From contig PEZT01000028.1 in assembly GCA_002773945.1 (NCBI GenBank), positions 4,034 through 68,033 on the forward strand: 64,000 nucleotides of DNA. The letters are read 5' to 3'. Position numbers and translations under genes: made by a program. This stretch comes from Candidatus Beckwithbacteria bacterium CG10_big_fil_rev_8_21_14_0_10_34_10. GTDB lineage: Bacteria; Patescibacteriota; Microgenomatia; UBA1400. The notes under the pieces are model-generated. The model made no database searches and was not told the origin of the DNA. It was given only the letters and a program-made list of their open reading frames with translations. Below are positions 1-64,000 of the stretch, one piece after another (the first letter of the stretch is position 1; the number at the start of each line of letters is the position of its first letter).

Positions 1-1155
1 TTCTAAAATATCTTTTAAATAACGATAAGGTAAAACAAAAGCTAAATCTCCAGGGTTAGCTGACCTAAAACTTGGTTTTAATAAATTTCTCTTAATTCTT
101 TCCTTTGTTGAACGCTGGCCTAAAACTAAATCTTTTAAGCGCTGAACCATTACCCCACCGCTTAAAAGGTTAGCCAATTTAGCTATGCTTTTAGCATAAA
201 ATATTGGATCTTTAAAAGGAAAGGTAAATTTGGTGGATACTAATATGGCAAAATTAGTATTCTTGGTTTTTATTCTAGCTAAGCTCTGACCATTAACAGT
301 TGTAACTGGAAATTGTCCAGTTAGCTGTTCCATGGTTACTTCTCCTCTAGGACAAACACAAAAAGTCCGAGCATTATCTCTAAAAGTTTTAGTTTTATAG
401 TGAACTTTTAACTCATAAAGATATTTAGCTATCGAAGTATAAATTTTGCTTGGAATCTCCACTCTAACTCCTAAATCAACTGGATTACATTGCGGCTCAA
501 GTTTATATTTAGCGGCTAAGGTTAAAAGCCAATCAGAACCAGCTCGGCCCGGAGCAATAACTACATTCTGAGCATAAACTTTTTTTCCATTGTCTAAAAC
601 AACCCCGCTGATTTTCTTATTTCTAACAATAATATCCTTAACTTGAGTATTTAATTTAATCTTAATTTTATCTTTTAAATACTTATACATGTTTTCTAGT
701 ATTTCCCTACCGCCATCAGATCCCATATGACGAATAGGAAAAGTAATAATTTCTAAATCTGCTTTTTTGGCTTTCTTAATAATCTTTTGAACTTCTTTTT
801 TGTTTTGGCCATAAACTTTTTTTGGCGCTCCAAATTTAAGCCAAAGATTCTCTGAATCTTTAATTAAGTTATCATAATCTTTTGGGGTTAAATATTCTCC
901 AAGCCAACCGCCTATTTTATGAGTAAAGTTAAGTTTACCATCTGAAAAAGCACCTGAACCTCCCCAACCACAGATAAGATTACAGGGCTGACATTTAACA
1001 CAACCTGTTTTAGAATTTTGAGAACATTTTCTTGACTTTATTTTTTTACCCTTATCAATTAGAAGAATTTTTAGTTTGGGATTATTTGAAAGTTTTAAAG
1101 CACTAAAAAGGCCGGCAGGTCCGGCACCAATGATAACAATATCATATTTTGTCAT
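1..1155 (-). CDS. FAD/NAD(P)-dependent oxidoreductase (COG2509-like), C-terminally truncated by window edge
   Basis: Reverse-strand ORF starts at ATG 1155..1153 and runs off the window. N-terminus MTKYDIVIIGAGPAGLFSA is a dinucleotide-binding GxGxxG motif. The long protein-like reading frame is not in the ORF track because it is open at the edge. Confidence 0.6.
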   Translation of the reverse strand, partial: MTKYDIVIIGAGPAGLFSALKLSNNPKLKILLIDKGKKIKSRKCSQNSKTGCVKCQPCNLICGWGGSGAFSDGKLNFTHKIGGWLGEYLTPKDYDNLIKDSENLWLKFGAPKKVYGQNKKEVQKIIKKAKKADLEIITFPIRHMGSDGGREILENMYKYLKDKIKIKLNTQVKDIIVRNKKISGVVLDNGKKVYAQNVVIAPGRAGSDWLLTLAAKYKLEPQCNPVDLGVRVEIPSKIYTSIAKYLYELKVHYKTKTFRDNARTFCVCPRGEVTMEQLTGQFPVTTVNGQSLARIKTKNTNFAILVSTKFTFPFKDPIFYAKSIAKLANLLSGGVMVQRLKDLVLGQRSTKERIKRNLLKPSFRSANPGDLAFVLPYRYLKDILE

Positions 1156-1206
1156 CCAAATATTATAATAGTAAAAATTAAAAAAAGAATCAAGGAGCAT
1201 AAAAAT

Positions 1207-1323
1207 CCCCGGCTGTGAGGTATTTTCGCGTGGCTGAGAAGCCAGACTATCGTCCCCGCTGAGGCGTTTAACTATCCTGTTCGGAATGGAAAGAGTGGTT
1301 CCACCTCGCTTTAACAACCGGGA
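1207..1323 (-). rRNA. rrf: 5S rRNA
   Basis: The reverse complement contains CCATTCCGAACAGGATAGTTAAACGCCTCAGCGGGGACGATAGTCTGG, matching the conserved 5S core. Terminal helix I pairs CCCGGTTGT with ACAGCCGGG. It lies just downstream of the 23S gene on the same strand. Confidence 0.85.
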
Positions 1324-1379
1324 AATATTTAATTTTAATATTAACTCTCTGAACAGTGAATAGAAATCAGACCTTTACG

Positions 1380-4548
<3,169 letters not shown>

Positions 4549-4584
4549 AAAGATCGTTTTTCTATTCACTTTTCAAAGAGCTAG

Positions 4585-4656
4585 TGGACCCAGTCGGGAT
4601 TGAACCGACGACCTTCTCGTTGCAAACGAGACGCGCTTCCACTGCGCCATGGGCCC
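4585..4656 (-). tRNA. tRNA-Ala (anticodon UGC)
   Basis: The reverse complement is GGGCCCATGGCGCAGTGGAAGCGCGTCTCGTTTGCAACGAGAAGGTCGTCGGTTCAATCCCGACTGGGTCCA. It has a cloverleaf with anticodon loop TTTGCAA and the G3:U70 Ala identity pair. It sits in the 16S-23S spacer. Confidence 0.92.
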
Positions 4657-4843
4657 ATATACTAAAAAAGTCTCCCGAAGGAGACCCATTAAACTCATGA
4701 GAAAAAGCCTTAAAAAAACGCCTTTCTAGCCACAAAAAGTTGCCCGGTTATGGCATTGAAAATGTTATGGGCTTTTCTACTCATTAAGTTTAAAAAAACT
4801 CCTTTAAATTGAATTTTAACAGATATACTTTAAGGTGTCAATG

Positions 4844-4917
4844 TGGGCTATCCAGGATTCGAACCTGGGACCTCTGTCTTATCAGGACAGCGCTCTAACC
4901 AACTGAGCTAACAGCCC
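4844..4917 (-). tRNA. tRNA-Ile (anticodon GAU)
   Basis: The reverse complement is GGGCTGTTAGCTCAGTTGGTTAGAGCGCTGTCCTGATAAGACAGAGGTCCCAGGTTCGAATCCTGGATAGCCCA. The anticodon loop is CTGATAA. It is the typical spacer tRNA. Confidence 0.92.
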
Positions 4918-5020
4918 TTTTTGACAATCTTAAATAGTGGTAGGAATTAAAAATGTACTTTTTACCAAGATTACTCTTGGTCTGGAAATCTGATCGTGTA
5001 TCAGAAACCAAATCTCCTAG

Positions 5021-6516
<1,496 letters not shown>

Positions 6517-6593
6517 AAAAAAATTTCCTACCACTACTTAAGTTGTCAATTTAAATTTACTCTCCAAATTTATTCAATTCTAAAAATATTTAG

Positions 6594-6608
6594 TTGTCAA
6601 AGAGCAAC
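6594..6608 (-). promoter_or_regulatory. boxA-like antitermination element in the rRNA leader, next to a short hairpin (6615..6630)
   Basis: The minus-strand sequence TGTTGCTCTTTGACAA matches the boxA consensus TGCTCTTTAACAA with one mismatch. It is preceded by the hairpin CCCGCTCTTTGGCGGG followed by a U-run. Confidence 0.5.
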
Positions 6609-6734
6609 AAAAAACCCGCCAAAGAGCGGGACTTTATCCATTCTCCGGCTTTAAAAAATTTACATTTTAAATTTTTCTTTCACCTAAAAGTTAATATATA
6701 TTATAAGGGGGGAAAAGTCAACCCTGTTAATTCC

Positions 6735-8129
6735 TTAAAGATCAAACAAAAAAAGTTTAATTTTTGTCAAAATTTGTTGAAAAATATTTACCTTTTTATT
6801 TTTAAAATCAAAGGGTTTAAAAACATAAATGGTTTTTTTTATTTCCCCCATTTTTAATCTATGCTCCGCTGATTGAGTTCCAGTTTTTACTAAAAAATCT
6901 ATTTCTTTTTCTTCATTAGGATATATCAAGTCTCCCTGGCTTAACTTGATTGAAGAAATGTTAAGATAAGGCCTTTCTTGATCAATTAAAAAAGAAAAGT
7001 CTTTGTCTTCACCCATAATCCACTGACCTGTATTTTTGACTTTTATTTTTCCCTGATACTCATATTTAGTCGGTAATATCTCAGCTAATTCAAAACTAGA
7101 TACTTTAAAGCTTTTAATTTGTTCTACCTCACCTTTAACCTTACTGATGCCCAATATTTTTTCATATTGTGGGTAAAAACTACCATCTTTTTTAAAAAAA
7201 GAGAAATAGTCAAAAGGTGGAGCTGGGTGATTTAAAACAAACGGAGTCACTGCTAAAACTTTATCATCAGCCTGCCAGATAGAAAAAGCTTGTTCATAAA
7301 ATACAGCTGTTTTTTCTTGGTTAAAATAGCCTGCGCTTCTTCCTTCTCCCTCTTGATGAGGCCAACCAGTTTCAGTAATAAAAACGCCAAAGTCTTTTTC
7401 TACTCCTAAATTCTTTAAAAAACTTAACTCCCATAAATAGCCTTTAATTGTTCCTCTTCCATTGTCAGTAGGTAAACCAACAAAGCCTTGATTGGGATAA
7501 CTGTGAGAATTCCAAGCATCAAAAAGACTAAAAACATTAGGGTTTTGTAAAATCATTCCCTGTAAAAATTCTTCTTCTTTCATGGTTCCGTTTTTACCAT
7601 CAGCTGATTGATCAAAACCAGCTGGTAAAATATAGAAGTTAGGGCTACTTTGTTTAAATAAAGTAATTAGTTTTTCTGAAACTAAAACATATTCTTGGGG
7701 ATTAATTTCTCCACCCCATTCTTTTTTGTGATTGGGCTCATTAAAAAAAACCACTATCTGTTTTTTAACTGGCCAGTTTAAAGAATTTAAGAACCCCACA
7801 TATTCTCCTAAATTATCAGGGTTAGGTTTAGCCCAATAACTATCTTCCGGGTGAGTAGCTAATCTAATAATAGGAATTAAATGAAGTTTTCGGCAGTTAT
7901 TAAAAAAATCCTGCCATTTATCTTTTTCCAAATCATCGTCTCTTAAAACAATAGTCACATAACCCCAATCACCACCAGTAGAATTAACTAGCTTAGCCAC
8001 TTCTTCAACTTCAGTTGTTTCTAAAATATGGATACCGATTTTGTTATTACTAGCCCAAGCTGGACTTAAAAATAAATTAAGAAAAAGAAAAAGGAATATG
8101 GTTATAATAATCAGCTTTTGTTTTCTCAT
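6735..8129 (-). CDS. Secreted or membrane-anchored glycoside hydrolase, GH-A clan (TIM-barrel)
   Basis: 464 aa. N-terminal signal peptide or membrane anchor. VFFNEPNH is the clan GH-A acid/base NEP motif. FITETGW is the nucleophile TExG-like motif. Confidence 0.6.
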   Translation of the reverse strand: MRKQKLIIITIFLFLFLNLFLSPAWASNNKIGIHILETTEVEEVAKLVNSTGGDWGYVTIVLRDDDLEKDKWQDFFNNCRKLHLIPIIRLATHPEDSYWAKPNPDNLGEYVGFLNSLNWPVKKQIVVFFNEPNHKKEWGGEINPQEYVLVSEKLITLFKQSSPNFYILPAGFDQSADGKNGTMKEEEFLQGMILQNPNVFSLFDAWNSHSYPNQGFVGLPTDNGRGTIKGYLWELSFLKNLGVEKDFGVFITETGWPHQEGEGRSAGYFNQEKTAVFYEQAFSIWQADDKVLAVTPFVLNHPAPPFDYFSFFKKDGSFYPQYEKILGISKVKGEVEQIKSFKVSSFELAEILPTKYEYQGKIKVKNTGQWIMGEDKDFSFLIDQERPYLNISSIKLSQGDLIYPNEEKEIDFLVKTGTQSAEHRLKMGEIKKTIYVFKPFDFKNKKVNIFQQILTKIKLFLFDL

Positions 8130-8182
8130 CAGCCTTCATTATATCTTAAAGCTTTACAGAAACAAGGTATTCTAAGAAAATC

Positions 8183-9598
8183 TTAAGAAGATAATTTAGT
8201 TAGTTTTACTCTTAAAACTTGGTAAGGTTTCAGATTCTGATTTAAAACAATACTTCCGCCTTTAACAGTCACTTGTTTTTCTTCAGGCTGGGAAAAAAGC
8301 TCTTGGATAAACAGTCGATATTGGCCATCTTTTATCCCTCCAAAACTAATATTAAAAGATTCTTCAAAAGGGTTTTGGGCTTGATAATTAGAAAGAATTA
8401 AGATTGTAGTCCGATTATCAAAAACAGCAAAGCCAGTAATCTGGGTCCCCTCACCTAAAACTTCCACTCTGTTACCTTCAAATTCAGCCAACCAATCATA
8501 AAGTAAATACCGAGGTTTTTCTTTGACTCCCCCCTCTGTCAATTCATGAGTTAAAAGACCCCAGGCTTCTTGACCTTGATTAGGTCCATCTTTAACTTCA
8601 AAAGCAAAACAATATTTAGTTTTGTCTAAAAGCTTTCTTAAAATATGAACTGCATGAGAGGCAGCGATTGAACTGGAATAAGCGGTATCTTTTTCTGAAT
8701 TAGGTCCCCATTCAGTCAAAAGCTTTTCTGTATTTTGAAATTTTTTGTATTTAGGTTGACTCTCAATAACATTTATTTGATATACATCATTTAAAAATAC
8801 TTCTGGTAAAAAGCTGTAGCGGTGCCAGGAAACAAAATCTAACCTCAAATTGTTAGCTAAAACATAATCATATAAAAGCCTAATCCAAACCGGATCTAAT
8901 TCAGGAATAGAAGGGCCTCCAATTTTAAAAGGTTTGACTCCCTGAGCCTGCAAAGCTCCTAAAACAGAATATTTATATAATTCTAAATAGTTCTTTTCAC
9001 CATACATTTTCCAACCCCCAAACCATTCTAAAGACGGTTCATTCCAAACCTCATAATATATTTCCTCTGTATCCTTTGAATAGTGTTCAATTGTCTGTCT
9101 AACTAAGTCCTGCCAGTCAGCCCAGTTATTGGGTTTGCCTATCTTGCCCGGACCAACTTCTTCTGGTAGATAAGTTAAAGAGAAAAAGGGTTTAGCTCCA
9201 GTGGCCTTAATATCATCAACTGTTTCATCCAGTTTAGACCAATCAAGATCAAGTTTACCTCCTGACCGACCTTTAACTACACCATAATAATCATCATCAT
9301 AAATATGGTCCAATCTAATATAATCAAGCTGAAGCTTTTTAACTTGGTTCACTGTAGCTTCAATCATTCTCGCTCCTGAAGCTTCTTCTCCTCCTTGAGC
9401 TAGGGCTCGCCAGGTCCGAGGAATAGAACCATAATTGCGTTGAATATTAACAATAATATCCGCTGGTTGAAAAGGTCTGGCTAAATACGTTTCTGGAATT
9501 CTAACTTTTACTTCCTTTTCAATTAAATAAAAAGGGACAAAAAGAAACAGAATAATTAATGTAAAAAAACTAATAATAATTTTTTCTTTATTTATCAT
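8183..9598 (-). CDS. Membrane-anchored glycoside hydrolase, GH-A clan (GH39/GH5-like)
   Basis: 471 aa. N-terminal TM segment. YEVWNEPSLEWF carries the NEP catalytic acid/base. The remainder has a TIM-barrel glycosidase-like pattern. Confidence 0.6.
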   Translation of the reverse strand: MINKEKIIISFFTLIILFLFVPFYLIEKEVKVRIPETYLARPFQPADIIVNIQRNYGSIPRTWRALAQGGEEASGARMIEATVNQVKKLQLDYIRLDHIYDDDYYGVVKGRSGGKLDLDWSKLDETVDDIKATGAKPFFSLTYLPEEVGPGKIGKPNNWADWQDLVRQTIEHYSKDTEEIYYEVWNEPSLEWFGGWKMYGEKNYLELYKYSVLGALQAQGVKPFKIGGPSIPELDPVWIRLLYDYVLANNLRLDFVSWHRYSFLPEVFLNDVYQINVIESQPKYKKFQNTEKLLTEWGPNSEKDTAYSSSIAASHAVHILRKLLDKTKYCFAFEVKDGPNQGQEAWGLLTHELTEGGVKEKPRYLLYDWLAEFEGNRVEVLGEGTQITGFAVFDNRTTILILSNYQAQNPFEESFNISFGGIKDGQYRLFIQELFSQPEEKQVTVKGGSIVLNQNLKPYQVLRVKLTKLSS

Positions 9599-9602
9599 AT
9601 TC

Positions 9603-10178
9603 CTACAGTTTAAATTCCATTTCAGAAACTGCTTCTAAAATATCTTCTCCTTCTATATTTAAAAGATTACAATCCAAAAGGCTTTGCTTAGTAAAATCAA
9701 ATTCCAGTTTACCTTCTCCTTTTTCTAAAACAAAAAAAGAGATTTCTGTTACTTTGAATTTACCTTCAGTTGATTTGGGTCGAATGGAAAAAGAAGCCAC
9801 TCCACCTGAATCTTGCCACTCACCACCAACTAATTGAAGCAAATCAAGGGGATAAAAAACTTTAAGATCTACTTGATTAAGTAACTGATCTGTTTGAACC
9901 CAAATCTCATAAGTTAATTTTTGATTAAACTCACCCTTATATTCTTCAAACCATAATCTTCCACCTTGAGAAAGTTTTTCCTTAATTTCAGGTTCAGGAA
10001 TGTTTTTCAAATCTTTTTTGGCTTGTTCTTCTTGATCAATAACTCTTTGTTTTTGGGTTTCTAAAGCCTTATTTTCTTTTTGATTTAACTGATAAAGTCT
10101 AAAACCAATCCAAGCTGATTGAAGAATAATAATAATTGATAATGGCCAAATAATTAATTGAAGTTTTGTTTTTTCCAC
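9603..10178 (-). CDS. Hypothetical membrane-anchored protein
   Basis: 191 aa ORF with an N-terminal TM helix. No recognisable catalytic motif. It packs tightly into the GH operon. Confidence 0.45.
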   Translation of the reverse strand: MEKTKLQLIIWPLSIIIILQSAWIGFRLYQLNQKENKALETQKQRVIDQEEQAKKDLKNIPEPEIKEKLSQGGRLWFEEYKGEFNQKLTYEIWVQTDQLLNQVDLKVFYPLDLLQLVGGEWQDSGGVASFSIRPKSTEGKFKVTEISFFVLEKGEGKLEFDFTKQSLLDCNLLNIEGEDILEAVSEMEFKL

Positions 10179-10242
10179 TAAATTAATAGTAACTTAAATC
10201 AATTGACTTCTCAAGATCTTAAAGGTTTCATTCAAGGTGGAG

Positions 10243-11262
10243 TTATTTTAATCTTTCTTTAAAAAAATTAAGGTCTCTTTGGACCACTAAATCCCAGGCT
10301 CCATTAAGTTGATGATCAGCGCCCGGATAAGTATAGAAAACAACTTCTTTATCAAAGTCATTAAGATTATTAACCAAATTCTGGCTCCAAATTAAAGGAA
10401 CAAAAATATCCGCTGTTCCCTGGTGAATCTGGATCGGAGCTTCTATCCAATCTAAATATTCATCAAAAGAGTAAAGATCAATATCATAATCTTTTTCAAA
10501 TTCAGCCAAACTTTTTCTAATCCCTTTACCTTTATCATCATATTCATTGGTAAAAAACAAAATGTCATAGGGAAAGAATTGAGAAACTGGCGCCCATAAG
10601 GTAGTCGGGTATTCTCCGCCAGTTATTTCTAAAATACTTAAAGATGATAAGCCGCCGTTACTATGGCCCCAGATAGCGATTTTATCTACCTCAGCCTGAG
10701 GAAATGTTTTAATAGAATTTAAAAGATCAATAATATTAACACTTCTTAAAAACCTGGATTCCCAAATATCATCTGGAGGCATATCAGAACTACCATAGCC
10801 TAAAAAGTCAGGAGCCAGAGTAAGATAACCGTTTTGAGCATAAACTTCAGCTGAAGGCTGAGTCCCCATTCCTGATTGATAAATCTCTAAATCAACATAG
10901 CCTCTAAGCATTAGAATTACTGGAAAAGGTCCCTCTCCAAAAGGAATATTAGCCATCCCACTGATCTTTCTCCCTTCACTTTCGAAGGTAAAAATATAGG
11001 AAGTGAAGTCTGGGGTTTCATTTATTGTTGATTCCAAAGTAATCTCACTAACCTGAGGTTTTCTTTTTTTAAGCCTTTTAAAAGTATATTTATCTAAAGG
11101 TTTTTCTTTTATTTCTTCAGTTTTAGATTTTTTAGCTAATGGGGAAAGAAAAGTAAAAGACTTGTTTTGACTTAAAAGGAAAAATACTAACCCAATAATA
11201 AGAAAAAGGCTTAAAAAAGAAAGAATAACTATTTTTTTTCTAGATAAACTTTCTTTAAACAT
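10243..11262 (-). CDS. Alpha/beta-hydrolase fold esterase/peptidase, membrane-anchored
   Basis: 339 aa. N-terminal TM segment. The GHSNGG nucleophile elbow (GxSxG) and downstream D and H give a catalytic-triad arrangement typical of dienelactone hydrolase and S9-like hydrolases. Confidence 0.65.
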   Translation of the reverse strand: MFKESLSRKKIVILSFLSLFLIIGLVFFLLSQNKSFTFLSPLAKKSKTEEIKEKPLDKYTFKRLKKRKPQVSEITLESTINETPDFTSYIFTFESEGRKISGMANIPFGEGPFPVILMLRGYVDLEIYQSGMGTQPSAEVYAQNGYLTLAPDFLGYGSSDMPPDDIWESRFLRSVNIIDLLNSIKTFPQAEVDKIAIWGHSNGGLSSLSILEITGGEYPTTLWAPVSQFFPYDILFFTNEYDDKGKGIRKSLAEFEKDYDIDLYSFDEYLDWIEAPIQIHQGTADIFVPLIWSQNLVNNLNDFDKEVVFYTYPGADHQLNGAWDLVVQRDLNFFKERLK

Positions 11263-11265
11263 AAT

Positions 11266-11937
11266 TTATTCAATAATTTCTACCGGCTCAACTACATCAG
11301 CGCCAGCCGTATTAAAATCCTCCAGCCACTCATTAAATTGAGCTTCTGATTCACCTTCTAAAGGAATGAGCTTAAAAGAATTAAGAATCCTATCATAGAT
11401 TTGATTCCAATAATCTAATTCTTTATCTGACTGTTTATCGACCTGATAAAGAACCTGGTCCCAATCAATAAAAGCAGTTACTTCTCTTCCTTCTCCTAAA
11501 GAAACTTTTTGGGCTGAGACTGAAGCAATTTGGGTTTCTAAAGCGTTTCCCTGCTTAACTAAAGAATCTTTCTGAAACCACTCATTAATATCTTGATATA
11601 AGCTATCAGTACAAATAATAGTAATGCTACCTTCTCTCTCTTTTGATTTAAGCTCTAAAAAGGCATAATTAGTCTCATCTTCCGAATGAACATCAATTTC
11701 TACTTCTTTGGGGTATTCAAAAGAAAAACCAGCTGGGTCTTCCCAAACTCCCCAAGTAAAGTTAAAAACTTCTTTTTTGTTTTTTAAACCTAAAGGAGAA
11801 CGCTTTTCAGCTGGAAAAAGTTTTTGAAAAACTTCATCTTTATAAGCTAGAAATATACTAACAAGAATCCCAAAAGTTCCCAAAATCCCTAAAGCCCAGA
11901 AAATATAATCTTTTCTTTCTTTTTTCTTTTTCTTCAT
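11266..11937 (-). CDS. Hypothetical membrane-anchored protein
   Basis: 223 aa. Lys-rich N-terminus followed by a TM helix, then an acidic C-terminal domain. Confidence 0.4.
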   Translation of the reverse strand: MKKKKKERKDYIFWALGILGTFGILVSIFLAYKDEVFQKLFPAEKRSPLGLKNKKEVFNFTWGVWEDPAGFSFEYPKEVEIDVHSEDETNYAFLELKSKEREGSITIICTDSLYQDINEWFQKDSLVKQGNALETQIASVSAQKVSLGEGREVTAFIDWDQVLYQVDKQSDKELDYWNQIYDRILNSFKLIPLEGESEAQFNEWLEDFNTAGADVVEPVEIIE

Positions 11938-11983
11938 AGTAGAATTAGTATAACATTTTTTAAAAACCTGCTATACTAAAACC

Positions 11984-12403
11984 ATGAAAAAAGAATTTTT
12001 AATTGTATTTCTCTTTTTATCTTTTTTCTTTGTTTTTCCTCATAAAACTAAAGCTGCCAGACAAAGAACTAGAAAACCAAAAAAAGAACTTACCTATACC
12101 GCTAGAGGAGTTGTAAGCCGAGTTAAATTTAGACCAGATAGATTGGGTCTTTTATTAAACTTTTCTAACTTTCAAAATTTACAGTCAGGTAGATATGAAC
12201 TTATCTATGATACTAATGGGGTTACCCAAGGAGCCGGGGGTTCAATTATCTTAGGAGATTCTAGCACTAAAGAACTTCTTTTTGGCACTTGTTCAGGCAA
12301 TGTTTGTAATTTCCATGAAAATATATCAAATGCCAGACTATCAATTGTCTCAACTTTAAAAGATGGAACAGTAATATTAAAACCTTATCGGATTAAGGTT
12401 TAG
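11984..12403 (+). CDS. Hypothetical secreted protein
   Basis: 139 aa. The N-terminal hydrophobic signal-like segment is MKKEFLIVFLFLSFFFVFPHKTKA. Confidence 0.4.
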   Translation: MKKEFLIVFLFLSFFFVFPHKTKAARQRTRKPKKELTYTARGVVSRVKFRPDRLGLLLNFSNFQNLQSGRYELIYDTNGVTQGAGGSIILGDSSTKELLFGTCSGNVCNFHENISNARLSIVSTLKDGTVILKPYRIKV

Positions 12404-12851
12404 AAGTTTCCTCAAGGGATTGAATTATTCCTGCTATTTCTGTGGGAAAATCATCAATAAATCCTTTTTTATGGGTCACTAATTTATTTAAATAATAAAC
12501 TCCAAAGTCTCTTCTCATTGATTCTATTACTTCCTCGTGATTTTGAAGATGAGTAAAAAGCAGGATGGGTATTTTTTTTATTAAACTATTGCCATGGTTT
12601 CGAACTGCCTCCATAAAACCATAACCGCCCATTTCAGGCATGGCTAAATCAGTAATGACTAAATCAATTTCTTTAGTTTCTTCTTTTTCTCCCTTTTCAT
12701 ATTCTTTATTTAAAAACCTTAGTTCTTCTACTCCATTAACAGCTGTAAAAACTTCAGGTCCTGAAGCTGCTAAAATATCTTTAAATATTAGCCTTAAGTC
12801 TTTAACATCCTCAAGAATTAAAATTCTTTAAAAGACAGCAGAAACTAACAT
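12393..12851 (-). CDS. Single-domain CheY-like response-regulator receiver, interrupted by an in-frame TAA (12830..12828) seven codons after the only upstream ATG; possible pseudogene or readthrough
   Basis: The translation ...RILILEDV...IDLVITDLAMPEMGGYGF...ILLFT...YLNK has the receiver acidic pocket, the phospho-Asp in the DLxMPxM context, and conserved T and K. The track ORF (12393..12641) starts at the internal Met of DLAMPEM. The upstream reading frame is open to TAA, then ATG at 12851. Confidence 0.55.
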
Positions 12852-12865
12852 GTTGAAGGAGAAGG

Positions 12866-13056
12866 AAATGAAAAAGGTAGTTTTAACTATTATGATTTTG
12901 GTGGTGATTTTCGCTTTGGTGGGTCTGATCAGCTTGGCTGATCCATTTGACCCAGTCGCCTTTGTTAAAGGCGAACCAAACAACCATGGAGTATTTTATT
13001 CTTGGTGCCAGGTTTTCAACACCTGCCACCCTACCCCAAACTCACCAAGTTTTTAA
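12866..13056 (+). CDS. Small exported/membrane peptide (~63 aa) with Cys-containing C-terminus
   Basis: AAGGAGAAGG Shine-Dalgarno 6 nt before ATG 12868 (12866 is read from the sequence line). MKKVVLTIMILVVIFALVGLISLA is a signal or anchor. A strong hairpin terminator follows. Confidence 0.35.
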
Positions 13057-13091
13057 CTGGTAAAAAACAAAAAAAGATGAATCAAAAAAAA

Positions 13092-13124
13092 GGATGGATC
13101 TTTTAGATCCATCCCCCATTTTCA
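13092..13124. terminator. Perfect 9-bp hairpin (GGATGGATC-TTTTA-GATCCATCC) flanked by A/T runs on both sides; probably bidirectional intrinsic terminator
   Basis: The stem and loop are read directly. CCCATTTT lies downstream on the plus strand. A T8 run lies downstream on the minus strand. Confidence 0.55.
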
Positions 13125-13203
13125 CCAATCAAATCTTTTTTTTAACCCTAACCCTGCTGTCTTTTATTTTTTTTAAATTATAATTAAAATATAAATATAT
13201 CTT

Positions 13204-13728
13204 ATGAATGAAAAATTACCAATAGAATTATCTAGACGGGATTTTTTAAAGCTTACTGCAACTGACGCAAGTGCTTTACTTTTATCAAGATGTTCTTCTC
13301 AAGAAGCTTCAGAATTAATATCTATTCCAGGTCATCCTGAAACATGGAAAACTATTACTAATGATGATTCTCCAAAATTTAGTCTTGACTATAACCTAAC
13401 AAGGATTGAAATCTATTATAAGGGAATTGAAAGAAAAAATATTGAAAAAGGGATTGAAGAAAACATGGTCAAGTTAAATTATAAGTTTATTGATATTAAG
13501 AATCCTGATGAATGCCCAATTATTGTTTCCCATTTAGTTGGTTCTAATGAAGAAATTAGGCTATATGTCAAAGATAGATGGGATAACCCTTCAGTCTACT
13601 GCTTTGGCCAAATTATTAATATAGATGAAGGCTGGCAAGCAATGGATTCTAGTCACCGTAATCCCTCAACTCAAGTTTTTGTTTTTGATGTCCCCATATT
13701 TATATCTTCACCTGGAGAGTCAGCTTAA
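13204..13728 (+). CDS. Hypothetical Tat-exported protein
   Basis: 174 aa. The N-terminus carries the twin-arginine motif SRRDFLKLTATDASALLL. Confidence 0.5.
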   Translation: MNEKLPIELSRRDFLKLTATDASALLLSRCSSQEASELISIPGHPETWKTITNDDSPKFSLDYNLTRIEIYYKGIERKNIEKGIEENMVKLNYKFIDIKNPDECPIIVSHLVGSNEEIRLYVKDRWDNPSVYCFGQIINIDEGWQAMDSSHRNPSTQVFVFDVPIFISSPGESA

Positions 13729-13752
13729 CCCTTTTCCTGATATAATTAGACG

Positions 13753-14676
13753 ATGAAATTAAAAGCTTTAGCTTTAATATCTGGTGGTCTTGATTCAATT
13801 TTAGCGGCTCTTTTAATCCAAAAACAGGGAATTAAAGTCACTGGTTTAGTTTTTAAAAGCGCTTTTTTTGACCCCTCTTCTATTAAAAAGACTCTTAAAA
13901 AATATAATTTACCTCTTAGAATTGTTAATATTTCTGAAAAACACTTAAAGATAGTTAAAAAACCTGAATATGGCTACGGTAAAGTCATGAATCCTTGCCT
14001 AGATTGCCATTTATTGATGTTAAAAGAAGCTAAAAAATTAATCAAAAACCCTGGTTTTTCCTTTATTATTACGGGTGAAGTTTTAGGTCAAAGACCTTTT
14101 TCCCAAAATAAAAACTCCTTAAATTTACTGGAGAAAAAAGCTAATCTTAAGGGTTTAATATTGCGGCCTTTATCAGCCCAGATTTTAGAGGAAACTATTC
14201 CAGAAAAAAAAGGCTGGGTTAATAGAGATAAGCTTTTAGATATTTCCGGCCGCTCTCGTCAAATTCAGTTAAAGTTAAGGAAAAAGTTTAAACTTACTGG
14301 TTATTCTACTCCAGGAACAGCCTGTATTTTAACTGATCCTCAGTTTGGAAAAAGATTGAAAAATCTTTTGAAGTATCACTCTTTCGCTTCTTTAAATGAT
14401 ATTCTGCTTTTAAAATTTGGCCGGCATTTTTGGAAAGATTCTAATTTAATTGTAGTTGGTCGAAATGATAAAGAGAATAAATTATTGAAAAAATGTACTC
14501 AAAAGAGTGATTTATTGTTTGAACTTAAGTCTTTTACTGGACCGTTAGTTTTAGTAAGAACTTATCAAAAAAGGACTTTAAAAAAGACTTTAAGTGAAGC
14601 TAAAAAATTACTTTGTTTTTACTCTCGCCATACAAGAGAAAAACCACTTCCAGAAGTTGAATTTAGATATTTATAA
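13753..14676 (+). CDS. PP-loop superfamily ATP pyrophosphatase, tRNA-thiolation-type (MnmA/ThiI-like)
   Basis: 307 aa. SGGLDS is the PP-loop. It is followed by NPCLDCH cysteines, as in the tRNA sulfurtransferase family. Confidence 0.5.
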   Translation: MKLKALALISGGLDSILAALLIQKQGIKVTGLVFKSAFFDPSSIKKTLKKYNLPLRIVNISEKHLKIVKKPEYGYGKVMNPCLDCHLLMLKEAKKLIKNPGFSFIITGEVLGQRPFSQNKNSLNLLEKKANLKGLILRPLSAQILEETIPEKKGWVNRDKLLDISGRSRQIQLKLRKKFKLTGYSTPGTACILTDPQFGKRLKNLLKYHSFASLNDILLLKFGRHFWKDSNLIVVGRNDKENKLLKKCTQKSDLLFELKSFTGPLVLVRTYQKRTLKKTLSEAKKLLCFYSRHTREKPLPEVEFRYL

Positions 14677-14747
14677 AATAAATACCTTTTTACATATATT
14701 GCGTATAGTATTTGTGAAAATTAAAATACTTATGCTATACTTTTTAT

Positions 14748-15617
14748 ATGAATAAATTTAAAACTTTTCTTTATGCTTTTAGAAATAGTGCTTTTAAACC
14801 AAAATATTATGCTGATATTTTAAAAACCCCTTTTTCTTTTTCTGTTAAATATTTTGTATTCTTATTTTTATTCTTAAGTTTTATTACTGTTCTTAGTATT
14901 TCCTATCCCCTTATAACTGATTTTAAACCAGCTTTAGAAAAATTTAAAAATGATGCTCCCAAACTTTATCCAACTGAATTAGTTTTGGATATTAAAAATG
15001 GCTTAGTCTCTACTAATGTTTTAGAACCATATTTTATTCCTCTTGAACCAAGTCTTTTTCCTGAAGAAATTAAAATGGGTTTAGAAAAACAGCCAATCCA
15101 AAACATCCTGGTAATTGATACCTCAGTTCCGGCTTCAGAAATAAAAAAATATCAAACTGTGGCTCTTTTAACCAGAGATTCTTTAGCTATATTAGGTGAC
15201 AATAATGAAATAAGAATCCAAACCCTTGAGGAAATAAAAGAATTCCATTTAGACAAAGAAATAGTTAAAACAGGTTGGGGTATGATTGTTCCCTATTTTA
15301 AATATATTATTCCTGGTATTATTATTGTTTTAATTATTTTTGTGCCTTTATTTACTTTAATAGGTAAGTTTTTCTTCCTTATGTTTTTCTCTCTTATTAC
15401 TTTAATTACTGCCCGACTTTTTAGCAATAAAGAAGTCAATTATTCTAAAGCTATCCAGCTTAATCTTCATGCCATTACTTTACCCATTATAATTGTTTCT
15501 CTTTTTCAAGCTTTCGGAGCCCCACCTAAAATTCCTTTCTTCCAATCAGGAATACTTTTAATCTTTAACTTAATTATCTTTTCTTCTTTAAAAGAAAATT
15601 CAGAAGAAGTTAAATAA
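14748..15617 (+). CDS. Hypothetical integral membrane protein
   Basis: 289 aa with multiple predicted TM helices. Confidence 0.45.
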   Translation: MNKFKTFLYAFRNSAFKPKYYADILKTPFSFSVKYFVFLFLFLSFITVLSISYPLITDFKPALEKFKNDAPKLYPTELVLDIKNGLVSTNVLEPYFIPLEPSLFPEEIKMGLEKQPIQNILVIDTSVPASEIKKYQTVALLTRDSLAILGDNNEIRIQTLEEIKEFHLDKEIVKTGWGMIVPYFKYIIPGIIIVLIIFVPLFTLIGKFFFLMFFSLITLITARLFSNKEVNYSKAIQLNLHAITLPIIIVSLFQAFGAPPKIPFFQSGILLIFNLIIFSSLKENSEEVK

Positions 15618-16107
15618 ACTTACCAAAAAGGTAAAAATCTTTTTTATAGCGGTCTTTTTTTCTAATTCCTTCTATAACAAAACCAAGTTTTAAATAAAAA
15701 CCCCTATTTCGACCATCAGTGATAAATCTTAATTTATGGCAGTTTTTAGTCTGGGCCCATTTTTCCCCTCTTTTAACTAATCTCTTACCTATCCCTTTAT
15801 TCCTAAAGTTTTTATCTACCCAAATCCAGCGAAGTAAAGAAATGCCTCCAATTTCAGAGGAAACAACAATAAAGGCAATTGTTTTATCCTTTCTAACGCT
15901 AAAAATCCCAATCTTACCCCTTTTAAACCTTTTTTTAAAATTCTTTTTACTCCAAATTTTTCTTAAAAAATATTTCTTTCTTCTCAAGGGAAGATGAAGA
16001 AAATCGGTCAATAAGGCTCTTCTAAAAACCGGGTAGAAACGGTCATAGCTTTTTATACCAATTCTTTTTAGTTTTACTTCTTTCATAAAAGTGCCTAATT
16101 GTAGCAA
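15610..16107 (-). CDS. GNAT family N-acetyltransferase
   Basis: 165 aa. WVDKNFRNKGIGKRLV matches acetyl-CoA-binding motif A (R/QxxGxG/A). Confidence 0.65.
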   Translation of the reverse strand: MLQLGTFMKEVKLKRIGIKSYDRFYPVFRRALLTDFLHLPLRRKKYFLRKIWSKKNFKKRFKRGKIGIFSVRKDKTIAFIVVSSEIGGISLLRWIWVDKNFRNKGIGKRLVKRGEKWAQTKNCHKLRFITDGRNRGFYLKLGFVIEGIRKKDRYKKDFYLFGKFI

Positions 16108-16132
16108 AAGTTATCAAATTAAGCTACACCTT

Positions 16133-17305
16133 TTAAGAATAGTCTTTTAAAACTTCAGCTAAAATTCCGGCAAAGGCGTCTCTTTTCTCCTTATTTTTTC
16201 TTATCCTAGCACTAATCTCCATCTGAATAATATTAAAACCTTCCCCAAAAGGTGGGTGTTGGTTTTTATGAGTTATCATTTTCCTTCTATATATACTTAA
16301 GCCTACTTCTGTCCCGGCAAATGCCTTAGTCTTTGGATCATTTTGGATAGCCAAAACTACCTGAGGAACTTCATTTTCTCCAACCATAAAACCTTTATTT
16401 TTTATCTCTTCTTGTAATCGAGAAATAAATTTATTTCGTAAATCCTGATCGGCAATATTTTTAGCCCCGGCAATGGCAATATCAAAACCCTCTCTATTGG
16501 CCATTCCGTGCAAAGCAACTCTTAAAAAAGGTCCCTTTACTTTACCGTCTTCATCTAAACCAACCGTTCTTTTAACTATTTTTTCTAGTCCCCAAAAAAG
16601 AGCTGCCCGACTGCTTCGAGAATATTCCCGGGAAAAAATTTGTTTTTCTCCCAATTCAGCCATTCCCCTAACCCACCAATTTCTATTCATATCAGCCCAT
16701 AGGCGCGGTTTCTTAGCTACTATTGTATTAACATCCAAAAGCTGACTAACTTGTCTAGCTAAAAGACCAGTATCCTGATCATAAAGATCTCTTACCTTTA
16801 AAACTTCTTGATCAAAGTAATCTAAACTTTTTGTTTCTTTTTTTTCAAATTTCTTTATTCTTTCTAAAGATAATTCTATCTCATTAATCTTCAAGTCAGG
16901 ATATTTTTGCTTCATTAACTGCCATAATTCAGCAGAATTTGGCAGCTGTTCATGAACAGCATCAACTACAATCGGAAGATTTCCATCTTTAACTTCTAAA
17001 TATTTGTTAATTGCTCTTTCTTTAATTTTTTCATCTTCTTGAGAAGCGTCAGGTTTAGCAACTGATTCAATCTGACTAGCTTGTTGTTCATTTAAGTCAA
17101 TTAAGGCTTTACCTTCTTTTACTCTAACTTGCCTAGGTCTTCCTCTAACTGTTTTTTGTTGCCATATTTCTTCTTCTTCTCTTACTGAATGAATATCAAT
17201 TACCCCTTCTCTTCTTTCTCCTCTATCAGTTATTCCAGCATCTTTTAGCTGTTCCACTATTTGTCTAATTTTCTCGGGTCTCTTTACAGGAGGTTCTTCG
17301 CTCAT
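16133..17305 (-). CDS. N-formylglutamate amidohydrolase (FGase)-like Zn hydrolase domain protein with acidic N-terminal extension
   Basis: 390 aa. The C-terminal half (...ALHGM...FDIAIAGA...GLSIYRR...FNIIQMEIS) resembles the FGase (PF05013-like) fold. It is adjacent and co-directional with two ATP-grasp genes. Confidence 0.4.
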   Translation of the reverse strand: MSEEPPVKRPEKIRQIVEQLKDAGITDRGERREGVIDIHSVREEEEIWQQKTVRGRPRQVRVKEGKALIDLNEQQASQIESVAKPDASQEDEKIKERAINKYLEVKDGNLPIVVDAVHEQLPNSAELWQLMKQKYPDLKINEIELSLERIKKFEKKETKSLDYFDQEVLKVRDLYDQDTGLLARQVSQLLDVNTIVAKKPRLWADMNRNWWVRGMAELGEKQIFSREYSRSSRAALFWGLEKIVKRTVGLDEDGKVKGPFLRVALHGMANREGFDIAIAGAKNIADQDLRNKFISRLQEEIKNKGFMVGENEVPQVVLAIQNDPKTKAFAGTEVGLSIYRRKMITHKNQHPPFGEGFNIIQMEISARIRKNKEKRDAFAGILAEVLKDYS

Positions 17306-17306
17306 T

Positions 17307-18722
17307 TTAAAACCCTATTCCTTTATATATTAATCTAATACTTTGTTTAACCTCATCTTTAAGTCTTTGGCCATCTTTTTTGAGAATACTTTTTTTAAAG
17401 ATTAGATGACCCATTCGTAATAAAGGACGAATTGTACTGCCAGTCCTAGGAACACCATCTACTAAAAGGAATTCTTTTTGGGGATTTTTAATTGATTTTG
17501 TAGTAAAACCTTCTCTAATAAATTTAAGTTGTTGACTACCTAATTGATAAACTCCAGCTTTAATCTCCCCTTTAGTCTTTCGATATTTAGCCACTTTATT
17601 ACTTAATATTAAATGACTCCCTTTTTTTGAATTTTTGTAAATTCTATCAACTCTGTCAAAATTCATTTGATAGTTTATATTTAAAAGCTCTAAAAGGTGA
17701 AAAACATCAAAAGGCGGTTCTTTATTTTCTTTTTGGAGCATGGAATAAACTGGAAAAGCACCAGTATATCGAGGGTTACATTCACAGGCATATACCTTTT
17801 CTGTTTCTTTATCTATTATAAGGTCTATTCCAAATATCCCCCTATAACCTCTCGCCCCCATATAGCTTCCAATTGATCTGGCTAAACTTTCAGCTTGAGC
17901 TTGAATTTTAGAAGAATAGGTTTTAAAACTCCAATCATGACCGCAATAAAGACCACTCCCCTTATTCATGTTGACTACCAAAGGTTGATCTAAAATCTGT
18001 TTTTGGACGATGCCGGTTAAAACTCCATGGCGGGTGATACAACCGGTAATACTAGGAGAATCACCAGTAATAAATTTATAGAGGATAACCCTTTTTAAAT
18101 CAAAAGTATTTTTATATTTTTTAGCTTTTTTTGTGAAGTTTTTAAAATCTGAAAGGGTTTTAATGAAAACCAAGGAATTACCACCACCCTTGGTTAATTC
18201 TGGTAAAATTAAGACTAATTTTTTCCACCGCTTTAAATATTTTTCTAGTCTTTTTTTATCTAGTTCTTCAATTTTAAAAGTTTCATTAGGAATGGTTTCT
18301 AAACCAATCTTTTGAAGCATTCTTTTAAAATGCCATTTATTCTCATAAACATCCCTAACTTTGGCCCTATTAGCTACAATAGTCAGTCCTAGCCGATCAC
18401 AAATTCTTTCTACTTTTTTAGTTGAGTGATATAAAACTAAATAAGGGAATCTCAAAGAAGCTAAATATTTTTGCACCTGACGGTTTTTTAGTAAAGCCAA
18501 AGTATTATATTTCCCAACCTTTTCTCCTTTTTTTAAAAAATCCTTTTCTACCGATAGAACTTTAATCTTTTTTCCTATTACTTGATTATCCAAAGTGTCT
18601 TTAACACATAAAAGCTGGTAGTTAGGTAAAACCAAGCCTGGCCCGATCCTGGAAAAAGCAGTAATACCCACCCCAATTAAAGGATAAGGAAAAGACTTAA
18701 GTTTGTTTAAATAGTCATCCAT
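17307..18722 (-). CDS. ATP-grasp domain enzyme (amidoligase-like)
   Basis: 471 aa. GIFGIDLIIDKETEKVYACECNPRYTG is the ATP-grasp catalytic-loop signature (E-x-N-x-R). Confidence 0.6.
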   Translation of the reverse strand: MDDYLNKLKSFPYPLIGVGITAFSRIGPGLVLPNYQLLCVKDTLDNQVIGKKIKVLSVEKDFLKKGEKVGKYNTLALLKNRQVQKYLASLRFPYLVLYHSTKKVERICDRLGLTIVANRAKVRDVYENKWHFKRMLQKIGLETIPNETFKIEELDKKRLEKYLKRWKKLVLILPELTKGGGNSLVFIKTLSDFKNFTKKAKKYKNTFDLKRVILYKFITGDSPSITGCITRHGVLTGIVQKQILDQPLVVNMNKGSGLYCGHDWSFKTYSSKIQAQAESLARSIGSYMGARGYRGIFGIDLIIDKETEKVYACECNPRYTGAFPVYSMLQKENKEPPFDVFHLLELLNINYQMNFDRVDRIYKNSKKGSHLILSNKVAKYRKTKGEIKAGVYQLGSQQLKFIREGFTTKSIKNPQKEFLLVDGVPRTGSTIRPLLRMGHLIFKKSILKKDGQRLKDEVKQSIRLIYKGIGF

Positions 18723-18804
18723 ATTAAAAAATATATCATATTTAAAACTAAAAAACTCACTTAAAAGCGAGATTCTTTAGATCCTAAATTAAAAACAGAA
18801 AAAA

Positions 18805-20112
18805 TTATTTTATATCCGAACTAACTAAAAAACCCTTAAGGTCTCCTCTACCAATAATCATCGGCCTTTTAAGATTCGACCTGTCAGAAATATTGGCCGT
18901 GGTTTTTATTTTTTGGCCACTTAAGAAAAAGGTGACTGGAACAACTGGTCTTTTCTGCCTTCCTAAGGCTGATTTATAGACACCTTCAAAAAGAATATTT
19001 TCCGGGTGTAAAAGCCCAAGTTTTTGCGCCAGTTTTCTATCAATTGAAGTGGTATAAGCGCCAGTATCTACTTTTGCTTGAACTGAAATCCTATCTCCTA
19101 AAAAAGACTGTACTTCTACTTGGTGAAAAACATTAACAGTTTTTTTACCGGTAACTATATCTCTAAGTTTTGGATCCAAAAAAAGGGCTTTGGCTATTTT
19201 AATTCCTTTTTCCGGACTATCTACCTCTAAGCCCTCAACTCTTTCTAATCTTCTTCTTAAACCAGCTTTGTTAGCTAACTGAATTTTTAAGCCTGGCTGA
19301 GCATTAAGCTCTAAAACCTTAGGAAAGGTTTTACCTGGTTTTTTTAATGACGGTTGAAGAGCAATATCTACTCTCATAAAGTTGAGTTCGGGCACAGTAA
19401 GCTGACAGTTAATCGCTAATTTAAGAATCTCGTCCCAGATTGGTATTTTTATTCCCTTTAATTTCCTTCTAGTTCCGGGAAAAAAATCGATCTCTTTACT
19501 TCCCTTAACCCCACCAATAGTAATCCCAGAAGAAATATCAATGCCGCAGGCAATTGCACCCTGATGCATATTAGCCCTACCTCCTGATTCTTTGGTGGGC
19601 AGTCTTAAAAAAGCCATCACCGGGATTCGGTTAAAAACCACTACTCCAATGTCTGGGGTTCCACCCCAACTAACTTTTTCAAAAATGGGATGAACTCTAA
19701 TTCTTTCTTCTACAAAAGCAAAATCTGGCTGACCCCTCATGGAAAACCGACCTTCAATAATTTCTCTAAGTAAAAGCTTTAAATCATTTACTGTTTTTGT
19801 ATCTTCCGTTGTGGTAATCCATTCGCCCGCATATCGACCCTGTCTTTCAATTACTAAAATTCCTTCTCCTCCCAAAGAATTATCTGGTTTAATCACATAA
19901 CTTTCTGGTAATTTTTTAAGAAAATTAAATTTATCAATGTCTTCAAATCTTCTAAAAACGCGGTAGAGCTTAGGAATAGGCAGTTTTGCTTTTCTTAAAA
20001 CGTTTTTAGTTAGAAGCTTATGATTGGCAATAAGTTTGCCCCCTTTTTTGTTATACTTTGAGGAGAAAAGAACATTACGAGAATTTAATCCTAAAATATC
20101 CCGGGTTTTCAT
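18805..20112 (-). CDS. RimK-like ATP-grasp (alpha-L-glutamate-ligase-like) fused to a C-terminal retropepsin-like/PF05618-type protease domain
   Basis: 435 aa. The N-terminal two-thirds is ATP-grasp (GGRANMHQG region). The C-terminal KVDTGAYTTSIDRKLAQKLGL contains the D-T-G-A aspartyl-protease-like motif, a domain typically found with RimK homologues. Confidence 0.6.
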   Translation of the reverse strand: MKTRDILGLNSRNVLFSSKYNKKGGKLIANHKLLTKNVLRKAKLPIPKLYRVFRRFEDIDKFNFLKKLPESYVIKPDNSLGGEGILVIERQGRYAGEWITTTEDTKTVNDLKLLLREIIEGRFSMRGQPDFAFVEERIRVHPIFEKVSWGGTPDIGVVVFNRIPVMAFLRLPTKESGGRANMHQGAIACGIDISSGITIGGVKGSKEIDFFPGTRRKLKGIKIPIWDEILKLAINCQLTVPELNFMRVDIALQPSLKKPGKTFPKVLELNAQPGLKIQLANKAGLRRRLERVEGLEVDSPEKGIKIAKALFLDPKLRDIVTGKKTVNVFHQVEVQSFLGDRISVQAKVDTGAYTTSIDRKLAQKLGLLHPENILFEGVYKSALGRQKRPVVPVTFFLSGQKIKTTANISDRSNLKRPMIIGRGDLKGFLVSSDIK

Positions 20113-21026
20113 TCCAAAAGCTTTTTAAATTTTTTGTATTCCAAAATCCTTAAACCAGCATAACGACCAATAAAGATATCTAAAAGAGCCACCCCTAAAA
20201 CACTAATTTCAGGTTTTAAAATAACAAATTTTTGCAAAAATTCCAGCTGAAGAACAAATGAACAGATTAAAGCCACTACTAAGGTTTCAAAACTCATTCT
20301 TAAAGCTCTTTTCATAGACATCCCAATTTGGATACTAATAAAGCTTTCTGCCAAAAGAATAAGGATTAGAATAGGAAAAATAGAAATATTCGTAATCGCA
20401 GTTAGATTCAAAGAAGGAGAAATACACATTAGGCCAAAAACAGCTAAGGAAACAAACCATAAAAGCAAAGCCATTCTGGGCAAATATTGAAGCTTCATTT
20501 TTCTAAAAAGTATTCTCGCTCCCATGGCCACCAGAATAATGGTAAAAAACAGTAACAGACCTTCAAAAATCCCAGTCGCCACAAAAGCGACTGATAAAAC
20601 AGCCGGTAAAAAGATCCCAAAACCCTTCATCCCCACAATATGGCGGGAACCGGCAATTAATGCTACTACTAATGGAAAAAGAAGAATTAAAACAATGGTA
20701 TTGGCTGGCACCCCCTGAGAAACCGCTCTTCTTATAGCATGCTGCAAAAAATTAGTTACTCTTAAAGACCCAATTGAATGATTAATTAAATACTTTTCTA
20801 GTTTTCCTTTAACTTCTGGAGTAGACTCAGTAATATCTTCTTTTTTCTCTACTTTTTCCTTTTCCTCAATTACTTCTCCTGTTGTTTCTGCTGAAGTGGT
20901 CGCCATCGCCGCCTCGGTAGCAGTTTGCGAAATTAAATCTTCCCCTTCTTTTTCTGCCAGAACTGGAAATTTAGAAAATGAAAAAAGAAGAAATAACCCA
21001 ATAAAAATACCAATTAATTTTTTCAT
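20109..21026 (-). CDS. 7-TM membrane protein (7TM partner of ATP-grasp/RimK systems; no transglutaminase head)
   Basis: 305 aa. Signal peptide, a ~70-aa Glu-rich extracytoplasmic segment, then 7 hydrophobic helices. The start overlaps the stop of the upstream ATP-grasp gene (ATGA overlap). Confidence 0.5.
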   Translation of the reverse strand: MKKLIGIFIGLFLLFSFSKFPVLAEKEGEDLISQTATEAAMATTSAETTGEVIEEKEKVEKKEDITESTPEVKGKLEKYLINHSIGSLRVTNFLQHAIRRAVSQGVPANTIVLILLFPLVVALIAGSRHIVGMKGFGIFLPAVLSVAFVATGIFEGLLLFFTIILVAMGARILFRKMKLQYLPRMALLLWFVSLAVFGLMCISPSLNLTAITNISIFPILILILLAESFISIQIGMSMKRALRMSFETLVVALICSFVLQLEFLQKFVILKPEISVLGVALLDIFIGRYAGLRILEYKKFKKLLE

Positions 21027-21097
21027 TGAAATTATTATATCAAGTTGAAAGATTTTTGACTAGATAAAGCTAAATTCTTATTAAAACTAATCTCTTT

Positions 21098-21814
21098 TTA
21101 TTTCGCTAACTCTTGATCAATTGTGGTCTTAAAGTTTTCAAATGGTTGAGCTCCAACCAACTTCTGGCCATTAATGAAAAAAGTGGGCGTGCCTGAAACA
21201 CCCATTTTTTGACCCAGAGATACATCATCCTTAATTGCTTGAATATAGGTTCCGTTATTTAAACAAGTTTGAAAATTAGCTTGATTTAAACCCAGTGTTC
21301 CAGCATAACCCACTAGGGTTTCTTTAGGACTATCGAGATTGGACCAAGTTTCTTGATCTTCAAAAAGCTTATCATGATAGCTCCAATAATCACCTTGTTC
21401 TCCGGCACACCTGGCTGCCTCTGATGTTATTTGAGCATTTGGATGAAAAGGTAAAGGATAATCTCTAAAAACATACCTTATCTCTTCTCCATATTCATCT
21501 AAAATCCTTTTATAAGCACTATCAACATATCTTTTACAAAAAGGGCACTGATATTCGGAAAATTCAACTATTGTCACCTTGGCCCCATCAAGACCCTTAA
21601 CAGCCGCTGCTTCAGCGACTATTTCTGCCTGATCCTCAACTCCCAAAACCTGCGGTTCTTCTGGGGCAGCTTCAGGCGCCTGAACCATTTCTTCTGCCTT
21701 TTGCTCTTCTTTTTCGCTTTCTAGATTTCTAACTTTATTCCAAAGGCTCCCAGAAACAAAAGCGGCAAAGATTAAAGCGGCGATTAATATGGGAGTGATT
21801 TTATTAGATTCCAT
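21098..21814 (-). CDS. DsbA-family thiol:disulfide oxidoreductase, membrane-anchored
   Basis: 238 aa. N-terminal TM segment. EYQCPFCKRY is the thioredoxin-fold CxxC active site. Confidence 0.75.
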   Translation of the reverse strand: MESNKITPILIAALIFAAFVSGSLWNKVRNLESEKEEQKAEEMVQAPEAAPEEPQVLGVEDQAEIVAEAAAVKGLDGAKVTIVEFSEYQCPFCKRYVDSAYKRILDEYGEEIRYVFRDYPLPFHPNAQITSEAARCAGEQGDYWSYHDKLFEDQETWSNLDSPKETLVGYAGTLGLNQANFQTCLNNGTYIQAIKDDVSLGQKMGVSGTPTFFINGQKLVGAQPFENFKTTIDQELAK

Positions 21815-21817
21815 TTT

Positions 21818-22009
21818 TTACTCCTTTAGTGATATGGCAGTTACTGGACAACTATCAACTGCACTTTGAACCGTAGGTTCATCATCTCCAGCGGGCACTA
21901 AAGCCTCAGCTTTACCATCATCACCAAGCTTAAAAGACTTTCCGGCTAAGCTAACGCAAGTCCCACAACCAATACATTTTTCTTTATCAACTATTGCTTG
22001 TTTAGTCAT
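21818..22009 (-). CDS. Small 4Fe-4S ferredoxin
   Basis: 63 aa. CIGCGTC...CP is the cysteine ligand pattern. Confidence 0.7.
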   Translation of the reverse strand: MTKQAIVDKEKCIGCGTCVSLAGKSFKLGDDGKAEALVPAGDDEPTVQSAVDSCPVTAISLKE

Positions 22010-22114
22010 AAATTTGCCTCCTTAAAGAATTTATATTTATAAAAAATATCTATATAGAGTTTTTCTTTTTAACTAAATCACTTTACCTTATTAAGATATA
22101 ACTTGCAAGTCACT

Positions 22115-23446
22115 TTAATAAAAGTCTTTAATTGGATATTTTTGACAAAGCTTTTTAACCTCAACTATGATACTTTTAATGGCTTTGGATTGTTTAATAA
22201 TTTTTTCTCTTGTTTCTTTTTTTTTCTCTGACTCGAAACTAATCTTCATTTTCTTTTTAATCTCACTTATTTCTTCAATAATTATCTTCATCCATAAAGC
22301 TATTTTTTTCATTTGAGGTTCTTTCATTTCCCTAGATGTGATTCCTGGTGTTCCTAATCTAATTCCTGAGGGGTAAAAAGGTGGTCGGCTATCATAAGGA
22401 ATGGAATTTCTATTTAAAACAATTCCCCCTGCTTCTAAAGCTTCAGCGGCTAAATTACCGGTAATCTTAAAACTAGAAAGATCGATTAAAATTAAATGGC
22501 TATCAGTTCCTCCAGAAATCAGATTGAAACCATTTTTTTTAAGTTCTTTTGCTAAGGCTTTAGCATTTAAAACAATTTGCTTAGAATATTTTTTAAAAGA
22601 GTTTTTTTCCGCTTCTTTTAAGGCTACCCCAATCCCGGCAATGCTGTTTATATGAGGTCCACCTTGAAGCCCGGGAAAAACGGCTTTTTGGATTTTTTTG
22701 TCCAAGTCAGGATCTTTTTTAAGGCCTTTTCTAGTTACCATAATAATTGCCCCTCTTGGTCCTCTTAAAGTTTTATGGGTAGTGGTAGTAATGACATCAA
22801 CAAAGGAAACTGGACTAGGATAAACGCCTCCTAAAACTAAACCAGCTAAATGAGCTATGTCTGCTAAAAGATAGGCTTTAACTTTTTTAGCAATAAGAGA
22901 AAACTTTTTCCAATCTAAAATTTTGGGATAAGCAGTAATCCCCGCTATAATAAGCTTTGGTTTTTCTTTTAAAACTAATTTCTCTAAGGCTTGATAATCC
23001 AAAAAACCGTCTTTACCAAGCTTATAAGAAACTGATTTAAAAAACTGACCACTAACTGAAACTTTATCTCCATGAGTTAAATGACCACCATGAGCTAACT
23101 CTAAACCCATTATTTTATCATTTGGTTTTAATAAAGCGGTGTAAACCGCTAAATTAGCTGGTGAACCAGATAAGGGCTGAACATTAGCATAAGGAACTTT
23201 AAAGGCTTTTTTAACTCTTTCTACTACTAGGGTTTCAATCTTATCGATATATTCTTGACCCTGATAATACCTTTTTCCAGGATAACCCTCAGCATATTTA
23301 TTGCCCAAACAAGAACCCACTGCTTCTTCAACCGCTTTTGAAACCATGTTTTCCGAAGGAATCATCATCAGGGTTTCACTCTGACGCTTTTTTTCCTTTT
23401 GAATTAAGGCTTTTATTTGAGGATCAACTTTTTTAAGATAAATCAT
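22115..23446 (-). CDS. glyA: Serine hydroxymethyltransferase
   Basis: 443 aa. NKYAEGYPGKRYYQG and the PLP-lysine region TTTTHKTLRGPRG are SHMT signatures. Confidence 0.9.
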   Translation of the reverse strand: MIYLKKVDPQIKALIQKEKKRQSETLMMIPSENMVSKAVEEAVGSCLGNKYAEGYPGKRYYQGQEYIDKIETLVVERVKKAFKVPYANVQPLSGSPANLAVYTALLKPNDKIMGLELAHGGHLTHGDKVSVSGQFFKSVSYKLGKDGFLDYQALEKLVLKEKPKLIIAGITAYPKILDWKKFSLIAKKVKAYLLADIAHLAGLVLGGVYPSPVSFVDVITTTTHKTLRGPRGAIIMVTRKGLKKDPDLDKKIQKAVFPGLQGGPHINSIAGIGVALKEAEKNSFKKYSKQIVLNAKALAKELKKNGFNLISGGTDSHLILIDLSSFKITGNLAAEALEAGGIVLNRNSIPYDSRPPFYPSGIRLGTPGITSREMKEPQMKKIALWMKIIIEEISEIKKKMKISFESEKKKETREKIIKQSKAIKSIIVEVKKLCQKYPIKDFY

Positions 23447-23449
23447 TTG

Positions 23450-24724
23450 TTAAGAAGATTTTAATTTTATGGCTTTTTTAACTCTTTCTACTGCGACAGC
23501 ATAAGCGGCCATCCGGGGATTAACTTTAAGTTCTTTATATTTGTCCCAGAATTCCTCAAAAGCCTTATCCATAATTGTTTTAAGCTTTTTGCCAACTTCA
23601 TCTTTTTCCCAGTAATATCCCTGAAGGTTTTGAACCCACTCAAAATAGGAAACAGTTACCCCTCCTGCATTAGCCAGAATATCAGGAATATTAATTATTC
23701 CTCTTTGGTGAAGGATTTTATCTGCCTGGGGAGTAATTGGACCATTAGCTAATTCAATTATGGTTTTAACTTTAATCTTCTTAACATTGCTCTTATCAAT
23801 AACATTTTCTAAGGCGGCCGGAACTAAAATATCTACTTTTATTTCTAAAAGCTCTTCATTAGAAACTTTTTTAGCCCCTTTAAAATTAACTAAACTACCA
23901 TTTTTTTGTTTAAACTCCAATACTTCTTCTGGATTTAAACTCCCATTTTCTATAATTATTCCTCCCTGACTGTCACTTAAGGCTTTAATTTTATAGCCTA
24001 GGTCATAAGCTAATTTGGCAAACCAGTAACCCACATTTCCAAATCCCTGAACAGCAATGGTTGTTTCTTTAGGTTTAAGCTTTAACTTTTTAGCTAGATT
24101 TTGCAAAATAAATACTCCACCTTGACCAGTGGCTTCTGTTCTTCCCTGACTGCCGCCTAATTCTAAAGGTTTACCAGTAATAGTGGCCAGCGGATTTACT
24201 CCCAAGTTACTCCATTTAAGGCTTTTTCTTTTTTCCTTCTGAATTTTCTGGTATTCATCAATCATCCAAGCCATTATTTGAGGATTAGTATTCACGTCTG
24301 GAGCCGGCACATCAAGCCAAGGACCAATATTAGGAGAAATTGCTCTTATATAAGATCGGGCCAATCTTTCTATCTCTTTTTGGCTCATTTTTTTAGGATT
24401 ACAGATTACCCCGCCTTTAGCACCCCCATAAGGGATACCAACTACACTGCACTTCCAAGTCATCCACATACTTAACGCTTTTACTTCATCCTCAGTTACA
24501 TTTGGATGAAACCTAATCCCTCCCTTAAAAGGACCCCTTGAATCATCGTGTTGGGATCTGAAAGCTTTAAAAGTCTTAATTTTACCTGAATCCATTTTAA
24601 CTTTTAAATCAACCTTAATTATGTTTTTTGGGGATTTTAATTTATCAATTATCCTTGGTTCTAGTTTAAGGATTTTTCCCACATTAAAAAGTTGCTCTTG
24701 GGCGCTTTTATAAGGATTGATCAT
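23450..24724 (-). CDS. gdhA: Glutamate dehydrogenase (Glu/Leu/Phe/Val dehydrogenase family)
   Basis: 424 aa. GGAKGG catalytic-lysine motif, followed by a Rossmann GxGxxG. Confidence 0.85.
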   Translation of the reverse strand: MINPYKSAQEQLFNVGKILKLEPRIIDKLKSPKNIIKVDLKVKMDSGKIKTFKAFRSQHDDSRGPFKGGIRFHPNVTEDEVKALSMWMTWKCSVVGIPYGGAKGGVICNPKKMSQKEIERLARSYIRAISPNIGPWLDVPAPDVNTNPQIMAWMIDEYQKIQKEKRKSLKWSNLGVNPLATITGKPLELGGSQGRTEATGQGGVFILQNLAKKLKLKPKETTIAVQGFGNVGYWFAKLAYDLGYKIKALSDSQGGIIIENGSLNPEEVLEFKQKNGSLVNFKGAKKVSNEELLEIKVDILVPAALENVIDKSNVKKIKVKTIIELANGPITPQADKILHQRGIINIPDILANAGGVTVSYFEWVQNLQGYYWEKDEVGKKLKTIMDKAFEEFWDKYKELKVNPRMAAYAVAVERVKKAIKLKSS

Positions 24725-24736
24725 TTTATTCTCCTT

Positions 24737-25711
24737 TTAAATACCACGAATGGCAGGGGCAGTTGTGTTTTTTAAATATTTATAAGCACTGGCAGCTGCC
24801 ATGGCTCCTTGGGCAATTGCCCAAGTTGCTTGTTTAAAACTGGCTGATTTATTAGTCATGTCACCGGCAGAAAAAAGGCCAGGGATATTGGTTTCCATTT
24901 GCTCACTGACAATCACATAACCTCTTTCATCTAATTTAATCCCTAAAGGTTCCACCAAAGCTGTTCCTGGCACCCCCCCAATTTCAATAAAAACTCCATC
25001 AGTTGATATAATTTCTTGACCTTTATAAGGCTTGTCTAACTTAACTCCAGTTATTCTAGTCTTGTCACCTATAATTTCTTTTACATTAGTATTGTATATT
25101 GTTTCTCCTTTAGCTTGTTTTTCTATTTGCTGCCACTGATTAATCCAGGCCGGCTCAGCTCTTAATTTATCTTTTCGATAAACTAAATAGACCTTTTTGG
25201 CAAATTCAGCTGTATGAACCGCCCCTGAAACAGCACTATCTGAACCACCAATAATAACAACTGTTTTTTCTTTAAAAAAGGGGGCATCACAAGTGTGACA
25301 ATAAGAAACTCCTTTACCTAGATATTCCTCTTCTCCGGGAATATTTAATCTTCTTCTTTCACTCCCTGTGGCTATAATTAAAGCTTTTGCCTGATAATAC
25401 TCATTTTTACTAAAGTAAGCTTTAAAACTTTTGTTTTCTCCCTCTCCTGTTAATTCAAGCCGGCCAACTTCTTTTAAAAGAACTTTAGCTCCCAAATTTT
25501 CTACCTGCTTTTGCCAAATTTGGGCTAAATCAAAACCGGAAATATCTAAAAAGCCCGGGTAATTTTCAATTTTATGAGCCAGGCTTAATTCTCCACCTAA
25601 AAGCTTACCAATAACCAAATTACTTAATCTATAACGAGAAGAGTAAATTGAAGCCGCTAAACCAGCTGGCCCAGCTCCAATAATCAAAAGATCATATATA
25701 TTATCTGTCAT
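24737..25711 (-). CDS. trxB: Thioredoxin-disulfide reductase
   Basis: 324 aa. N-terminal FAD motif IIGAGPAGLAAS. Redox CxxC (CHTCDA). A second NAD(P)H Rossmann motif. Confidence 0.8.
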   Translation of the reverse strand: MTDNIYDLLIIGAGPAGLAASIYSSRYRLSNLVIGKLLGGELSLAHKIENYPGFLDISGFDLAQIWQKQVENLGAKVLLKEVGRLELTGEGENKSFKAYFSKNEYYQAKALIIATGSERRRLNIPGEEEYLGKGVSYCHTCDAPFFKEKTVVIIGGSDSAVSGAVHTAEFAKKVYLVYRKDKLRAEPAWINQWQQIEKQAKGETIYNTNVKEIIGDKTRITGVKLDKPYKGQEIISTDGVFIEIGGVPGTALVEPLGIKLDERGYVIVSEQMETNIPGLFSAGDMTNKSASFKQATWAIAQGAMAAASAYKYLKNTTAPAIRGI

Positions 25712-25738
25712 TAATTTCTTATTATATATACTATAAAA

Positions 25739-26059
25739 TTATAAAGCCTTTTTTATCATTTCTACAAATCCATCTTTACCAGGAAAGCCGGTTTTTCTGT
25801 CTATCTCTTTACCATCTTTAAACATAATTACCATTGGAATACTCATCACCCCATATTTTTGGGCCAATTCCTGTTCTTCATCAACATTAACCTTAGCCAC
25901 TGCCACCTTATCTTTGTATTCTAAAGCCAATTCATCAACTACTGGGCCAGCCAATCGGCAAGGACCACACCAGGGAGCAAAAAAATCAATAAAAACAGGT
26001 ATTTTAGATTCTAAAACTTTTTTTTTAAAATCATCTTTTTTTAAATGCAAAGCACTCAT
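25739..26059 (-). CDS. trxA: Thioredoxin
   Basis: 106 aa. WCGPC active site. Confidence 0.9.
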   Translation of the reverse strand: MSALHLKKDDFKKKVLESKIPVFIDFFAPWCGPCRLAGPVVDELALEYKDKVAVAKVNVDEEQELAQKYGVMSIPMVIMFKDGKEIDRKTGFPGKDGFVEMIKKAL

Positions 26060-26099
26060 TTAAACCTCCTTTAATATATTATCTTAAGATAATATATTA

Positions 26100-26345
26100 T
26101 TAAATGTTTTTAACCAATTCTTCAACTACCTTTTTAAAATCATGGGTGTTTTTGTTTTTCTCTAACTGACATGATTCTTGAGTTAAAATAATAGCCGCTG
26201 TTTTTCCTAAAGCTTCTCTAACTGCTTTAATTTGCTGAATTATAGAAAGACAACTTCTTTCTTCTTTAATCATTTTTTCAATTCCTAGAAGCTGACCTTT
26301 AATTCTGCTAATCCTATTTAATAAATCTTTACTATTTTTTTTCAT
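26100..26345 (-). CDS. CsoR/RcnR/FrmR-family metal- or stress-sensing transcriptional repressor
   Basis: LLNRISRIKGQLLGIEKMI plus the conserved Cys/His positions are the DUF156 family signature. The likely start is the internal Met (MKKNSK), not the track start at 26387. Confidence 0.7.
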   Translation of the reverse strand: MKKNSKDLLNRISRIKGQLLGIEKMIKEERSCLSIIQQIKAVREALGKTAAIILTQESCQLEKNKNTHDFKKVVEELVKNI

Positions 26346-26429
26346 ATACTCCCCCCTAGTATATCCTAAAAGGCAGAAATAAATCAAGGCATAGTATTCT
26401 TAAAATCAGATAAATACTGATAAAATGGA

Positions 26430-26792
26430 TTATTTAATAAGTGTATTTAATTGGGGATTAATCTTTTGACAGGCCTCAGCTACTAAACGACGATGACATT
26501 TTACGGGAGTTTTTTCCCAACACAATATAGTAACGTCCTTTTTTAAAGCAATATCTATTAAAACATTCAGGTATTCTCTTTTATTTAAAATAACTTCTTT
26601 TTTGAATCTATTTTTGTATTGAAGCCAGTTTATTTTTTTTGAATGAGAGTCATTTAATAATTTATGAGATGGGGCTAAAACTGGCATCCAAATATCAAAA
26701 TCTTCAAAATCCCCTGGCCTTCTCATTATACAGATTCTAATACCGTCTTTTTTTTCTTTTTTAAACTGAATAGATTTAGTAAATAAGGCCAT
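26430..26792 (-). CDS. DUF488 (YeaO-like) family protein
   Basis: 120 aa. The RRPGDF...W...LAPS...LLCWEK...CHR pattern matches DUF488. Confidence 0.5.
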   Translation of the reverse strand: MALFTKSIQFKKEKKDGIRICIMRRPGDFEDFDIWMPVLAPSHKLLNDSHSKKINWLQYKNRFKKEVILNKREYLNVLIDIALKKDVTILCWEKTPVKCHRRLVAEACQKINPQLNTLIK

Positions 26793-26819
26793 TAATCTTC
26801 CTATTTATATTGTACAATA

Positions 26820-28364
26820 TTAAAGGCTTTTTTCCATTAATACCATCTCTACTGAAATTCCCTGGTTAGCTAATACTCCATTTTTTTGAGAATGAGAAAA
26901 AACTCTTGAAAAACCTAAATTTTCAAAATATCCCTTTGAACTCCCGCTTGGCTGAACAACCATTGTTTGATAACCTAATTCTTTTGCCATTTCTTCTGAA
27001 ATTCTCATCAATTGACGACCCAATCCTAATCCCTTAACTTCTCTTGCTACATGAAGTCTTTTCCCGTGGGCCACTAAAGAATCATTTTCAGGATGAGGAT
27101 GTCTTTCTTCTCTTATTACTCTATAACCCACAGGTTCTCCCAATTTATTTTGGCAAACCAAACAAAGAATATTTTTTTCATGATTGCATGTATCCTTCAC
27201 TCCATCGGATGAATTAGCTCTTTTATAAGCTTTCACTGCTTGAGAATTATTATTTCTAAGATCTCTAAAATTATCTGACCTGCTAAAGTTATCACAAACC
27301 ATCTGGCTAACCGATTCATAGTTTCCTGGAACAATACGTTGAGCAGTAACAAAACTACCATCTTTTAATTTAATCATCTGACCCCAACGACCAGGTAAAT
27401 CAGTATATAGGCTTGATTCAGAAGATGTTTGATTATTTCTAAAAAACAAGTATTGCTCTAAACCTTCTCTTGCTTCAACTGGGGCACCTAATAAAGTTAA
27501 ATATAACTGCCTTAAATTTCTTTCAAAAACTTGCCTATTTCCCTCTTTACTAACTCCGTCAATGGCTTTAATTTTAGCCTGAAGAAGAGGATGGGGCCAA
27601 AAACATGACAAATTTGTCATTTTCAATCTTTTTAAAGGAAAACCCTCTTTTATTCTCTGTTTTTCACTTTCATCCAAGATAAACGCCTGGTCTATAGAAT
27701 CAAATATTTCTTTTAAATACCCGGGGCAATTATTATCCCTTCCCTTAAGTCCATGAATATAGAATTCTATTTCCTGGGGGCTAAGTTGGGCAACAGAAAA
27801 AGATAGTTCAGCAACCAAGCTTAAGCCAAAACCAATATCATCAACATTCCTATTATCTTTGCCGAAAAACCCGATTGCTGCCCTTGCTTTAAATGTAGTA
27901 AAGTCTTCACCGCCCAACTCTCTATTCATTATGGCTTCAATATCAGCATAACTCGCATCTGGGGGGGATTTTCTTAACTCAATGCCTTTATTGCTAATAA
28001 GATCAATATCAGTACTAAGACCAACAACCACTCCTTGAGACGGCCTTAAAGAATCTACTGCTTGTCTTAAATCATTCTTGTTATCAACTGCCTTTAAAGC
28101 CGCTCTTTTGCCTGGTGGTAAATATCCTTTATGATTATCTTCTTGCCATTCTGGAGGAAAAACAACTTTAGGGATGTCTAAATCAGGAAAAAGATTTCCC
28201 AGCCATTCGCCTTTCCAATTACTTGTCCGAAAAACAATTCCTGATAGACTTGAAAAATCCGGTTTATCTTCCTTTTTAACCCCTAATTTTTGGAACGTTC
28301 CTGGAACAAATTCATTTGGTGAAAGTATAGAATTCCAGAGGCTTTGTTCTTTACCTATAATCAT
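26820..28364 (-). CDS. Large protein with unknown N-terminal domain fused to C-terminal GNAT acetyltransferase domain
   Basis: 514 aa. The C-terminal VKGLGLGRQLMRISEEMAKELGYQTMVV is a GNAT motif. The upstream ~380 aa has no recognisable motif. Local codon usage is somewhat more GC-rich than neighbouring genes. Confidence 0.55.
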   Translation of the reverse strand: MIIGKEQSLWNSILSPNEFVPGTFQKLGVKKEDKPDFSSLSGIVFRTSNWKGEWLGNLFPDLDIPKVVFPPEWQEDNHKGYLPPGKRAALKAVDNKNDLRQAVDSLRPSQGVVVGLSTDIDLISNKGIELRKSPPDASYADIEAIMNRELGGEDFTTFKARAAIGFFGKDNRNVDDIGFGLSLVAELSFSVAQLSPQEIEFYIHGLKGRDNNCPGYLKEIFDSIDQAFILDESEKQRIKEGFPLKRLKMTNLSCFWPHPLLQAKIKAIDGVSKEGNRQVFERNLRQLYLTLLGAPVEAREGLEQYLFFRNNQTSSESSLYTDLPGRWGQMIKLKDGSFVTAQRIVPGNYESVSQMVCDNFSRSDNFRDLRNNNSQAVKAYKRANSSDGVKDTCNHEKNILCLVCQNKLGEPVGYRVIREERHPHPENDSLVAHGKRLHVAREVKGLGLGRQLMRISEEMAKELGYQTMVVQPSGSSKGYFENLGFSRVFSHSQKNGVLANQGISVEMVLMEKSL

Positions 28365-28387
28365 TTTGTTAAATTATCAATAAAAAT

Positions 28388-28408
28388 AAAAACAGGCCTA
28401 AAAGGCCG
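28388..28408 (-). terminator. Intrinsic terminator downstream of the methylthiotransferase gene
   Basis: Minus strand GGCCTTTTAGGCC followed by TGTTTTTATTTTTATT. Confidence 0.5.
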
Positions 28409-28543
28409 TTTATTTTAAATAATTTGTTAGTAAAAAAAAGCTGGCTTTTTTCCTAGCCATATTTTATGGTATATTAACTACACATATTTGTCAAGGATAA
28501 TAAAATATTTTGAAGCTAGGTTTTATGGGAAATTTTTTTGGTT

Positions 28544-29665
28544 TTAAAAATTTGGAGTTATTTTTTTCAACTGTTTGACTCTTTTCTTTTTAACTGCATC
28601 ATTAATATTTTTCCATACTTTTCCGTTTTCCATTTTAGTGGCTCTTGTTCCCTTTCTTTTAGAATATCTAAAAAGGTGAATTTTAATAAAGTTGTTTTTT
28701 AATATTTTTTTTAGATTTTTAATGATTTTATAAGTTTTTCTAAACTCTTTTTCTGTTTCCCCAGGGAAACCTAAAATTAAATCAGTCGAAAAGGTAAAAT
28801 TAGGAATTTTTTGATTTAATTCTTTTATCTTTTTAATAAAATCTTTAACCTTATATTTTCTTCCCATTCTTTCTAGGGTTTCATCACAGCCGGATTGAAG
28901 CGGAATATGAAAATGGCTACTTAATTTATTATTTTGCATATTCTTATACAGGCTAATAAAATCTTGATTTAATATTTTTAAATTAATTGAACCAAAACTG
29001 ATTTTTTTAATCTTAGTTTTATTTAAAATCTCTTTGATTAGGTAAGTTAGGTCATTTTTTCCATCTTTAAAATCAGCTAAATCTACTCCAGTTAAAATTA
29101 TTTCTTTAATTCCCTGGTTTTGTTTATCTCTTATTTCTTTTAAAATCTTTTTTATTTTTCTGCTTTGAGATCTTCCTCTTAAGAAAGGGACAATACAATA
29201 AGTACAAAAATTGTTACAACCGTCTTGAACTTTAATAATGGCTTTTTGAGATTGATAATATTTATCTTGATATATTTTCCTTTTGCTTTTTACTTGTTTA
29301 TTTTTAAAAAAATGTTTTTCTACTAATTTTGTTAAGTTTTTCTGATCTTTTTTATATAAAGAAAGGTTAATTAACTTTAAAAAATCTTTGTCTTTTTTTT
29401 CTCCTGATATTCTAATTTTGTAAAGCCAACAGCCAGTCACAATTAAAAAACTTTTGGGGTTTACTCTTTTTATTTTCCTAATCTCTTTTCTAATTTCTCT
29501 AGAAGCTTTATGAGTTACTGTACAGGTGTTTAAAATGATTAAATCTGCTTTTTTAAAATCCTTGATTTGGGTTAAAGAAAGTTTTATTAAATTTTCTCCC
29601 ATCATCCGGCTTTCCGCCTGATTTAAACGGCAACCAAAAGTGATAATGGTGTATTTTTTGTTCAT
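28544..29665 (-). CDS. MiaB/RimO-family radical-SAM methylthiotransferase (no TRAM domain evident)
   Basis: 373 aa. N-terminal MTTase domain (FGCRLNQAESR...LNTCTVT). Radical SAM CNNFCTYC (CxxxCxxC). Confidence 0.75.
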   Translation of the reverse strand: MNKKYTIITFGCRLNQAESRMMGENLIKLSLTQIKDFKKADLIILNTCTVTHKASREIRKEIRKIKRVNPKSFLIVTGCWLYKIRISGEKKDKDFLKLINLSLYKKDQKNLTKLVEKHFFKNKQVKSKRKIYQDKYYQSQKAIIKVQDGCNNFCTYCIVPFLRGRSQSRKIKKILKEIRDKQNQGIKEIILTGVDLADFKDGKNDLTYLIKEILNKTKIKKISFGSINLKILNQDFISLYKNMQNNKLSSHFHIPLQSGCDETLERMGRKYKVKDFIKKIKELNQKIPNFTFSTDLILGFPGETEKEFRKTYKIIKNLKKILKNNFIKIHLFRYSKRKGTRATKMENGKVWKNINDAVKKKRVKQLKKITPNF

Positions 29666-29700
29666 CGGGGTAATTTTACAATAAAATAGCTTATCAGCAA

Positions 29701-29726
29701 ATAAAAAAACCGCTTTTTTAGCGGTT
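29701..29726 (-). terminator. Intrinsic terminator downstream of pyrH-like gene
   Basis: Minus strand ACCGC-TAAAAAA-GCGGT followed by TTTTTTAT. Confidence 0.5.
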
Positions 29727-29749
29727 ATCTTTTAAAAAAGGTTTTTTCT

Positions 29750-30463
29750 TTATTGGATAACTGTGCCGATGAACTTTTTACCTTCAATAATATTGTCTAG
29801 ATTCTCTATATTCCGGCCATTACAAACAATCACTTTTAACCTAATTTTATTGGCCAGCTGAGAAGCAATGGGATCAAAAGGAGCATTTAGACCTGGTTTC
29901 CATTGACTACCGACAATATCAGTCATTTCATTCCAGGATATTTTTTTAACTGGCTTAGCATCTTTGAATTTAGTTGGATCTTTATCATAAACCATATCAA
30001 TACTCGTTAGATTAATAACCTTATCTACTTGATAATCCTGGGCTAGTAAAACCGCATCATAATCAGTTGACCAACCTGGTTTCCAGCCCACTCCAATAAC
30101 AATTTTCTCATCCACTGCTTTTTTATCTACCATGTCATAATGTTTAATTACGTGTTTATAGGCAATATCTTGAAATATTGTTCTTATTAAATGACCATTT
30201 AAACGGCTGGAATGAACCCCTAACCAATCTAAATCATCTCTGGTAATCTTTTTGCCGCAGACTTCAGCCGCCGCATCCCGGTAATGACGACAACTTGCCC
30301 CACCGCCGGTAACAATAAAAAAGTGGCAACCTTGAGCCACTTTTTTTCTAATATATTGATTAAATCTTTTTAAGAAGTCGACGTCAATGCCACCGTTAGG
30401 GACGATAAGAGAACCACCTAGTGAAAGAATGTAACGCTTGTTATTTTTAACAATCATTTCCAA
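29750..30463 (-). CDS. pyrH: Archaeal-type UMP kinase (amino-acid kinase family)
   Basis: 237 aa. LSLGGSLIVPNGGIDVDFLK, VTGGG and WKPGWSTDYDAVLLAQ are collinear with archaeal PyrH (DIGGSVLVPE..., VVGGG, GGTHPGHTTDAVAALLAE). Confidence 0.6.
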   Translation of the reverse strand: MEMIVKNNKRYILSLGGSLIVPNGGIDVDFLKRFNQYIRKKVAQGCHFFIVTGGGASCRHYRDAAAEVCGKKITRDDLDWLGVHSSRLNGHLIRTIFQDIAYKHVIKHYDMVDKKAVDEKIVIGVGWKPGWSTDYDAVLLAQDYQVDKVINLTSIDMVYDKDPTKFKDAKPVKKISWNEMTDIVGSQWKPGLNAPFDPIASQLANKIRLKVIVCNGRNIENLDNIIEGKKFIGTVIQ

Positions 30464-31229
30464 AGATTGATTTTACCACTTTATTTAATAAAAACAAAAC
30501 GGAAATTAAAATAAAAAATAATGAAACTATTTGGTTAACCCTTATTCCCCCCATTTCCCAGCCAATTGGTCTTAAAAACTCCAATAAAAACCTTAAAACT
30601 GAATACATTAAAAGGTAAAGGGAAAAAATGGTTCCTTTGCCCATATTTTTTCTCCTTTTACTAAGTTTAAAAAGAATAAAAAATATTATTAAACAAATAA
30701 TGCTTTCATAAAGAAAAAGAGGATGGAAATAGCTAAAGTTCTTAAAAATAGCTATTCTGTTTTCTGGGTTAATATATATTTTCCAAGGCAGGTTGGTTGG
30801 TAAACCATACAACTCTTGGTTAAAAAAATTACCAAAGCGGCCAATTGCTTGTCCCAAAGGTAACCCTAAAGCAATTAAATCTAAGGTGGTTAAAAAAGCT
30901 GTTTTCAAATCTTTTTCTTTTAGCTTTGATTTTAAAAAAAGAAAAATACCTAAAAAGGCCCCAAAAAAAGCACCTAAAATTCCCAGGCCGCCTTGCCAGA
31001 AATAGAATATACTTACTAAGTTGTTACGGTAATATAGCCAATAGTCAAAAACATGATAAAGCCTGGCAAAAACTAAACCAGGAATAATTAGCCAAGGTAA
31101 GATATCAAAACTATCAAAGTCAAAGCTAATAACTCTTTTTTTGATTAACTTAGCTCTAGTCTTCTCAACTACAAAGACTGCTAGTCCTATTCCTAAGGCA
31201 ATGAAAAACCCATAGGGGTTGAATCTCAT
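30447..31229 (-). CDS. lgt: Prolipoprotein diacylglyceryl transferase
   Basis: 260 aa polytopic membrane protein. It has the Lgt signature GRFGNFFNQELYG. Confidence 0.8.
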   Translation of the reverse strand: MRFNPYGFFIALGIGLAVFVVEKTRAKLIKKRVISFDFDSFDILPWLIIPGLVFARLYHVFDYWLYYRNNLVSIFYFWQGGLGILGAFFGAFLGIFLFLKSKLKEKDLKTAFLTTLDLIALGLPLGQAIGRFGNFFNQELYGLPTNLPWKIYINPENRIAIFKNFSYFHPLFLYESIICLIIFFILFKLSKRRKNMGKGTIFSLYLLMYSVLRFLLEFLRPIGWEMGGIRVNQIVSLFFILISVLFLLNKVVKSIFGNDC

Positions 31230-31230
31230 T

Positions 31231-31797
31231 TTAAGCTAAAAGCAGACTTAAAAAACTAAAAACAATTGTCATTAAATAAAGATATTTTTTCTGTTCTTTT
31301 AAACTAACTGGCTTACCTATTTGCCAGAAAAGCCAGCTAATATCTTTTTTTTGTAAAATATCTTCCCATTCTTCTAATAAAAGCCTTAAGCCTATAGCCA
31401 TTAAAAGAGTTTTACCAAAAAGACTACTAGTTGAAGTCAGGGTAAAAATAGCTAAACCAACCCAAGCTATCTGGAAAAAAAAACTTCTAAAAGCTAATTT
31501 CTGCTCTCCTTCCCTTAAACTTAAAAGATCCCAGGCTTGACCAATCTTTTTTTGCTGGACTAAAGCCTTTACTTCCAAAGACAAAGGCTTGTCAGGTTGA
31601 GTAAAATAGGCGTGGAAAAACTGATCAAATTTTAAAAAATGGACACCTAAGAAAATACCACTGAACCAAAAAATAAATTCAAATAAACTGGCCTCAATAA
31701 ACTCATAAGACAAGGAAAAAAAGCGGATCTTTCGCAAAATAAAAGCAGCCAGAAAATAGCTTAAAAATATTAAAGTCTTACCACCCAATCGTTTCAT
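31231..31797 (-). CDS. Hypothetical integral membrane protein
   Basis: 188 aa with 4-5 TM helices. Confidence 0.4.
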   Translation of the reverse strand: MKRLGGKTLIFLSYFLAAFILRKIRFFSLSYEFIEASLFEFIFWFSGIFLGVHFLKFDQFFHAYFTQPDKPLSLEVKALVQQKKIGQAWDLLSLREGEQKLAFRSFFFQIAWVGLAIFTLTSTSSLFGKTLLMAIGLRLLLEEWEDILQKKDISWLFWQIGKPVSLKEQKKYLYLMTIVFSFLSLLLA

Positions 31798-31834
31798 AAT
31801 TTAAGTATAGCAAGTTTTTTAAAAAAAGGTAAAA

Positions 31835-32110
31835 TTAATAATATATTTGGAAGTTAGAAATTCTTTCTTCTTGCCTAACTATCTCTATTTCAACTTCTTT
31901 TACTTGGCTATCTTTTGAACCCTGATAACACCATTTAATCATTTCCTTTACTTTTTCTTCAGGACCTTGAAAAACAGCTTCTACCTGACCATTATCTAAA
32001 TTTTTAACATAACCTTTAATTCTTAACTCATCAGCCTTTTTTTTAGTGTTAACTCTAAAAAAGACGCCCTGAACCCTTCCCTTAATGTGAACTTTTTTAG
32101 CAATAATCAT
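31835..32110 (-). CDS. acyP: Acylphosphatase
   Basis: 91 aa. VHIKGRVQGVFFR is the acylphosphatase signature 1. Confidence 0.8.
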   Translation of the reverse strand: MIIAKKVHIKGRVQGVFFRVNTKKKADELRIKGYVKNLDNGQVEAVFQGPEEKVKEMIKWCYQGSKDSQVKEVEIEIVRQEERISNFQIYY

Positions 32111-32415
32111 TTTTCTTTTTTATTTCTCTTTTTTAAAGCTTCTTTTCTTAATTCTTTTACCTTCCACATAAACAGCCTAGCTCTGCTTTTAACCTGATAA
32201 GCATCTTTAACAAAGATTTTGGCTTGTTCCAACATATTTCTTGGTAGCTCCTTGGCTAATTTAATATATAAACTTTTGTGCTTGGGATCATTAAGCTCCA
32301 TGGCTAAACGGTAACCATAGTCTTGAAATTCTCGGCTAATATATTTTTTCTTATCAATATCAAAATCAGCTATTAGCTGAGAAATTGATTTTAAACCCCT
32401 TGTTCTTTTAGCCAT
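32107..32415 (-). CDS. Hypothetical small basic protein
   Basis: 102 aa, Lys/Arg-rich. Overlaps acyP by 4 nt, giving an operon-like arrangement. Confidence 0.4.
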   Translation of the reverse strand: MAKRTRGLKSISQLIADFDIDKKKYISREFQDYGYRLAMELNDPKHKSLYIKLAKELPRNMLEQAKIFVKDAYQVKSRARLFMWKVKELRKEALKKRNKKEK

Positions 32416-32946
32416 TTAACTTTCTTCTTCTTTGAATAAATTAATAGCCGCTCTAGTAAATACTTTTGTAATAATTTTCATTTCTTTTTTGGAAAAATTA
32501 TTTAAAACATAATCTTCACCATTTATATTATCGTCTTCAGCTTTCCGATCTTCTATTCCTAGTCTTAAACGCCAAAATTTATTAGTTTTTAATTGTCTTT
32601 CAATTGAATGGATCCCTTTATGAAGCTTTGGGCCCTTCCCAAACTGAAGTTTATATTTTCCCAAAGGAATATCTAAATCATCATGAACGATTAATATATT
32701 TTCGGGCTTAAGCTTATAAAACTGCTTGGCTTTAGCAATCGCTAGGCCAGATTTATTCATAAAAGTTTGAGGCTTAAGCAATACACACTGTTTAGTCTTA
32801 GCTATCAAAGAGTTGAATTTTTTTGACTCTGTTAGTTTTCTGTCTTTAATAATTTTATCAATTAGAGAAAAGCCTAAATTATGTCTACTCAGCTGATATT
32901 TTTTCCCTGGATTGCCTAAACCAACGATTAGTTTAATTTGCTTCAT
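32416..32946 (-). CDS. pth: Peptidyl-tRNA hydrolase
   Basis: 176 aa. LIVGLGNPGKKYQLSRHNLGF is the Pth N-terminal signature. Confidence 0.9.
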   Translation of the reverse strand: MKQIKLIVGLGNPGKKYQLSRHNLGFSLIDKIIKDRKLTESKKFNSLIAKTKQCVLLKPQTFMNKSGLAIAKAKQFYKLKPENILIVHDDLDIPLGKYKLQFGKGPKLHKGIHSIERQLKTNKFWRLRLGIEDRKAEDDNINGEDYVLNNFSKKEMKIITKVFTRAAINLFKEEES

Positions 32947-33579
32947 TTATTCTTTTAATAAACCAATAACTTTCTTATCACTTACTTGTTCAAATTCTTC
33001 ATAAAATTGACCAACAGCAAAAAAGTGCTTCGGAGCCTTTAAAAATATCACTTCATCAGCTTCTTTTTCTAAGTCTAACAAAGTCTCTTTAGTTAAAACC
33101 GGCAGGGCAATAATAACTTTCTTAGGTTCATTATTCCAAACTTCTCTTACAGCCGCAATCATCGTTGCTCCAGTAGCCGCCCCATCATCAGTAATAATAA
33201 CAGTTTTCCCCTTTAAAACTAATGGTTTTTTATTTTGTCGAAATGATTTTTCCCTTCTTTTAATTTCTTCTTTTAATTCTTCTATTTTAGTATTTAAATA
33301 ATTCTGGTTAACTTTAAGCTTATTAATTAAATCTTTATTTAAATATAAAGAACCTTTTGTTTCTCCCAAAGCCCCAATTGCTAATTCTAAAGACTTTGGG
33401 CTGGGAATTTTCTTAGTCACTATCACATCAAAAGAACAATTTAAAAATTGACTCACTATCGAAGCTACTAAAACTCCACCGCGGGGAATTCCTAAAACAA
33501 CTAGATTTTCTTTTAAATCAAGTTTTTCTAAAAGTTTAGCGGCTATTTTTTTTGAAGCCTCTGTTCTATTTTTAAACAT
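32947..33579 (-). CDS. Phosphoribosyltransferase-domain protein (COG1926-like)
   Basis: 210 aa. VIITDDGAATGATM is the PRPP-binding motif. Confidence 0.65.
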   Translation of the reverse strand: MFKNRTEASKKIAAKLLEKLDLKENLVVLGIPRGGVLVASIVSQFLNCSFDVIVTKKIPSPKSLELAIGALGETKGSLYLNKDLINKLKVNQNYLNTKIEELKEEIKRREKSFRQNKKPLVLKGKTVIITDDGAATGATMIAAVREVWNNEPKKVIIALPVLTKETLLDLEKEADEVIFLKAPKHFFAVGQFYEEFEQVSDKKVIGLLKE

Positions 33580-33609
33580 TAATTAACCCTATTTCAGATT
33601 ATTCTTGTT

Positions 33610-33936
33610 CTATTTCACTCTTTTAAGCTGTTTTTTACTAAACTCGCCTACAATTGGCAATTCAAACATTTCTCCTTGAAAAGCCTTAACTAAACAGTAA
33701 ATCCAAAGAATAGTGCTGAAAAGAATAATAAAAGGGCTTAAGATCCAACCTATTAATGGCACCATGGTTAAAGCTGTTAAAGCTCCAAAAGCAACTGTTG
33801 ACTGCATCGCATGAAATCTTACCTTCTCGTCTTCTTTTTCAGTTAAAAGCAGGATTATTCCTGTTACCCAGACCCCTAGATAGGCAATGACTGAAGCCAT
33901 GTTTTTATCCATTCCTAAACTATTTTTTTTATTCAT
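33610..33936 (-). CDS. Small integral membrane protein (DUF4870-like)
   Basis: 108 aa with 2-3 TM helices and a conserved-looking RFHAMQS segment. Confidence 0.4.
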   Translation of the reverse strand: MNKKNSLGMDKNMASVIAYLGVWVTGIILLLTEKEDEKVRFHAMQSTVAFGALTALTMVPLIGWILSPFIILFSTILWIYCLVKAFQGEMFELPIVGEFSKKQLKRVK

Positions 33937-33949
33937 TTTAACCTCCTTT

Positions 33950-35284
33950 CTAAAATAAAGTAGTTTGTTCTTGTTTGTTTAAGTTTTTGTTTAACTTGAT
34001 TACTTTTTCATTTTTCCAAATTTTAACAGTTCCAAAAACACCATCAAATCCAGGTTCAATAACAATCTTGCTTTTCCTCATTTTTTCTATCGCCTCAGCT
34101 ACCCTATCACCAGCTATTTCTTTTATTTTATCTAAACTAGTTTTGGTTAAAATCTCTAGTTCAGGCGCTAAAACACTAATTAATCTTTCATATTCTGTTT
34201 GGACTTTTTTACTATTAGGTCCTACTCCTAAACTCTCGGACAAAACCTCTAGTAAGGGAACTAACATTACATAAGGAGGCCTTTGGGGATCTTTTTGATT
34301 ATAGTAACCAACTAGACCGACTTGATTCTCCTTTTCCATTACTTTTATCTCCTTACTTTCAGCTAAATCTTCAACCCTGTGCATGACTCCTAAAGTTAAG
34401 GGCTTGCCACAAACAGGGCAAATTGTCCCTTTCTTTTTAGTCTCTTTGGGCGACTGCCTTACCTGACAGTTACGGTGACCAGTATAATGATACTTACCTT
34501 CTTCTGGATGAAATTCAATTGTATAGGATATTTTCCAACGGCTTTTTTTATCTTTTTTGATCGCCATAGTTAAATCATTAAAAGAAAAGCTTTTTTTTGT
34601 TTGGCTTTGAAAAACAGTTGCTTCCCTCCCCAATTTAGCCGGTGAGTGAGCATCAGAAAAAGAAAGAATTGACCGTTTATCTAAATCTTTAATTTGCCAG
34701 TTCATGGCTGGATCTGAAGAAAGACCGGTTTCAATCCCATAAATCTTATCACTAAATTTCCCAAAACACTCTTCAACTGAATCAAATCCAGACTTGGAAC
34801 CAAACATTGAAAACCATGGTGTCCAAATGTGAGCCGGAATAATTAAAACATCTTCATCAATTGACCAGACAAGCTCTCCTAATTCAATTGAAGAAAGACC
34901 AATAATTGGCCGGCCATCACTCATTAAATTACATCCTTTGCTTTTTAATTCCTTATTTATTTTATTAACAGTCTTAAAAGAAGGGGCCATAACTACATTA
35001 TGAATTCTTCTTGTTTTCCCTCCTTGGGAATAAATGGAAGAAATTTCCGTAGAAAGGATAAAAGAAGTTTTACTATTGTCTTTTTTAAGCTGATAAACTC
35101 CATCCTCTTTTTCTTTTAATAATGACTCTAATTCCTTTAACCATAAGGGATGAGTCCAATCCGATGTTCCCAAAAGATCAATTCCCTTTTTTTGAGCCCA
35201 TAAACCTAAAGTTTCCGGCTCCATTTTTTGAGAAACAGCCCTCGAATACTTAGAGTGAAGGTGAAGATCTGCTATAATTTTCAT
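33950..35284 (-). CDS. Endonuclease Q-like PHP-domain nuclease with Cys4 zinc finger
   Basis: 444 aa. The N-terminus ADLHLHSKYSRAVS is PHP-domain metal ligands, as in archaeal EndoQ (ADLHIHSRYS). It has an internal C...CPVCGKPL zinc ribbon. Confidence 0.5.
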   Translation of the reverse strand: MKIIADLHLHSKYSRAVSQKMEPETLGLWAQKKGIDLLGTSDWTHPLWLKELESLLKEKEDGVYQLKKDNSKTSFILSTEISSIYSQGGKTRRIHNVVMAPSFKTVNKINKELKSKGCNLMSDGRPIIGLSSIELGELVWSIDEDVLIIPAHIWTPWFSMFGSKSGFDSVEECFGKFSDKIYGIETGLSSDPAMNWQIKDLDKRSILSFSDAHSPAKLGREATVFQSQTKKSFSFNDLTMAIKKDKKSRWKISYTIEFHPEEGKYHYTGHRNCQVRQSPKETKKKGTICPVCGKPLTLGVMHRVEDLAESKEIKVMEKENQVGLVGYYNQKDPQRPPYVMLVPLLEVLSESLGVGPNSKKVQTEYERLISVLAPELEILTKTSLDKIKEIAGDRVAEAIEKMRKSKIVIEPGFDGVFGTVKIWKNEKVIKLNKNLNKQEQTTLF

Positions 35285-35320
35285 TGTTCTATTTTAACAT
35301 TTTTTCAAAATCAAAGTTTA

Positions 35321-36052
35321 ATGAAAAATTGTCCAATAATTTCTGTTATTATTCCCAGCTTTAATGAGGAAAAATATTTGTCTTCTTGTTTGAAATCTGT
35401 TTTAAGCCAGGATTTTCCCAAAAAAGACTATGAAATAATTATGGTTGATAATGATTCTTCTGACAAAACTCTTAAAATTGCTAAGAGTTTTAAAAGAGTT
35501 AAGGTTCTTAAAGAATTAAAAAAGGGTTTGGTTATGGCTAGAAATAAAGGATTACAAAAAAGCCGGGGTAAAATTATAGTTAACTTGGATGCTGATTGCC
35601 TTGTTCCTATAAACTGGTTAAGAAAAATTAAAATTCATTTTGAAAAGAATAAAAAATTAGTTGTTTTAACCGGACCCTATATTCCTTATAAGGATGAAAA
35701 AAACCCAGTTGATTATCTTAATATAAAAATAGTTAATTTTTTTTATCAAAACTTTAACTACCTTCTATCTTACTGGGGAGGTAATACTGCCATCTTAAAA
35801 AAAACTTTATTGAAAGTTGGCGGTTACAATCTTTTAAATCCCTATCATGATGAGCTTCAACTCTTAAAAAAACTGAGAAAAAAAGGCCAACTTGTTTTTG
35901 ACCCTAGTTTAAAAATTATTTCCTCCAACCGTCGAGTTAAGAATCGATTTTTAAAGTTTTTCCTAAAAGAGGTTGTTTTTTTGTATCTCTTTAATAATCT
36001 TTATAATAAAATTACTAACAAACATTGGCAGGCTTGGGAAGTAGTTAGATAA
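35321..36052 (+). CDS. Family 2 glycosyltransferase
   Basis: IISVIIPSFNEEKYL...VDNDSSD is the GT-A DxD context. The start is chosen at the internal Met (MKNCPIIS) so that it does not overlap the convergent EndoQ-like gene. Confidence 0.75.
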   Translation: MKNCPIISVIIPSFNEEKYLSSCLKSVLSQDFPKKDYEIIMVDNDSSDKTLKIAKSFKRVKVLKELKKGLVMARNKGLQKSRGKIIVNLDADCLVPINWLRKIKIHFEKNKKLVVLTGPYIPYKDEKNPVDYLNIKIVNFFYQNFNYLLSYWGGNTAILKKTLLKVGGYNLLNPYHDELQLLKKLRKKGQLVFDPSLKIISSNRRVKNRFLKFFLKEVVFLYLFNNLYNKITNKHWQAWEVVR

Positions 36053-36066
36053 AAACTTAGTTTAAA

Positions 36067-37239
36067 TTACTGGAGTAAATCTTTATAAGCTTTTTCTAAT
36101 TTTTCAATAATATTATCCAATAAGTATTCTTTTTTGATTAAACCTTTTGATCTTTGGGAAAATTTTTCTCTTAAAGATTCATTTCTAAGGATTTTTATCA
36201 TTCCTTTACTTAAACCATTAATATCACCGGGGTTGAAAAGGATTCCATTGCCCCTAATTAATTCTTCCATTCCCCTGGCTTTAACCCCAACAATAGGGAG
36301 ACCAAAAGCAATCGCTTCTAAAACAGACATGGGTTGCACTTCTGAAGTGCTAGCAGTGGCAAACAAACTGGCAATTTCATAAGCTCCGCTTTGTAGAAGT
36401 TTTTGGTGATCTATTTTACCAGTAAAAATGACTTTTTTTTCTAAACCAAGGGCTTTACTTAATTCTTTTAGCCCTCCTAAAGCTGGACCTTCACCAATTA
36501 TTAGAAGCTTAGCCTCAGGTTCTTTTCTCACAACTTGATTAAAAGCCAATAAAAGAATGTCCAGTGATTTTTCCCGGCTGGTTCGACCCACATAAATAAT
36601 TGTTTTATTACTTAGACTATATCTGCTTTTAAAATCAGTGATTTTATTTAAAGAGGTTTTTTTAACTAAATCAAGATTAACTGAATTATGAATTATTTTT
36701 ATTTCCTTTTTAATTCCCTGTCTTTCTAAATCCTTTTTAGCAAAAAATGAAGGGGTAATAATTAAATCACAACGGTTATAAATAGAATTACTGTATTTCC
36801 ATAATACTTTTTCAATAAAATCTTCACCCCAGTGGCTGAGTTTAACAATCTTTTGGTATTCGGGTGACATAAAGTAAGTATGAAAGGTACCAACTAAGGG
36901 TTTTTTTAAAAGTTTTGCCGTTAAAATTGCTTCCATTCCCACAAGGTCAGGCGTATGAAAATGAATAATGTCTGGATTAATCTTTTTAATTCTAATAAAA
37001 GAATTGGCACTGGGAGCCCCAATATTAACATCTTTATATATTTTAGTTTTAAAAGAAGGTAAAGAAACTATTTCTATCCCCGTTTTCCTTACCTTGTTCA
37101 AAACCGGGCTTTTAGCTTTTGGAACACAAATAGTAATTTGATGGCCTTTTTTAATTAAACCCAAAGAAAGATTTAGAACCGCCGTTGTAACTCCGCAAAG
37201 ATAAGGAAAAAATGAAGTGGTATAAAAAACAATTTTCAT
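36067..37239 (-). CDS. Family 4 (GT-B) glycosyltransferase
   Basis: 390 aa. The C-terminal EVQPMSVLEAIAFGLPIV is the GT4 E-x7-E-like motif. Confidence 0.75.
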   Translation of the reverse strand: MKIVFYTTSFFPYLCGVTTAVLNLSLGLIKKGHQITICVPKAKSPVLNKVRKTGIEIVSLPSFKTKIYKDVNIGAPSANSFIRIKKINPDIIHFHTPDLVGMEAILTAKLLKKPLVGTFHTYFMSPEYQKIVKLSHWGEDFIEKVLWKYSNSIYNRCDLIITPSFFAKKDLERQGIKKEIKIIHNSVNLDLVKKTSLNKITDFKSRYSLSNKTIIYVGRTSREKSLDILLLAFNQVVRKEPEAKLLIIGEGPALGGLKELSKALGLEKKVIFTGKIDHQKLLQSGAYEIASLFATASTSEVQPMSVLEAIAFGLPIVGVKARGMEELIRGNGILFNPGDINGLSKGMIKILRNESLREKFSQRSKGLIKKEYLLDNIIEKLEKAYKDLLQ

Positions 37240-37243
37240 AATT

Positions 37244-38251
37244 CTAATTTGTTGGGGTAGATAAAAGCATTTCCCCTGGCTTTTGGGTTACCCGCCAAAA
37301 CTCAAAAAAAATAAATAAAAAGTAAAGAATTAAAAGAACAAGGCCTTCCCACCATTCTAATTTCCTCTTAGTTCTAACAAAAAACCAAAAACAGAAAAAC
37401 AAAAGCAGGAAAAACATGGTGGCCCAAAAATAGACTTTAAAACCACCATCTAAAATAATTGGTTGAATCAAGGCTGTAACCCCTAAAATCAAAGTTGAAT
37501 TAGCCACAATACTTCCAAGTAAATCTCCAAAAACCATCGCCACTTGTTTTTTTCTGACCGCCGCTATTTCAAAAGACAATTCTGGCAAAGAAGTCCCAAC
37601 AGCAACCAGAAACAAACCAATTAAAATTACCGGAACATTAAAGCTTCTAGCTATTAAACTAGCTGTTTTTACTATTCCATCAGCACTAAAAATCAAAAGA
37701 GCAGCCCCAAAAAAGATCCAGGCGATCTGAGTATCTGTTCCCTTGTGATTTAAACGATGTAAAAACTTTCTCATTCCCAATTTTCTTTTAAACTTACTTT
37801 TGCCTCTTAAAACTGTAAAATTATACACTCCATAAATCGCCAGCAATAAAAGACCCTCTACTCTGGTTAAACGGCCGTCTAAAAGCATTAATAAAGGCAT
37901 TACACCAGCTAAAAAAACATAAAAAATATCTTTAAATACAAATTCGCCAATTATTCCAATTGAACCGCCAAAAATAGCGGCTCCACCAATCACTAAAGAA
38001 AGATCAGCAATATTTGAACCTAAAACATTACCCAAAGATAAATTGGGCTGTCTTTCCAAAGCGGCCGTAATACCCACAAAAAGCTCTGGCAGTGAAGTGG
38101 CTAAAGCTAAAACAAAACTAGTTAAGCCAAATTTGCTAAAATGAGATGCTTTTGATAACCGATTAAAAGAACTAATTAAAATCTCAGTTGCTTTAATTAG
38201 CAAAAAAGAAAAAAAGATTAAAAGACCTAGATAAATCGCTAAATAAATCAT
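37244..38251 (-). CDS. Ca2+/Na+ antiporter (CaCA family, YrbG-like)
   Basis: 335 aa, 10 TM helices. It has two alpha-repeats: GNVLGSNIADLSL and GDLLGSIVANSTL. Confidence 0.75.
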   Translation of the reverse strand: MIYLAIYLGLLIFFSFLLIKATEILISSFNRLSKASHFSKFGLTSFVLALATSLPELFVGITAALERQPNLSLGNVLGSNIADLSLVIGGAAIFGGSIGIIGEFVFKDIFYVFLAGVMPLLMLLDGRLTRVEGLLLLAIYGVYNFTVLRGKSKFKRKLGMRKFLHRLNHKGTDTQIAWIFFGAALLIFSADGIVKTASLIARSFNVPVILIGLFLVAVGTSLPELSFEIAAVRKKQVAMVFGDLLGSIVANSTLILGVTALIQPIILDGGFKVYFWATMFFLLLFFCFWFFVRTKRKLEWWEGLVLLILYFLFIFFEFWRVTQKPGEMLLSTPTN

Positions 38252-38280
38252 TTTTTTTATAATACCATAAACTAAAAAAA

Positions 38281-40851
38281 TTAAGCTAGGGAATTAGATT
38301 TAATTTTACTTTTGTTTCTTAGAAAAAACCACTTTACCAATTCTATTAATAAAACATTAGTCACTCCTAAGCCTATTATTATAAACCAAGAAGAAATATT
38401 AAGAGGAACTGTTTTTAAAAGCCGGTTTGCCAAGGGTAAATAAATGCCTGAAATTAAAAGCAAAAACCCAAAAAAAACAGAAAAAATTAAAAATTTATTA
38501 TTAAAAAGGTTTTCATTCCAGATGTTTTTCCTTAATGTTTTACAGGAAAAAACATACAAAAGAGAATTTATCGCCAAACCAGCAAAAACGATGGTCCTGA
38601 CCTTTTCCATTGCCATCTCCTGTTTCAATAACCATATAAAGATACCAAAAAGAAAAAGATCAGTCATAATTCCGACAATAAAAATTATAACTTTTATTTC
38701 TTTATCTATAATTGGGGTGCCTTTTTTTCTTGGCAGTTCTTTCATTAGATCATCATCTTTTGGTTCAAAGGCCAAAGCCAAACCTGGCAGTCCATCTTCA
38801 ACTAGGTTAACCCAAAGAATTTGAGCCGGAAAAAGCGGCACTGGCAAACCCAAAAGCAGACTCCCGCCAATTAATATCACTTCAGTAAAACTATCTGATA
38901 ACAAAAACAAGACCACTTTTTTAATGTTTTCAAAAATTCCCCGACCCTCTTCAACAGCGGCGACAATGGTTTGAAAATTAGAATCTAGTAAAACTATATC
39001 AGCTGTTTCTTTAGCTACCTCGCTGGCCTCATTAACAACAATCCCAATATCTGACTTTTTTAAAGCTAAAACATCATTAACACCATCACCCATCATTGCT
39101 ACTGTATGACCTTTATTCTGCAAAGCTTCAACAATTCTAATTTTCTGCTCCGGCGTAGTTCGGCTAAAAAGAAGAACCTTATCAATTTTCTTTAAAAGCT
39201 CTTCACTAGATATTTTTTCCAGTTGCCAGCCTTCCATTGCTTGGTCCTCTTTTAAACTACCATCAGCCAGTCCCAATTTTCTCAAAACAGCTAAAGCTGT
39301 ATTCTTATAGTCTCCGGTAATGATTTTAACTTTAATTCCGGCTCTCTGACATTCAGCCAAAGACTTCTTCACTTCTAATCTAACCGGATCTTCAAAAAGA
39401 AGTAACCCCAGCCATTCTAGTTTTAAACTGTGCCAGTTACCATCAACATGACCATCATATTTTTTAAAGTCTTTTTTTAAACGATTAAAGTGAAGTTTAA
39501 GTCTTTCTAGATCACCGGCCCGAGAAGCAAAAGCCACTACTCTCAAGCCTTTTTTAGTATATTCATCTAGTTTTTTCATCCATTTTAGTTTTTCTCTTGA
39601 AGAAAAGGGAACCATTTCCATCACCATTTCCGGAGCGCCGGAAAGAAAAATCTCCCCCCTGTCTCTATCTTTAGAATTGTTTAAACTAGTTAAAACAGCA
39701 ATAAACTTTTTTTCTGAAGAAAAAGGGATTTCTGCTATCCGGGGGTTTTCTTTAATCAATTGGCCAGTGTTTTTATTCTCTTTTGAAACCCAATCCATCA
39801 TTGCAATTTCCAAAGGGTTAATCAGGTTATTGCAAAGAACCGCGGCTTTTTTTCCCTGATGAAGATTAATAAAATCAGCTCCAACAACCTTCATTTTCCC
39901 TTCAGTTAAAGTGCCGGTTTTATCAGCACAAATAACATCAACTGAACCTAAGGTTTCAGCCGCCAATAGCTTTCTAACTAAACCTTTTCTCTTTAAAATC
40001 TTTTGCATTCCCAAAGTTAAAATAACTGTTAAAGCAATCACTAGGCCTTCGGGAATAGCGGCTACAGCCACGGCTACGCTTAGAGTAAACATTTCCAACC
40101 AAGGACGCTGTCTTAGTATTCCTTCAAAAAAAATGATCAAACAAATTAAGGCAAAAATAATGGCTAAAAACCTGGATAGTTTAGTAATTTGTTTTTTTAA
40201 AGGTGTTTCTTCATCAATTGTCTCTTTTAACTTACCAGCCAGTTGACCCATTTTTGCTTTCATTCCTGTAGCTGTAACAAGCATCCTTCCCCGGCCGCTA
40301 ACCACCACTGTTCCCATAAAAGCTTTAAATTGAGGCTTTATTTCATCCCTTTCTTCCTTTAAATTTTGGAGTTGTCTTTTTTCCACCGGAATACTCTCAC
40401 CAGTCAAAATAGCCTCACTTATATGAAGGTCAACCTCTTTGATTATCAAACCATCAGCCGGAACCTTATCACCGGTACTTAAAACCACTAAGTCCCCGGG
40501 AACAATATTTTTGGCTTCAATTAACTCCTCTTTGCCGTCTCTAATTACTTTGGTATGTATAACAATCATTTTTCTTAAAGCTACTAAAGATTTTTCTGCC
40601 TTAAATTCCTGAATAAAACCCAAAATAGTGTTAACTCCAACCGCTAAAAAAATCACCACTGAATCAGTCCATTCTTTCAAAAATAGAGTAATTAGGCCGG
40701 CAAAAAAAAGAATATAAATTAAAGGAGACTTAAATTGATCTAATAAAAGCTTCAATAAAGATAATTGCTTTTTTCTCTCAATTTCATTAAAACCATGTTT
40801 ATTTAGTCTTGTTTTAGCTTCTTGAAAGGTTAAACCCTGAGATTTATCCAT
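38281..40851 (-). CDS. P-type ATPase, type IIA/IIB (Ca2+-transporting-like)
   Basis: 856 aa. DKTGTLT is the phosphorylation site. TGDYKNTA and GDGVNDVLALKKSDIG are the hinge motifs. 8-10 TM helices. Confidence 0.85.
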   Translation of the reverse strand: MDKSQGLTFQEAKTRLNKHGFNEIERKKQLSLLKLLLDQFKSPLIYILFFAGLITLFLKEWTDSVVIFLAVGVNTILGFIQEFKAEKSLVALRKMIVIHTKVIRDGKEELIEAKNIVPGDLVVLSTGDKVPADGLIIKEVDLHISEAILTGESIPVEKRQLQNLKEERDEIKPQFKAFMGTVVVSGRGRMLVTATGMKAKMGQLAGKLKETIDEETPLKKQITKLSRFLAIIFALICLIIFFEGILRQRPWLEMFTLSVAVAVAAIPEGLVIALTVILTLGMQKILKRKGLVRKLLAAETLGSVDVICADKTGTLTEGKMKVVGADFINLHQGKKAAVLCNNLINPLEIAMMDWVSKENKNTGQLIKENPRIAEIPFSSEKKFIAVLTSLNNSKDRDRGEIFLSGAPEMVMEMVPFSSREKLKWMKKLDEYTKKGLRVVAFASRAGDLERLKLHFNRLKKDFKKYDGHVDGNWHSLKLEWLGLLLFEDPVRLEVKKSLAECQRAGIKVKIITGDYKNTALAVLRKLGLADGSLKEDQAMEGWQLEKISSEELLKKIDKVLLFSRTTPEQKIRIVEALQNKGHTVAMMGDGVNDVLALKKSDIGIVVNEASEVAKETADIVLLDSNFQTIVAAVEEGRGIFENIKKVVLFLLSDSFTEVILIGGSLLLGLPVPLFPAQILWVNLVEDGLPGLALAFEPKDDDLMKELPRKKGTPIIDKEIKVIIFIVGIMTDLFLFGIFIWLLKQEMAMEKVRTIVFAGLAINSLLYVFSCKTLRKNIWNENLFNNKFLIFSVFFGFLLLISGIYLPLANRLLKTVPLNISSWFIIIGLGVTNVLLIELVKWFFLRNKSKIKSNSLA

Positions 40852-40907
40852 AAATTAATAGTAACAAAATAGAATCTTACTAACAATGAGAAGAGATTAA
40901 TAAAAAA

Positions 40908-42668
40908 CTAGCTCTTTAGTAGTCGCTCTAATTCATTTTTCTTGGTTGTCTCATTAAGACTTTTATCATCCCGAAATCTTTTAAGCCTGGGAAACCTCAA
41001 GGCTAGTTTTGCTGTATGAATTGGAGATCTGGTAATTGTATCGGCTTCTATTTCTACTATTAAACCTGGCTTACACCAGACATCGGGATTTATATTTTTA
41101 TTAACCTGATATTCTTTTGGTTTTTTATATGTTTTAAGTTTTTGACACCTTTTATGTATTTCTCTCCATTGTTTATCCGTCAAACCAATCCCTATTTTAG
41201 AAACCGTTAAGAATTTATTTTTATCAACTATTCCGACAAGAAAAGCGCCAATCCCAAAATTCGTTCTCTTGCCTTTGCCTTTATAATATCCCATTACCAC
41301 ACAGTCAATTGTATCGGCCAGGTCTGACTGCATCCCAACCTTATACTTTACCCAATTAAAGTTCCGATTTCCTGCTTGATAAACTGCATCTAATTTTTTA
41401 GCCATTAGTCCTTCCAACTCCTCAGACACTACCTTTTCAAAAAACTGATTAAATTCATTCGGCTTTTTGACAATTATTTGTCTTGTTAAAATAATTGCTT
41501 TTTCTTCCCCCTTACTTTTATTCAATATTTTTTCTAAAAGAGTTCTTCTTTGTTTAAAAGTCATATTTAATAAAGGTTTATTATTTAAATATAAAATATC
41601 AAAAACAAAAACTTTTAAAGGTACTTCTATCGCTTTTTCTAAAATCCCATGTTTTCTTTTTCGCTGGACAGTTTCTTGAAAAGAAAGGAATTTTTTTGTC
41701 TGGGGATCAAAAGCAATTGCTTCACCATCAAGAATAGCGTTATCAACTTTTAATTTTTGAACTGCCTTAATAATTTCTGGAAACATATGGGTAGTATTAT
41801 CTAAATTACGGGAAAAAATCCTAACAAAATACTTTTCCTTATTCTCAAATAAACTAAGATTAGTTTCATCTTTTAGCTTAAATTTTTTTGATCTATCAAA
41901 GTGAATTTGACAGCGAAAGCCATCCATTTTTGGCTCCAAAGCACATTGACCATCCATTTTTTCTAAGATTTCCTCCGGTTTTTTTAATCTTTCCGCTAAA
42001 GCCGCCCTAATCGGAATTCCCACTTCACTTTTAATTTTTTTAATTCCCTTTATCCCTTTGGTTTTAAAAACAAAAGCAATTTTACCTACATCAGCCAAAA
42101 CATTGAAAGCTCTTTCCAGTTCCGGCCTTAATGATTTATCTTGGTTTTCCATCCAGGATAAAGCATCTAAAACAGTCATATCTGAAAAGCCCAATCTTAA
42201 TCGATTAACCGGAATTCTGGCAATATATTTGGCGCTTAAAGAATCAAGTTTTTCTAGAAGTTCAGCCATTTTTTTTATTTTTCTTTCCTGGCTACCCGTC
42301 CCACTATCTTGAGCGATTTTAAAAAGCATTTCAAAAACATCACTTACACTTAAATTAAAGTCATCTTTTGTTTTTTTAAATCTTTTAATTACATCCCCTA
42401 AATCTCCAATTTCTTTAAAAGCCGCTAGAACTTCTTTCTCCTCAAATTTGGTTGATCGGGCAATTATTCTAACCATCATTTTTTCCGCTAAATTAAACTC
42501 AATCCCTTCATATTTTGGAGCCAATCTTCCTAAGCTAAGATAACAAACCTTATCAATTTCATCTTTTTGAGACTGCTTAAAAAGATCAGCTAGAACAGCT
42601 GTCATTTCCAATCTGGAAGGGGTATTTTCTATTTTGTTTAAAAATTTGGCTAGGGTTTTAAACTTCAT
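40908..42668 (-). CDS. ATP-dependent DNA ligase (Lig1/archaeal-type)
   Basis: 586 aa. EPKMDGFRCQIH is adenylation motif I (KxDG). OB-fold and other nucleotidyltransferase motifs follow. Confidence 0.8.
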   Translation of the reverse strand: MKFKTLAKFLNKIENTPSRLEMTAVLADLFKQSQKDEIDKVCYLSLGRLAPKYEGIEFNLAEKMMVRIIARSTKFEEKEVLAAFKEIGDLGDVIKRFKKTKDDFNLSVSDVFEMLFKIAQDSGTGSQERKIKKMAELLEKLDSLSAKYIARIPVNRLRLGFSDMTVLDALSWMENQDKSLRPELERAFNVLADVGKIAFVFKTKGIKGIKKIKSEVGIPIRAALAERLKKPEEILEKMDGQCALEPKMDGFRCQIHFDRSKKFKLKDETNLSLFENKEKYFVRIFSRNLDNTTHMFPEIIKAVQKLKVDNAILDGEAIAFDPQTKKFLSFQETVQRKRKHGILEKAIEVPLKVFVFDILYLNNKPLLNMTFKQRRTLLEKILNKSKGEEKAIILTRQIIVKKPNEFNQFFEKVVSEELEGLMAKKLDAVYQAGNRNFNWVKYKVGMQSDLADTIDCVVMGYYKGKGKRTNFGIGAFLVGIVDKNKFLTVSKIGIGLTDKQWREIHKRCQKLKTYKKPKEYQVNKNINPDVWCKPGLIVEIEADTITRSPIHTAKLALRFPRLKRFRDDKSLNETTKKNELERLLKS

Positions 42669-42669
42669 T

Positions 42670-43725
42670 TTAGTTAGCTAAAATATAGTAAGCGGCTTTA
42701 GTTTTTCCTTTTTTCCTAATAATTTTCTTTTTCATTAAATTCTTTAAATCTCTTAAAATTGTGTCTTCAGAAACCTTGGGAGTTATTTTTTTAGCTTCTC
42801 TCATAATTAGTTTTTCATTGTTTTTTAAATATTCTACCAGCTTTATTTGTCTTTCTGATAAAGCAATCTGCCTCCCCAATTTATCTTTAAGTTTATCGTC
42901 AAGAGAGATTTTCTTGACTATTTCTTTAATCTGCTCCAATTCTACTGATAAACACCTGGTAAAATATTCTAACCAAGCAGTTAAATCGCCATGGCTTTCC
43001 TCAACTGATTGAAGAGCCTTGTAATAACCCAGAGCATTTTTATCAAAATGCTCTTCTAGAGAAAAAAGCTTTTTTATATCATAACCCTCAATAAACAAAA
43101 TTAGGGTGGCAAAAGCTCTGGTAGCCCGGCCATTACCATCAGTAAAAGGATGAATTCTGACTAATTCAAAATGGGAAATACCGGCTCTTAAAACTGAATG
43201 GATTTCTTTTCCGTTTTTTGAATTAAGCCAGGAAAAAAAGTCATCTAATTGAAAAGTAACTTCTAAAGCTGGTGGTGGAGAAAAAATAATTTTGTTAGTT
43301 TTTGCCTCTTTAATAACTACCTTACTTTTTCTATACTTGCCAACCTGACCTTCATCTAATACTCTTGCGGTCACTAACTGATGAATTATTTTAAGCAGGC
43401 TTTGCTTATAAATAAACTCTTTTTTACTTTTTTTATCAAGTTTATCTAAATACTTTAAAACATTGCGATAATTTATTACTTCCTGAATATCTCTATCCCG
43501 AGCTAAAACTTTTTCTCCTTCAATGACTTTTTTGGCCTGGTTAAAAGAAAGTTGATTGCCTTCTAAATGAGTTCCATAATGAACTATTCTAGCAGTGGCT
43601 TCTTTTCTAAACTCAGCTTCCCAAACTGGGATTAAAGGCGCATTATTAATCACTTCTTTAGCCGCCTCAATTAAACTGATGTTTTTTAAAATCTTGTTGC
43701 TAATAGTAAATTGAGGTTGATACAC
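42670..43725 (-). CDS. Fic/Doc-family protein with C-terminal winged-helix domain
   Basis: 351 aa. HPFTDGNGRATRAF is the canonical Fic motif HPFx(D/E)GNGR. Confidence 0.85.
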   Translation of the reverse strand: MYQPQFTISNKILKNISLIEAAKEVINNAPLIPVWEAEFRKEATARIVHYGTHLEGNQLSFNQAKKVIEGEKVLARDRDIQEVINYRNVLKYLDKLDKKSKKEFIYKQSLLKIIHQLVTARVLDEGQVGKYRKSKVVIKEAKTNKIIFSPPPALEVTFQLDDFFSWLNSKNGKEIHSVLRAGISHFELVRIHPFTDGNGRATRAFATLILFIEGYDIKKLFSLEEHFDKNALGYYKALQSVEESHGDLTAWLEYFTRCLSVELEQIKEIVKKISLDDKLKDKLGRQIALSERQIKLVEYLKNNEKLIMREAKKITPKVSEDTILRDLKNLMKKKIIRKKGKTKAAYYILAN

Positions 43726-43794
43726 TTTATTTAATTATTGCAAAATATGCGGAAAATGTAAAGGGATGAAAATATTTATATTTTTTAACAAAAA

Positions 43795-44445
43795 TTAACC
43801 TATTAATAGACTGAAAATATTAAGGGAGGCATGAGCCACTATAGGCGCTATAATTCCTTTAGTTTTCCAAAAAACGTAGCCATCAATTAAACCTAATCCT
43901 ATGGCCAAACTTAGATGCTTTCCTAAACCTAAAAATGTTTGGCTTTGGTCAAAAATAAGAATCGGAAGATGAATAACAAAAAACAATATCCCGACAATAA
44001 TATTTGATCCTAATTTTGAATTAATGACTTTATTAATCCGGGTCATTAAAAAACCCCTAAAAACAATTTCTTCGGAAACAGCGGTAAAAAAAGCGCTTAG
44101 GCTATATATAAGAAAAGCGATTAAACCTAAATTTAAAGGATTAAAACTGATAGGCTTACCTTTAATTACCAAGGAGAGAAGATATTCAAAGAGAATGAAA
44201 ATACTTATTCCTAAACCTATTAGAATATTTTTCCAAAACTTTAAAAATACTATTCCTAGGCTTTTTAATTGTTTTTTTTCAATTCTCTTAACAATTAAAA
44301 ATATTGGTAAAAGCCAAAGAATCGGTTTAAAAATAAGCTCGTCCCAAGGCTCGCTTAAATTGCTTAAGTACCGGTATATCCCCCAGATTGAAAAAAGGTA
44401 GAAAAAATAAACTAAGACTAATAGGTTTTTTGTCTTTTTTTCCAT
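43795..44445 (-). CDS. CPBP-family (CAAX) intramembrane metalloprotease
   Basis: 216 aa. Motif 1 SEEIVFRGF (EExxxR), FFVIH, and HASLN motif 3. Confidence 0.7.
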   Translation of the reverse strand: MEKKTKNLLVLVYFFYLFSIWGIYRYLSNLSEPWDELIFKPILWLLPIFLIVKRIEKKQLKSLGIVFLKFWKNILIGLGISIFILFEYLLSLVIKGKPISFNPLNLGLIAFLIYSLSAFFTAVSEEIVFRGFLMTRINKVINSKLGSNIIVGILFFVIHLPILIFDQSQTFLGLGKHLSLAIGLGLIDGYVFWKTKGIIAPIVAHASLNIFSLLIG

Positions 44446-44475
44446 TCTTGTAAGCTCATTTTGCTGTCTTTTTTC

Positions 44476-45297
44476 CTATCTCTTGTTTTGTTCAATTAAG
44501 GACCAGATAGTCTTTGGTAGTTGATCACATAAATCAGAAGCATTAAAAAATGGCCCTACTTTTTTATATAACTTATCTCCAGCCAAACCATTAAGATAAA
44601 TTCCAGCGGCAGCGGCTAAAAACAAGTCATTTTTACAAGCCAGGGCGGCAATTAAACCAGCTAAAACATCACCTGTTCCTCCCTTAGTCATTCCTTCATT
44701 GCCAGTTTTGTTTAAAACACACTCTTTTTCAGAACAAACCAAATCAACTTCCCCCTTAAGAACAATTGTACAAGTATATTGACTGGCTTTTTCCTGAATC
44801 ACAAAAGCTGGGTTAGTTTCTTTTAAATTAAAAAGGTTAATAAACTCTTTTTTATGAGGAGTAATAATAACTTGAGTCAAATCTTTAAGGTCTTGGGCTT
44901 TAATCATTTGCAAAGAACCAGCATCAATCACCCATTTTTTGTGAGGGTATTTATTTAAAAGCTTTTTGGTGATTATGTTTGTTTCCAACTCTCTCATTAA
45001 GCCTGAGCCAATTAAAACCACATCAGATTCTTTAATATAATCATCTATTTTCCCTTCAGGAATACAGATAAAATCATAAAGATTAGAATTTAATTTTTTA
45101 GTTAAAGCTTGATTTTCTTTAATAGTGGCATAAAAAACCATATCTACTATCCTAGAGGCTGTTTTTAAAGCCCATAAAGAGGCTCCATGAAAAAGACTGG
45201 AACCGCCAATAAGGGTTAATTTACCATTCTGACCCTTATGAGAATTTTTGGGTGGCAAAAAAAGTTTTGAAATAATTTCCGGGCCAATTGTTTTCAT
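44476..45297 (-). CDS. nnrD: ADP-dependent NAD(P)H-hydrate dehydratase (YjeF C-terminal domain)
   Basis: 273 aa. LTLIGGSSLFHGAS and the GGTGDVLAGLIAA motifs. Confidence 0.75.
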   Translation of the reverse strand: MKTIGPEIISKLFLPPKNSHKGQNGKLTLIGGSSLFHGASLWALKTASRIVDMVFYATIKENQALTKKLNSNLYDFICIPEGKIDDYIKESDVVLIGSGLMRELETNIITKKLLNKYPHKKWVIDAGSLQMIKAQDLKDLTQVIITPHKKEFINLFNLKETNPAFVIQEKASQYTCTIVLKGEVDLVCSEKECVLNKTGNEGMTKGGTGDVLAGLIAALACKNDLFLAAAAGIYLNGLAGDKLYKKVGPFFNASDLCDQLPKTIWSLIEQNKR

Positions 45298-45307
45298 AAA
45301 GAATATT

Positions 45308-45991
45308 TTACACTATTTTCTTAAAAACAGGAGAAAGAAGAAAAACTAAACCTAAAACCAAAAGAATAATAGTGGGATAGGAAACTCCAGTCACTGGAAT
45401 TGGCGGTGATCCATCAGTTCCCCCTACTCCAGGACTTGAACTTGGATTTGGACTAGAGCTAGCACTTGGGCTTGGACTAACATCAGTGGCTGATAAAGTA
45501 TAACTGCCATTAATATTTGAAGTACAAACAATAATATCTAATGGAGTCGGATCATTAATATTAGAGTCTGTACTACTACCTTCAGTACAGTCAAAAGTCA
45601 TGGTGGCTGTTCCTGAAGTAGCTTTGGATTTAACTGTTAAGGTCGCTAAAGTACCGGTTCCGGTTTTGCTCTCCAGCATCGAACCTAAAGAAAGATTAGC
45701 ATTAATAACTACTTGGCCATTCGAATTATAAATATTGTAGGAAACATCATCAAAAAAGTCTCCTTCAGCTACCGTTGATACCTCTAAAAGGCTGGCATCA
45801 TAATTAATGACTGCTTTAGCGCTTTTAGCCGCTTGGCCGCCAGTATCAATATTAACTCCAACACTCGTTCCAGCTCCACTTATTATCCCAGAAGCCGGCG
45901 AAAGTTCTAAGTGAGGATCAGCTGCCAAGGCCTTTTTAGGAACAAAAAGAAAAAAAGAAAGTAATAAAAAAATAAGGCAGGTTTTTTTCAT
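45308..45991 (-). CDS. Secreted cohesin-like domain protein with Ser/Pro linker and sortase-like C-terminal sorting signal
   Basis: 227 aa. Signal peptide. The beta-rich domain has the VINYDASLLEV cohesin-like segment. The PSPSASSSPNPSSSP linker is followed by IPVTG, a hydrophobic helix and a KKIV tail, which is an LPxTG-like pattern. Confidence 0.5.
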   Translation of the reverse strand: MKKTCLIFLLLSFFLFVPKKALAADPHLELSPASGIISGAGTSVGVNIDTGGQAAKSAKAVINYDASLLEVSTVAEGDFFDDVSYNIYNSNGQVVINANLSLGSMLESKTGTGTLATLTVKSKATSGTATMTFDCTEGSSTDSNINDPTPLDIIVCTSNINGSYTLSATDVSPSPSASSSPNPSSSPGVGGTDGSPPIPVTGVSYPTIILLVLGLVFLLSPVFKKIV

Positions 45992-46005
45992 ATATTTAAT
46001 ATAAC

Positions 46006-46599
46006 TTAGTTTATTTTAATAGTCAAAGGAGCCGCTTCCTTTAATAAATCTTGACCACCATATCCAGCAATATGAGTTTTATCTTCATCAAAAATAAACT
46101 CAGCCGAACCTTTTTCTTTGGCCATCACTGATAAACTAACCACTATTTCCTGATTTAATTTTTCATTTTTATTAACATCTTGTAAGGCAATTACTCTTAC
46201 CTCTTCCTTATCTAAATCAATCTTTTTTTGGGGATAAAGTTTAAAATAACTGTTTTCTTTGATTTCTTTTATTTCAATAATTTTGGAATCAAAACCTAAA
46301 ACAAACTCAACTCCATCAACTTCTTCTCCTTGACCATCAACTAAAACTTGCAGCTCAAAAGTCTCTCCCTGATCGTAACTTTTTTTATTGGTTTTAAGGA
46401 AAAGGGTAAGATTATTTTCAGCCTTAATTTCTCCTAAATCAAATTCTCTTGGTGAAGGTTCAACTTCCTTAGTAATTGTCTCTATTTCTTTATCTAACCT
46501 GGAAATTTCCTTTTCTGTCCACTGACGGAAAATAAAATAGCCGAATAAAGCTAGTCCTAACATTAAAAAAATAGAGACTAAAGGAACATATTTCTTCAT
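46006..46599 (-). CDS. Membrane-anchored protein with cohesin-like beta domain
   Basis: 197 aa. N-terminal TM segment. VEFVLGFDSKIIEIKEI resembles the cohesin f-x-l-x-YD...L motif. Confidence 0.4.
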   Translation of the reverse strand: MKKYVPLVSIFLMLGLALFGYFIFRQWTEKEISRLDKEIETITKEVEPSPREFDLGEIKAENNLTLFLKTNKKSYDQGETFELQVLVDGQGEEVDGVEFVLGFDSKIIEIKEIKENSYFKLYPQKKIDLDKEEVRVIALQDVNKNEKLNQEIVVSLSVMAKEKGSAEFIFDEDKTHIAGYGGQDLLKEAAPLTIKIN

Positions 46600-46608
46600 T
46601 TTTCTCCT

Positions 46609-47934
46609 TTATTCATCATCTGGTCTTTCTGACAAAGTTTTGTATAAAAGATCAATATCAGTACTGTCTGTCACACTGTCAAAATTAGCATCAGCCCAAT
46701 GACAGGTATCATCATAAAGCTGATCTCCCATTTTAGCATTAGCTTCTACGCAGGATTTAATAACTGAATAGTCGGTTACTCCCACACTTCCATTCTGATC
46801 AATATCCCCAAATTCTAAAGGCCGGTTGCTAAAATCAAATTGAAAATTGTCTAAATCTATATCAATCCCTGTTCCCCTAGGACAAGTGGTTTCTTTTCCT
46901 TGATTATCAACACAAAATATAATCTGACGGTGAGAAGGTCCTTTAAGTTTAACAATATAAGTGCCATCAGTTAAAACAGGTGGTGGAGAAGAACTTGTAT
47001 AAACATAACCCAATGTTCCTTCTATATTGTAAGGTGAGGGACAACTATTATCTCCAGGGATATTGAAATGATCATAAACCTGGCCACCAGCATAACAGCG
47101 ACGCAAGGGTACAGTTCCTTCAATTTGATTAGGATATATATAAACAACAAAGTCTTCCATTTGATAAGGTGAAGGGCAACTATCACCAGTTTTGGAAAAA
47201 TGGTCTTGGACCTGACCACCAGCATAACATCTATATAAAGGAACTGTTCCTGTTTGCTGGCTGATAGAAGCATAAAATAAGGTTCCTTCCCAATTATAGC
47301 CTTCTAAACCTTCGCAATCTCCCTGAGTAGTAATAAAATGGTCTTTTTGGGGATTTGCTCCTCCCCGATAACACCTTCCTACTTTAACTAAACCTGAGGG
47401 ATTAGGACTAACTGGAGCTGAAGACGGAGAAGGAGAAGGGCTGGAGTTAACCCCGCATGGTCCAAGAGTTTTAGTATTAGTTAACTGGGTATCATTACCT
47501 TGGCCAATATTTACTCCAATAGCAGTAATCTGATAAGTTCCTCCATCTTTTAAACTTTCGGGTGTCTGAATACTAAAACCATGATTGCAGTTCCCCCCGC
47601 AAGAATCACAAACCCCCTGTTCTCTTGTTTTATCTGCTTTAACTGTAGCTATTAATTGATTCCCAGCATAAATTTCAACATCAATTGTTTTTTTATAACC
47701 AGTCTTATCACAAGCCCAACCAGCTATCTTATTACAATCAGCCCCATCTAAAAATCCTTTAGGACTTTTAGACGAAGATGCTGATTGAGAATATATTTCG
47801 GCCTGTTTAACTGTTTTACTTTCTAAAGTAATAATACCACCTATAAAAAATAGAAGGCTTAAGGTACCTAGTATTAAAGCACTATAAAATGGCAGGTGGG
47901 TATTTTTTATGTTTATCTTCATTTTATTCACCAT
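46609..47934 (-). CDS. Membrane-anchored surface protein with DUF5648-like (LYRCY...DHF) repeats and C-terminal dockerin-like Ca-binding repeats
   Basis: 441 aa. There are two copies of TVPL(Y/R)RCYAGGQV(Q/Y)DHF. The C-terminal DIDQNGSVGVTDYSVIK and ADANFDSVTDSTDIDLLYK resemble the dockerin DxNxDGxVxxxD pair. Confidence 0.45.
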   Translation of the reverse strand: MVNKMKINIKNTHLPFYSALILGTLSLLFFIGGIITLESKTVKQAEIYSQSASSSKSPKGFLDGADCNKIAGWACDKTGYKKTIDVEIYAGNQLIATVKADKTREQGVCDSCGGNCNHGFSIQTPESLKDGGTYQITAIGVNIGQGNDTQLTNTKTLGPCGVNSSPSPSPSSAPVSPNPSGLVKVGRCYRGGANPQKDHFITTQGDCEGLEGYNWEGTLFYASISQQTGTVPLYRCYAGGQVQDHFSKTGDSCPSPYQMEDFVVYIYPNQIEGTVPLRRCYAGGQVYDHFNIPGDNSCPSPYNIEGTLGYVYTSSSPPPVLTDGTYIVKLKGPSHRQIIFCVDNQGKETTCPRGTGIDIDLDNFQFDFSNRPLEFGDIDQNGSVGVTDYSVIKSCVEANAKMGDQLYDDTCHWADANFDSVTDSTDIDLLYKTLSERPDDE

Positions 47935-49763
47935 TCAAAATTTGCTTTCCAAATATTTCCAGCTTCATCATAAATAAAATCAATGTAGTCTGAAAAAGCT
48001 GTTTCTCCATCTGAGGCTCTCTCAATTGTCACTAAAATCTTTTTTTGCCTATTATCCTCAGGTAAATTTATAATGTTGTTATTGGCTGGCACCCCATCAA
48101 AGTTAACCTTAAGATCTAAAGTTCTCACACCAGTATAATAATTATTAGCACATTTTAAAGTATCTTTATTCCAACATTTAGTTTCTCCACAATCACAATC
48201 AAAAACATCTCCTACAGGGCAGGCAATGGCAATAAGGCTGGGCCAAACAAGCTCACAACTATCACCACAACTATTATTAAAACCTGTCCAGGTGCCATTA
48301 GGATCAGCTTCACAAGCTGATTGATCTGCCGAAGGAGATGGAGAAGGACTTACCAAGGGGCTTGGTGAAGGGCTAGGCGATGGAGTTAATGGTGGATTAT
48401 CAACACAAGTTGAACCATCCCAACACTTACTAGAACCACAATCACAACCATAAGTCATGGCTGAAGAACAATTTTGGCTTGGATCAGCCGCATAATAACA
48501 GCTATCAAGACAAGAATTTGACATCATTCTCCAGGTTCCACCCTCAGCTATACAAACTTCTTCTGGAGTAGAAGATCCAGATTGACAAACCCCTTGAACA
48601 CATTCTTCTCCGGATGAAACATCACAAACATTGCCGCAAACTCCACAATGTTCTTCACTCCAATATGTATTAGTCTCACAACCATCTGTCCAATCATTAT
48701 TACAATTTCCCTGAAGAGAATCACAAACACAAAGGTTATTCTCGCAAGTCGCACTAGATCCACAATCATTACTAGTTTCGCAAGATCCCGGCATAGATTC
48801 AACTATTTTTACCATCCCAACATCAGATATCCACTCACTAGCAGAATTATTACTCACATTAATCTGATTATTACCATTAATGTCCATTGTAAAAATTTCA
48901 TAGTTTGGGCTAATAAGTTTAGTAAAAATAATTTTACTTTCATCTGTAGAGCAAGCTCCAGCGTAACCCCTATTGCCAGATATATTTACCAAACCGCTAC
49001 CATCATTTTTATTCATTGTATAAACACCATTGTTTTCGTCAAAAGGAGTAAATAAAACATAATTTCCGCAAACAAAGGCATTATAATCATCACCATCTGT
49101 TCCTCCAATCCATTCTAGGGTTGATTCATCTCCTGGATCATTAGGATCAATTCGCCAAATATCATTTCCAGAACTTACAGATTTATATGAAGTAAAATAT
49201 ATTTTATTATCACTTGACCAATGAGAATCAGTTGCTTGAAGCTTAGTTAATAATACAGAATTGGTTGTATTATTAAGATCAAGTATAGAAAGTTCGCCTT
49301 GAGCACTCGTATAAACTATTTTATTACCATCTGGTGAAAAATCAGCCTTTAAACTATTGCTAAAATTTAAGTCTATTAGTTTTTCCTCATTGCTTCCGTT
49401 AATATCCATTATCCATAAATCCCAACTATTTTGACTATTCTGCCTATTAAAAACAATTGTTTCTCCATCAGGTGACAAATGTGCTTCTTTATCAGCTAGA
49501 CTGTTATCCGTCAATTGTTTTACATCACTACCATCAAGGTTCATCATATAAATTTCATCATCGCCATCTCTATTAGAACTAAATATAATTTTTTCCTCTT
49601 GAGTTTCACTGAGAAAAGCTTCTGGTTGTCTTTCTATTAAGCCTTTTTTACTAAATATAGCTAAACCAAAAAAGATAAATAGAGCTAAAGCCCCCAAAAG
49701 GGTTGAAGAAAAATAAGGAAGGTGGGACCATCTTATGTTTGGCCTTTTTGTGTTTTCCATCAC
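47928..49763 (-). CDS. Membrane-anchored surface protein: TolB-like beta-propeller (PD40 repeats) + Cys-rich modules + PS-repeat linkers
   Basis: 611 aa. It has repeated SPDG...IVF / DLW-type PD40 segments, followed by a Cys-rich region (CxxCxNxC patterns) separated by PSPSPSPSP linkers. Confidence 0.5.
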   Translation of the reverse strand: MMENTKRPNIRWSHLPYFSSTLLGALALFIFFGLAIFSKKGLIERQPEAFLSETQEEKIIFSSNRDGDDEIYMMNLDGSDVKQLTDNSLADKEAHLSPDGETIVFNRQNSQNSWDLWIMDINGSNEEKLIDLNFSNSLKADFSPDGNKIVYTSAQGELSILDLNNTTNSVLLTKLQATDSHWSSDNKIYFTSYKSVSSGNDIWRIDPNDPGDESTLEWIGGTDGDDYNAFVCGNYVLFTPFDENNGVYTMNKNDGSGLVNISGNRGYAGACSTDESKIIFTKLISPNYEIFTMDINGNNQINVSNNSASEWISDVGMVKIVESMPGSCETSNDCGSSATCENNLCVCDSLQGNCNNDWTDGCETNTYWSEEHCGVCGNVCDVSSGEECVQGVCQSGSSTPEEVCIAEGGTWRMMSNSCLDSCYYAADPSQNCSSAMTYGCDCGSSKCWDGSTCVDNPPLTPSPSPSPSPLVSPSPSPSADQSACEADPNGTWTGFNNSCGDSCELVWPSLIAIACPVGDVFDCDCGETKCWNKDTLKCANNYYTGVRTLDLKVNFDGVPANNNIINLPEDNRQKKILVTIERASDGETAFSDYIDFIYDEAGNIWKANFEW

Positions 49764-49789
49764 TTATACCACTATAAGATTACAACAGG

Positions 49790-50842
49790 CTAATTGTCAA
49801 TATTAAGTTTAATAAACAGGCTATCTTTTATCTCTTTTTTAATATCTTTATCTATTTCTTCTCCAGTATTAGTAATAATTGTCTGGTAATCATTAATAAT
49901 TTTTATAACTAGTTTTCTATTTTTTTTATCTAATTCTGAAAAAATATCATCAAGAAGAAGAATTGGTTTTTGGTTTGTTTTTTGAATAACAAATTTTAAT
50001 TCTGCCAGCTTTAGATAAAGAACAGCTAAACGCTGTTCTCCCCGACTACCATATAAAGATAAATCTTTCCGACCATTAGCCTTATGTTTTAAAAACTTAA
50101 AATCATCTCTGTGGGGCCCAACTAAAGTCATCCCTAAGGCTAGTTCTGCCTGTTTGTATTTTTCCAGTCTTTGGAGAGTAATTGGACTTTTGTCATAAAT
50201 AATCTCTGTGTCTTTAAATTGTTTATTATAAAAAATAATCATTATTTCTCTTGTTTGATTAATGATCTGACCGTTTTTTATTAACAACTGATTCCAAAAG
50301 GTCAATTGAGATTCTTTAGCCTCTCCTTCCCTAATTTTAGAAAGAACTTTATTTCTCTGTCTTAAACCTTTATTGTAAGCCGAAAGACAAGTTCGATACT
50401 GCCAATCAAGCTGTTCTAAAATAAGGTTTAAATAATCTCTTCTAATTGAGGGTGAGCCTAAAACTAGATTAATATCTTCTGGTTTAAAAAGAACCGCTCT
50501 TAAGCTTCCTAAAAAATCCGGCAGTCTTTTGGGAGTATTATTAATTTTATATAGTTTTTTGTTGGTTCTTTTACCGTTAATTTCCCCACGAGTTAAAATT
50601 ATTTCTAATTCATCTTTTTCTATTTTTCCTTTTACTCTACTAAATTCAGACTCATATTTAATCATTTCTGTATCTTGGCTGGCCCGAAAGCTTTTGCCAG
50701 AAGCCAGTAAGTAAATTGCTTCTAAAACATTAGTTTTGCCAGCTGTGTTGGGACCTAGTAAAAAACAAGTCTTAAAAGAAAACTTAAATTCTCTTTTTTT
50801 AAAGGAACGAAAGTTTTCTAATTGAATTAATTTTAAAATCAT
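49790..50842 (-). CDS. recF: DNA replication and repair protein RecF
   Basis: Walker A GPNTAGKTNVLEAIYLL is near the N-terminus and the length is SMC-like. The start is chosen at ATG 50842 (MILKLIQLENFRSF), 1 nt after the mutM stop. Confidence 0.8.
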   Translation of the reverse strand: MILKLIQLENFRSFKKREFKFSFKTCFLLGPNTAGKTNVLEAIYLLASGKSFRASQDTEMIKYESEFSRVKGKIEKDELEIILTRGEINGKRTNKKLYKINNTPKRLPDFLGSLRAVLFKPEDINLVLGSPSIRRDYLNLILEQLDWQYRTCLSAYNKGLRQRNKVLSKIREGEAKESQLTFWNQLLIKNGQIINQTREIMIIFYNKQFKDTEIIYDKSPITLQRLEKYKQAELALGMTLVGPHRDDFKFLKHKANGRKDLSLYGSRGEQRLAVLYLKLAELKFVIQKTNQKPILLLDDIFSELDKKNRKLVIKIINDYQTIITNTGEEIDKDIKKEIKDSLFIKLNIDN

Positions 50843-50843
50843 T

Positions 50844-51656
50844 TTATTTTTGACAAACCGGGCAGTAAAAAGTTCCTCGGCCACCCAGTTTTATTTTCTT
50901 AATTAGCTTTTTACATTGATGACACTTTTTACCATTTTTTTGGTAAACTTTAAAATGAGTTTGGTATTGGCCTTTACTACCATCAGGTAAACGGTAGTTT
51001 TCATCAGCCGCTGTTGAACCTTTATATTTTATTCCTTTTCTTAAAACCTTTATTATCCCTAGTCTCAATTTTTTAATTTCCTTATCAGTTAAACTATTGC
51101 TTGGTCTTATAGGTAGAATTTTAGCTTGATACAAAGCTTCATTAGCATAAATATTGCCAATCCCGCTAATTTTCTTTTGATCCAATAAACTTAATTTAAT
51201 AGCCCTTCTAGATCTAGTTAATATTTTTTTAAGATAGCCATCATTAAATTCTTTGAAAAAAGGCTCCGGACCAAGGATGGTAAATTCTTTTTCTAAATCT
51301 TTATTATTAAAAAGCTTAATCCAACCAAATATTCTCAAATCATTAAATACTAATCTACTTTTATCATTAAAGTTAATAACAACTCTTTGATGTTTTAAAT
51401 CTTCTATTTTATTTTTAGTTTGATAAATTAATTGACCGGTCATTTTTAAGTGGATTAAAAGATTGTTTTCTTTTTCCAGTTTGAAATAAAGGTTTTTGCC
51501 CCGGCGCCCCAAAGAGAGGATTTCTAATCCCCAAACTTTATTCTGATTACCTCTAAAGCTCTTTTTCTTTAAAACCTCTATGGAAGAAATTATGTTTCCT
51601 TTTATCTTTTTTTCTAAACTGTTTTTAATTGTTTCTACTTCTGGAAGTTCTGGCAT
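50844..51656 (-). CDS. mutM: Formamidopyrimidine-DNA glycosylase (Fpg/Nei family)
   Basis: 270 aa. The N-terminus MPELPEVE has the catalytic Pro2 and Glu3. The C-terminal zinc finger is CHQC...CPVC. Confidence 0.85.
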   Translation of the reverse strand: MPELPEVETIKNSLEKKIKGNIISSIEVLKKKSFRGNQNKVWGLEILSLGRRGKNLYFKLEKENNLLIHLKMTGQLIYQTKNKIEDLKHQRVVINFNDKSRLVFNDLRIFGWIKLFNNKDLEKEFTILGPEPFFKEFNDGYLKKILTRSRRAIKLSLLDQKKISGIGNIYANEALYQAKILPIRPSNSLTDKEIKKLRLGIIKVLRKGIKYKGSTAADENYRLPDGSKGQYQTHFKVYQKNGKKCHQCKKLIKKIKLGGRGTFYCPVCQK

Positions 51657-51724
51657 AAATTACTATTTATCCAATTAATTATTTTTATATATTAAAATTC
51701 CCTTATTATTATATAATAAGTAGT

Positions 51725-52489
51725 ATGGAAAATATTGAACTGATTAGTATTGCGGCTGTTTTGATTTTTGGCTCTTTTTTAGCCTACAAGTCAAAATTCT
51801 TTCATAATAAAAAAATTGGTTATATTTCCTTTCTTCAAATTTTTTATTTAATTCTTATTCCCGGTCTTTTATATACCATTATTTTTTCTTATCTTTTAGA
51901 TGTTTTAGACAGACCTTTAAATGATTATGTCTTTATCAAAGATAAAATTTTAATTAGTCTTCTTTTGCTATCTATTCTATATACTTATGGCGGGTTAGCT
52001 ATCCACGGAGTGGCTAAAACTGTCTCTTCATATTTTGAAAAAAAAGACAGGGATTCTTTAGTCTTTAAGGTTAATGAATATTTTCATATGAATTTTAGTC
52101 ATAATCTTACTTTTATTGGCGGAGTAGTAACCGCCACCTGCTTTGCTCTTTTAGAATTAAACCACTTTTCTCCTTATCCTAAAGAAAGCAGTTTTTTAAT
52201 TATCATCTTAAATGGATGTTTTATAGGCTTAGCTTCGGTTTTAGGCCTTAGTGTTTATAAAAGAAGGTGGTTAGAATTAAAATTTTTCTTTGGAAGTTTA
52301 TGGCTGATGATTATTGTTTTAATTTATGCAGTTAAGCCCTATATCAAAAATGTTGAAAGTTATCCTTTTACCCTAATGCTTTTAGTGGCCTTTTCTATCT
52401 TAGCGGGCTTAAATATTTTTCTTTATGTTCGAAGAATAAAAAACAAAATTAGAATTAATTTAAAAGTTCCTAAAGATTTTTTTGAATAA
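51725..52489 (+). CDS. Hypothetical integral membrane protein
   Basis: 254 aa with 6-7 TM helices. Confidence 0.4.
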   Translation: MENIELISIAAVLIFGSFLAYKSKFFHNKKIGYISFLQIFYLILIPGLLYTIIFSYLLDVLDRPLNDYVFIKDKILISLLLLSILYTYGGLAIHGVAKTVSSYFEKKDRDSLVFKVNEYFHMNFSHNLTFIGGVVTATCFALLELNHFSPYPKESSFLIIILNGCFIGLASVLGLSVYKRRWLELKFFFGSLWLMIIVLIYAVKPYIKNVESYPFTLMLLVAFSILAGLNIFLYVRRIKNKIRINLKVPKDFFE

Positions 52490-53588
52490 ATTCTATTACT
52501 TCTTTTTTAAATCCTTCTTTAGAAAACTTTCTGGCTTGCTTAAAACAATCTTCTTTTTTAAAAGTCTTAGGGTTAAATAATTTTAAAATGTTAACTAATT
52601 CTTCTAAGTTTACTTTATTAATAAAAGTTCCTGTTTTATTCTCAATAATTGATTCAGGAATTCCGCCAGACCTTAAAGCAATTACTGGTTTTCCAAAACT
52701 CATCGCTTCTATAGGAATCATTCCAAAATCTTCTTTTTCCGCCAAATATATAGCTGCCTGGCAGTTTCTGTATAAAAAGCTTAACTTTTTATCATCAACA
52801 AAGTCAAGAAATTTAATATATTGACTGCTTCCGGTCAACTTTTTTAACCTTTTTTCTTCTGGACCTTGACCCACAATTTTTAAATTAATTCTTAATTTTT
52901 TACAGGCCTTAATAGCTAAATCAACATTTTTATGCCTCACTAAACGGTTAACCATTAAAAAGTATTTATCATTAACTTTTTTTATTTTATTTTCTTCTTT
53001 TAATGGCTTTTCTTTATTAAAAACCGGCGGATAAATTATTTTAGCTTTTCTTTTATAAAACTTTTTAATTCTTTTTTGAACTTCCCTGCTATTACAGATA
53101 AAATGGTCAATTGTTTGACTACTTTTATAGTCATAGATTCTTAAAAAAGGATTAACTAAATTAGCATATAGTCTACCCCACCAAAAGCGCTTAAAATTTA
53201 AAGCCGTTGGGTAACCATAAAGATATCTGGGTGGAGTGTGACAATAACATACATGAATCTCTTTTCCCTTTTTTAAAGACACTCCTTTAGCCATATACCA
53301 AGCCGAAGAAGAAATTACTAAATCAAAATTATTAAAATTAAAACTTCTCCAAATCTTAGGAGCTAGAAACCTTAAGGGTGAACAGATATTTTTTTTAAAA
53401 GGAATTTTATCAAACCATGAAGGGACTATTTTCCAATTTTGCCACTCTGGCTTTTTTTTCTTTAACCAATTCCAATCAACCCAAGCAGTGTAAATTGGTG
53501 CTTGGGGCCAAATTTCATGAAAAGCTTCTAAAACTCTTTCGGCACCGCCATAAGTATAAAGATAATCATGAACCAGGGCAATTTTCAT
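52470..53588 (-). CDS. Family 4 (GT-B) glycosyltransferase
   Basis: 372 aa. FGMIPIEAMSFGKPVIALRSGGIPE is the GT4 C-terminal motif. Confidence 0.7.
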   Translation of the reverse strand: MKIALVHDYLYTYGGAERVLEAFHEIWPQAPIYTAWVDWNWLKKKKPEWQNWKIVPSWFDKIPFKKNICSPLRFLAPKIWRSFNFNNFDLVISSSAWYMAKGVSLKKGKEIHVCYCHTPPRYLYGYPTALNFKRFWWGRLYANLVNPFLRIYDYKSSQTIDHFICNSREVQKRIKKFYKRKAKIIYPPVFNKEKPLKEENKIKKVNDKYFLMVNRLVRHKNVDLAIKACKKLRINLKIVGQGPEEKRLKKLTGSSQYIKFLDFVDDKKLSFLYRNCQAAIYLAEKEDFGMIPIEAMSFGKPVIALRSGGIPESIIENKTGTFINKVNLEELVNILKLFNPKTFKKEDCFKQARKFSKEGFKKEVIEFIQKNL

Positions 53589-54517
53589 TAAAATAACCCC
53601 ATTTGTTTGTTTGGATCTTTTTTAATATTAATTATTTCCTTTTCTTGCTTTATATAACCTGGCAGTCTATAAATCAAACTTTTAAACTCTAATTCTTCAA
53701 ACAAACTAATAGTCTTAGTTTGATTATAATCCTTTAAAATGCTTTTTTTGAAATCCAATTTTAAATTAAGGTTAATTTGAATTTCGGCTAAATCATAAGA
53801 TAAAAAAGCAATCTTTTTTTCTTTTATTAATTTGATTCTTACTTTTTCTTCAATTCTCTCTAAATTATTATAGATTTCTTTTAAACTGCCGTACTTGGTA
53901 ATTAGATTAGTAGCTGTTTTTGGCCCCACTCCTCTAACTCCGGGAATATTATCAGATGAATCACCAGCTAAAGCTTTGTAATCAATCAAGCGCCTGGGCT
54001 CAAACAAATATTGGTTTAAAAAAGCTTTTTTATCAAACATCAAACTTGGTCTTTTACCCCTACCAGGAAGAAAAACTTTTATTTTGTTATCAATTAATTG
54101 GAGGGCATCCCGATCACCAGTAAGAATAACAACTTCAATTTTTTTATTTTGGCCGGCTTTTTTGGCTAAAGTACCAATAATATCATCAGCTTCATAGCCT
54201 TCTTTAACAAAAAAGGGAATATTTAAAACTTTTATTATTTCATAAGCTCTAGGAATCTGGTTAATTAATTCTTCGTCTGTTTTGGGTCTTTTTGCTTTAT
54301 AGCCCTTGAATTTTCTATGCCTAAAAGTAGGCTTGGGTAAATCAAAAGCAATGGCCGCATATTTGGGTTTTAATTGTTTAAAACCAGTTAAAATTATACT
54401 GGTAAAACCATAAACCGCATTAGTTAATTCTCCTTTTTTTGTCTTAAGGGTTTTAGGAAAAGCGTGATAGGCCCGGTGAAGGATAGCGTGAGCGTCAATT
54501 AAAAGCAATCTCTCCAT
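53588..54517 (-). CDS. Standalone 5'-3' exonuclease / flap endonuclease (Pol I N-terminal domain family)
   Basis: 309 aa. LLLIDAHAILHRAYHA, the DIIGTLAK / DLLQL acidic clusters, and the helix-3-turn-helix motif GVRGVGPKTA. Confidence 0.8.
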   Translation of the reverse strand: MERLLLIDAHAILHRAYHAFPKTLKTKKGELTNAVYGFTSIILTGFKQLKPKYAAIAFDLPKPTFRHRKFKGYKAKRPKTDEELINQIPRAYEIIKVLNIPFFVKEGYEADDIIGTLAKKAGQNKKIEVVILTGDRDALQLIDNKIKVFLPGRGKRPSLMFDKKAFLNQYLFEPRRLIDYKALAGDSSDNIPGVRGVGPKTATNLITKYGSLKEIYNNLERIEEKVRIKLIKEKKIAFLSYDLAEIQINLNLKLDFKKSILKDYNQTKTISLFEELEFKSLIYRLPGYIKQEKEIINIKKDPNKQMGLF

Positions 54518-54533
54518 GAAGTCAAACCTTTTT

Positions 54534-56450
54534 TTATTTTTTCATTAAAGCTTCAAATTCTTCATCTTCTATTGTTTCTTTTTTAACTAGTTCTCTCGCT
54601 AATAAATCCATTTTTTTTCTTTTCTCTTTAAGGATTTTTATAGCTTTAATATAAGCCTCATCAATAATCTTTTTAATTTCTTTGTCAATCTGAGCACTCA
54701 TTTCTGGTGAGGCCTTGCTAGGCTCAAAATAACTTTTACCCCAATCAGATACATCTATTTGAGGGCCCAAATTGATTGGACCTAATTCACTCATGCCATA
54801 TTCAATCACCATTTTCCGGGCAATTCTGGTAGCTTGAGCAATATCACTGGAAGCCCCGGAAGTAAACTCATTAAATTTTATTTCTTCAGCTGCCCGACCG
54901 CCTAGAAGAGAAACAATTGTTTCTAAAAGATGAGATTGAGTTTCGTGAATTCTATCTCTTTTGGGAGGAATTAAAGTGTAGCCTAAAGCCATCCCCCGAG
55001 ATACAATACTTACTCGGTGAACTGTGTCCATCTTGGATAAATTATAGGTGACCACGGCATGACCAGCTTCATGGTAAGCGGTCATCAAACGATCCAAATC
55101 TGTCTGAAGTCTTTTTTTCTCCGGACCTAATTTGACTTTAGTGGCCGCCTCTTCAATATCATCCCAGGAAATCGCTTTTTTATTTTCCCGAGCCGCTTTA
55201 ATTGCCGCTTCATTAAGCATATTTTCCAAATCAGCTCCGGAAAAACCGACTGTTCTTCTAGCCGCTTTTTCCCAACTAACACTTTTATCAAATGGTTTAC
55301 CCCGACGGTGAATCTCAACTATTTTCTTTCTGCCCTCAATATCCGGCAAGTCCAAAACCACTAGTCTATCAAATCTTCCAGGTCGCATTAAGGCCGAATC
55401 CAAAAGATCTGCCCGATTGGTAGCAGCCACAATAATGACATTATCATTAGGAGAAAAACCATCCATTTCCACAAGGATCTGATTTAAAGTTTGTTCTCTT
55501 TCATCATGACCGCCAGAAGCACCCAAACCACGGGCTCGACCAATAGCATCAATTTCATCAATAAATATGATTGAGCTACCGGCTTTTTTGGCCGTAGAAA
55601 AAAGATCACGAACCCGACTAGCACCAACTCCAACCAACATTTCCATAAACTCTGAACCAGCCATAGAGAAAAAAGGCACATTAGCTTCACCAGCCACTGC
55701 CTGGGCTAAAAGGGTCTTTCCAGTTCCCGAAGGACCAACTAACAAAACTCCCTTGGGAGTTCTGGCTCCTAAAGCCTGATATTTTTTAGGATGCTTTAAA
55801 AAATCCACCACTTCTTCTAACTCTTTTTTAGCTTCATCAACTCCACCAACATCAGTAAACTTAACTTTCTGTTTACCTTTAGAAAAAAGTTTGGCTTTAC
55901 TTTTGCCAAATGAAAATATAGAGTCCTGAGCCCCCCTGGCTTGTCTAAAAATCCAGAGAAAAATAATACCGGTTAGAACAACCGGAAGTAATATTTCTAA
56001 AATACTTCCCCAAGCTTTAAGCATTGATTGATCCTTAACTTCAAAATTAACATCCAAAGGATTAATCTCCGCATTCCTTAATATTTCGTCAAAAGAAACC
56101 TGGGGTTCTTTTCTGGAGTTATATAAACCACCATCTTTATATTTAATTAATAAAGTCTCACCTTCAATTCCAACCTCTTCAACCTTCTCCTCTTTAATAT
56201 CATTTAAAACCTGGGCCAGGTTTTTCTCTCCCTGAGGAATTGGTCCCTTTAAAGAGAAGAAAAAAGAAAGGATTAAAAAACCGACTAAAAGCCAAGTAAA
56301 AAAATTCCTTAAGTTGAATTTAAACTTAACTTCAAATTTTTTAGCCATTCCATTTGGTGACTTTCCTTTAAAAAATTTGTCGTTTTTTTCAACCTTTTTC
56401 TTATCGGCCTTATTTTTTTTGGTTTGAATTGAGTTTTTTTCTTTATCCAT
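54534..56450 (-). CDS. ftsH: ATP-dependent zinc metalloprotease FtsH
   Basis: 638 aa. N-terminal TM segments. AAA+ Walker [12 protein letters not shown] region. HEAGHAV zinc-binding HExxH. Confidence 0.9.
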
Positions 56451-56542
56451 AAAGTTAACAATCCTTAAAAAGATAGTAATATTACTCGGGTAAAATACTC
56501 TAAAATTTTAACACAAAAGTGAATATTTAAAAAGAGGTCTTT

Positions 56543-56944
56543 CTATAGAAGTTGGTTAACATTTAACTTGATATTTTTTAACTTAAAAGAAAGGTTGTGT
56601 TTAGTAGTTTTAGGAGGAAAGTGTTGATTTGATAGTCCCTTTTTTATAACCGCTTCTTTAATGACATTTATCATTAGTTCTTTTCTTCTCAAATAAACTT
56701 TAATATTTTTACTTTTATAATCAACCAATAGAACCGGAATTTTTTTAGCTTTCATTTTCTTAAGCGCGGCCAGGCGGTGATGGCCATCTAAAACAATTAA
56801 TGTTTTTTGATCGACCACCACCGGATTTATTAATAAACCGCTTAACTTAATACTCTCAAAAACCTGATTAACTCTATCCTTAACTACAGCCTCATGAGTA
56901 TTAAGTTTATTGATATCAACCAACTTGATTTTCAATTTTTTCAT
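56543..56944 (-). CDS. ParB/sulfiredoxin-like nuclease-domain protein
   Basis: 133 aa. [13 protein letters not shown] matches the ParB N-terminal domain GxxR/HH region. Confidence 0.5.
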
Positions 56945-58254
56945 TTTAGTCTTTGATATAAATAATCATCATAGCCTTTTAAATCAAGCAGTCCATGCCC
57001 TGAAAAATTAAAAACAATAACTTTTTTCCTCCCTTCCTTTTTGGCTTTAAGAGCCTCATCAATGGCGGCTTTAACAGCATGGGCTGTTTCTGGAGCCGGA
57101 ATAATTCCTTCAGTCCGACTAAAATCAATGGCCGCCTTAAAAACCTCCAGTTGAGAATAACTTTTGGCTTTCATCAAACCCCCATGATGCAAAAAAGCCA
57201 GACTGGGAGCAATTCCATGATAACGTAAACCACCAGCATGAATTGGCGGTGGAACAAAATCACAACCCAAAGTTTTCATTTTTAAAAGTGGGGTTTGCTT
57301 ACCACTATCACCAAAATCATAAGCATATTTACCCCGGCATAAAGAGGCACAGTTTTCTGGCTCCACCCCAATAAATTCAAGGTTCTTTTTTTTGCCGGCC
57401 AGTTTATCGGCCAAAAAAGGAAAAGCAAAACCAGCAAAGTTACTCCCTCCGCCGCAACAGCCAATTAAAACATCAGGATATTCTCCAGCTTTTTCCATTT
57501 GTTTTTTAACCTCCAAACCAATCACTGTTTAGTGTAATAAAACATGGTTTAAAACACTTCCTAAGGAATATTTCGCCTCTTTTTTGGAAGCCGCCACTTC
57601 AATTGCTTCAGCAATGGCCATGCCTAAACTACCATGAGTTTTAGGAAATTTTTTAATAAAAACTCTGCCAATCCTGGTTTTAGTTGATGGACTAGAAATA
57701 ACCCGACTCTTAAAAATTTCCATCACTATTTTCCGATACGGCTTTTGCTCATAGGAAATTTTGACCATAAAAACCAAGCATTTTAATTTAAAAAAATTAC
57801 AAGCCATACTTAAGGCAGAACCCCACTGACCAGCTCCAGTTTCTGTCACCAGCATTTTAACGCCCTCTTTTTGGTTATAAAAAGCTTGGACGAGAGCAGT
57901 ATTAAGCTTATGACTACCAGCTGGACTAGCTCCTTCATATTTATAATAAATATGAGCAGGAGTATCTAAAAACTTCTCCAAACCCCGAGCTCTAAAAAGC
58001 GGAGTCGGCCGATAAAGTTTATAAATTTCCCTCACCTCGTTAGGAATTTTAACATTTTTTTCCAAAGTCACTTCCTGTCTGATTAATTCTTTTGGAAAAA
58101 TTGGCTCTAAATCTCTAGCTGTAATCGGCTTTTTGGTCAACGGATGCAAAGCCGGATCCGGTAATTTACCTAAATATTTTTTAAAATAATAATTAATATT
58201 TAAAAAATATTCCGGTATCTGTTTCTCATTTAATAAAAATTTTGTATTTTCCAT
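56941..58254 (-). pseudogene. trpB2: TrpB2-type tryptophan synthase beta subunit, interrupted by one in-frame TAA (57531..57529)
   Basis: Two track ORFs share one frame and are separated only by TAA. The N-terminal part has the PLP-lysine motif GASPAGSHKLNTAL. The C-terminal part has [11 protein letters not shown]. The junction reads ...VLNHVLLH*TVIGLE..., where TrpB proteins have HQTVIG, implying CAA to TAA. Confidence 0.65.
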
Positions 58255-58291
58255 ATTTTCTCCTTTTTTATTTTTTCATAATAAATAATTT

Positions 58292-58327
58292 CAATAAAAA
58301 AGCCCCTGTTTTTTAGTGAAACAGAGG
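58292..58327 (-). terminator. Intrinsic terminator downstream of trpS
   Basis: Minus strand GCCTCTGTTT-CACTAAA-AAACAGGGGC followed by TTTTTTATT. Confidence 0.6.
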
Positions 58328-58410
58328 CATAACAAACAAAATCAAATCTGCTTCACCAGAATGATCTTGTCCACCAAATAATCTGATTAATTAAATTTAA
58401 GTTCTTCATC

Positions 58411-59436
58411 TTATATTTGTAAAGAATATTTATTAGTAATCCCAATTTTTTCTCTTACTATTATCATCTTCTTTTGAGCCTGGATTTGAGCCTTTTTAGT
58501 CCCTTTTTCTAAAATATTTTTAATTATGACTGGGTCTTTTTTTAATTCCTGATATCTTTGCCTTTGTTGGCTAAACTTTTTTAGTAAAGCTTTTAGTAGT
58601 TTCTCTTTAACTTCTACATCCCCAACTTTTCCCTGTTTATATCTTTCTTTTAAATCGTCTACTTCTTTTTTATTTTCATTAATAAGGTCATGGTAAATAA
58701 AAATTGGGTTTTCTTTAACCCTGCCTTTATCGGTAGGGTGAATTCTTTTGGAATCAGTAAAACAATTCATTATTTGGTTTCTTATTTTTTTTTCATTTTC
58801 AAAAATGGAAATATAATTTCCTAGACTTTTGCTCATTTTTCTTTTTCCATCAGTCCCAATTAAACGAGCTGTTTCTTTAATGGTATAAAACTCTGGCAGT
58901 TTAAAAGTCTGTCCATAGTTTTTATTAAAAAAATCAGCTATATCTCTGGTAACTTCAACATGTTGTTTCTGATCCTGCCCAACCGGAATATAATCAGGAT
59001 CATATAAAAGAATATCAGCTGCCATTAAAACCGGATAGGAAAAAAGCCCCATATTAACATTATCTTCTTTTAAGCCTTTTTGAAGTTTATCTTTATAAGC
59101 ATGACAACGCTTAATTAAACCTAAAGGAGTAACATTATTTAAAATTGTTTGTAATTCTGAATGGGAATTAATGTCTGACTGGCGGTAAAAAACTACTTTT
59201 TCAGTATCAATTCCAAAAGAAAGATAAGATAAAATAAGATTTTCCACGTTCTTTTGCATCTCCTCTTTACTTTTAATAGTTGTTAAGGCATGAAGGTCAG
59301 CAATAAAAAAATAGACCTTTTTGGCATTTTTAGCCATCTTAAAAAATGGCACGACGACGCCAAAATAGTTACCAATATGAACTTCCCCGCTACCAGATGG
59401 GGTAATACCCGTTAAAATAGAATAGTCTTTTTTCAT
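58411..59436 (-). CDS. trpS: Tryptophan--tRNA ligase
   Basis: 341 aa class I aaRS. TGITPSGSGEVHIGNYFG is the HIGH region in a TrpRS-type context. It has KMSKS. Confidence 0.85.
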   Translation of the reverse strand: MKKDYSILTGITPSGSGEVHIGNYFGVVVPFFKMAKNAKKVYFFIADLHALTTIKSKEEMQKNVENLILSYLSFGIDTEKVVFYRQSDINSHSELQTILNNVTPLGLIKRCHAYKDKLQKGLKEDNVNMGLFSYPVLMAADILLYDPDYIPVGQDQKQHVEVTRDIADFFNKNYGQTFKLPEFYTIKETARLIGTDGKRKMSKSLGNYISIFENEKKIRNQIMNCFTDSKRIHPTDKGRVKENPIFIYHDLINENKKEVDDLKERYKQGKVGDVEVKEKLLKALLKKFSQQRQRYQELKKDPVIIKNILEKGTKKAQIQAQKKMIIVREKIGITNKYSLQI

Positions 59437-59444
59437 TTTTTACT

Positions 59445-59600
59445 CCTTATATAACAAAAAATACCGCTCTTTTCTTAAGGCCGAAAAGTTCGCGGTACCA
59501 CCTTTATTTTTTCTTATTACTGCTGTAACGGGCTTACCCGTTTCGGCATTTCCTCCGAAAAGCTTCCAAGCTCCAACCATGCTTGGTCAAACGCTTTTAA
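59445..59600 (-). promoter_or_regulatory. T-box riboswitch leader (tRNA-sensing) upstream of trpS, with terminator/antiterminator
   Basis: The minus strand contains AATAAAGGTGGTACCGCG, which matches the T-box consensus AAUUAGGGUGGNACCGCG. An overlapping terminator hairpin CCGCGAACTTTTCGGCC...GAAAAGAGCGG plus a U-run follows, then an RBS (AAGGAG) before ATG 59436. There are UGG triplets in the stem-I region. Confidence 0.65.
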
Positions 59601-59607
59601 TATCCTT

Positions 59608-59636
59608 ATATTAGCTTAAAATTAAGCCGTTGTCAA
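59608..59636 (-). promoter_or_regulatory. Sigma70-type promoter for the T-box/trpS leader
   Basis: Minus strand: TTGACA (-35), a 17-nt spacer, then TAATAT (-10). Confidence 0.55.
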
Positions 59637-59642
59637 CAAAAA

Positions 59643-59858
59643 TTATTCTTCTTTTTCCTCTTTAATAGGCTTTAAGTGCTTTAAAAACTCTTCTTTAGTT
59701 AAAGCAGGAGCAATTTTTTTAACTTTAGCTAATATCTTCTCTATTTCTGTTCCTGAAGAGGTCTTCTGATACTTTTCTCTTAGTTTAGCCAGTTTTAACT
59801 GTCTTTTATTTTTAGTTCTAATAGACATTGATCTTCTTTTAGAATGTAATCTTCCCAT
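59643..59858 (-). CDS. Small basic protein, possibly ribosomal protein bS20-like
   Basis: 71 aa. KRRSMSIRTKNKRQLKLAKLREK resembles the S20 N-terminal RRS...R...KK region. The assignment is weak. Confidence 0.35.
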   Translation of the reverse strand: MGRLHSKRRSMSIRTKNKRQLKLAKLREKYQKTSSGTEIEKILAKVKKIAPALTKEEFLKHLKPIKEEKEE

Positions 59859-59890
59859 AACTCCCTTTCATATTTTAATAAATAATATTT

Positions 59891-59964
59891 GTAGCAGGGG
59901 TGGGGGTCGAACCCACGACCTCCGGGTTATGATTCCGACGCTCTAACCAACTGAGCTACCCTGC
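59891..59964 (-). tRNA. tRNA-Met (anticodon CAU)
   Basis: The reverse complement is GGCAGGGTAGCTCAGTTGGTTAGAGCGTCGGAATCATAACCCGGAGGTCGTGGGTTCGACCCCCACCCCTGCTA. It forms a cloverleaf with anticodon loop ATCATAA, T-loop TTCGACC, and one A:C mismatch in the anticodon stem. Confidence 0.8.
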
Positions 59965-60092
59965 CTCATTTTGTAGCGGGTCCAAAGTAACGCTCTTTGG
60001 TTAAGTGAGGTTATGAGCCTCACGGGATACTTACCCCCCACCCGCTATCTTAAACTACCCTTATATCTTATCAGATTTAGAGAAAAATTCAA

Positions 60093-60470
60093 TTATTTGA
60101 AAAGTTCCAGCCACTTTTGCCAATTCTGCTTGTTTTCCTCTTTTCCTTCAAAAGTGTCTTTTTTAATCCCTTCGTATGAAGTAGAAATTCTACCCTGACT
60201 AATTTCTTCAGGAAGAATAATAATGGTTTCTCCTTTTTTGGCCATCTGTAACTTATTTCTAATCTGTTCTTCTAAAAATTCATCACTCTGATAGTGTTTA
60301 TTTAATTCTTCTAGTTCTCTGTTTTCTTCTTTTAATTTAGCTAAATTTTCTTGGGATTTAGTAATTCTCTCTTCAGAATTATAAAGCCGCCAAACATCCC
60401 GAGAAAGATTGATAATTAAAATAAAACTTAGAAAAAAAACTAGTAAACTCAGTCTTTTATTAATTGACAT
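60093..60470 (-). CDS. FtsB/DivIC-like septum-formation initiator (TM + coiled coil)
   Basis: 125 aa. N-terminal TM helix, followed by the heptad-rich segment QENLAKLKEENRELEELNK. Confidence 0.4.
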   Translation of the reverse strand: MSINKRLSLLVFFLSFILIINLSRDVWRLYNSEERITKSQENLAKLKEENRELEELNKHYQSDEFLEEQIRNKLQMAKKGETIIILPEEISQGRISTSYEGIKKDTFEGKEENKQNWQKWLELFK

Positions 60471-60566
60471 CTATCCCTTTTATTGATATTATCATTAACT
60501 ATAAAATAAATATAATATTTATTTATAAGTTAAATTAAAAGTCTTTTTTTATCTTTTAGAATTTAA

Positions 60567-61433
60567 ATGGCCAAAACTATTCTCGGTTTAAAATCAGCCC
60601 ATAGCGATTTTTTAGATTTTTTGAAAGAAAAGGGTCGGGCTTCAGCTACCATTTTAGCATATGGTTCAGACCTCCAACAATTAATTGATTTTTGCCTTCA
60701 GCTTAAAAGAAGCCGGGTTGACGAAATTACCAACTCCGACCTTGAGGCTTTTAAGAATTTTTTGAAAAAGGAGGATTATACAGCTAAATCTATTTCTCGA
60801 AAAATTAACTCTATTAAAACATTTTTTAAATACCTTCATGTTCAAAAACATATTTCTGATAATCCGTCTATTGCCTTAACTCATCCTAAATATGAAGTTA
60901 AACCACCTCGAGTTCTATCAAAAATGGAATATCGGGCCCTAAGAGATGTTTGCCGAAATGACCGAAGAATTTTTGCTATTATCGAGCTTTTTTTGCAAAC
61001 TGGCATAAGAATTGGCGAATTAGCCTATCTTCAACTAGAAGATATTAAAAAGAATTCCTTGATTATTAGAGCCCATGAATCTCATCCCAGCCGCCAGATC
61101 CCTTTAAATAGAGCCGCTAAATTATCTTCGGAAAACTATTTGTCAATCAGACCAAAAAGTAAATCAAAATACCTTTTTATTACTAAAAGCGGTAAACCTT
61201 TTTTAATTAGAAATATTAGAAGCACTTTATCAAGATATTTTAAACTAGCTGGTATTGAAAAAGTTAAGGTTAATGACTTAAGACACACCTTTATTGCTCA
61301 TCAATTAAGAGCGGGCACTCCCCTAACTTTAGTTTCCAAGATAACCGGCCATAAAAGGCTTTCTACTACTGAAAAATATCTTGACTTGATTAAAAAATCT
61401 TCAGTGGAAAAGTTTAAATTAGAAGAATTATAA
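60567..61433 (+). CDS. Tyrosine site-specific recombinase (XerC/XerD-like)
   Basis: 288 aa. Phage-integrase N-terminal SAM-like domain. The C-terminal catalytic residues R...HxxR...Y are at LRHTFIAHQLRAG and TTEKYL. The stop codon lies 4 nt from the tRNA 3' end. Confidence 0.8.
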   Translation: MAKTILGLKSAHSDFLDFLKEKGRASATILAYGSDLQQLIDFCLQLKRSRVDEITNSDLEAFKNFLKKEDYTAKSISRKINSIKTFFKYLHVQKHISDNPSIALTHPKYEVKPPRVLSKMEYRALRDVCRNDRRIFAIIELFLQTGIRIGELAYLQLEDIKKNSLIIRAHESHPSRQIPLNRAAKLSSENYLSIRPKSKSKYLFITKSGKPFLIRNIRSTLSRYFKLAGIEKVKVNDLRHTFIAHQLRAGTPLTLVSKITGHKRLSTTEKYLDLIKKSSVEKFKLEEL

Positions 61434-61437
61434 ATTG

Positions 61438-61510
61438 TGGGCCAGGATGGATTCGAACCGTCGACCCCTATCTTATAAGGATAGTGCTCTAGCCGCTGAG
61501 CTACTGGCCC
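61438..61510 (-). tRNA. tRNA-Ile (anticodon UAU)
   Basis: The reverse complement is GGGCCAGTAGCTCAGCGGCTAGAGCACTATCCTTATAAGATAGGGGTCGACGGTTCGAATCCATCCTGGCCCA. The anticodon stem CTATC/GATAG is perfect, the loop is CTTATAA, and anticodon positions 34-36 are TAT. Confidence 0.8.
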
Positions 61511-61556
61511 CTGAAAAAACAATCCTATTATACTAAATTTTTAGTTTTTTATGAAG

Positions 61557-63920
61557 TTATAGTTTAGATCTTTGGCCTATTTCTGCTTCAATAATTTCTT
61601 TGTCTTTACCAAATTTTAATCTAGATAGTTGCTTAATCATTTCAGCTACTTTAGTACTTCTAAGTTTTTTAATCTGGGTCATATCTTTAGAAAGATCCAT
61701 GGAAAAAGCTGGGACTGGTTCATTGTTAACTATGGTTTTAATAAAAACATTATATTTTTCAACATTAATAAGGTCTGTTTCAGAAAAAGTTGGTTGAAAT
61801 TCATGTTGAAGATAGTTAGCATCAGTCACCCCAACTCTAAAAGAAACTAGAGAACCAACATTACCAAAAACAGCGTTTTTAACCTCTTCATCTACCTGGC
61901 CGATAAATTGGTTAGCAACAGTTAAATTCAGTTTATATTTTCTCGCCTCAGAAAGAATTTGGGCAAAATCAGGAGTGGCGAAGTTTTGGAACTCATCAAC
62001 ATAAAGATAAAAATCTCGTCTTTTTTCCTCAGGTATATCCTGTCGACTCATAGCGGCAATTAAAATTTTAGGTACCAATACTAACCCTAAAAAGTTAGAA
62101 TTCTCTTCTCCAATCCTGCCTTTAGCTAAATTGATTAAAAGAATTTTACCTTCATCCATTACTTTTCTAAAATCAAAGGCTGATTTAGACTGACCAATAA
62201 TATTTCTCATCATTTTATTGGTAACAAAACGGCCAAATTTGGAAACAATATAGTCTAAAACTTCACTTTTATGAAATTCGTTCGTTTGAGCAATTTGATC
62301 AGTCCAATATCTTCTCACCATTGGATCTTTAACTTTAGGCAATAATTCCTGAACATATTTAGAATCGGTTAAAACTCTAACTATTTCTACAAAGGTACTG
62401 CCCGGCTCACTCATAACTGTTAACATTGCATTCCTAATAGCATGTTCAAACCTTGGACCAATGATTCCGGTCTTATGAGGATCATAAAGTTTATACATTA
62501 AACCAATAATTGAGTTAGCAATAAAATGCTGTTCTTCTTCCCCTCTGGCCTCTAACATATTAAGACCCATTGGCCTATCAGTATCTGAAGGATTAAAATA
62601 AATAACATCTTCCGCTCTTTCCGGAGGAATTAATTCTAGTATTTTTTCCACTGTATCATGAGGATCAATGAAACAAACCCCTTTGCCCTGACGGATATCC
62701 TGTAAAATCATATCAGTCATAAATTCAGATTTACCCACCCCGGTTTTTCCAATAATATAAACATGCTTTCTTCTATCTTCATCGGAAATAAAAACCGGCC
62801 TAGTCACCCCTCGATAAACACTTTTACCTAAATACAAACCTTTTTGGGGAATCAAGGCTGGAGCGGGGGCTGATTTAGCCGCTAACCAATGAATATGGGG
62901 CGTTTCGACTGATTTATTGGGAAAGTGAAAAATACTAGCCAATTCTTCACTATTCAAAACGCTTTTTTTATGCAAAATTGGAAGATAACGGTAAATAAAA
63001 TTAATCATAAAGGCTTTTTTAAACCAAGTATATTTCTTTTTAGTAAAACCATTTAAGCCTGAAGTAAATTGAGAAAATGAACCAACAATATTAGCTAAAT
63101 AGCTTCTAGCCTTTTCCTTATCTCCGGCAGTAACAACTATTCTTATAATCGTGTTAAATCCAGGTTTAGAACATTTACTCTCAATTTGTTCATATTGTTT
63201 AGGATCAACATTATATTTGGCTTTTTCCGGATCCGCTTCAGATTTCTTAGTTTTAGAAATATATGATTTGCCCGCCTGTTGCCATTTACTATTAGCTGGA
63301 GAAATTAAAACTTGAATTACCACTCCTTCATTATCTTGCATTTTGGCTAAAGATGAAGTTAAAGAGCTTAAGGGATCTGTAGGTAAATCTTTATAAACTT
63401 TAATTGGATAAAGACTGTTAGATTTTAGTCTTAAACTGGCAAACGCGACCTTACCTTCCTTAGAAAAAATATTATATTCATCAACTTCTTTAACTTCTGC
63501 TCCTGGATAAGCACCATGAATCTGCTTTTCTACCATATCTCTTAAATGATTAGGAACAGCCACATAAAAACGAATATCCTCTCTTTTAGCCACAATTTCA
63601 AAACTCAAATGATCCTCAGATTTAAGTTTGTCTCGAAAGCGAGTTTTTTTTATTGAGTAAAGAGAGGCAAACATTTGTTCAGCGGCATCAATTTTAATCT
63701 CGTTTCCCCGAGGAATAGCTACTTGAAGAAGGGAAAAATTCAAGGATTCTTCCTCTCTTTTGTTATGTTTTAACCAAAGGACTAAAAGATAAACTAAGCC
63801 ACCAATCCCCCCCAAACTAAAACCAGCTACCACTAGAAGGACTAAAAAGTAATTTAATAAACTAGTCAAATTACTTATGTTATTGGGACTATTTATTGGG
63901 CTACTTAACGCTTCCGCCAT
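61557..63920 (-). CDS. Membrane-anchored conjugation/T4SS-type AAA_10 ATPase (VirB4/TrbE/TraC-like; alternatively a VirD4/TraG-like coupling protein)
   Basis: 787 aa. N-terminal TM helices. Walker A IIGKTGVGKSEFM lies ~400 aa from the N-terminus. Walker B YLYVDEFQNF. The EARKYKLNLTVANQFIGQ motif is typical of T4SS ATPases. Confidence 0.55.
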   Translation of the reverse strand: MAEALSSPINSPNNISNLTSLLNYFLVLLVVAGFSLGGIGGLVYLLVLWLKHNKREEESLNFSLLQVAIPRGNEIKIDAAEQMFASLYSIKKTRFRDKLKSEDHLSFEIVAKREDIRFYVAVPNHLRDMVEKQIHGAYPGAEVKEVDEYNIFSKEGKVAFASLRLKSNSLYPIKVYKDLPTDPLSSLTSSLAKMQDNEGVVIQVLISPANSKWQQAGKSYISKTKKSEADPEKAKYNVDPKQYEQIESKCSKPGFNTIIRIVVTAGDKEKARSYLANIVGSFSQFTSGLNGFTKKKYTWFKKAFMINFIYRYLPILHKKSVLNSEELASIFHFPNKSVETPHIHWLAAKSAPAPALIPQKGLYLGKSVYRGVTRPVFISDEDRRKHVYIIGKTGVGKSEFMTDMILQDIRQGKGVCFIDPHDTVEKILELIPPERAEDVIYFNPSDTDRPMGLNMLEARGEEEQHFIANSIIGLMYKLYDPHKTGIIGPRFEHAIRNAMLTVMSEPGSTFVEIVRVLTDSKYVQELLPKVKDPMVRRYWTDQIAQTNEFHKSEVLDYIVSKFGRFVTNKMMRNIIGQSKSAFDFRKVMDEGKILLINLAKGRIGEENSNFLGLVLVPKILIAAMSRQDIPEEKRRDFYLYVDEFQNFATPDFAQILSEARKYKLNLTVANQFIGQVDEEVKNAVFGNVGSLVSFRVGVTDANYLQHEFQPTFSETDLINVEKYNVFIKTIVNNEPVPAFSMDLSKDMTQIKKLRSTKVAEMIKQLSRLKFGKDKEIIEAEIGQRSKL

Positions 63921-64000
63921 AACTTACCCTTTTAGGAAACATTTTTAATAATCTTTTACACCATATGGCTAACCATTTGATAGAGTCACTAACTTTTTTA

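Follow-up and report, generated by a model that had tools for sequence, protein, structure and literature searches.

Two questions are raised by this locus: whether four neighbouring genes of a CPR bacterium form an ATP-dependent peptide-modifying system, and to which known system they are closest. In the window, that is the whole stretch of 64,000 nt (64 kb) of DNA analysed here, four minus-strand ORFs from the ORF list exactly fill positions 16133-21026. Named in transcription sense these are g1 (7TM), g2 (fusion), g3 (ATP-grasp) and g4 (FGase-like). Since all four are long and have hundreds of homologues, they are not chance ORFs. The initial annotation interpreted them as an ATP-grasp/7TM/PF05618-type neighbourhood. 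This interpretation is supported: both enzymes concerned fall in ATP-grasp families, the protease region belongs with PF05618 and the neighbourhood recurs in other genomes. Iyer, Abhiman, Burroughs and Aravind reportedly predicted, in 2009, neighbourhoods of ATP-grasp, 7TM-inactive-transglutaminase and pepsin-like-peptidase genes. Pfam families PF14397 and PF14402 derive from that work, and the association of domain families in the window is the same. The features considered are as follows.

21034..21062, minus strand: promoter-like site TAGTCA-17-TATAAT with extended TG, a consensus match just 5' of g1
20109..21026, minus strand: g1, RloB-like 7TM protein without transglutaminase head, 305 aa, PF14402
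18805..20112, minus strand: g2, RloC-type ATP-grasp with C-terminal RloA/RimB-type retropepsin-like peptidase, 435 aa
19234..20079, minus strand: ATP-grasp domain of g2, aa 12-293, PF14397
18823..19140, minus strand: retropepsin-like domain of g2, aa ~325-430, PF05618
18756..18771, minus strand: weak terminator-like hairpin CTCGC-TTTTAA-GTGAG plus TTTTTT, within the g2-g3 spacer
17307..18722, minus strand: g3, stand-alone ATP-grasp, distantly related to PRK06524, 471 aa, PF02655
16133..17305, minus strand: g4, divergent FGase-fold (FGase/poly-gamma-glutamate-hydrolase-like) amidohydrolase, 390 aa
15610..16107, minus strand: possible fifth gene, GNAT acetyltransferase, PF00583, 3.3e-12

As had been annotated, the genes are co-directional and tightly spaced or overlapping, with gaps of -4, 82 and 1 nt. 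The overlap of the 7TM and fusion genes is indeed an ATGA of 4 nt, in which the start of g2 lies on the stop of g1; g3 and g4 are separated by a single nucleotide (TAA-A-ATG). The order had been read in reverse, however: the 7TM gene was said to follow the fusion and the FGase-like gene to lie upstream, whereas, read along the minus strand, the array begins with the 7TM gene and ends with the FGase-like gene. The promoter-like site shows 10 of 12 matches and the top score in the region, as a consensus match only, and such sites are no more numerous in the region than expected from shuffled sequence. The hairpin, likewise a consensus match only, has six pairs, three of them G-C, and may attenuate read-through to g3-g4. 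The 82-nt spacer that holds it also contains a -10-like sequence.

One half of the core pair is g2. Its N-terminal part matches PF14397 ATPgrasp_ST (8.5e-58, 196 bits against a cut-off of 31.4, aa 12-293) and TIGR02291 'alpha-L-glutamate ligase-like' (3e-69), the latter with 233 bits and hence under the equivalog cut-off of 314, which makes it a family member rather than an equivalog. The name 'glutamate ligase-like' for RloC/ATPgrasp_ST enzymes is itself based on homology only. The C-terminal part matches PF05618 (4.8e-9, 36.7 bits against 27) and the RloA3 model (1.4e-7); its nearest solved relatives are RloA (PDB 9G59 and 9G58) and Lpg0085 (2PMA), in agreement with the annotated PF05618-like character of the DTGA region. 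The annotated fusion stands, but the ligase that had been called RimK-like is of the ATPgrasp_ST/RloC family. RimK proper was considered and rejected for g2, since profile search returned no PF08443 or PF18030 (Rimk_N) match at E<=1 for either g2 or g3.

The catalytic motifs of both g2 domains are intact. Among 21 sequences, K75, G81-G82-x-G84, D249, E268 and N270 (the E-x-N Mg site) of the ATP-grasp are invariant, as are K347, D349, G351, A352, R388, R411, G421, R422 and D424 of the protease, which thus keeps both its catalytic DTGA (aa 349-352, nt 19057-19068) and G-R-x-D. By alignment with 9G59 and by spacing, K347, R388 and R411 would correspond to K46, R114 and R137 of RloA. Both domains carry a net positive charge in 21 of 21 homologues, which is weak evidence because CPR proteins are generally Lys-rich. 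No hydrophobic segment was found in g2, g3 or g4, and g2 is therefore cytoplasmic. The 120 homologues listed measure 425-462 aa and are aligned over 97-100% of the query.

Its partner g1 matches PF14402 7TM_transglut (1.4e-25, 90.6 bits against a cut-off of 25, aa 112-303). Of the 508 positions of the RloB model only 312-506 are aligned, so that the transglutaminase head is lacking, as had been annotated for this 305-aa protein. A signal-peptide-like N-terminal segment is followed by about 80 aa of acidic/lysine-rich low complexity and then by the 7TM block, the hydrophobic segments being at aa 3-25 and 101-292. Of 59 homologues at least 85% keep E227, Q233, R293 and E296; CPR homologues have a median length of 290 aa.

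That the locus holds two distinct ATP-grasp enzymes is borne out by g3, which matches PF02655 ATP-grasp_3 above cut-off (7e-9, 36.4 bits against 23.2), as g2 does PF14397. No specific characterised subfamily fits g3: NF005096 aligns over its full length (aa 14-462, 2.7e-38) with 131 bits, far under the cut-off of 684, and the best PDB match has an E-value of 0.01. The search for homologues of g3 found 117. The residues GGG179-181, D300, E314, N316 and R318 are kept in at least 90% of 36 sequences.

For g4 the annotated FGase-like hydrolase is confirmed at the level of the fold and not by the Pfam threshold, PF05013 scoring 13.6 bits against 28.9 (E=0.074). Structural matches are FGases first, then poly-gamma-glutamate hydrolases and M14 carboxypeptidases, including tubulin deglutamylase CCP5; hhalign against a canonical FGase gives E=3.9e-5 with a probability of 70%, and 11 of 47 aligned family members match PF05013 themselves (best 4.4e-15). 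The D-x-N-R, H-x-M and Q-x-E motifs align. Across the family H118, N207-R208, E227, H266 and E363 hardly vary, and they are candidate metal-binding or catalytic residues. Compared with PF05013 proteins (PDB 2Q7S, 2ODF) and PghP/YndL (3A9L, 5ONJ), g4 has an additional N-terminal extension of about 110 aa, and it belongs to a separate small branch of 110, mostly uncharacterised, representatives.

The closest known system is rloABC, followed by RimK/RimB. The rloABC operon was described in P. aeruginosa and P. fluorescens (Lormand et al., mBio 2025, PMC12239564). In P. aeruginosa, mutants without the protease have defects that are suppressed when rloB or rloC is lost; RloA cuts runs of at least eight Glu, and mutation of K46, R114 or R137, which coordinate poly-Glu, abolishes function (PMC12239564). 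Shared with the window are the RloC-type ATP-grasp (PF14397/TIGR02291), the RloB 7TM module (PF14402) and the PF05618 peptidase, which has the catalytic DTGA of RloA and probably its basic poly-Glu-binding residues. The two nevertheless differ in several respects. RloA is a separate, secreted protein, whereas in the window the protease forms the C-terminal part of the ATP-grasp protein, lacks a signal peptide and is cytoplasmic, hence the spatial logic is different; RloB has an N-terminal periplasmic inactive transglutaminase domain that g1 lacks; the order 7TM to ligase-protease is unlike that of rloABC; ATP-grasp and FGase-fold genes are added; and the host is a CPR bacterium rather than a proteobacterium. 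The initial annotation held that no product is known for such neighbourhoods. That still holds; for the proteobacterial counterpart, however, there are now a name, genetic data and a protease specificity. With the RimK/RimB system (RimA may be present), which polyglutamylates ribosomal protein S6 at its C-terminal Glu, the window shares a cytoplasmic ATP-grasp ligase with a cytoplasmic PF05618 protease partner, and by analogy a logic of writing and erasing, since in that system the protease trims the poly-Glu product of the ligase (summarised in PMC12239564). Unlike RimK and RimB, ligase and protease are here one polypeptide, and a 7TM partner is obligatory. The locus is thus a real, compact variant of the Rlo/RimK type to which a second ligase and a hydrolase have been added.

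We consider it somewhat more probable than not that the locus is a CPR form of the Rlo/RimK-RimB type, in which a peptide writer/eraser module that depends on ATP docks to a partner in the membrane. Its core would be the translationally coupled g1-g2 pair, g1 being an RloB-like 7TM protein that would have lost its periplasmic inactive-transglutaminase head. The RloC-type ligase of g2 would add amino acids, for which we infer glutamate as the most likely, and the C-terminal retropepsin domain would dimerise and cut the resulting acidic chain. Given that g2 would both ligate and trim, chain length or abundance would be set by synthesis versus trimming, as in RimK/RimB. By analogy the product is probably an acidic, glutamate-rich peptide or tail. 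The 7TM partner might receive or export it, or else use its cytoplasmic C-terminal tail, which is conserved, to anchor and regulate the enzyme. A plausible task for g3 is to prime the chain or to add another residue or linkage, and g4 could be a second eraser, of a terminal, N-acyl or gamma-linked glutamyl unit beyond the reach of an endopeptidase. This reading builds on the identity of the domains, their intact motifs, the cytoplasmic location of the soluble proteins, the coupling of the genes and their co-conservation, together with the g4 fold and the rlo genetics of P. aeruginosa. Counted against the writer/eraser reading were the homology-based name of the ligase family, the sub-cut-off TIGR02291 score of g2, the g2-g3 hairpin, the sparse occurrence of g3 and g4, the lack of an acidic-tail or poly-E candidate in the window, the closest g4 homologues being without ATP-grasp neighbours, and a protease that is cytoplasmic and not secreted.

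Co-conservation was counted over 80 species-representative Patescibacteria/DPANN loci. The 7TM gene lies immediately 5' of the fusion in 79 of these, and the remaining locus ends at a contig end. The annotated co-conservation of the genes accordingly applies to this pair and is uneven beyond it: a g3-type ATP-grasp is found 3' of the fusion in 8 of the 80 (about 10%) and g4 completes the four-gene array in one other lineage only. Besides those 8, a g3-type gene follows the fusion in L001, L009, L010, L093 and L095, the loci altogether being L001, L009, L010, L014, L016-18, L026, L035, L044, L078, L093 and L095; the spacing is an overlap in L010, 1 nt in L093, 12 nt in L095, about 38 nt in L078 and 76 nt in L009. 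A RimK-type ATP-grasp is located downstream in 47 of the 80 loci; across the 64-kb window tblastn with three RimK-like queries detected no such gene. A second ATP-grasp, RimK-type or g3-type, is a recurrent theme. As for g3 and, even more so, g4, they are accessories confined to certain lineages and do not belong to the core. All four genes of the array are present again in L093/L094 and in L095, where other genes flank them.

This distribution could also mean, though we think it rather unlikely, that two independent modules happen to be adjacent: g1-g2 as an Rlo-like core, and g3-g4 as a separate ATP-grasp plus FGase small-molecule or dipeptide pathway, functionally unconnected with the core, that for example makes and hydrolyses an N-acyl or gamma-glutamyl compound. 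The hairpin and -10-like sequence between g2 and g3 fit such a division, as does the fact that about 90% of fusion loci are without g3. Homologues of g3 occur without 7TM protein or fusion in L011, L012 and L096, the distant copy of L012 having a canonical FGase and a peptide ABC transporter as immediate neighbours, and the closest homologues of g4 are located elsewhere. However, in CPR fusion loci the g3-type gene is always downstream on the same strand, often overlapping or at less than 80 nt, and the four-gene block has moved as a unit between genomic contexts (window versus L093/L095). Outside CPR, g3 homologues still associate with RimK/RimB-type genes; in L097 a distant one adjoins RimB, RimK and a GNAT.

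Modification of an envelope glycan or of peptidoglycan has still less to commend it and is, in our judgement, improbable. The ATP-grasp would then attach an amino acid through an amide bond to the carboxylate of a lipid-linked sugar or cell-wall precursor. Handling of the lipid-linked intermediate would fall to the 7TM protein, and editing of stem or decoration to the peptidase and the hydrolase. Pfam names and describes PF14397 as sugar-transfer associated, three glycosyltransferase genes lie directly upstream in L009 and a PMT_2 glycosyltransferase lies nearby in L003; these neighbours, however, are not conserved over the loci examined, where the sole invariant partner is the 7TM protein. 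According to Lormand et al. the rlo phenotypes bear on cell shape and on sensitivity to beta-lactams, and possibly on peptidoglycan (PMC12239564), but relatives of the fused domain cut poly-Glu peptides, and none of the soluble parts lies outside the cytoplasm.

The closest g4 homologues (P0122, P0123) adjoin a gene for a zf-UBP domain, a domain that binds free protein C-termini, and have no ATP-grasp neighbour. RimK-type tagging of the C-terminus of a ribosomal or other housekeeping protein, with the 7TM protein as a mere membrane tether, would suit that pairing, as well as the RimB-like cytoplasmic protease, the downstream RimK-type ATP-grasps, the recurrence of RimI/J/L-type GNATs nearby and the rplL-rplJ-rplA-rplK cluster that the array abuts in L010, L093 and L095, but is very unlikely considering that g2 has neither PF08443 match nor Rimk_N domain, that an invariant 7TM partner is superfluous for a purely ribosomal system, that the ribosomal adjacency is restricted to one lineage and that no ORF of at least 70 aa in the 64-kb window has an obvious acidic acceptor tail or poly-E.

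Returning to the writer/eraser reading, Lormand et al. report that 96% of RloB hits are from Proteobacteria (PMC12239564), but the Rlo-type pair is not essentially proteobacterial, being widespread in Patescibacteria and DPANN archaea. The genomes of these organisms are very small, yet the gene pair is almost universally kept where found, and this retention suggests that its function is important. In Pseudomonas the operon bears on tolerance of osmotic stress, on the formation of biofilms and on sensitivity to beta-lactams. With one soluble ligase-protease polypeptide and a membrane partner cut to the 7TM core, the CPR system represents a naturally minimal form; it therefore lends itself to identifying the product in vitro and to studying the role of the 7TM module without its head. 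A role in signalling or surface modification, as annotated, is speculation. Improbable is the bolder idea that headless RloB and fused RloC-RloA build an anionic poly-amino-acid chain, similar to poly-alpha-Glu, and control its size, either at the membrane or with export across it. If true, these organisms would possess an envelope or surface polymer, or an osmoprotectant, that had not been recognised before and that is important for their episymbiotic lifestyle, and interchangeable ligases (g3, RimK-type) and erasers (g4 FGase/PghP-like) would diversify its chemistry between lineages. Since g3-type ATP-grasps are repeatedly paired with hydrolases of the FGase fold, a further ligase/hydrolase couple that awaits characterisation is suggested.

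Whether the GNAT gene is a member of the array is uncertain. It lies 25-45 nt 3' of g4 on the same strand, the ATG at 16086 being the likelier start. The L093 array has no GNAT gene. GNAT genes do also occur 3' of the array in L010 and, in L097, beside RimB/RimK and a g3-like gene, with no detectable orthology of either to that of the window.

The initial annotation placed the array correctly, since four minus-strand ORFs tile the interval 16133-21026 exactly, and it was right that the genes are tightly spaced or overlapping: g1 and g2 share an ATGA overlap, and a single base separates g3 from g4. Its gene order was backwards, the 7TM gene being the first and the hydrolase gene the last. The features (g1 to g4 according to ORF calls) are, in transcription order:

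21062-21034, minus strand: promoter-like site TAGTCA-17-TATAAT with TG, the best-scoring site of the region, just 5' of g1
20109-21026, minus strand: g1, RloB-like 7TM protein, 305 aa
18805-20112, minus strand: g2, RloC-type ATP-grasp fused to a RloA/RimB-type retropepsin-like protease (the fusion), 435 aa
18771-18756, minus strand: weak terminator-like hairpin within the 82-nt g2-g3 spacer
17307-18722, minus strand: g3, stand-alone second ATP-grasp, 471 aa
16133-17305, minus strand: g4, predicted FGase-fold hydrolase, 390 aa
15610-16107, minus strand: GNAT acetyltransferase gene (PF00583, 3.3e-12), 25-45 nt 3' of g4 and on the same strand

Genes g1 and g2 are translationally coupled. For the GNAT gene the ATG at 16086 is the likelier start; it is only a possible member of the system. 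The window, from Candidatus Beckwithbacteria bacterium CG10_big_fil_rev_8_21_14 (Patescibacteria/CPR), has a GC content near 32-34% along its length, and the four proteins are identical to the NCBI hypothetical proteins COT75_04715, COT75_04720 and COT75_04725 and their neighbour.

Protein g1 matches PF14402 (7TM_transglut; 1.4e-25, aa 112-303) and consists of a signal-peptide-like segment (aa 3-25), an acidic/lysine-rich stretch of about 80 aa and a hydrophobic block (aa 101-292). As had been noticed initially, it is headless: it covers only positions 312-506 of the 508-position NCBIfam RloB model, and no transglutaminase (TG) head was found among its Pfam and NCBIfam profile matches. The ligase domain of g2 matches PF14397 (ATPgrasp_ST; 8.5e-58, aa 12-293) and, under the equivalog cut-off, TIGR02291 'alpha-L-glutamate ligase-like' (3e-69). 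The fused ligase is hence an ATP-grasp as annotated, but of the ATPgrasp_ST/RloC family and not RimK proper, PF08443 not being reported in the Pfam search. The C-terminal 110 aa or so match PF05618 (4.8e-9) and the RloA1-3 models, which bears out the protease type proposed; the closest solved relatives in a PDB search are 9G59 and 9G58, deposited as RloA structures by Lormand et al. (PMC12239564), followed by Lpg0085 (2PMA) and then by Ddi1 and the ApRick retropepsin-like proteases. Motifs are intact in both domains. Over 21 homologues with 54-74% identity, K75, D249 and E268-x-N270 of the ATP-grasp are invariant, as are K347, D349-(T)-G351-A352, R388, R411 and G421-R422-x-D424 of the retropepsin. 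Judging from the alignment to 9G59 and from spacing, K347, R388 and R411 probably correspond to RloA K46, R114 and R137. Hydrophobic segments were found in none of g2, g3 and g4, therefore all soluble parts are cytoplasmic.

The extra ATP-grasp of the initial annotation is g3, which matches PF02655 (7e-9) and shows a full-length yet sub-threshold match to NF005096/PRK06524. Conservation extends to the Gly-rich loop, D300, E314-x-N316 and R318. A PDB search found no close solved or characterised relative, the best hit being a biotin-carboxylase domain at E=0.01. Certain Woesebacteria g3-type ATP-grasps are fused to a conserved C-terminal domain of about 300 aa (L035 6570-8954; L044 5362-7737; also P0199 and P0206), for which Pfam gives nothing at E<=1.

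The identity of g4 required family-level evidence. By itself it gives an unusable PF05013 score in Pfam (E=0.074) and no NCBIfam match, so the proposed FGase-like hydrolase did not stand on Pfam; its fold did. A word-indexed homologue search returned only two relatives, an exhaustive profile search 110 representatives. PF05013 is matched by 11 of 47 aligned family members (best 4.4e-15); when PDB sequences were searched with the family profile, the best result was a marginal one (2ODF, E=0.17). An AF2 model from a two-sequence alignment reached pLDDT 37.5; modelling succeeded (pLDDT 93.2, pTM 0.90) only once the 110 homologues of the exhaustive search were in the alignment. In Foldseek against the PDB the highest-ranking structures are 2ODF and 2Q7S of the FGase family (E~1e-7); the poly-gamma-glutamate hydrolases PghP (3A9L) and YndL (5ONJ) come next, and M14 carboxypeptidases, CCP5 among them, after these. 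When the family is aligned by hhalign to the canonical FGase of locus L012, E is 3.9e-5 and the motifs (S/P)RLxxDxNR, H(S/G)M and IQxEI line up. H118, N207-R208, E227, H266 and E363 are nearly invariant in the family, and g4 carries an N-terminal extension of about 110 aa. From the family matches, model and alignment, g4 therefore has a divergent form of the FGase fold and is a putative amidohydrolase.

The core of the system is the pair of 7TM protein and fusion. The best 120 fusion matches (425-462 aa) cover 97-100% of the query, nearly all with both PF14397 and PF05618. Relatives are encoded in more than 595 stretches of GTDB species representatives; the best 80 all align nearly full length, and their sources are Beckwith-, Woese-, Shapiro-, Levy-, Blackburn-, Moran-, Kaiser- and Saccharibacteria as well as DPANN or other archaeal MAGs. 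In 79 of the 80 the fusion is immediately preceded by a same-strand g1 homologue; the one remaining locus is cut off by a contig end. With a median length of 290 aa, the 7TM homologues of CPR are generally headless. The CPR-type fused gene with headless 7TM also occurs in many 'binchicken' GTDB records labelled uncultured Gammaproteobacteria, Pseudomonadales or Bdellovibrionales (L016, L020-L023, L026, L027, L030, L046, a 0.81-Mb 'chromosome', and others), TPA assemblies whose taxonomic labels seem untrustworthy.

The conserved neighbourhood anticipated by the initial annotation thus holds for the core pair. For the accessories it holds in part: a g3-type gene lies downstream of the fusion in 8 of the 80 loci, g4 is absent from all 80, and the full array occurs in one other lineage. 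A RimK-type gene within 3.5 kb downstream is found in 47 of the 80, both types in three. L001, a relative with 71% identity, likewise has a g3-type gene after the fusion, as do L009 (Chisholmbacteria), L010, L093 and L095, often with an overlap or within 80 nt. Just 3' of g3-type genes a separate RimK-like ATP-grasp of 331-345 aa recurs on the opposite strand (minus strand in L001, 10082-11101, and L009, 8024-9061; also L016, L017, L026 and L096); the window lacks it and has g4 and the GNAT gene in that place.

Beyond CPR, too, distant homologues of g3 are associated with chemistry of this kind. In the larger non-CPR genomes of L011 and L012 such a homologue ends a cluster that comprises RimK/GshB-like ligases and a peptide ABC transporter of Opp type: L011 (29-7578) has RimK and GshB-like genes, the transporter and the g3-like gene, and in L012 (1-8225) the g3-like gene overlaps the canonical FGase, the transporter and a GshB/RimK-like ligase lying upstream. 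ATP-grasp and FGase form a recurrent couple, apparently an uncharacterised one. L096 has a g3-like and a RimK-like gene, and the Aenigmarchaeota locus L097 a g3-like gene with GNAT, RimB-like and two RimK genes.

The closest g4 homologues, P0122 and P0123 (L007 1268-2740; L008 561-1712; 40-42% identity), sit between PNPOx and DUF922 genes, with no ATP-grasp gene found nearby. A zf-UBP domain (PF02148) follows directly in L007 and is fused to the homologue in L008. Since zf-UBP binds free protein C-termini, this pairing hints that the hydrolase family may act on peptide tails. A metagenome scan for g4 relatives gave a single locus, L095. There and in L093/L094, more distant g4-family members complete an identical 7TM-fusion-g3-g4 array, whose genes overlap or stand close together and whose flanks are unlike those of the window (mevalonate/MerR genes on one side, rplL-rplJ-rplA-rplK on the other). 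The L093 and L095 fusions are 82% identical and count as one lineage; records of the four-gene block thus come from two lineages, this one and that of the window, at about 45% identity. L010, kin of L093/L095 with the same flanks, has instead a RimK-like gene and a GNAT in the fourth position, therefore the array tail is modular. Beside this pattern stands the reading that two unrelated modules are merely adjacent here, which we regard as unlikely though worth keeping in mind. In L010, too, the array is followed by a GNAT gene (8261-8782), and in archaeal L097 one accompanies RimB, RimK and g3-like genes; orthology of either to the window GNAT was not detectable.

Among described systems, rloABC (Lormand et al. 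2025, PMC12239564) comes closest. There, RloA is a secreted retropepsin-like peptidase that cuts stretches of at least 8 glutamates, and RloC, an ATP-grasp of the cytoplasm, has 24% identity to RimK. The hypo-osmotic lethality of a triple protease mutant is suppressed when rloB or rloC is deleted; the substrates proposed are poly-Glu or polyglutamylated, and Proteobacteria make up 96% of RloB hits (PMC12239564). The window's system has the same three protein families, but its protease is fused to the ligase and cytoplasmic, a RimB-like topology, whereas RloA is separate and secreted; the RloB head is missing, g3 and g4 are added, and the host is a CPR bacterium. Lacking two defining Rlo features (separate secreted protease, TG head) and failing the RimK-family test, it is therefore a variant of the Rlo/Rim kind and a member of neither. 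A literature text search on Pfam family names found nothing, and a paper on Klebsiella CfmP was set aside, its ATP-grasp belonging to a different (TupA-like) family. Gene order apart, the original interpretation was essentially right, and this kind of system now has a prototype with a name and genetics.

We consider a write/erase mechanism, by analogy to RimK/RimB and to rlo genetics, the most likely reading, with confidence somewhat better than even for the whole. The g2 ATP-grasp would build an acidic chain or tail by ligating amino acids, Glu being the likeliest, and the retropepsin domain would trim it as a dimer; g1 may receive or export the product, or tether and regulate the enzyme; g3 might add a priming or different residue, and g4 might remove a terminal, N-acyl or gamma-glutamyl unit. 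Homology names, the conservation of K347, R388 and R411 and the domain charge point to Glu; both g2 domains are net positive, weak evidence given that CPR proteomes are Lys-rich. That the array amidates envelope glycan or peptidoglycan seems to us quite improbable. A RimK-like system tagging protein C-termini is more doubtful still. As to possible acceptors, the window was searched for encoded poly-acidic runs and acidic C-terminal tails, and nothing convincing turned up. A defence system was rejected, PADLOC giving no hits for any of the five proteins.

The system is not categorically new. What deserves attention is the fused, headless architecture conserved across Patescibacteria and DPANN, and the minority four-gene form with its extra ATP-grasp and predicted FGase/PghP-fold hydrolase; with ligase and protease fused, g2 should make it easier to identify the product at last.

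Elsewhere, the window carries a complete rRNA operon (1207-6522, minus strand: 16S, tRNA-Ile GAT, tRNA-Ala TGC, 23S, 5S), which causes a 46% GC bump at 2-6 kb. The 23S gene, whose model has 2925 positions, is 3176 nt long and is interrupted by a group I intron (1781-2057; RF00028, 57.8 bits). ARAGORN also predicts a tRNA-Ile with anticodon TAT (61437-61510, minus strand), an uncommon bacterial way of reading AUA.

Follow-up and report, generated by a model that had tools for sequence, protein, structure and literature searches.

We consider it reasonably probable that a cluster of surface-protein genes in Candidatus Beckwithbacteria bacterium CG10_big_fil_rev_8_21_14_0_10_34_10 (Microgenomates, CPR; GTDB lineage Bacteria; Patescibacteriota; Microgenomatia; UBA1400; GCA_002773945.1) encodes a non-cellulosomal cohesin-dockerin docking cassette, which resembles ScaE of Ruminococcus flavefaciens and OlpC of Clostridium thermocellum. 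The evidence consists of the domain identities of the proteins, the cohesin fold of one of them, the constraint on its sorting motif and the conserved linkage of the genes. The window, i.e. the whole stretch of DNA analysed, comprises 64,000 nt of contig PEZT01000028.1 (contig positions 4,034 to 68,033, forward strand). Four abutting ORFs for envelope proteins, here named A to D, are present exactly where a preliminary description had placed them. The junction of A and B is a 7-nt overlap, and gaps of 9 nt and 14 nt separate B from C and C from D. The features are as follows (window positions; (-) denotes the minus strand).

49771..49800 (-), promoter-like TTGACA-18-TATAGT, 11/12, a consensus match only, immediately 5' of the A start codon
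47928..49763 (-), gene A, 611 aa: anchor, PD40/TolB-like beta-propeller, Cys-rich modules, PSPS linkers, C-terminal X1
49653..49724 (-), A N-terminal hydrophobic anchor, aa 14-37, HLPYFSS... (hydropathy scan and direct reading)
48843..49628 (-), A PD40/DUF5050 beta-propeller region, about aa 46-307 (Pfam)
48129..48785 (-), A Cys-rich modules with PSPS linkers between them, about aa 327-545 (direct reading)
47931..48122 (-), A X1 half-module, aa 548-611, ...FDGVPANNN... (hhalign)
46609..47934 (-), gene B, 441 aa: anchor, Cys-containing Ig-like domain, S/P linker, DUF5648 repeats, X2, dockerin
47824..47898 (-), B N-terminal hydrophobic anchor, aa 13-37
47065..47382 (-), B DUF5648 region with three [R/Y]RCY...DHF repeats, about aa 185-290 (Pfam)
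46813..46971 (-), B X2 half-module, aa 322-374, ...KGPSHRQIIFC... (X2-dockerin dyad in relatives)
46612..46812 (-), B dockerin, aa 375-441, two EF-hand-like Ca loops (near-threshold Pfam and family profile)
46771-46806 (-), B Ca loop 1, DIDQNGSVGVTD, 12 residues, aa 377-388 (direct reading)
46657-46692 (-), B Ca loop 2, DANFDSVTDSTD, 12 residues, aa 415-426 (direct reading)
46006..46599 (-), gene C, 197 aa, membrane-anchored single cohesin (Pfam Cohesin)
46528-46590 (-), C anchor, aa 4-24, one N-terminal hydrophobic segment
46009-46413 (-), C cohesin, about aa 63-197 (Pfam)
45308..45991 (-), gene D, 227 aa: signal peptide, single cohesin, Ser/Pro linker, sortase-type sorting signal
45488..45922 (-), D cohesin domain, aa 24-168 (AlphaFold2 and Foldseek)
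45311..45400 (-), D C-terminal sorting signal (motif conservation)
45386-45400 (-), D IPVTG
45323-45385 (-), D hydrophobic helix, 21 residues
45311-45322 (-), D KKIV tail
43795-44445, CPBP/Rce1-like intramembrane protease gene, two genes downstream of D

Both C and D are cohesins by profile, as the preliminary description had proposed. They score 26.0 and 33.4 bits against Pfam Cohesin, above its gathering threshold (GA) of 24.1, and hhalign links C as a homologue to the D family with a probability of 94.7%. C contains no Cys and has its N-terminal hydrophobic segment as the only one. For D the AlphaFold2 model (pLDDT 87, mostly >90 over aa 24-168) predicts a cohesin fold. Its best 50 PDB matches in Foldseek are all cohesins, with OlpC on top (4dh2_A, E 2.3e-9), and the matches include ScaE (2zf9) and the non-cellulosomal Archaeoglobus cohesin (2xdh).

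The dockerin-like repeats noticed earlier at the C-terminus of B are borne out by the family. B alone reaches 22.5 bits (E 1.3e-4) against Dockerin_1, 0.4 bits short of the GA of 22.9, while 78 of 100 scanned X-dockerin relatives match this model. When a profile is built from the B-tail relatives, its first 33 matches are solved dockerins (best E 1.1e-13), with both loops covered. Taking this profile together with direct reading of the two Ca-binding loops, we assign the B tail as a two-loop dockerin; like the cohesin matches of D, the similarity is no coincidence. The model of the B tail, built from 5 sequences, is of low confidence (pLDDT 47.5); its nearest PDB matches are dockerins, none of them significant (best E 0.27). 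The dockerin is preceded by X2, and 133 cluster representatives contain this X2-dockerin dyad as one unit, mostly at the extreme C-terminus. No sequence match to the X module was detected in the PDB. Further upstream in B, the three repeats score 36.5 bits against DUF5648 (GA 25), again in agreement with the preliminary description.

Protein A has the PD40 propeller (39.3 bits; DUF5050 and DPPIV_N also match), Cys-rich modules and PSPS linkers that had been ascribed to the fourth protein; the TolB propeller model stays sub-threshold (85.9 bits vs a cut-off of 343). Its single hydrophobic segment is N-terminal and resembles the N-terminus of B by hydropathy scan and direct reading. The C-terminus of A aligns to positions 1-58 of the 125-position X1-X2 profile (hhalign probability 97.2%). 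The X module, which in relatives is conserved ahead of the dockerin, is divided between two genes in the window, X1 at the end of A and X2 in B, while X1 and X2 are contiguous in the loci L005, L009 and L011 and in the proteins P0062-P0064. Cys-rich modules homologous to those of A occur in the same three loci, and L005 encodes one 815-aa protein in which the A architecture is fused to the B tail. By its X1 half-module and this fusion, A is assigned to the same system. A contains 30 Cys and B 16 Cys. A membrane-anchored DsbA-like thioredoxin is encoded within the window, which fits this Cys load.

Nearly all genes of the window lie on the minus strand, so the shared orientation of A-D, pointed out in the preliminary description, is uninformative; that the genes belong together rests on conserved synteny in other genomes. 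The promoter-like sites in the region number 33, versus 23 +/- 5.4 in shuffles. The order of X-dockerin protein(s), C-like membrane cohesin and D-like cohesin with sorting signal is found at 11 loci. Eight are close (the window, L003/L010/L022, L005, L008, L009, L011, L020 and L021; D 57-68% identical) and three are distant (L013, L014 and L015; D 30-37% identical). Of the 18 loci having upstream sequence, 15 have a C-like gene immediately before the D-like one. The cassette occupies two different genomic sites, differing by lineage, and lies between the 16S and 23S rRNA genes in many relatives. The dockerin gene and the two cohesin genes have moved between sites as one unit. The conserved core comprises three genes, not four.

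This linkage bears on the most serious alternative, namely that the modules are real but do not pair. The cohesin-like domains would then be structural or glycan-binding beta-sandwiches, and the dockerin-like tail a Ca-stabilised module that binds something else, for example a host surface; many orphan dockerins are assumed to act in this way. In favour of it, D-like genes stand without adjacent C or X-dockerin genes in L006/L028 and L027, and P0063, the second dockerin protein of one genome, is encoded far from any C/D pair. In addition, the only description of a Patescibacterium dockerin protein that we found makes no mention of a cohesin (PMC10633639). We nevertheless regard it as unlikely, given that the three genes remain adjacent down to 30% D identity and relocate together, that 9 of the 100 scanned X-dockerin relatives also carry a cohesin, like adaptor scaffoldins, and that D comes closest in structure to dockerin-binding type I cohesins. 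To be noted, the N-terminal anchors of A and B count against docking as well: unlike cellulosomal cargo, these proteins may be retained without it.

Residues 198-227 of D read as IPVTG, 21 hydrophobic residues and KKIV, with a Ser/Pro linker just before, exactly as first described. Among 39 D homologues (29-69% identity) the motif [ILVM]P-x-[TAS]-G is kept with its membrane helix, the Gly being invariant and the Pro near-invariant, and the linker around it is otherwise variable. The C-terminal signal is thus, on this alignment, under strong constraint, which agrees with its earlier reading as LPxTG-like, and D is probably linked to the cell wall by a sortase. It is rather improbable that D is no sortase substrate and that its helix is a plain membrane anchor, or that the signal is processed by another enzyme such as the CPBP/Rce1-like protease, by analogy with myxosortases. 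In favour of this reading, no sortase gene was found within the 64 kb window, none of the curated LPXTG-anchor models matched D at E <= 1, and a basic tail past the helix is missing from about half of the D homologues. The order D, Carb_kinase, CPBP is kept in the recF-flanked loci (window, L003/L010/L022, L008, L018, L020, L021 and L026), and the CPBP protein weakly matches myxosortase models. However, its Mrt_core score of 33.6 bits is far under the cut-off of 100 bits, and no CPBP gene stands beside the cassette in L005, L009, L011 and L013-L015. The motif itself is the sortase pattern, with LPESG, LPETG and LPQTG among the homologues, and sortase genes do accompany D-like genes in two relatives. 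In the distant L013 a gene matching Pfam Sortase (81.9 bits) overlaps the D-like gene at the 3' end of the latter; in the closer L011 another (77.5 bits) lies 7.7 kb downstream and is directly followed by a protein ending in LPESG, a helix and KKK.

The cargo looks adhesive rather than enzymatic, being dominated by binding and repeat modules (PD40 propeller, DUF5648, Big_2, fn3, PKD and beta-helix). This fits the earlier suggestion of attachment rather than cellulolysis. Cellulosomal enzymes are freely secreted, whereas this cargo probably is not, since A, B and C are all anchored in the membrane at their N-termini. A true minimal cellulosome degrading polysaccharide is very unlikely, even though the cassette lies beside a GH39-like gene cluster in L005, L009 and L015, such a cluster is present in the window at 6735-11937, and GH5 and GH3 genes flank that of P0063. 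Profile searches found no catalytic domain in A-D, there is no glycoside hydrolase among the 25 commonest Pfam families of the 100 relatives, a CBM occurs in only one relative, and a multi-cohesin scaffoldin is absent. The GH39-like protein of the window matched the GH39 family only, with no dockerin found in it, and the X-dockerin profile matched B and no other ORF of the window. Least probable of all is that D is a sortase-polymerised pilin, or that it belongs to the Pam pilus recently described for CPR bacteria. Its sortase-type signal would suit this, and Pam pilins share a nine-strand beta-sandwich domain and occur in Microgenomatia. But D is a single domain, and Pam assembly requires a truncated Ig domain at the C-terminus and a linker strand, both of which D lacks (bioRxiv 10.64898/2026.03.03.709456). 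Moreover, distant homologues have lost the Lys residues of the AKSAKA motif, neither chaperone-like genes nor an ATP-synthase neighbourhood came to light, and the top structural matches of D are all cohesins.

The docking cassette can be compared with several known systems. OlpC and OlpA each present one type I cohesin at the cell surface, held by SLH modules, and bind dockerin-bearing proteins directly, without a scaffoldin. Here a sortase-type signal on D and a membrane helix on C take the place of the SLH modules, and the clients of OlpA and OlpC are cellulosomal enzymes. ScaE has the architecture of D, with one cohesin between a signal peptide and an LPXTG sortase signal, and its partners ScaB, CttA and a cysteine peptidase dock via an X module-dockerin dyad and include proteins without a glycoside hydrolase domain (PMC12484212). 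Structurally, D is nearer to type I cohesins (E 2e-9 vs 1e-5 for ScaE). The CPR cassette further differs from the ScaE system in its X module, which has no detectable sequence relative in the PDB, in the second, membrane-anchored cohesin C beside D, and in cargo that is itself membrane-anchored, with no scaffoldin or enzymes involved. Non-cellulosomal modules of Archaeoglobus fulgidus (2xdh) and Clostridium perfringens (cohesin-like, 2jh2) also match D and likewise come from organisms without cellulosomes. In the CPR system, by contrast, three genes form a fixed cassette, its two cohesins are anchored in different ways, and the X1-X2 module is specific to the lineage. An essential envelope protein of the Saccharibacterium Southlakia epibionticum, SEML1_0315, is like B in bearing a dockerin in a Patescibacterium. 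Host glycans are its proposed target, either for adhesion or for degradation, and its description names neither a cohesin partner nor an anchoring route (PMC10633639).

In the docking mechanism that we propose, D would be exported via a cleaved signal peptide, and a housekeeping sortase would then probably cleave it at IPVT|G and join it to the cell wall, leaving one cohesin on a Ser/Pro stalk, as in the anchor ScaE. C would provide a second, related socket, probably kept at the membrane by its N-terminal anchor. B would be a large surface protein with its N-terminus in the membrane and the X-module/dockerin dyad at its C-terminus, and we infer that the two Ca-binding loops plug into C and/or D in a Ca-dependent manner. 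The PD40-propeller, Cys-rich surface protein A would belong to the same cargo lineage, its X1 complementing the X2 of B. The binding-type modules (propeller, Ig-like, DUF5648) would thus be fixed in position within the envelope, where they would most likely serve to contact a host cell or glycan surface, not to break down polymers. If this is true, a tiny CPR bacterium clips large surface proteins to its envelope by a cohesin-dockerin plug and socket, a pairing known from cellulose-degrading bacteria.

The four abutting envelope-protein genes named in the preliminary description, here A to D, are confirmed with unchanged coordinates on the minus strand.

Genes A to D in the window
47928-49763, minus strand, A, 611 aa
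46609-47934, minus strand, B, 441 aa
46006-46599, minus strand, C, 197 aa
45308-45991, minus strand, D, 227 aa

A and B overlap by 7 nt, gaps of 9 nt and 14 nt separate B from C and C from D, and the reading frames of B, C and D differ from one another. A promoter-like site, TTGACA-18-TATAGT, is found just 5' of A with 11 of 12 consensus positions matched, and a search for intergenic terminators across A-D gave none that is convincing. The co-directionality of the four genes carries no evidential weight, since nearly all genes of the window are on the minus strand. GC skew is negative over the whole window, and comparably strong strand asymmetry is reported for another Microgenomates genome (PMC7143001). 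One run of minus-strand genes extends without interruption for about 39 kb (12600-51700).

Both C and D contain a cohesin domain. Pfam Cohesin (PF00963) matches D with 33.4 bits and C with 26.0 bits, above the curated cut-off of 24.1, and the comparison of C with the D-family profile (hhalign probability 94.7%) identifies the two as homologous. The AlphaFold2 model of D, built from 39 homologues, has a pLDDT of 87 and a pTM of 0.71. All of its best 50 Foldseek matches in the PDB are cohesins, headed by OlpC (4dh2_A, E 2.3e-9) and including the non-cellulosomal Archaeoglobus cohesin 2xdh and the sortase-anchored ScaE cohesin 2zf9. Target-normalised TM-scores to most single-domain cohesin chains are about 0.6-0.8. 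D is thus predicted to adopt the nine-strand beta-sandwich (jelly-roll) fold of cohesins, and the two cohesin-like proteins suggested earlier are borne out by Pfam for both and by the model for D. The window protein at 9603-10178 was considered as a third cohesin and rejected, its BLASTP comparison with C being not significant and a Pfam match being absent. Orthologues of this 191-aa protein in two relatives' loci (L005 and L006) match the D cohesin profile weakly (E 8e-9 and 5e-8); the window copy has no match.

The candidate partner module is found at the end of B. Two C-terminal Ca-binding loops, DIDQNGSVGVTD (aa 377-388) and DANFDSVTDSTD (aa 415-426), carry D or N at positions 1, 3, 5 and 12, and a helix is predicted after each. 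This is the dockerin pattern of two duplicated 12-residue EF-hand-like loops. B alone reaches 22.5 bits (E 1.3e-4) against Pfam Dockerin_1 (PF00404), for which the curated cut-off is 22.9. A word-index search retrieved one protein with the 122-aa tail of B and seven with full-length B. The family was defined by an exhaustive HMMER search of these last 122 residues against 1.84 billion cluster representatives, of which 133 match at E <= 1e-3. Most of these matches span all 120 residues and lie at the extreme C-terminus of proteins of roughly 100-1100 aa. A Dockerin_1 match (E <= 1e-3) is present in 78 of the 100 relatives scanned. With a profile of 37 relatives, the top 33 PDB matches are solved dockerins (best E 1.1e-13), aligned over both Ca-binding loops, and EF-hand proteins rank below them. 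The AlphaFold2 model of the tail, built from 5 sequences, is poor, with a pLDDT of 47.5; its nearest PDB matches are dockerins at a level that is not significant (best E 0.27). The two dockerin-like repeats recognized at first reading therefore hold up in their loop residues and in the family profile. The DUF5648-like repeats also proposed for B are recovered at residues 189-290, where Pfam DUF5648 (PF18885) scores 36.5 bits against a cut-off of 25.

In the relatives, a module of about 125 residues precedes the dockerin. Its two halves, X1 (...F-x-G-V-P-A-N-N-N...) and X2 (...K-G-P-x-H-R-Q-I-x-F-C...), together find no match among PDB sequences at E <= 10. In the window the module is split between two genes.

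Halves of the X module in the window
47931-48122, minus strand, X1, at the end of A (hhalign probability 97.2% to the first half of the module)
46813-46971, minus strand, X2, inside B, directly before the dockerin

The same split is observed in the homologous loci L003/L010, and the module is continuous in L005, L009 and L011. In particular, an 815-aa protein of L005 combines the anchor, a PD40 propeller, Cys modules and X1, followed by X2 and the dockerin, in one chain. The split module and its single-chain version point to a single type of cargo protein as the origin of both A and B. A and B also have the N-terminal motif HLP[FY][FY]S..LLG in common. For A, the preliminary description had noted a TolB-like PD40 beta-propeller. 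The propeller stands, with 39.3 bits for Pfam PD40 against a cut-off of 20.9 and further matches to DUF5050 and DPPIV_N. The resemblance to TolB is partial. A scores 85.9 bits with the TolB model (TIGR02800), for which the cut-off is 343, and the C-terminal propeller blades alone match. A is therefore classed as a PD40-propeller protein rather than as TolB, the periplasmic partner of Pal in the Tol-Pal system, for which a full-length equivalog match would be required.

The passenger part of these proteins varies from locus to locus and includes a PD40 propeller, Cys-rich modules, tandem repeats, fn3/PKD, TIG or an extra cohesin. What stays constant is the tag at the C-terminus, together with the pair of cohesin genes. 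Among 100 relatives that end in an X module and a dockerin (X-Doc proteins), the 25 commonest Pfam families include no glycoside hydrolase family. The prevailing families are Big_2, beta-helix, fn3, PD40 and the like, and for most passengers Pfam gives no match. Such a binding-type repertoire speaks for adhesion or recognition rather than for the degradation of polysaccharides. In addition, genome GCA_042571875.1 encodes elsewhere a second X-Doc protein, P0063, which also has a cohesin; more than one client per genome is thus possible.

The strongest argument that these modules work together is their conserved gene linkage. The order is one or more X-Doc proteins, then a C-like protein (N-terminal anchor and cohesin), then a D-like protein (signal peptide, cohesin and sorting signal). 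It is found in the window and in closer relatives with D 57-68% identical (L003/L010/L022, L005, L008, L009, L011, L020, L021), and also in distant relatives with D 30-37% identical (L013, L014, L015). Of the 18 loci with upstream sequence, 15 have a C-like gene directly upstream of the D-like gene. It is missing in L006/L028, which have a solitary D-like gene, and in L027, where a fragment of an IS-type transposase is located upstream. The proposed cluster is therefore upheld in its linkage, with a conserved core of three genes (the dockerin gene and two cohesin genes, hereafter the cassette) and not four. To be noted, the MAG titles of L008, L009 and L010 read 'Candidatus Bathyarchaeia archaeon' and 'uncultured Pseudomonadales bacterium' despite CPR-like rRNA and neighbours, and these contigs are probably mis-binned or mislabelled.

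The cassette occupies two genomic sites. In L005, L009 and L011 the complete cassette is embedded in the rRNA locus and shares its strand, with 16S on one side and the spacer tRNAs and 23S on the other. The D-like gene alone takes this 16S-to-tRNA/23S position in L006/L028, and in L025 and L027 it stands directly before tRNA-tRNA-23S, the L025 contig being without the 16S side. The 5S gene is also on the downstream side of these rRNA-spacer cassettes.

Cassettes and D-like genes at rRNA loci of relatives
L005:5223-15168, cassette at rRNA locus
L011:1-7079, cassette at rRNA locus
L009:1-17558, cassette at rRNA locus
L006:8293-18775, D-like gene at rRNA locus
L028:8175-18657, D-like gene at rRNA locus
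L025:2-2489, D-like gene at rRNA locus
L027:1412-4473, D-like gene at rRNA locus

In the window the rRNA operon (1207-6522) is compact, and the cassette is found 39 kb away, between recF and Carb_kinase, as it is in L003/L010/L022, L020 and L021. The two sites indicate that the cassette was relocated as a single block, an independent argument for regarding it as a functional unit. Upstream of the rRNA operon, the window and L005 alike encode a 464-aa protein, a GH39-like protein and a 191-aa protein. An extended -10 promoter-like site and a conserved hairpin are present between the two spacer tRNAs of L005 and L011. LAGLIDADG-type ORFs are observed within or beside the 23S genes of L005 and L006. 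The 787-aa membrane protein of the window may be a component of the type IV secretion system that Patescibacteria are reported to have.

Further features of the window
6735-11937, minus strand, cluster directly upstream of 16S, neighbouring the cassette in L005, L006/L028, L009 and L015; its products are the 464-aa secreted protein, the GH39-like protein (75.5 bits), the N-anchored 191-aa protein, an S9/alpha-beta hydrolase and a PsbP-like protein
1781-2057, minus strand, group I intron in the 23S rRNA gene (Rfam RF00028, 57.8 bits)
61557-63920, minus strand, 787-aa membrane protein with weak TrwB/TraG/VirD4-type coupling-protein matches
21098-21814, minus strand, membrane-anchored DsbA-like thioredoxin (Thioredoxin_4, 96.7 bits)
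43795-44445, minus strand, CPBP/Rce1-like intramembrane protease, two genes downstream of D

A single long hydrophobic stretch lies near the N-terminus of each of A, B and C. As an obvious cleavage site is absent in all three, they are probably tethered to the membrane by this end. D carries a signal peptide of the classical type (ALA|AD) and a further hydrophobic segment at its C-terminus. The description of the four as surface proteins is thus retained for the envelope and corrected for the cargo, which is probably N-terminally membrane-anchored. A contains 30 Cys, B 16 and mature D 2. The DsbA-like thioredoxin of the window is a plausible oxidase for the extracytoplasmic Cys of A and B; membrane-anchored DsbA-like oxidoreductases are widespread in CPR (Méheust et al., PMC6744442).

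The C-terminus of D consists of a Ser/Pro linker, IPVTG, 21 hydrophobic residues and KKIV. All 39 homologues (29-69% identical) keep the Gly of the motif, and the Pro is conserved almost throughout (one sequence has LAKSG); the linker varies. The pentapeptide occurs as IPVTG, VPVTG, LPVAG, LPESG, LPETG or LPQTG, and the basic tail is missing in about half. The LPESG variant of some D homologues is also seen in a DUF11 protein of L011. The LPxTG-like signal recognized earlier is thus recovered: as judged from its residues, the tail of D fits the tripartite sortase pattern of pentapeptide, helix and basic tail. None of the curated models of C-terminal sorting signals (LPXTG, PEP-CTERM and others) matches D at E <= 1. 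Within the 64 kb window no sortase is found by a motif scan, by phmmer with a CPR sortase or by a two-sequence HMM. Indirect support comes from two relatives, in which sortases are encoded beside or near the D-like gene. In L013 (D 30% identical) a protein with 81.9 bits for Pfam Sortase and the motif TLMTC is encoded on the opposite strand, its gene overlapping that of the D-like protein at the 3' end of the latter. In L011 (UBA1400, D 57% identical) a sortase of 77.5 bits is encoded 7.7 kb downstream of the D-like gene, directly followed by the DUF11 protein ending in LPESG, a helix and KKK (L011:12306-12905 and L011:11345-12172), which looks like a sortase-substrate pair. [quoted passage not shown] D could alternatively be processed by the CPBP/Rce1-like protease, and the order D, Carb_kinase, CPBP is indeed kept in the recF-flanked loci L003/L010/L022, L008, L018, L020, L021 and L026. 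However, this adjacency is confined to recF-flanked loci and does not extend to other lineages, and the CPBP matches to myxosortase models are far under the cut-off. We regard this protease as a minor alternative to cleavage of D by a sortase.

Based on these data, D would be exported, cleaved by a sortase within its motif (IPVT|G) and joined to the wall, presenting one cohesin on a Ser/Pro stalk. At the membrane, C would display a cohesin related to that of D. The dockerin of B, and those of other X-Doc proteins of the genome, would bind C and/or D in a Ca2+-dependent manner, as the conserved gene adjacency suggests. Large modules of the binding type would thereby be held in place in the envelope. 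Overall, the preliminary interpretation of a cohesin-dockerin surface cluster is supported; binding, sortase anchoring of D and a host-contact role are steps that we infer beyond the domains and their genetic linkage. A cellulosome was considered and rejected, because C and D have a single cohesin each, a multi-cohesin scaffoldin is absent and A and B have no catalytic domain; together with the lack of glycoside hydrolases among the commonest families, this agrees with the non-cellulolytic use suggested at first. The Pam pilus of CPR bacteria was likewise considered and rejected, on grounds of architecture and gene context.

OlpC of C. thermocellum, a single-cohesin surface anchor, is closest to D in structure. 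In logic the closest analogue of the cassette is R. flavefaciens ScaE, which has a signal peptide, one cohesin and LPXTG and receives the X-dockerin dyads of ScaB, CttA and a peptidase (PMC12484212). Unlike these systems, the cassette encodes side by side two single-cohesin anchors that are differently attached, its X module has no sequence relation to any solved protein, its cargo is N-terminally membrane-anchored, and scaffoldin and enzymes are absent. The domains themselves are not new, since NCBI already names some cassette proteins 'cohesin domain-containing' or 'dockerin type I domain-containing'. A description of the cassette was not found in the full-text literature on cohesin and dockerin in CPR/Patescibacteria. 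The one dockerin protein of a Patescibacterium found in the searched full texts is SEML1_0315 of Southlakia, an essential dockerin-domain envelope protein, for which no cohesin is discussed (PMC10633639).

A broader reading, which we consider unlikely, is that the cassette is a general, host-contacting envelope docking station of Microgenomates-type CPR with an ancestral place in the rRNA spacer. If true, wall-linked and membrane cohesins would hold an X-dockerin family of 133 clusters with very varied passengers, and the ancestral 16S-23S embedding would provide expression at a very high level. The importance of the cassette for the epibiotic lifestyle would then equal that of the essential dockerin protein of Southlakia, to our knowledge the only genetic result available for the group. 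As a corollary, the split X module would reassemble non-covalently and recruit A, which has no dockerin, to the same anchor. 

For the cohesin-dockerin field, the cassette would offer a small, naturally occurring system unconnected with the breakdown of biomass, with an X module that matches no PDB sequence. The organisation of the CPR envelope and host attachment are largely obscure, and the surface proteins are mostly unannotated. The cassette offers a testable wiring diagram, with a membrane anchor, a probable wall anchor and a C-terminal tag of X module and dockerin, and this tag allows the displayed surface proteins of any Microgenomates genome to be listed from sequence. It also suggests what essential dockerin envelope proteins of the Southlakia type plug into (PMC10633639).

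Follow-up and report, generated by a model that had tools for sequence, protein, structure and literature searches.

A tRNA-Ile(UAU) gene between a VirB4/VirD4-superfamily ATPase and an Xer-type recombinase in a conserved chromosomal neighbourhood of Microgenomates

When a recombinase gene abuts a tRNA, does the junction mark the edge of an integrated element, or are the two genes long-standing neighbours on a chromosome? The question is raised by one end of a 64 kb stretch of DNA (referred to here, at its full length, as the window) from a Ca. Beckwithbacteria MAG, a member of the Microgenomates (CPR/Patescibacteria). At this locus, the gene for a tyrosine recombinase of 288 amino acids (60567–61433, plus strand) ends beside a tRNA-Ile(UAU) gene (61438–61510, minus strand), on the other side of which lies the gene for a 787 amino acid ATPase (61557–63920, minus strand) that is 100% identical to COT75_04960 of Ca. 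Beckwithbacteria CG10. A preliminary description took this junction for a possible integrative element boundary and the tRNA for a sign of unusual AUA decoding. In our reading, the locus is probably an ancestral, vertically inherited chromosomal neighbourhood of Microgenomates rather than a mobile-element junction, and the main point of interest is that an entire lineage carries a tRNA suited to reading AUA directly.

Gene order in the window and across Microgenomates

The recombinase and tRNA genes are convergent, and the recombinase stop codon ends 4 nt from the discriminator base A73 of the tRNA, as the preliminary description had it. The tRNA lies 46 nt downstream of the ATPase gene. A promoter-like site (TTCATA-17-TATAAT, 61527–61555, minus strand; 10/12 in a consensus scan, a pattern match only) is located 17 nt upstream of the tRNA 5' end and overlaps the ATPase stop codon. 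The start of the ATPase gene is overlapped by 20 nt by the first gene of a two-gene operon, encoding a small conserved protein of about 140 amino acids; the C-terminal 32 codons and stop of this gene are in the window (63901–64000, minus strand; translation ending KKVSDSIKWLAIWCKRLLKMFPKRVSYGGSVK before the stop) and the gene continues past the window end. Beyond the recombinase gene (xer) lies divIC (septum formation initiator; 60093–60470, minus strand; Pfam DivIC, E 8.3e-15). The two genes are divergent, with a pair of overlapping promoter-like sites 5' of xer in their intergenic region (60464–60516, plus strand; TTGACA-17-TATTAT, 11/12 with TG, and TTATCA-16-TATAAT, both from the consensus scan and pattern matches only). 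Thereafter come an atypical initiator-like tRNA(CAU) (59974–60046, minus strand), an elongator-Met-like tRNA(CAU) (59892–59965, minus strand), trpS and ftsH. GC content is 0.32–0.34 either side of tRNA-Ile(UAU), with no shift at the junction.

The synteny comparison covers 71 Microgenomates loci at species level, each with 1 kb or more of sequence downstream of the ATPase gene. tRNA-Ile(UAU) is found downstream of the ATPase orthologue in 65 of the 71, at a distance of 3–3220 nt, and shares its strand in 64 of 70; six loci lack the tRNA at this site, among them L004, the closest species representative. A recombinase orthologue and divIC follow the tRNA in 41 of the 71 loci, the Xer linkage being missing in about 40%. 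The ATPase/tRNA-Ile(UAU)/xer/divIC block is found across Beckwith-, Gottesman-, Levy-, Woese-, Chisholm-, Shapiro- and Curtissbacteria, and gene order is conserved over class-level divergence. The complete genome CP011210.1 has the order ATPase, tRNA-Ile, xer, divIC, tRNA-Met, trpS, with two additional genes flanking the tRNA. Identity to the orthologues is 65–77% for the ATPase (80 species) and 47–61% for the recombinase, and the bit scores of the two proteins co-vary (Spearman 0.575, p 8e-5, 41 loci). No protein of the neighbourhood is more conserved than the ATPase (median identity 68%, compared with 31% for TrpS); upstream of it in relatives are nrdR, ribonucleotide reductase, maf and pyk. 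The gap between tRNA and xer holds a variable cargo of 0.1–6.4 kb in relatives, including toxin–antitoxin-like pairs, an IS30-like transposase, RarA and ThyX, so that the site tolerates insertions. This tolerance, and the loci that lack xer or the tRNA, count against the reading preferred here.

The ATPase and its small partner protein

The preliminary description of a membrane-anchored ATPase is borne out by the translation, which has an N-terminal hydrophobic helix (about residues 22–50), a Walker A motif GKTGVGKS (391–398), a Walker B motif FYLYVDEF (637–644) and the motif ARKYKLNLTVANQFIGQ at residues 659–675. Two domains are recognised, a DUF8128 domain at about residues 55–345 (DNA 62886–63758; PF26449 is precomputed on homologues of the ATPase) and a TrwB/VirB4-type P-loop domain with an all-alpha insertion at about residues 360–787. 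Sequence profiles put the protein nearer to coupling proteins than to VirB4, albeit weakly: Pfam TrwB_AAD_bind passes its gathering threshold (22.3 bits against 20.5), TraG-D_C falls just below (21.9 against 22), SXT_TraD gives a partial match of 49 bits and the NCBIfam T4CP models are all far below cut-off, whilst the VirB4 model TIGR00929 is not passed (21.7 bits against 643.1). FtsK_SpoIIIE, DUF87 and CedB also match weakly.

A structure was predicted with AF2 (pLDDT 80.9). With the full model, Foldseek places TrwK/VirB4 at the top, over the full length (E 2.5e-16), followed by TrwB on the C-terminal half, and HerA is among the structural matches. With the N-domain model alone, the 14 best PDB matches are all TrwK/VirB4 (E 2e-7 to 5e-5) and those that come after them are unrelated (E>1e-3). 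The label 'VirB4-like' given in the preliminary description draws its support solely from the predicted structure, the sequence profiles favouring coupling proteins instead. Together the models support placing the ATPase in the VirB4/VirD4 superfamily with a predicted two-domain, VirB4-like architecture. The modelled architecture is held in common with VirB4/TrwK of R388 (PDB 7o42, 7o43, 8rtd), which aligns to the N-domain alone with E 2e-7 and TM 0.45–0.50; sequence identity to TrwK is only 11–13%, however, and the ATPase, unlike TrwK, has its own N-terminal membrane helix. With TrwB, VirD4 and TraD the protein shares a membrane anchor, a P-loop domain and the all-alpha insertion (TM 0.59–0.62, normalised to TrwB, for the C-terminal half) but differs from them in having an additional domain of about 290 amino acids between the anchor and the ATPase domain.

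The only conserved partner of the ATPase is the small protein, an orthologue of which is encoded directly upstream, on the same strand, in 69 loci; it matches no Pfam family and has no evident hydrophobic segment. Other VirB/Tra genes, for which the preliminary description proposed a check, are absent from the neighbourhood: no other T4SS gene or relaxase is found among window ORFs of at least 100 amino acids or in the flanks of relatives. VirB3, VirB6, VirB8 and pilin genes are not adjacent to the ATPase, and its neighbours in relatives are housekeeping genes. The ATPase is an orphan core gene of Microgenomates, without T4SS partners nearby. Homologues in other CPR lineages sit in unrelated chromosomal contexts, without recombinase or tRNA-Ile. 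One distant homologue (L087, 34% identity) does belong to a true element, which also carries a tRNA-Leu, an integrase and a relaxase-family gene. A search of IMG/VR found no ATPase relative.

A recent survey counted 5,713 T4CP homologues in 2,918 Patescibacteria genomes, most of them far from virB4 and possibly exapted (Quinonero-Coronel et al. 2025, PMC12102498). The ATPase resembles these orphan 'T4CP (VirD4) homologues' in its chromosomal location, distant from any virB4 cluster or relaxase, and the ATPase paralogue carried by L004 fits the roughly two T4CP homologues per genome reported there. NCBI names for homologues of the ATPase are 'type IV secretory system conjugative DNA transfer family' and 'TraM recognition domain'. 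We infer that the ATPase belongs to this already reported group, as an 'exapted T4CP homologue', and that it would use ATP at the membrane to drive transport of a substrate or assembly of some structure, in a setting other than a canonical conjugation system. Whereas the survey treats T4CP homologues as VirD4-like (PMC12102498), the model of the DUF8128 N-domain of the ATPase matches only the N-domain of VirB4.

Read along the minus strand, the neighbourhood begins with a two-gene operon encoding the small protein and then a putatively hexamer-type membrane ATPase of the VirB4/VirD4 superfamily, built from a VirB4-N-domain-like DUF8128 and a TrwB-like P-loop domain. The tRNA-Ile(UAU) gene 46 nt downstream has its own promoter-like site; it is followed by the convergent xer and then by divIC, the initiator-like tRNA and the elongator tRNA-Met.

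The recombinase and the question of an integrated element

That the gene beside the tRNA encodes a tyrosine recombinase is confirmed by Pfam (Phage_integrase, E 2.9e-27; Phage_int_SAM_1, E 1.2e-14). The protein has a SAM-like N-domain and a catalytic domain with the R..HxxR..H..Y residues, and its TGxRxxEL, LRHTF and GH...Y motifs align with Xer structures, the nearest solved relatives being XerA 5hxy (E 1.3e-25) and XerD 1a0p (E 1.6e-22). The best NCBIfam models are XerD, XerC and XerA, each below its equivalog cut-off (XerD 155.8 bits against 329.6; XerA 143.7 against 220). This counts against the explanation that we prefer, although such shortfalls would be expected of divergent CPR Xer orthologues. 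The recombinase gene is a vertically inherited chromosomal gene, syntenic in 41 of the 71 loci and diverging in step with the ATPase. Given the lack of an att repeat and of other T4SS genes in the window, and the conserved syntenic block, the recombinase is therefore a housekeeping-type Xer. It would resolve chromosome dimers as a single XerA/XerS-like enzyme. Archaeal XerA, XerS and XerH, which act in single-recombinase systems, have the same pair of domains and catalytic residues, and only one xer gene is seen in the neighbourhood here. In the complete genome record, xer is about 85 kb from the start and thus not obviously at the terminus.

Could the tRNA nevertheless be the attL or attR of an integrated conjugative element, with the recombinase as its integrase and the ATPase as part of its transfer machinery? 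An integrase-family gene 4 nt from a tRNA 3' end is in the classical integrase position, a feature that the locus shares with tRNA-targeting genomic islands and ICEs; the ATPase is of a T4SS superfamily and L087 shows that its relatives can occur in such elements. We consider this reading highly improbable, and the idea of a tRNA-integrated ICE or island is rejected. The ATPase lies on the 5' side of the tRNA and, since the tRNA is placed between ATPase and xer, is outside anything integrated at the tRNA 3' end. Unlike tRNA-targeting islands, the locus has neither an att repeat nor transfer genes on the integrase side. The expected direct repeat of the tRNA 3' end has no second copy in the 64-kb window (allowing up to 3 mismatches in 22 nt), nor is one found in relatives with inserts. 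The flanking genes do not display presence/absence polymorphism and are housekeeping on either side, with divIC, tRNA-Met, trpS and ftsH after xer; there is no GC shift, the window ORFs include neither a relaxase nor another T4SS gene, and IMG/VR holds no viral relative. With the block syntenic in dozens of species at the identities given above, the boundary proposed in the preliminary description does not stand.

Two further readings accept that the genes are now chromosomal. One is that an ICE integrated by the tRNA-Ile in the Microgenomates ancestor and was domesticated, its ATPase and recombinase becoming fixed core genes. T4SS genes of Patescibacteria have indeed been proposed to derive from monoderm conjugative elements (PMC12102498), distant homologues of the ATPase occur in elements that also carry an integrase and a relaxase-family gene, and the gaps flanking the tRNA differ among species. 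We nonetheless judge such a fossil unlikely: the recombinase has an XerC/D/A-type SAM_1 N-domain and finds its best matches in Xer proteins, the position of the ATPase 5' of the tRNA is an order unlike that of an ICE, and the ATPase homologues of other CPR lineages have no linked recombinase or tRNA-Ile. The other reading makes the ATPase an FtsK-like DNA pump that acts alongside Xer and the divisome protein DivIC during chromosome dimer resolution or segregation. The three genes adjoin in 41 of 71 species, weak FtsK_SpoIIIE, DUF87 and CedB matches and the HerA structural matches accord with the membership of the ATPase in the FtsK/HerA/VirD4 superfamily, and its conservation relative to TrpS is extreme. 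Against this, about 40% of loci have lost the linkage and distant homologues do not show it, neighbourhood is weak evidence in small, order-conserved genomes, no DNA-binding module resembling a gamma domain is seen in the ATPase, and a Southlakia T4CP homologue has been reported not to be essential (PMC12102498). The pump has a slim chance of being correct, lower than that of the class-wide replacement of lysidine considered below.

tRNA-Ile(UAU) and the decoding of AUA

The UAU anticodon given in the preliminary description is upheld. ARAGORN identifies a tRNA-Ile with anticodon tat at 61437–61510 (minus strand), and the Rfam tRNA model matches at 61438–61510 (64.4 bits against a gathering threshold of 29; E 1e-11), giving the anticodon stem CUAUC/GAUAG and the loop CUUAUAA. 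Minimum-energy folding likewise yields a cloverleaf; CCA is not encoded. Among 42 orthologues, 18 of 21 base pairs show compensatory change, with 99.7% of cells paired, C32-U33-U34-A35-U36-A37 is invariant, and so are A73 and U12. The tRNA is thus under structural selection, with an invariant UAU anticodon loop.

AUA is frequent here, at 18.8 per 1000 codons. Across 61 orthologues, positions that correspond to AUA codons in the ATPase gene have Ile (49%), Val (24%) and Met (3%); the codon is thus in use and read as Ile, aligning with Ile/Val and not Met. We presume that tRNA-Ile(UAU) is the AUA reader, as main or only decoder, and by analogy with Mycoplasma mobile its U34 would pair with A. 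Reading U34 would call for an IleRS suited to it, of the IleRS2 type or with Arg/Lys at the position of E. coli W905; the window does not encode IleRS. The gene tilS commonly sits beside ftsH and an hpt-like gene, but the window has no TilS-type PP-loop protein, not even beside these two genes, and tilS is found neither in the 64-kb window nor in 1.3 Mb of related loci around the ATPase. Within the cluster, the CAU tRNAs are either initiator-like or have a Met-type C3-G70 pair. The elongator-like tRNA(CAU), called by tRNA finders, has C3-G70, A4-U69 and G5-C68 and is Met-like by published acceptor-stem criteria (Silva et al. 2006, PMC1635315). The initiator-like tRNA(CAU) has an A1-U72 pair, the T-loop AGCGUUA and a cloverleaf fold of -32.7 kcal/mol (z -3.7). 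It is not called by tRNA finders in the window, where Rfam misses it even at E<=1; its counterpart in L004 is called by ARAGORN and carries compensatory T-stem changes.

Microgenomates, as a whole class, may have swapped the lysidine system (tilS and tRNA-Ile2(CAU)) for a GAU-derived tRNA-Ile(UAU), to which we would give an even chance; on that reading, the tRNA may have been kept in a conserved cluster with an elongator tRNA-Met and an atypical initiator tRNA. If true, no other bacterial lineage known to decode AUA independently of TilS would come near Microgenomates in size. Somewhat less probable, but to be taken seriously, is that the tRNA is redundant, the genome retaining tilS and tRNA-Ile2(CAU), so that AUA decoding is not lysidine-free. 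Some bacteria do carry both systems (PMC3575796), and for that reason a UAU tRNA alone does not imply loss of tilS, a gene that about 98% of annotated bacterial genomes carry (PMC12514573). Redundancy would also accommodate the absence of the tRNA at the site in L004 and five other loci. It is harder to square with a window that has no TilS-type PP-loop protein even where ftsH and the hpt-like gene lie, with cluster CAU tRNAs that are Met-like or initiator-like, and with retention of the UAU tRNA, loop invariant, in 65 of 71 species with reduced genomes.

AUA decoding by a tRNA-Ile(UAU) is known from Mycoplasma mobile and from species of Bifidobacterium and Neorickettsia without tilS, where, as here, UAU is encoded, in the loop CUUAUAA/C (Taniguchi et al. 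2013, PMC3575796). An AT-rich genome with frequent AUA is also shared with systems of the M. mobile type. Those cases amount to a handful of species, however, whereas tRNA-Ile(UAU) here spans a class-level CPR lineage. As to its origin, the tRNA is 74% identical to the tRNA-Ile(GAU) of the window and the anticodon arms are close to identical (CUGUC CUGAUAA GACAG for GAU, CUAUC CUUAUAA GAUAG for UAU), so that it probably descended from tRNA-Ile(GAU). This suggests an evolutionary route like that of the B. subtilis tilS suppressor, a tRNA-Ile1(GAU) in which G34 is changed to U (cited in PMC3575796; PMC3919564). Unlike that laboratory suppressor, the tRNA-Ile(UAU) of the window is natural and fixed in its lineage.

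The tRNA–recombinase–ATPase junction

ARAGORN identifies four tRNAs in the window, one of which—a tRNA-Ile with anticodon tat (61437–61510, minus strand)—lies between an ORF encoding a 288 amino acid tyrosine recombinase (60567–61433, plus strand), the stop codon of which is 4 nt before the tRNA discriminator base, and an ORF encoding a 787 amino acid ATPase (61557–63920, minus strand) that stops 46 nt before the tRNA begins. The G+C content of the window is 33.8% and nearly all genes are on the minus strand. A Candidatus Beckwithbacteria MAG (CG10_big_fil_rev) encodes a protein with 100% identity to the ATPase, the hypothetical protein COT75_04960. Neither a look-up of this ATPase on public contigs nor an exact 34-nt pattern from the right end of the window, compared with metagenome contigs, gave a match that extends the sequence past 64000. 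The preliminary description had set out the same arrangement; these features are real and its annotation of each was broadly right. It had also proposed that the junction marks the boundary of an integrative element, a reading that is refuted by synteny, by the lack, within the window, of an att repeat and of further type IV secretion system (T4SS) genes, by flat GC content and by the geometry of the locus.

A scan that took a single genome from each GTDB species added 80 loci, in which the ATPase is 65–77% identical to that of the window; they belong to Beckwith-, Chisholm-, Gottesman-, Levy-, Woese-, Shapiro- and Curtissbacteria. Sequence downstream of the ATPase extends for 1 kb or more in 71 loci; amongst these, tRNA-Ile(tat) is found 3–3220 nt after the ATPase gene in 65 (the two are on the same strand in 64 of 70) and a recombinase orthologue (47–61% identical) followed by divIC is found in 41. 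Across these 41 loci the similarities of recombinase and ATPase to their window counterparts co-vary (Spearman 0.575, p 8e-5), as expected under joint vertical descent. The complete Beckwithbacteria genome CP011210.1 has, in order, a small ORF, the ATPase, an HTH gene, tRNA-Ile(UAU), a nucleotidyltransferase gene, xer (on the opposite strand) and divIC, then tRNA-Met, tRNA-Trp, trpS and trpB; the window's order after xer is divIC (60093–60470, minus strand), two tRNAs, DUF6800, trpS, a trpB-like gene and ftsH. Upstream of the ATPase, relatives carry nrdR, ribonucleotide reductase, maf, a cobalamin adenosyltransferase-like gene and pyruvate kinase. At one locus, that of the closest species representative (L004), there is no tRNA-Ile(UAU) at the site and the ATPase and xer stop codons are 7 nt apart (12316–12323).

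A recombinase gene adjoining a tRNA invites the mobile-element reading, and we searched for the traces that such an element might leave. A 22-mer from the tRNA 3′ end, with up to three mismatches allowed, has no second copy in the window, repeat finding over 52–64 kb returns AT-rich chance repeats only and GC content does not change across the tRNA. In seven relatives with inserts between tRNA and xer (1.3–6.4 kb of miscellaneous genes), 16-mers from the 3′ half of the tRNA are likewise unrepeated; the single near-match, at locus L027, is immediately 5′ of the tRNA, corresponds to the D/anticodon region and is not of att type. No other T4SS domain is present in window ORFs of at least 100 amino acids and no relatives of the ATPase family were found in IMG/VR. 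Nor does the layout fit an island: the recombinase alone lies 3′ of the tRNA, and the ATPase lies 5′ of it. With conserved chromosomal neighbours on both sides, the mobile-element boundary is rejected: adjacency of recombinase and tRNA does not suffice for an island call in genomes where gene order is conserved. An element of the kind imagined does occur in a different organism, at comparison locus L087 (4500–12444), where tRNA-Leu(UAG), an integrase, an excisionase-like HTH_17 protein, a T4CP-like ATPase (a distant homologue, 34% identical to that of the window) and a Replic_Relax protein are found together, with transposases and a second TrwB-like gene close by.

The recombinase is instead a housekeeping-type Xer, the outcome that the preliminary description had named for a locus lacking both att repeat and other T4SS genes. 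It comprises a Phage_int_SAM_1 N-terminal domain and a catalytic domain. Amongst NCBIfam models it matches XerD, XerC and archaeal XerA best, in each case short of the equivalog cut-off, and its nearest solved relatives are XerA (5hxy, E 1.3e-25) and XerD (1a0p, E 1.6e-22), with which its TGxRxxEL, LRHTF and GH...Y motifs align. Presumably, the protein resolves chromosome dimers. A dif site adjoining xer, as in XerS/difSL, was considered and set aside because neither strand bias nor GC skew indicates a replichore switch in the window. What is of interest at the junction after this analysis is the clade-wide tRNA-Ile(UAU) and, as a structural hint from modelling, what may be a VirB4-like N-terminal domain in the widespread orphan homologues of type IV coupling proteins (T4CPs) of Patescibacteria.

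tRNA-Ile(UAU) and the decoding of AUA

The UAU anticodon given in the preliminary description is borne out by the ARAGORN call and by the Rfam tRNA model, which scores 64.4 bits (gathering score 29) and aligns an anticodon stem CUAUC/GAUAG with loop CUUAUAA. The cloverleaf is the minimum-energy fold and CCA is not encoded. In an alignment of 42 orthologues, 99.7% of cells are paired, both-sided changes are seen in 18 of 21 pairs (shuffled and slid controls being far lower) and C32-U33-U34-A35-U36-A37, U12 and A73 are invariant. Taken together, covariation and invariant positions identify a functional tRNA with a UAU anticodon that is fixed throughout the class. The tRNA shares 74% identity with the tRNA-Ile(GAU) of the window's rRNA operon, the anticodon arms of the two being almost identical, and 60% with tRNA-Met in the window; the former resemblance fits an origin from tRNA-Ile(GAU) through change of G34 to U, as happened in a tilS suppressor of B. 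subtilis (cited in PMC3575796).

Over 20 genes of the window, AUA has a frequency of 18.8 per 1000 codons, as high as that of AUG. At the ten positions where the ATPase gene has AUA, the aligned residues in 61 orthologues are Ile (49%), Val (24%), Leu (8%) and, in only 3%, Met. It follows from usage and alignment that AUA codes for Ile and requires an efficient reader. As to the lysidine route, no tRNA-Ile2-like gene is seen in the tRNA cluster: of its two CAU tRNAs, one is elongator-Met-like, with C3-G70, A4-U69 and G5-C68, and the other is initiator-like. No TilS-type PP-loop protein is encoded in the window, including beside ftsH and an hpt-like phosphoribosyltransferase gene. The SGGxDS PP-loop motif has two matches there, in a ThiI-like/NFACT fusion and in SHMT, and no credible match in 1.3 Mb of related loci, window and loci together being a small fraction of the genomes. 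The fusion protein (13753–14676, plus strand) joins a ThiI-type PP-loop domain to an NFACT-R RNA-binding domain and is not TilS.

[quoted passage not shown] Taniguchi et al. 2013 (PMC3575796) listed no more than nine species with a tRNA-Ile(TAT) gene but without tilS, and noted that in some bacteria both AUA systems are present together. A literature search on tilS, lysidine or tRNA-Ile(TAT) in CPR or Patescibacteria found no paper linking them. That this Microgenomates lineage decodes AUA without lysidine seems to us anything from evenly balanced to modestly favoured. A class-level CPR lineage with tRNA-Ile(UAU) under clear selection would broaden the picture of TilS near-universality and would offer many natural test cases of how IleRS and the ribosome avoid misreading of AUG by a U34 tRNA.

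The membrane-anchored ATPase

More than 7000 homologues of the ATPase are found at E ≤ 1e-5, the best 120 being 71–81% identical; the few of these 120 with a named source are Beckwithbacteria or Patescibacteria group proteins. Clustered at 50% identity, the family numbers 6024 clusters at E ≤ 1e-30 and 22,771 at E ≤ 1e-3. Sequence matches to known domains are weak (TrwB_AAD_bind at 22.3 bits, just over gathering; TraG-D_C; DUF87; a partial SXT_TraD at 49 bits; CD1115 VirD4-like; VirB4_CagE at 21.7 bits; CedB/CedD at ~E 1e-4) and sequence-only PDB searches return marginal P-loop matches only. Precomputed annotation places PF26449 (DUF8128) on the homologues.

An AlphaFold2 model (62 homologues, mean pLDDT 80.9) predicts a long N-terminal helix, an alpha/beta N-terminal domain and a P-loop domain into which an all-alpha segment is inserted at ~461–575. 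Foldseek comparison of the full model with the PDB places TrwK/VirB4 of R388 top (E 2.5e-16, full-length alignment), followed by TrwB on the C-terminal half (TM ~0.6 normalised to TrwB) and HerA. With residues 55–345 modelled separately (pLDDT 73.7, pTM 0.77), the first 14 places are all taken by TrwK/VirB4 chains (E 2e-7 to 5e-5, TM 0.45–0.50), after which come unrelated folds at E > 1e-3. By these matches, DUF8128 is most likely a VirB4-type N-terminal domain. The VirB4-like label in the preliminary description thus agrees with the predicted two-domain structure, as a statement about probable architecture rather than membership by curated criteria, whereas sequence profiles and NCBI names say coupling protein.

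Amongst the neighbourhood proteins compared, the ATPase is the most conserved, with a median identity of 68% (Xer 57%, DivIC and TrpS 31%). In 69 loci, the gene directly before that of the ATPase encodes a protein of ~140 amino acids that matches no family and has no obvious hydrophobic segment; the window includes its last 32 codons (63901–63999), which overlap the start of the ATPase gene. The L004 locus encodes in addition an ATPase paralogue (247–2427, plus strand) with DUF8128, 36% identical over 722 residues and without a membrane helix, located 7.5 kb upstream of the anchored copy among housekeeping genes and followed by a DUF5667 protein; L004 is the only locus with an anchor-less paralogue within 10 kb of the ATPase.

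Patescibacteria have been reported to encode 5713 VirD4-type homologues in 2918 genomes, only 148 of them near virB4, and exaptation of these proteins was deemed possible (PMC12102498). The context of the window ATPase agrees with that of these orphan T4CP homologues (PMC12102498). The protein is likely to act as a hexameric motor bound to the membrane, either moving DNA or protein or assembling a surface structure. Its position beside xer and divIC might suggest a part alongside them in chromosome handling, to which we attach a low probability; three distant family members have unrelated chromosomal contexts. The ATPase sharpens the published question of the function of the approximately two orphan T4CP homologues per Patescibacteria genome, on which the predicted VirB4-like N-terminal domain, the high conservation and the presence in at least one genome of anchored and anchor-less paralogues all bear.

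Other features of the window

The trpB-like PALP gene beside trpS (56941–58254, minus strand) has an in-frame TAA at 57529–57531 (...LNHVLLH*TVIGLE...), a single C-to-T change from the Gln codon CAA in that frame; pseudogenisation, strain variation or an error of assembly could each account for the interruption. The initiator-like tRNA(CAU) at 59974–60046 (minus strand; AGCGGGU...GUGAGG CUCAUAA CCUCAC...ACCCGCU-A) is atypical, with an A1-U72 pair, a short D-loop and a T-loop AGCGUUA instead of UUCRANY, and is not called by ARAGORN or Rfam in the window. Its fold is a cloverleaf (−32.7 kcal/mol, z −3.7) and its T-stem shows compensatory changes in L004; other Microgenomates have in the same place an initiator-like tRNA with C1xA72 or U1-A72 and T-loop UGCGACU.

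The rRNA operon (16S, tRNA-Ile(GAU), tRNA-Ala, 23S, 5S) has a group I intron (Rfam 57.8 bits) within the 23S rRNA gene (1781–2057, minus strand). At 17307–21026 (minus strand) are encoded an ATP-grasp protein, an ATPgrasp_ST domain fused to Zn_protease and aspartyl-protease segments, and a 7TM_transglut membrane protein. An ATP-dependent DNA ligase of archaeal/eukaryotic three-domain type adjoins a Fic-domain protein at 40908–42668 (minus strand). Finally, two cohesin-domain proteins and a dockerin-plus-DUF5648 protein (45308–47934, minus strand), adjoining a PD40/DUF5050 beta-propeller protein, may form a cell-surface assembly module.
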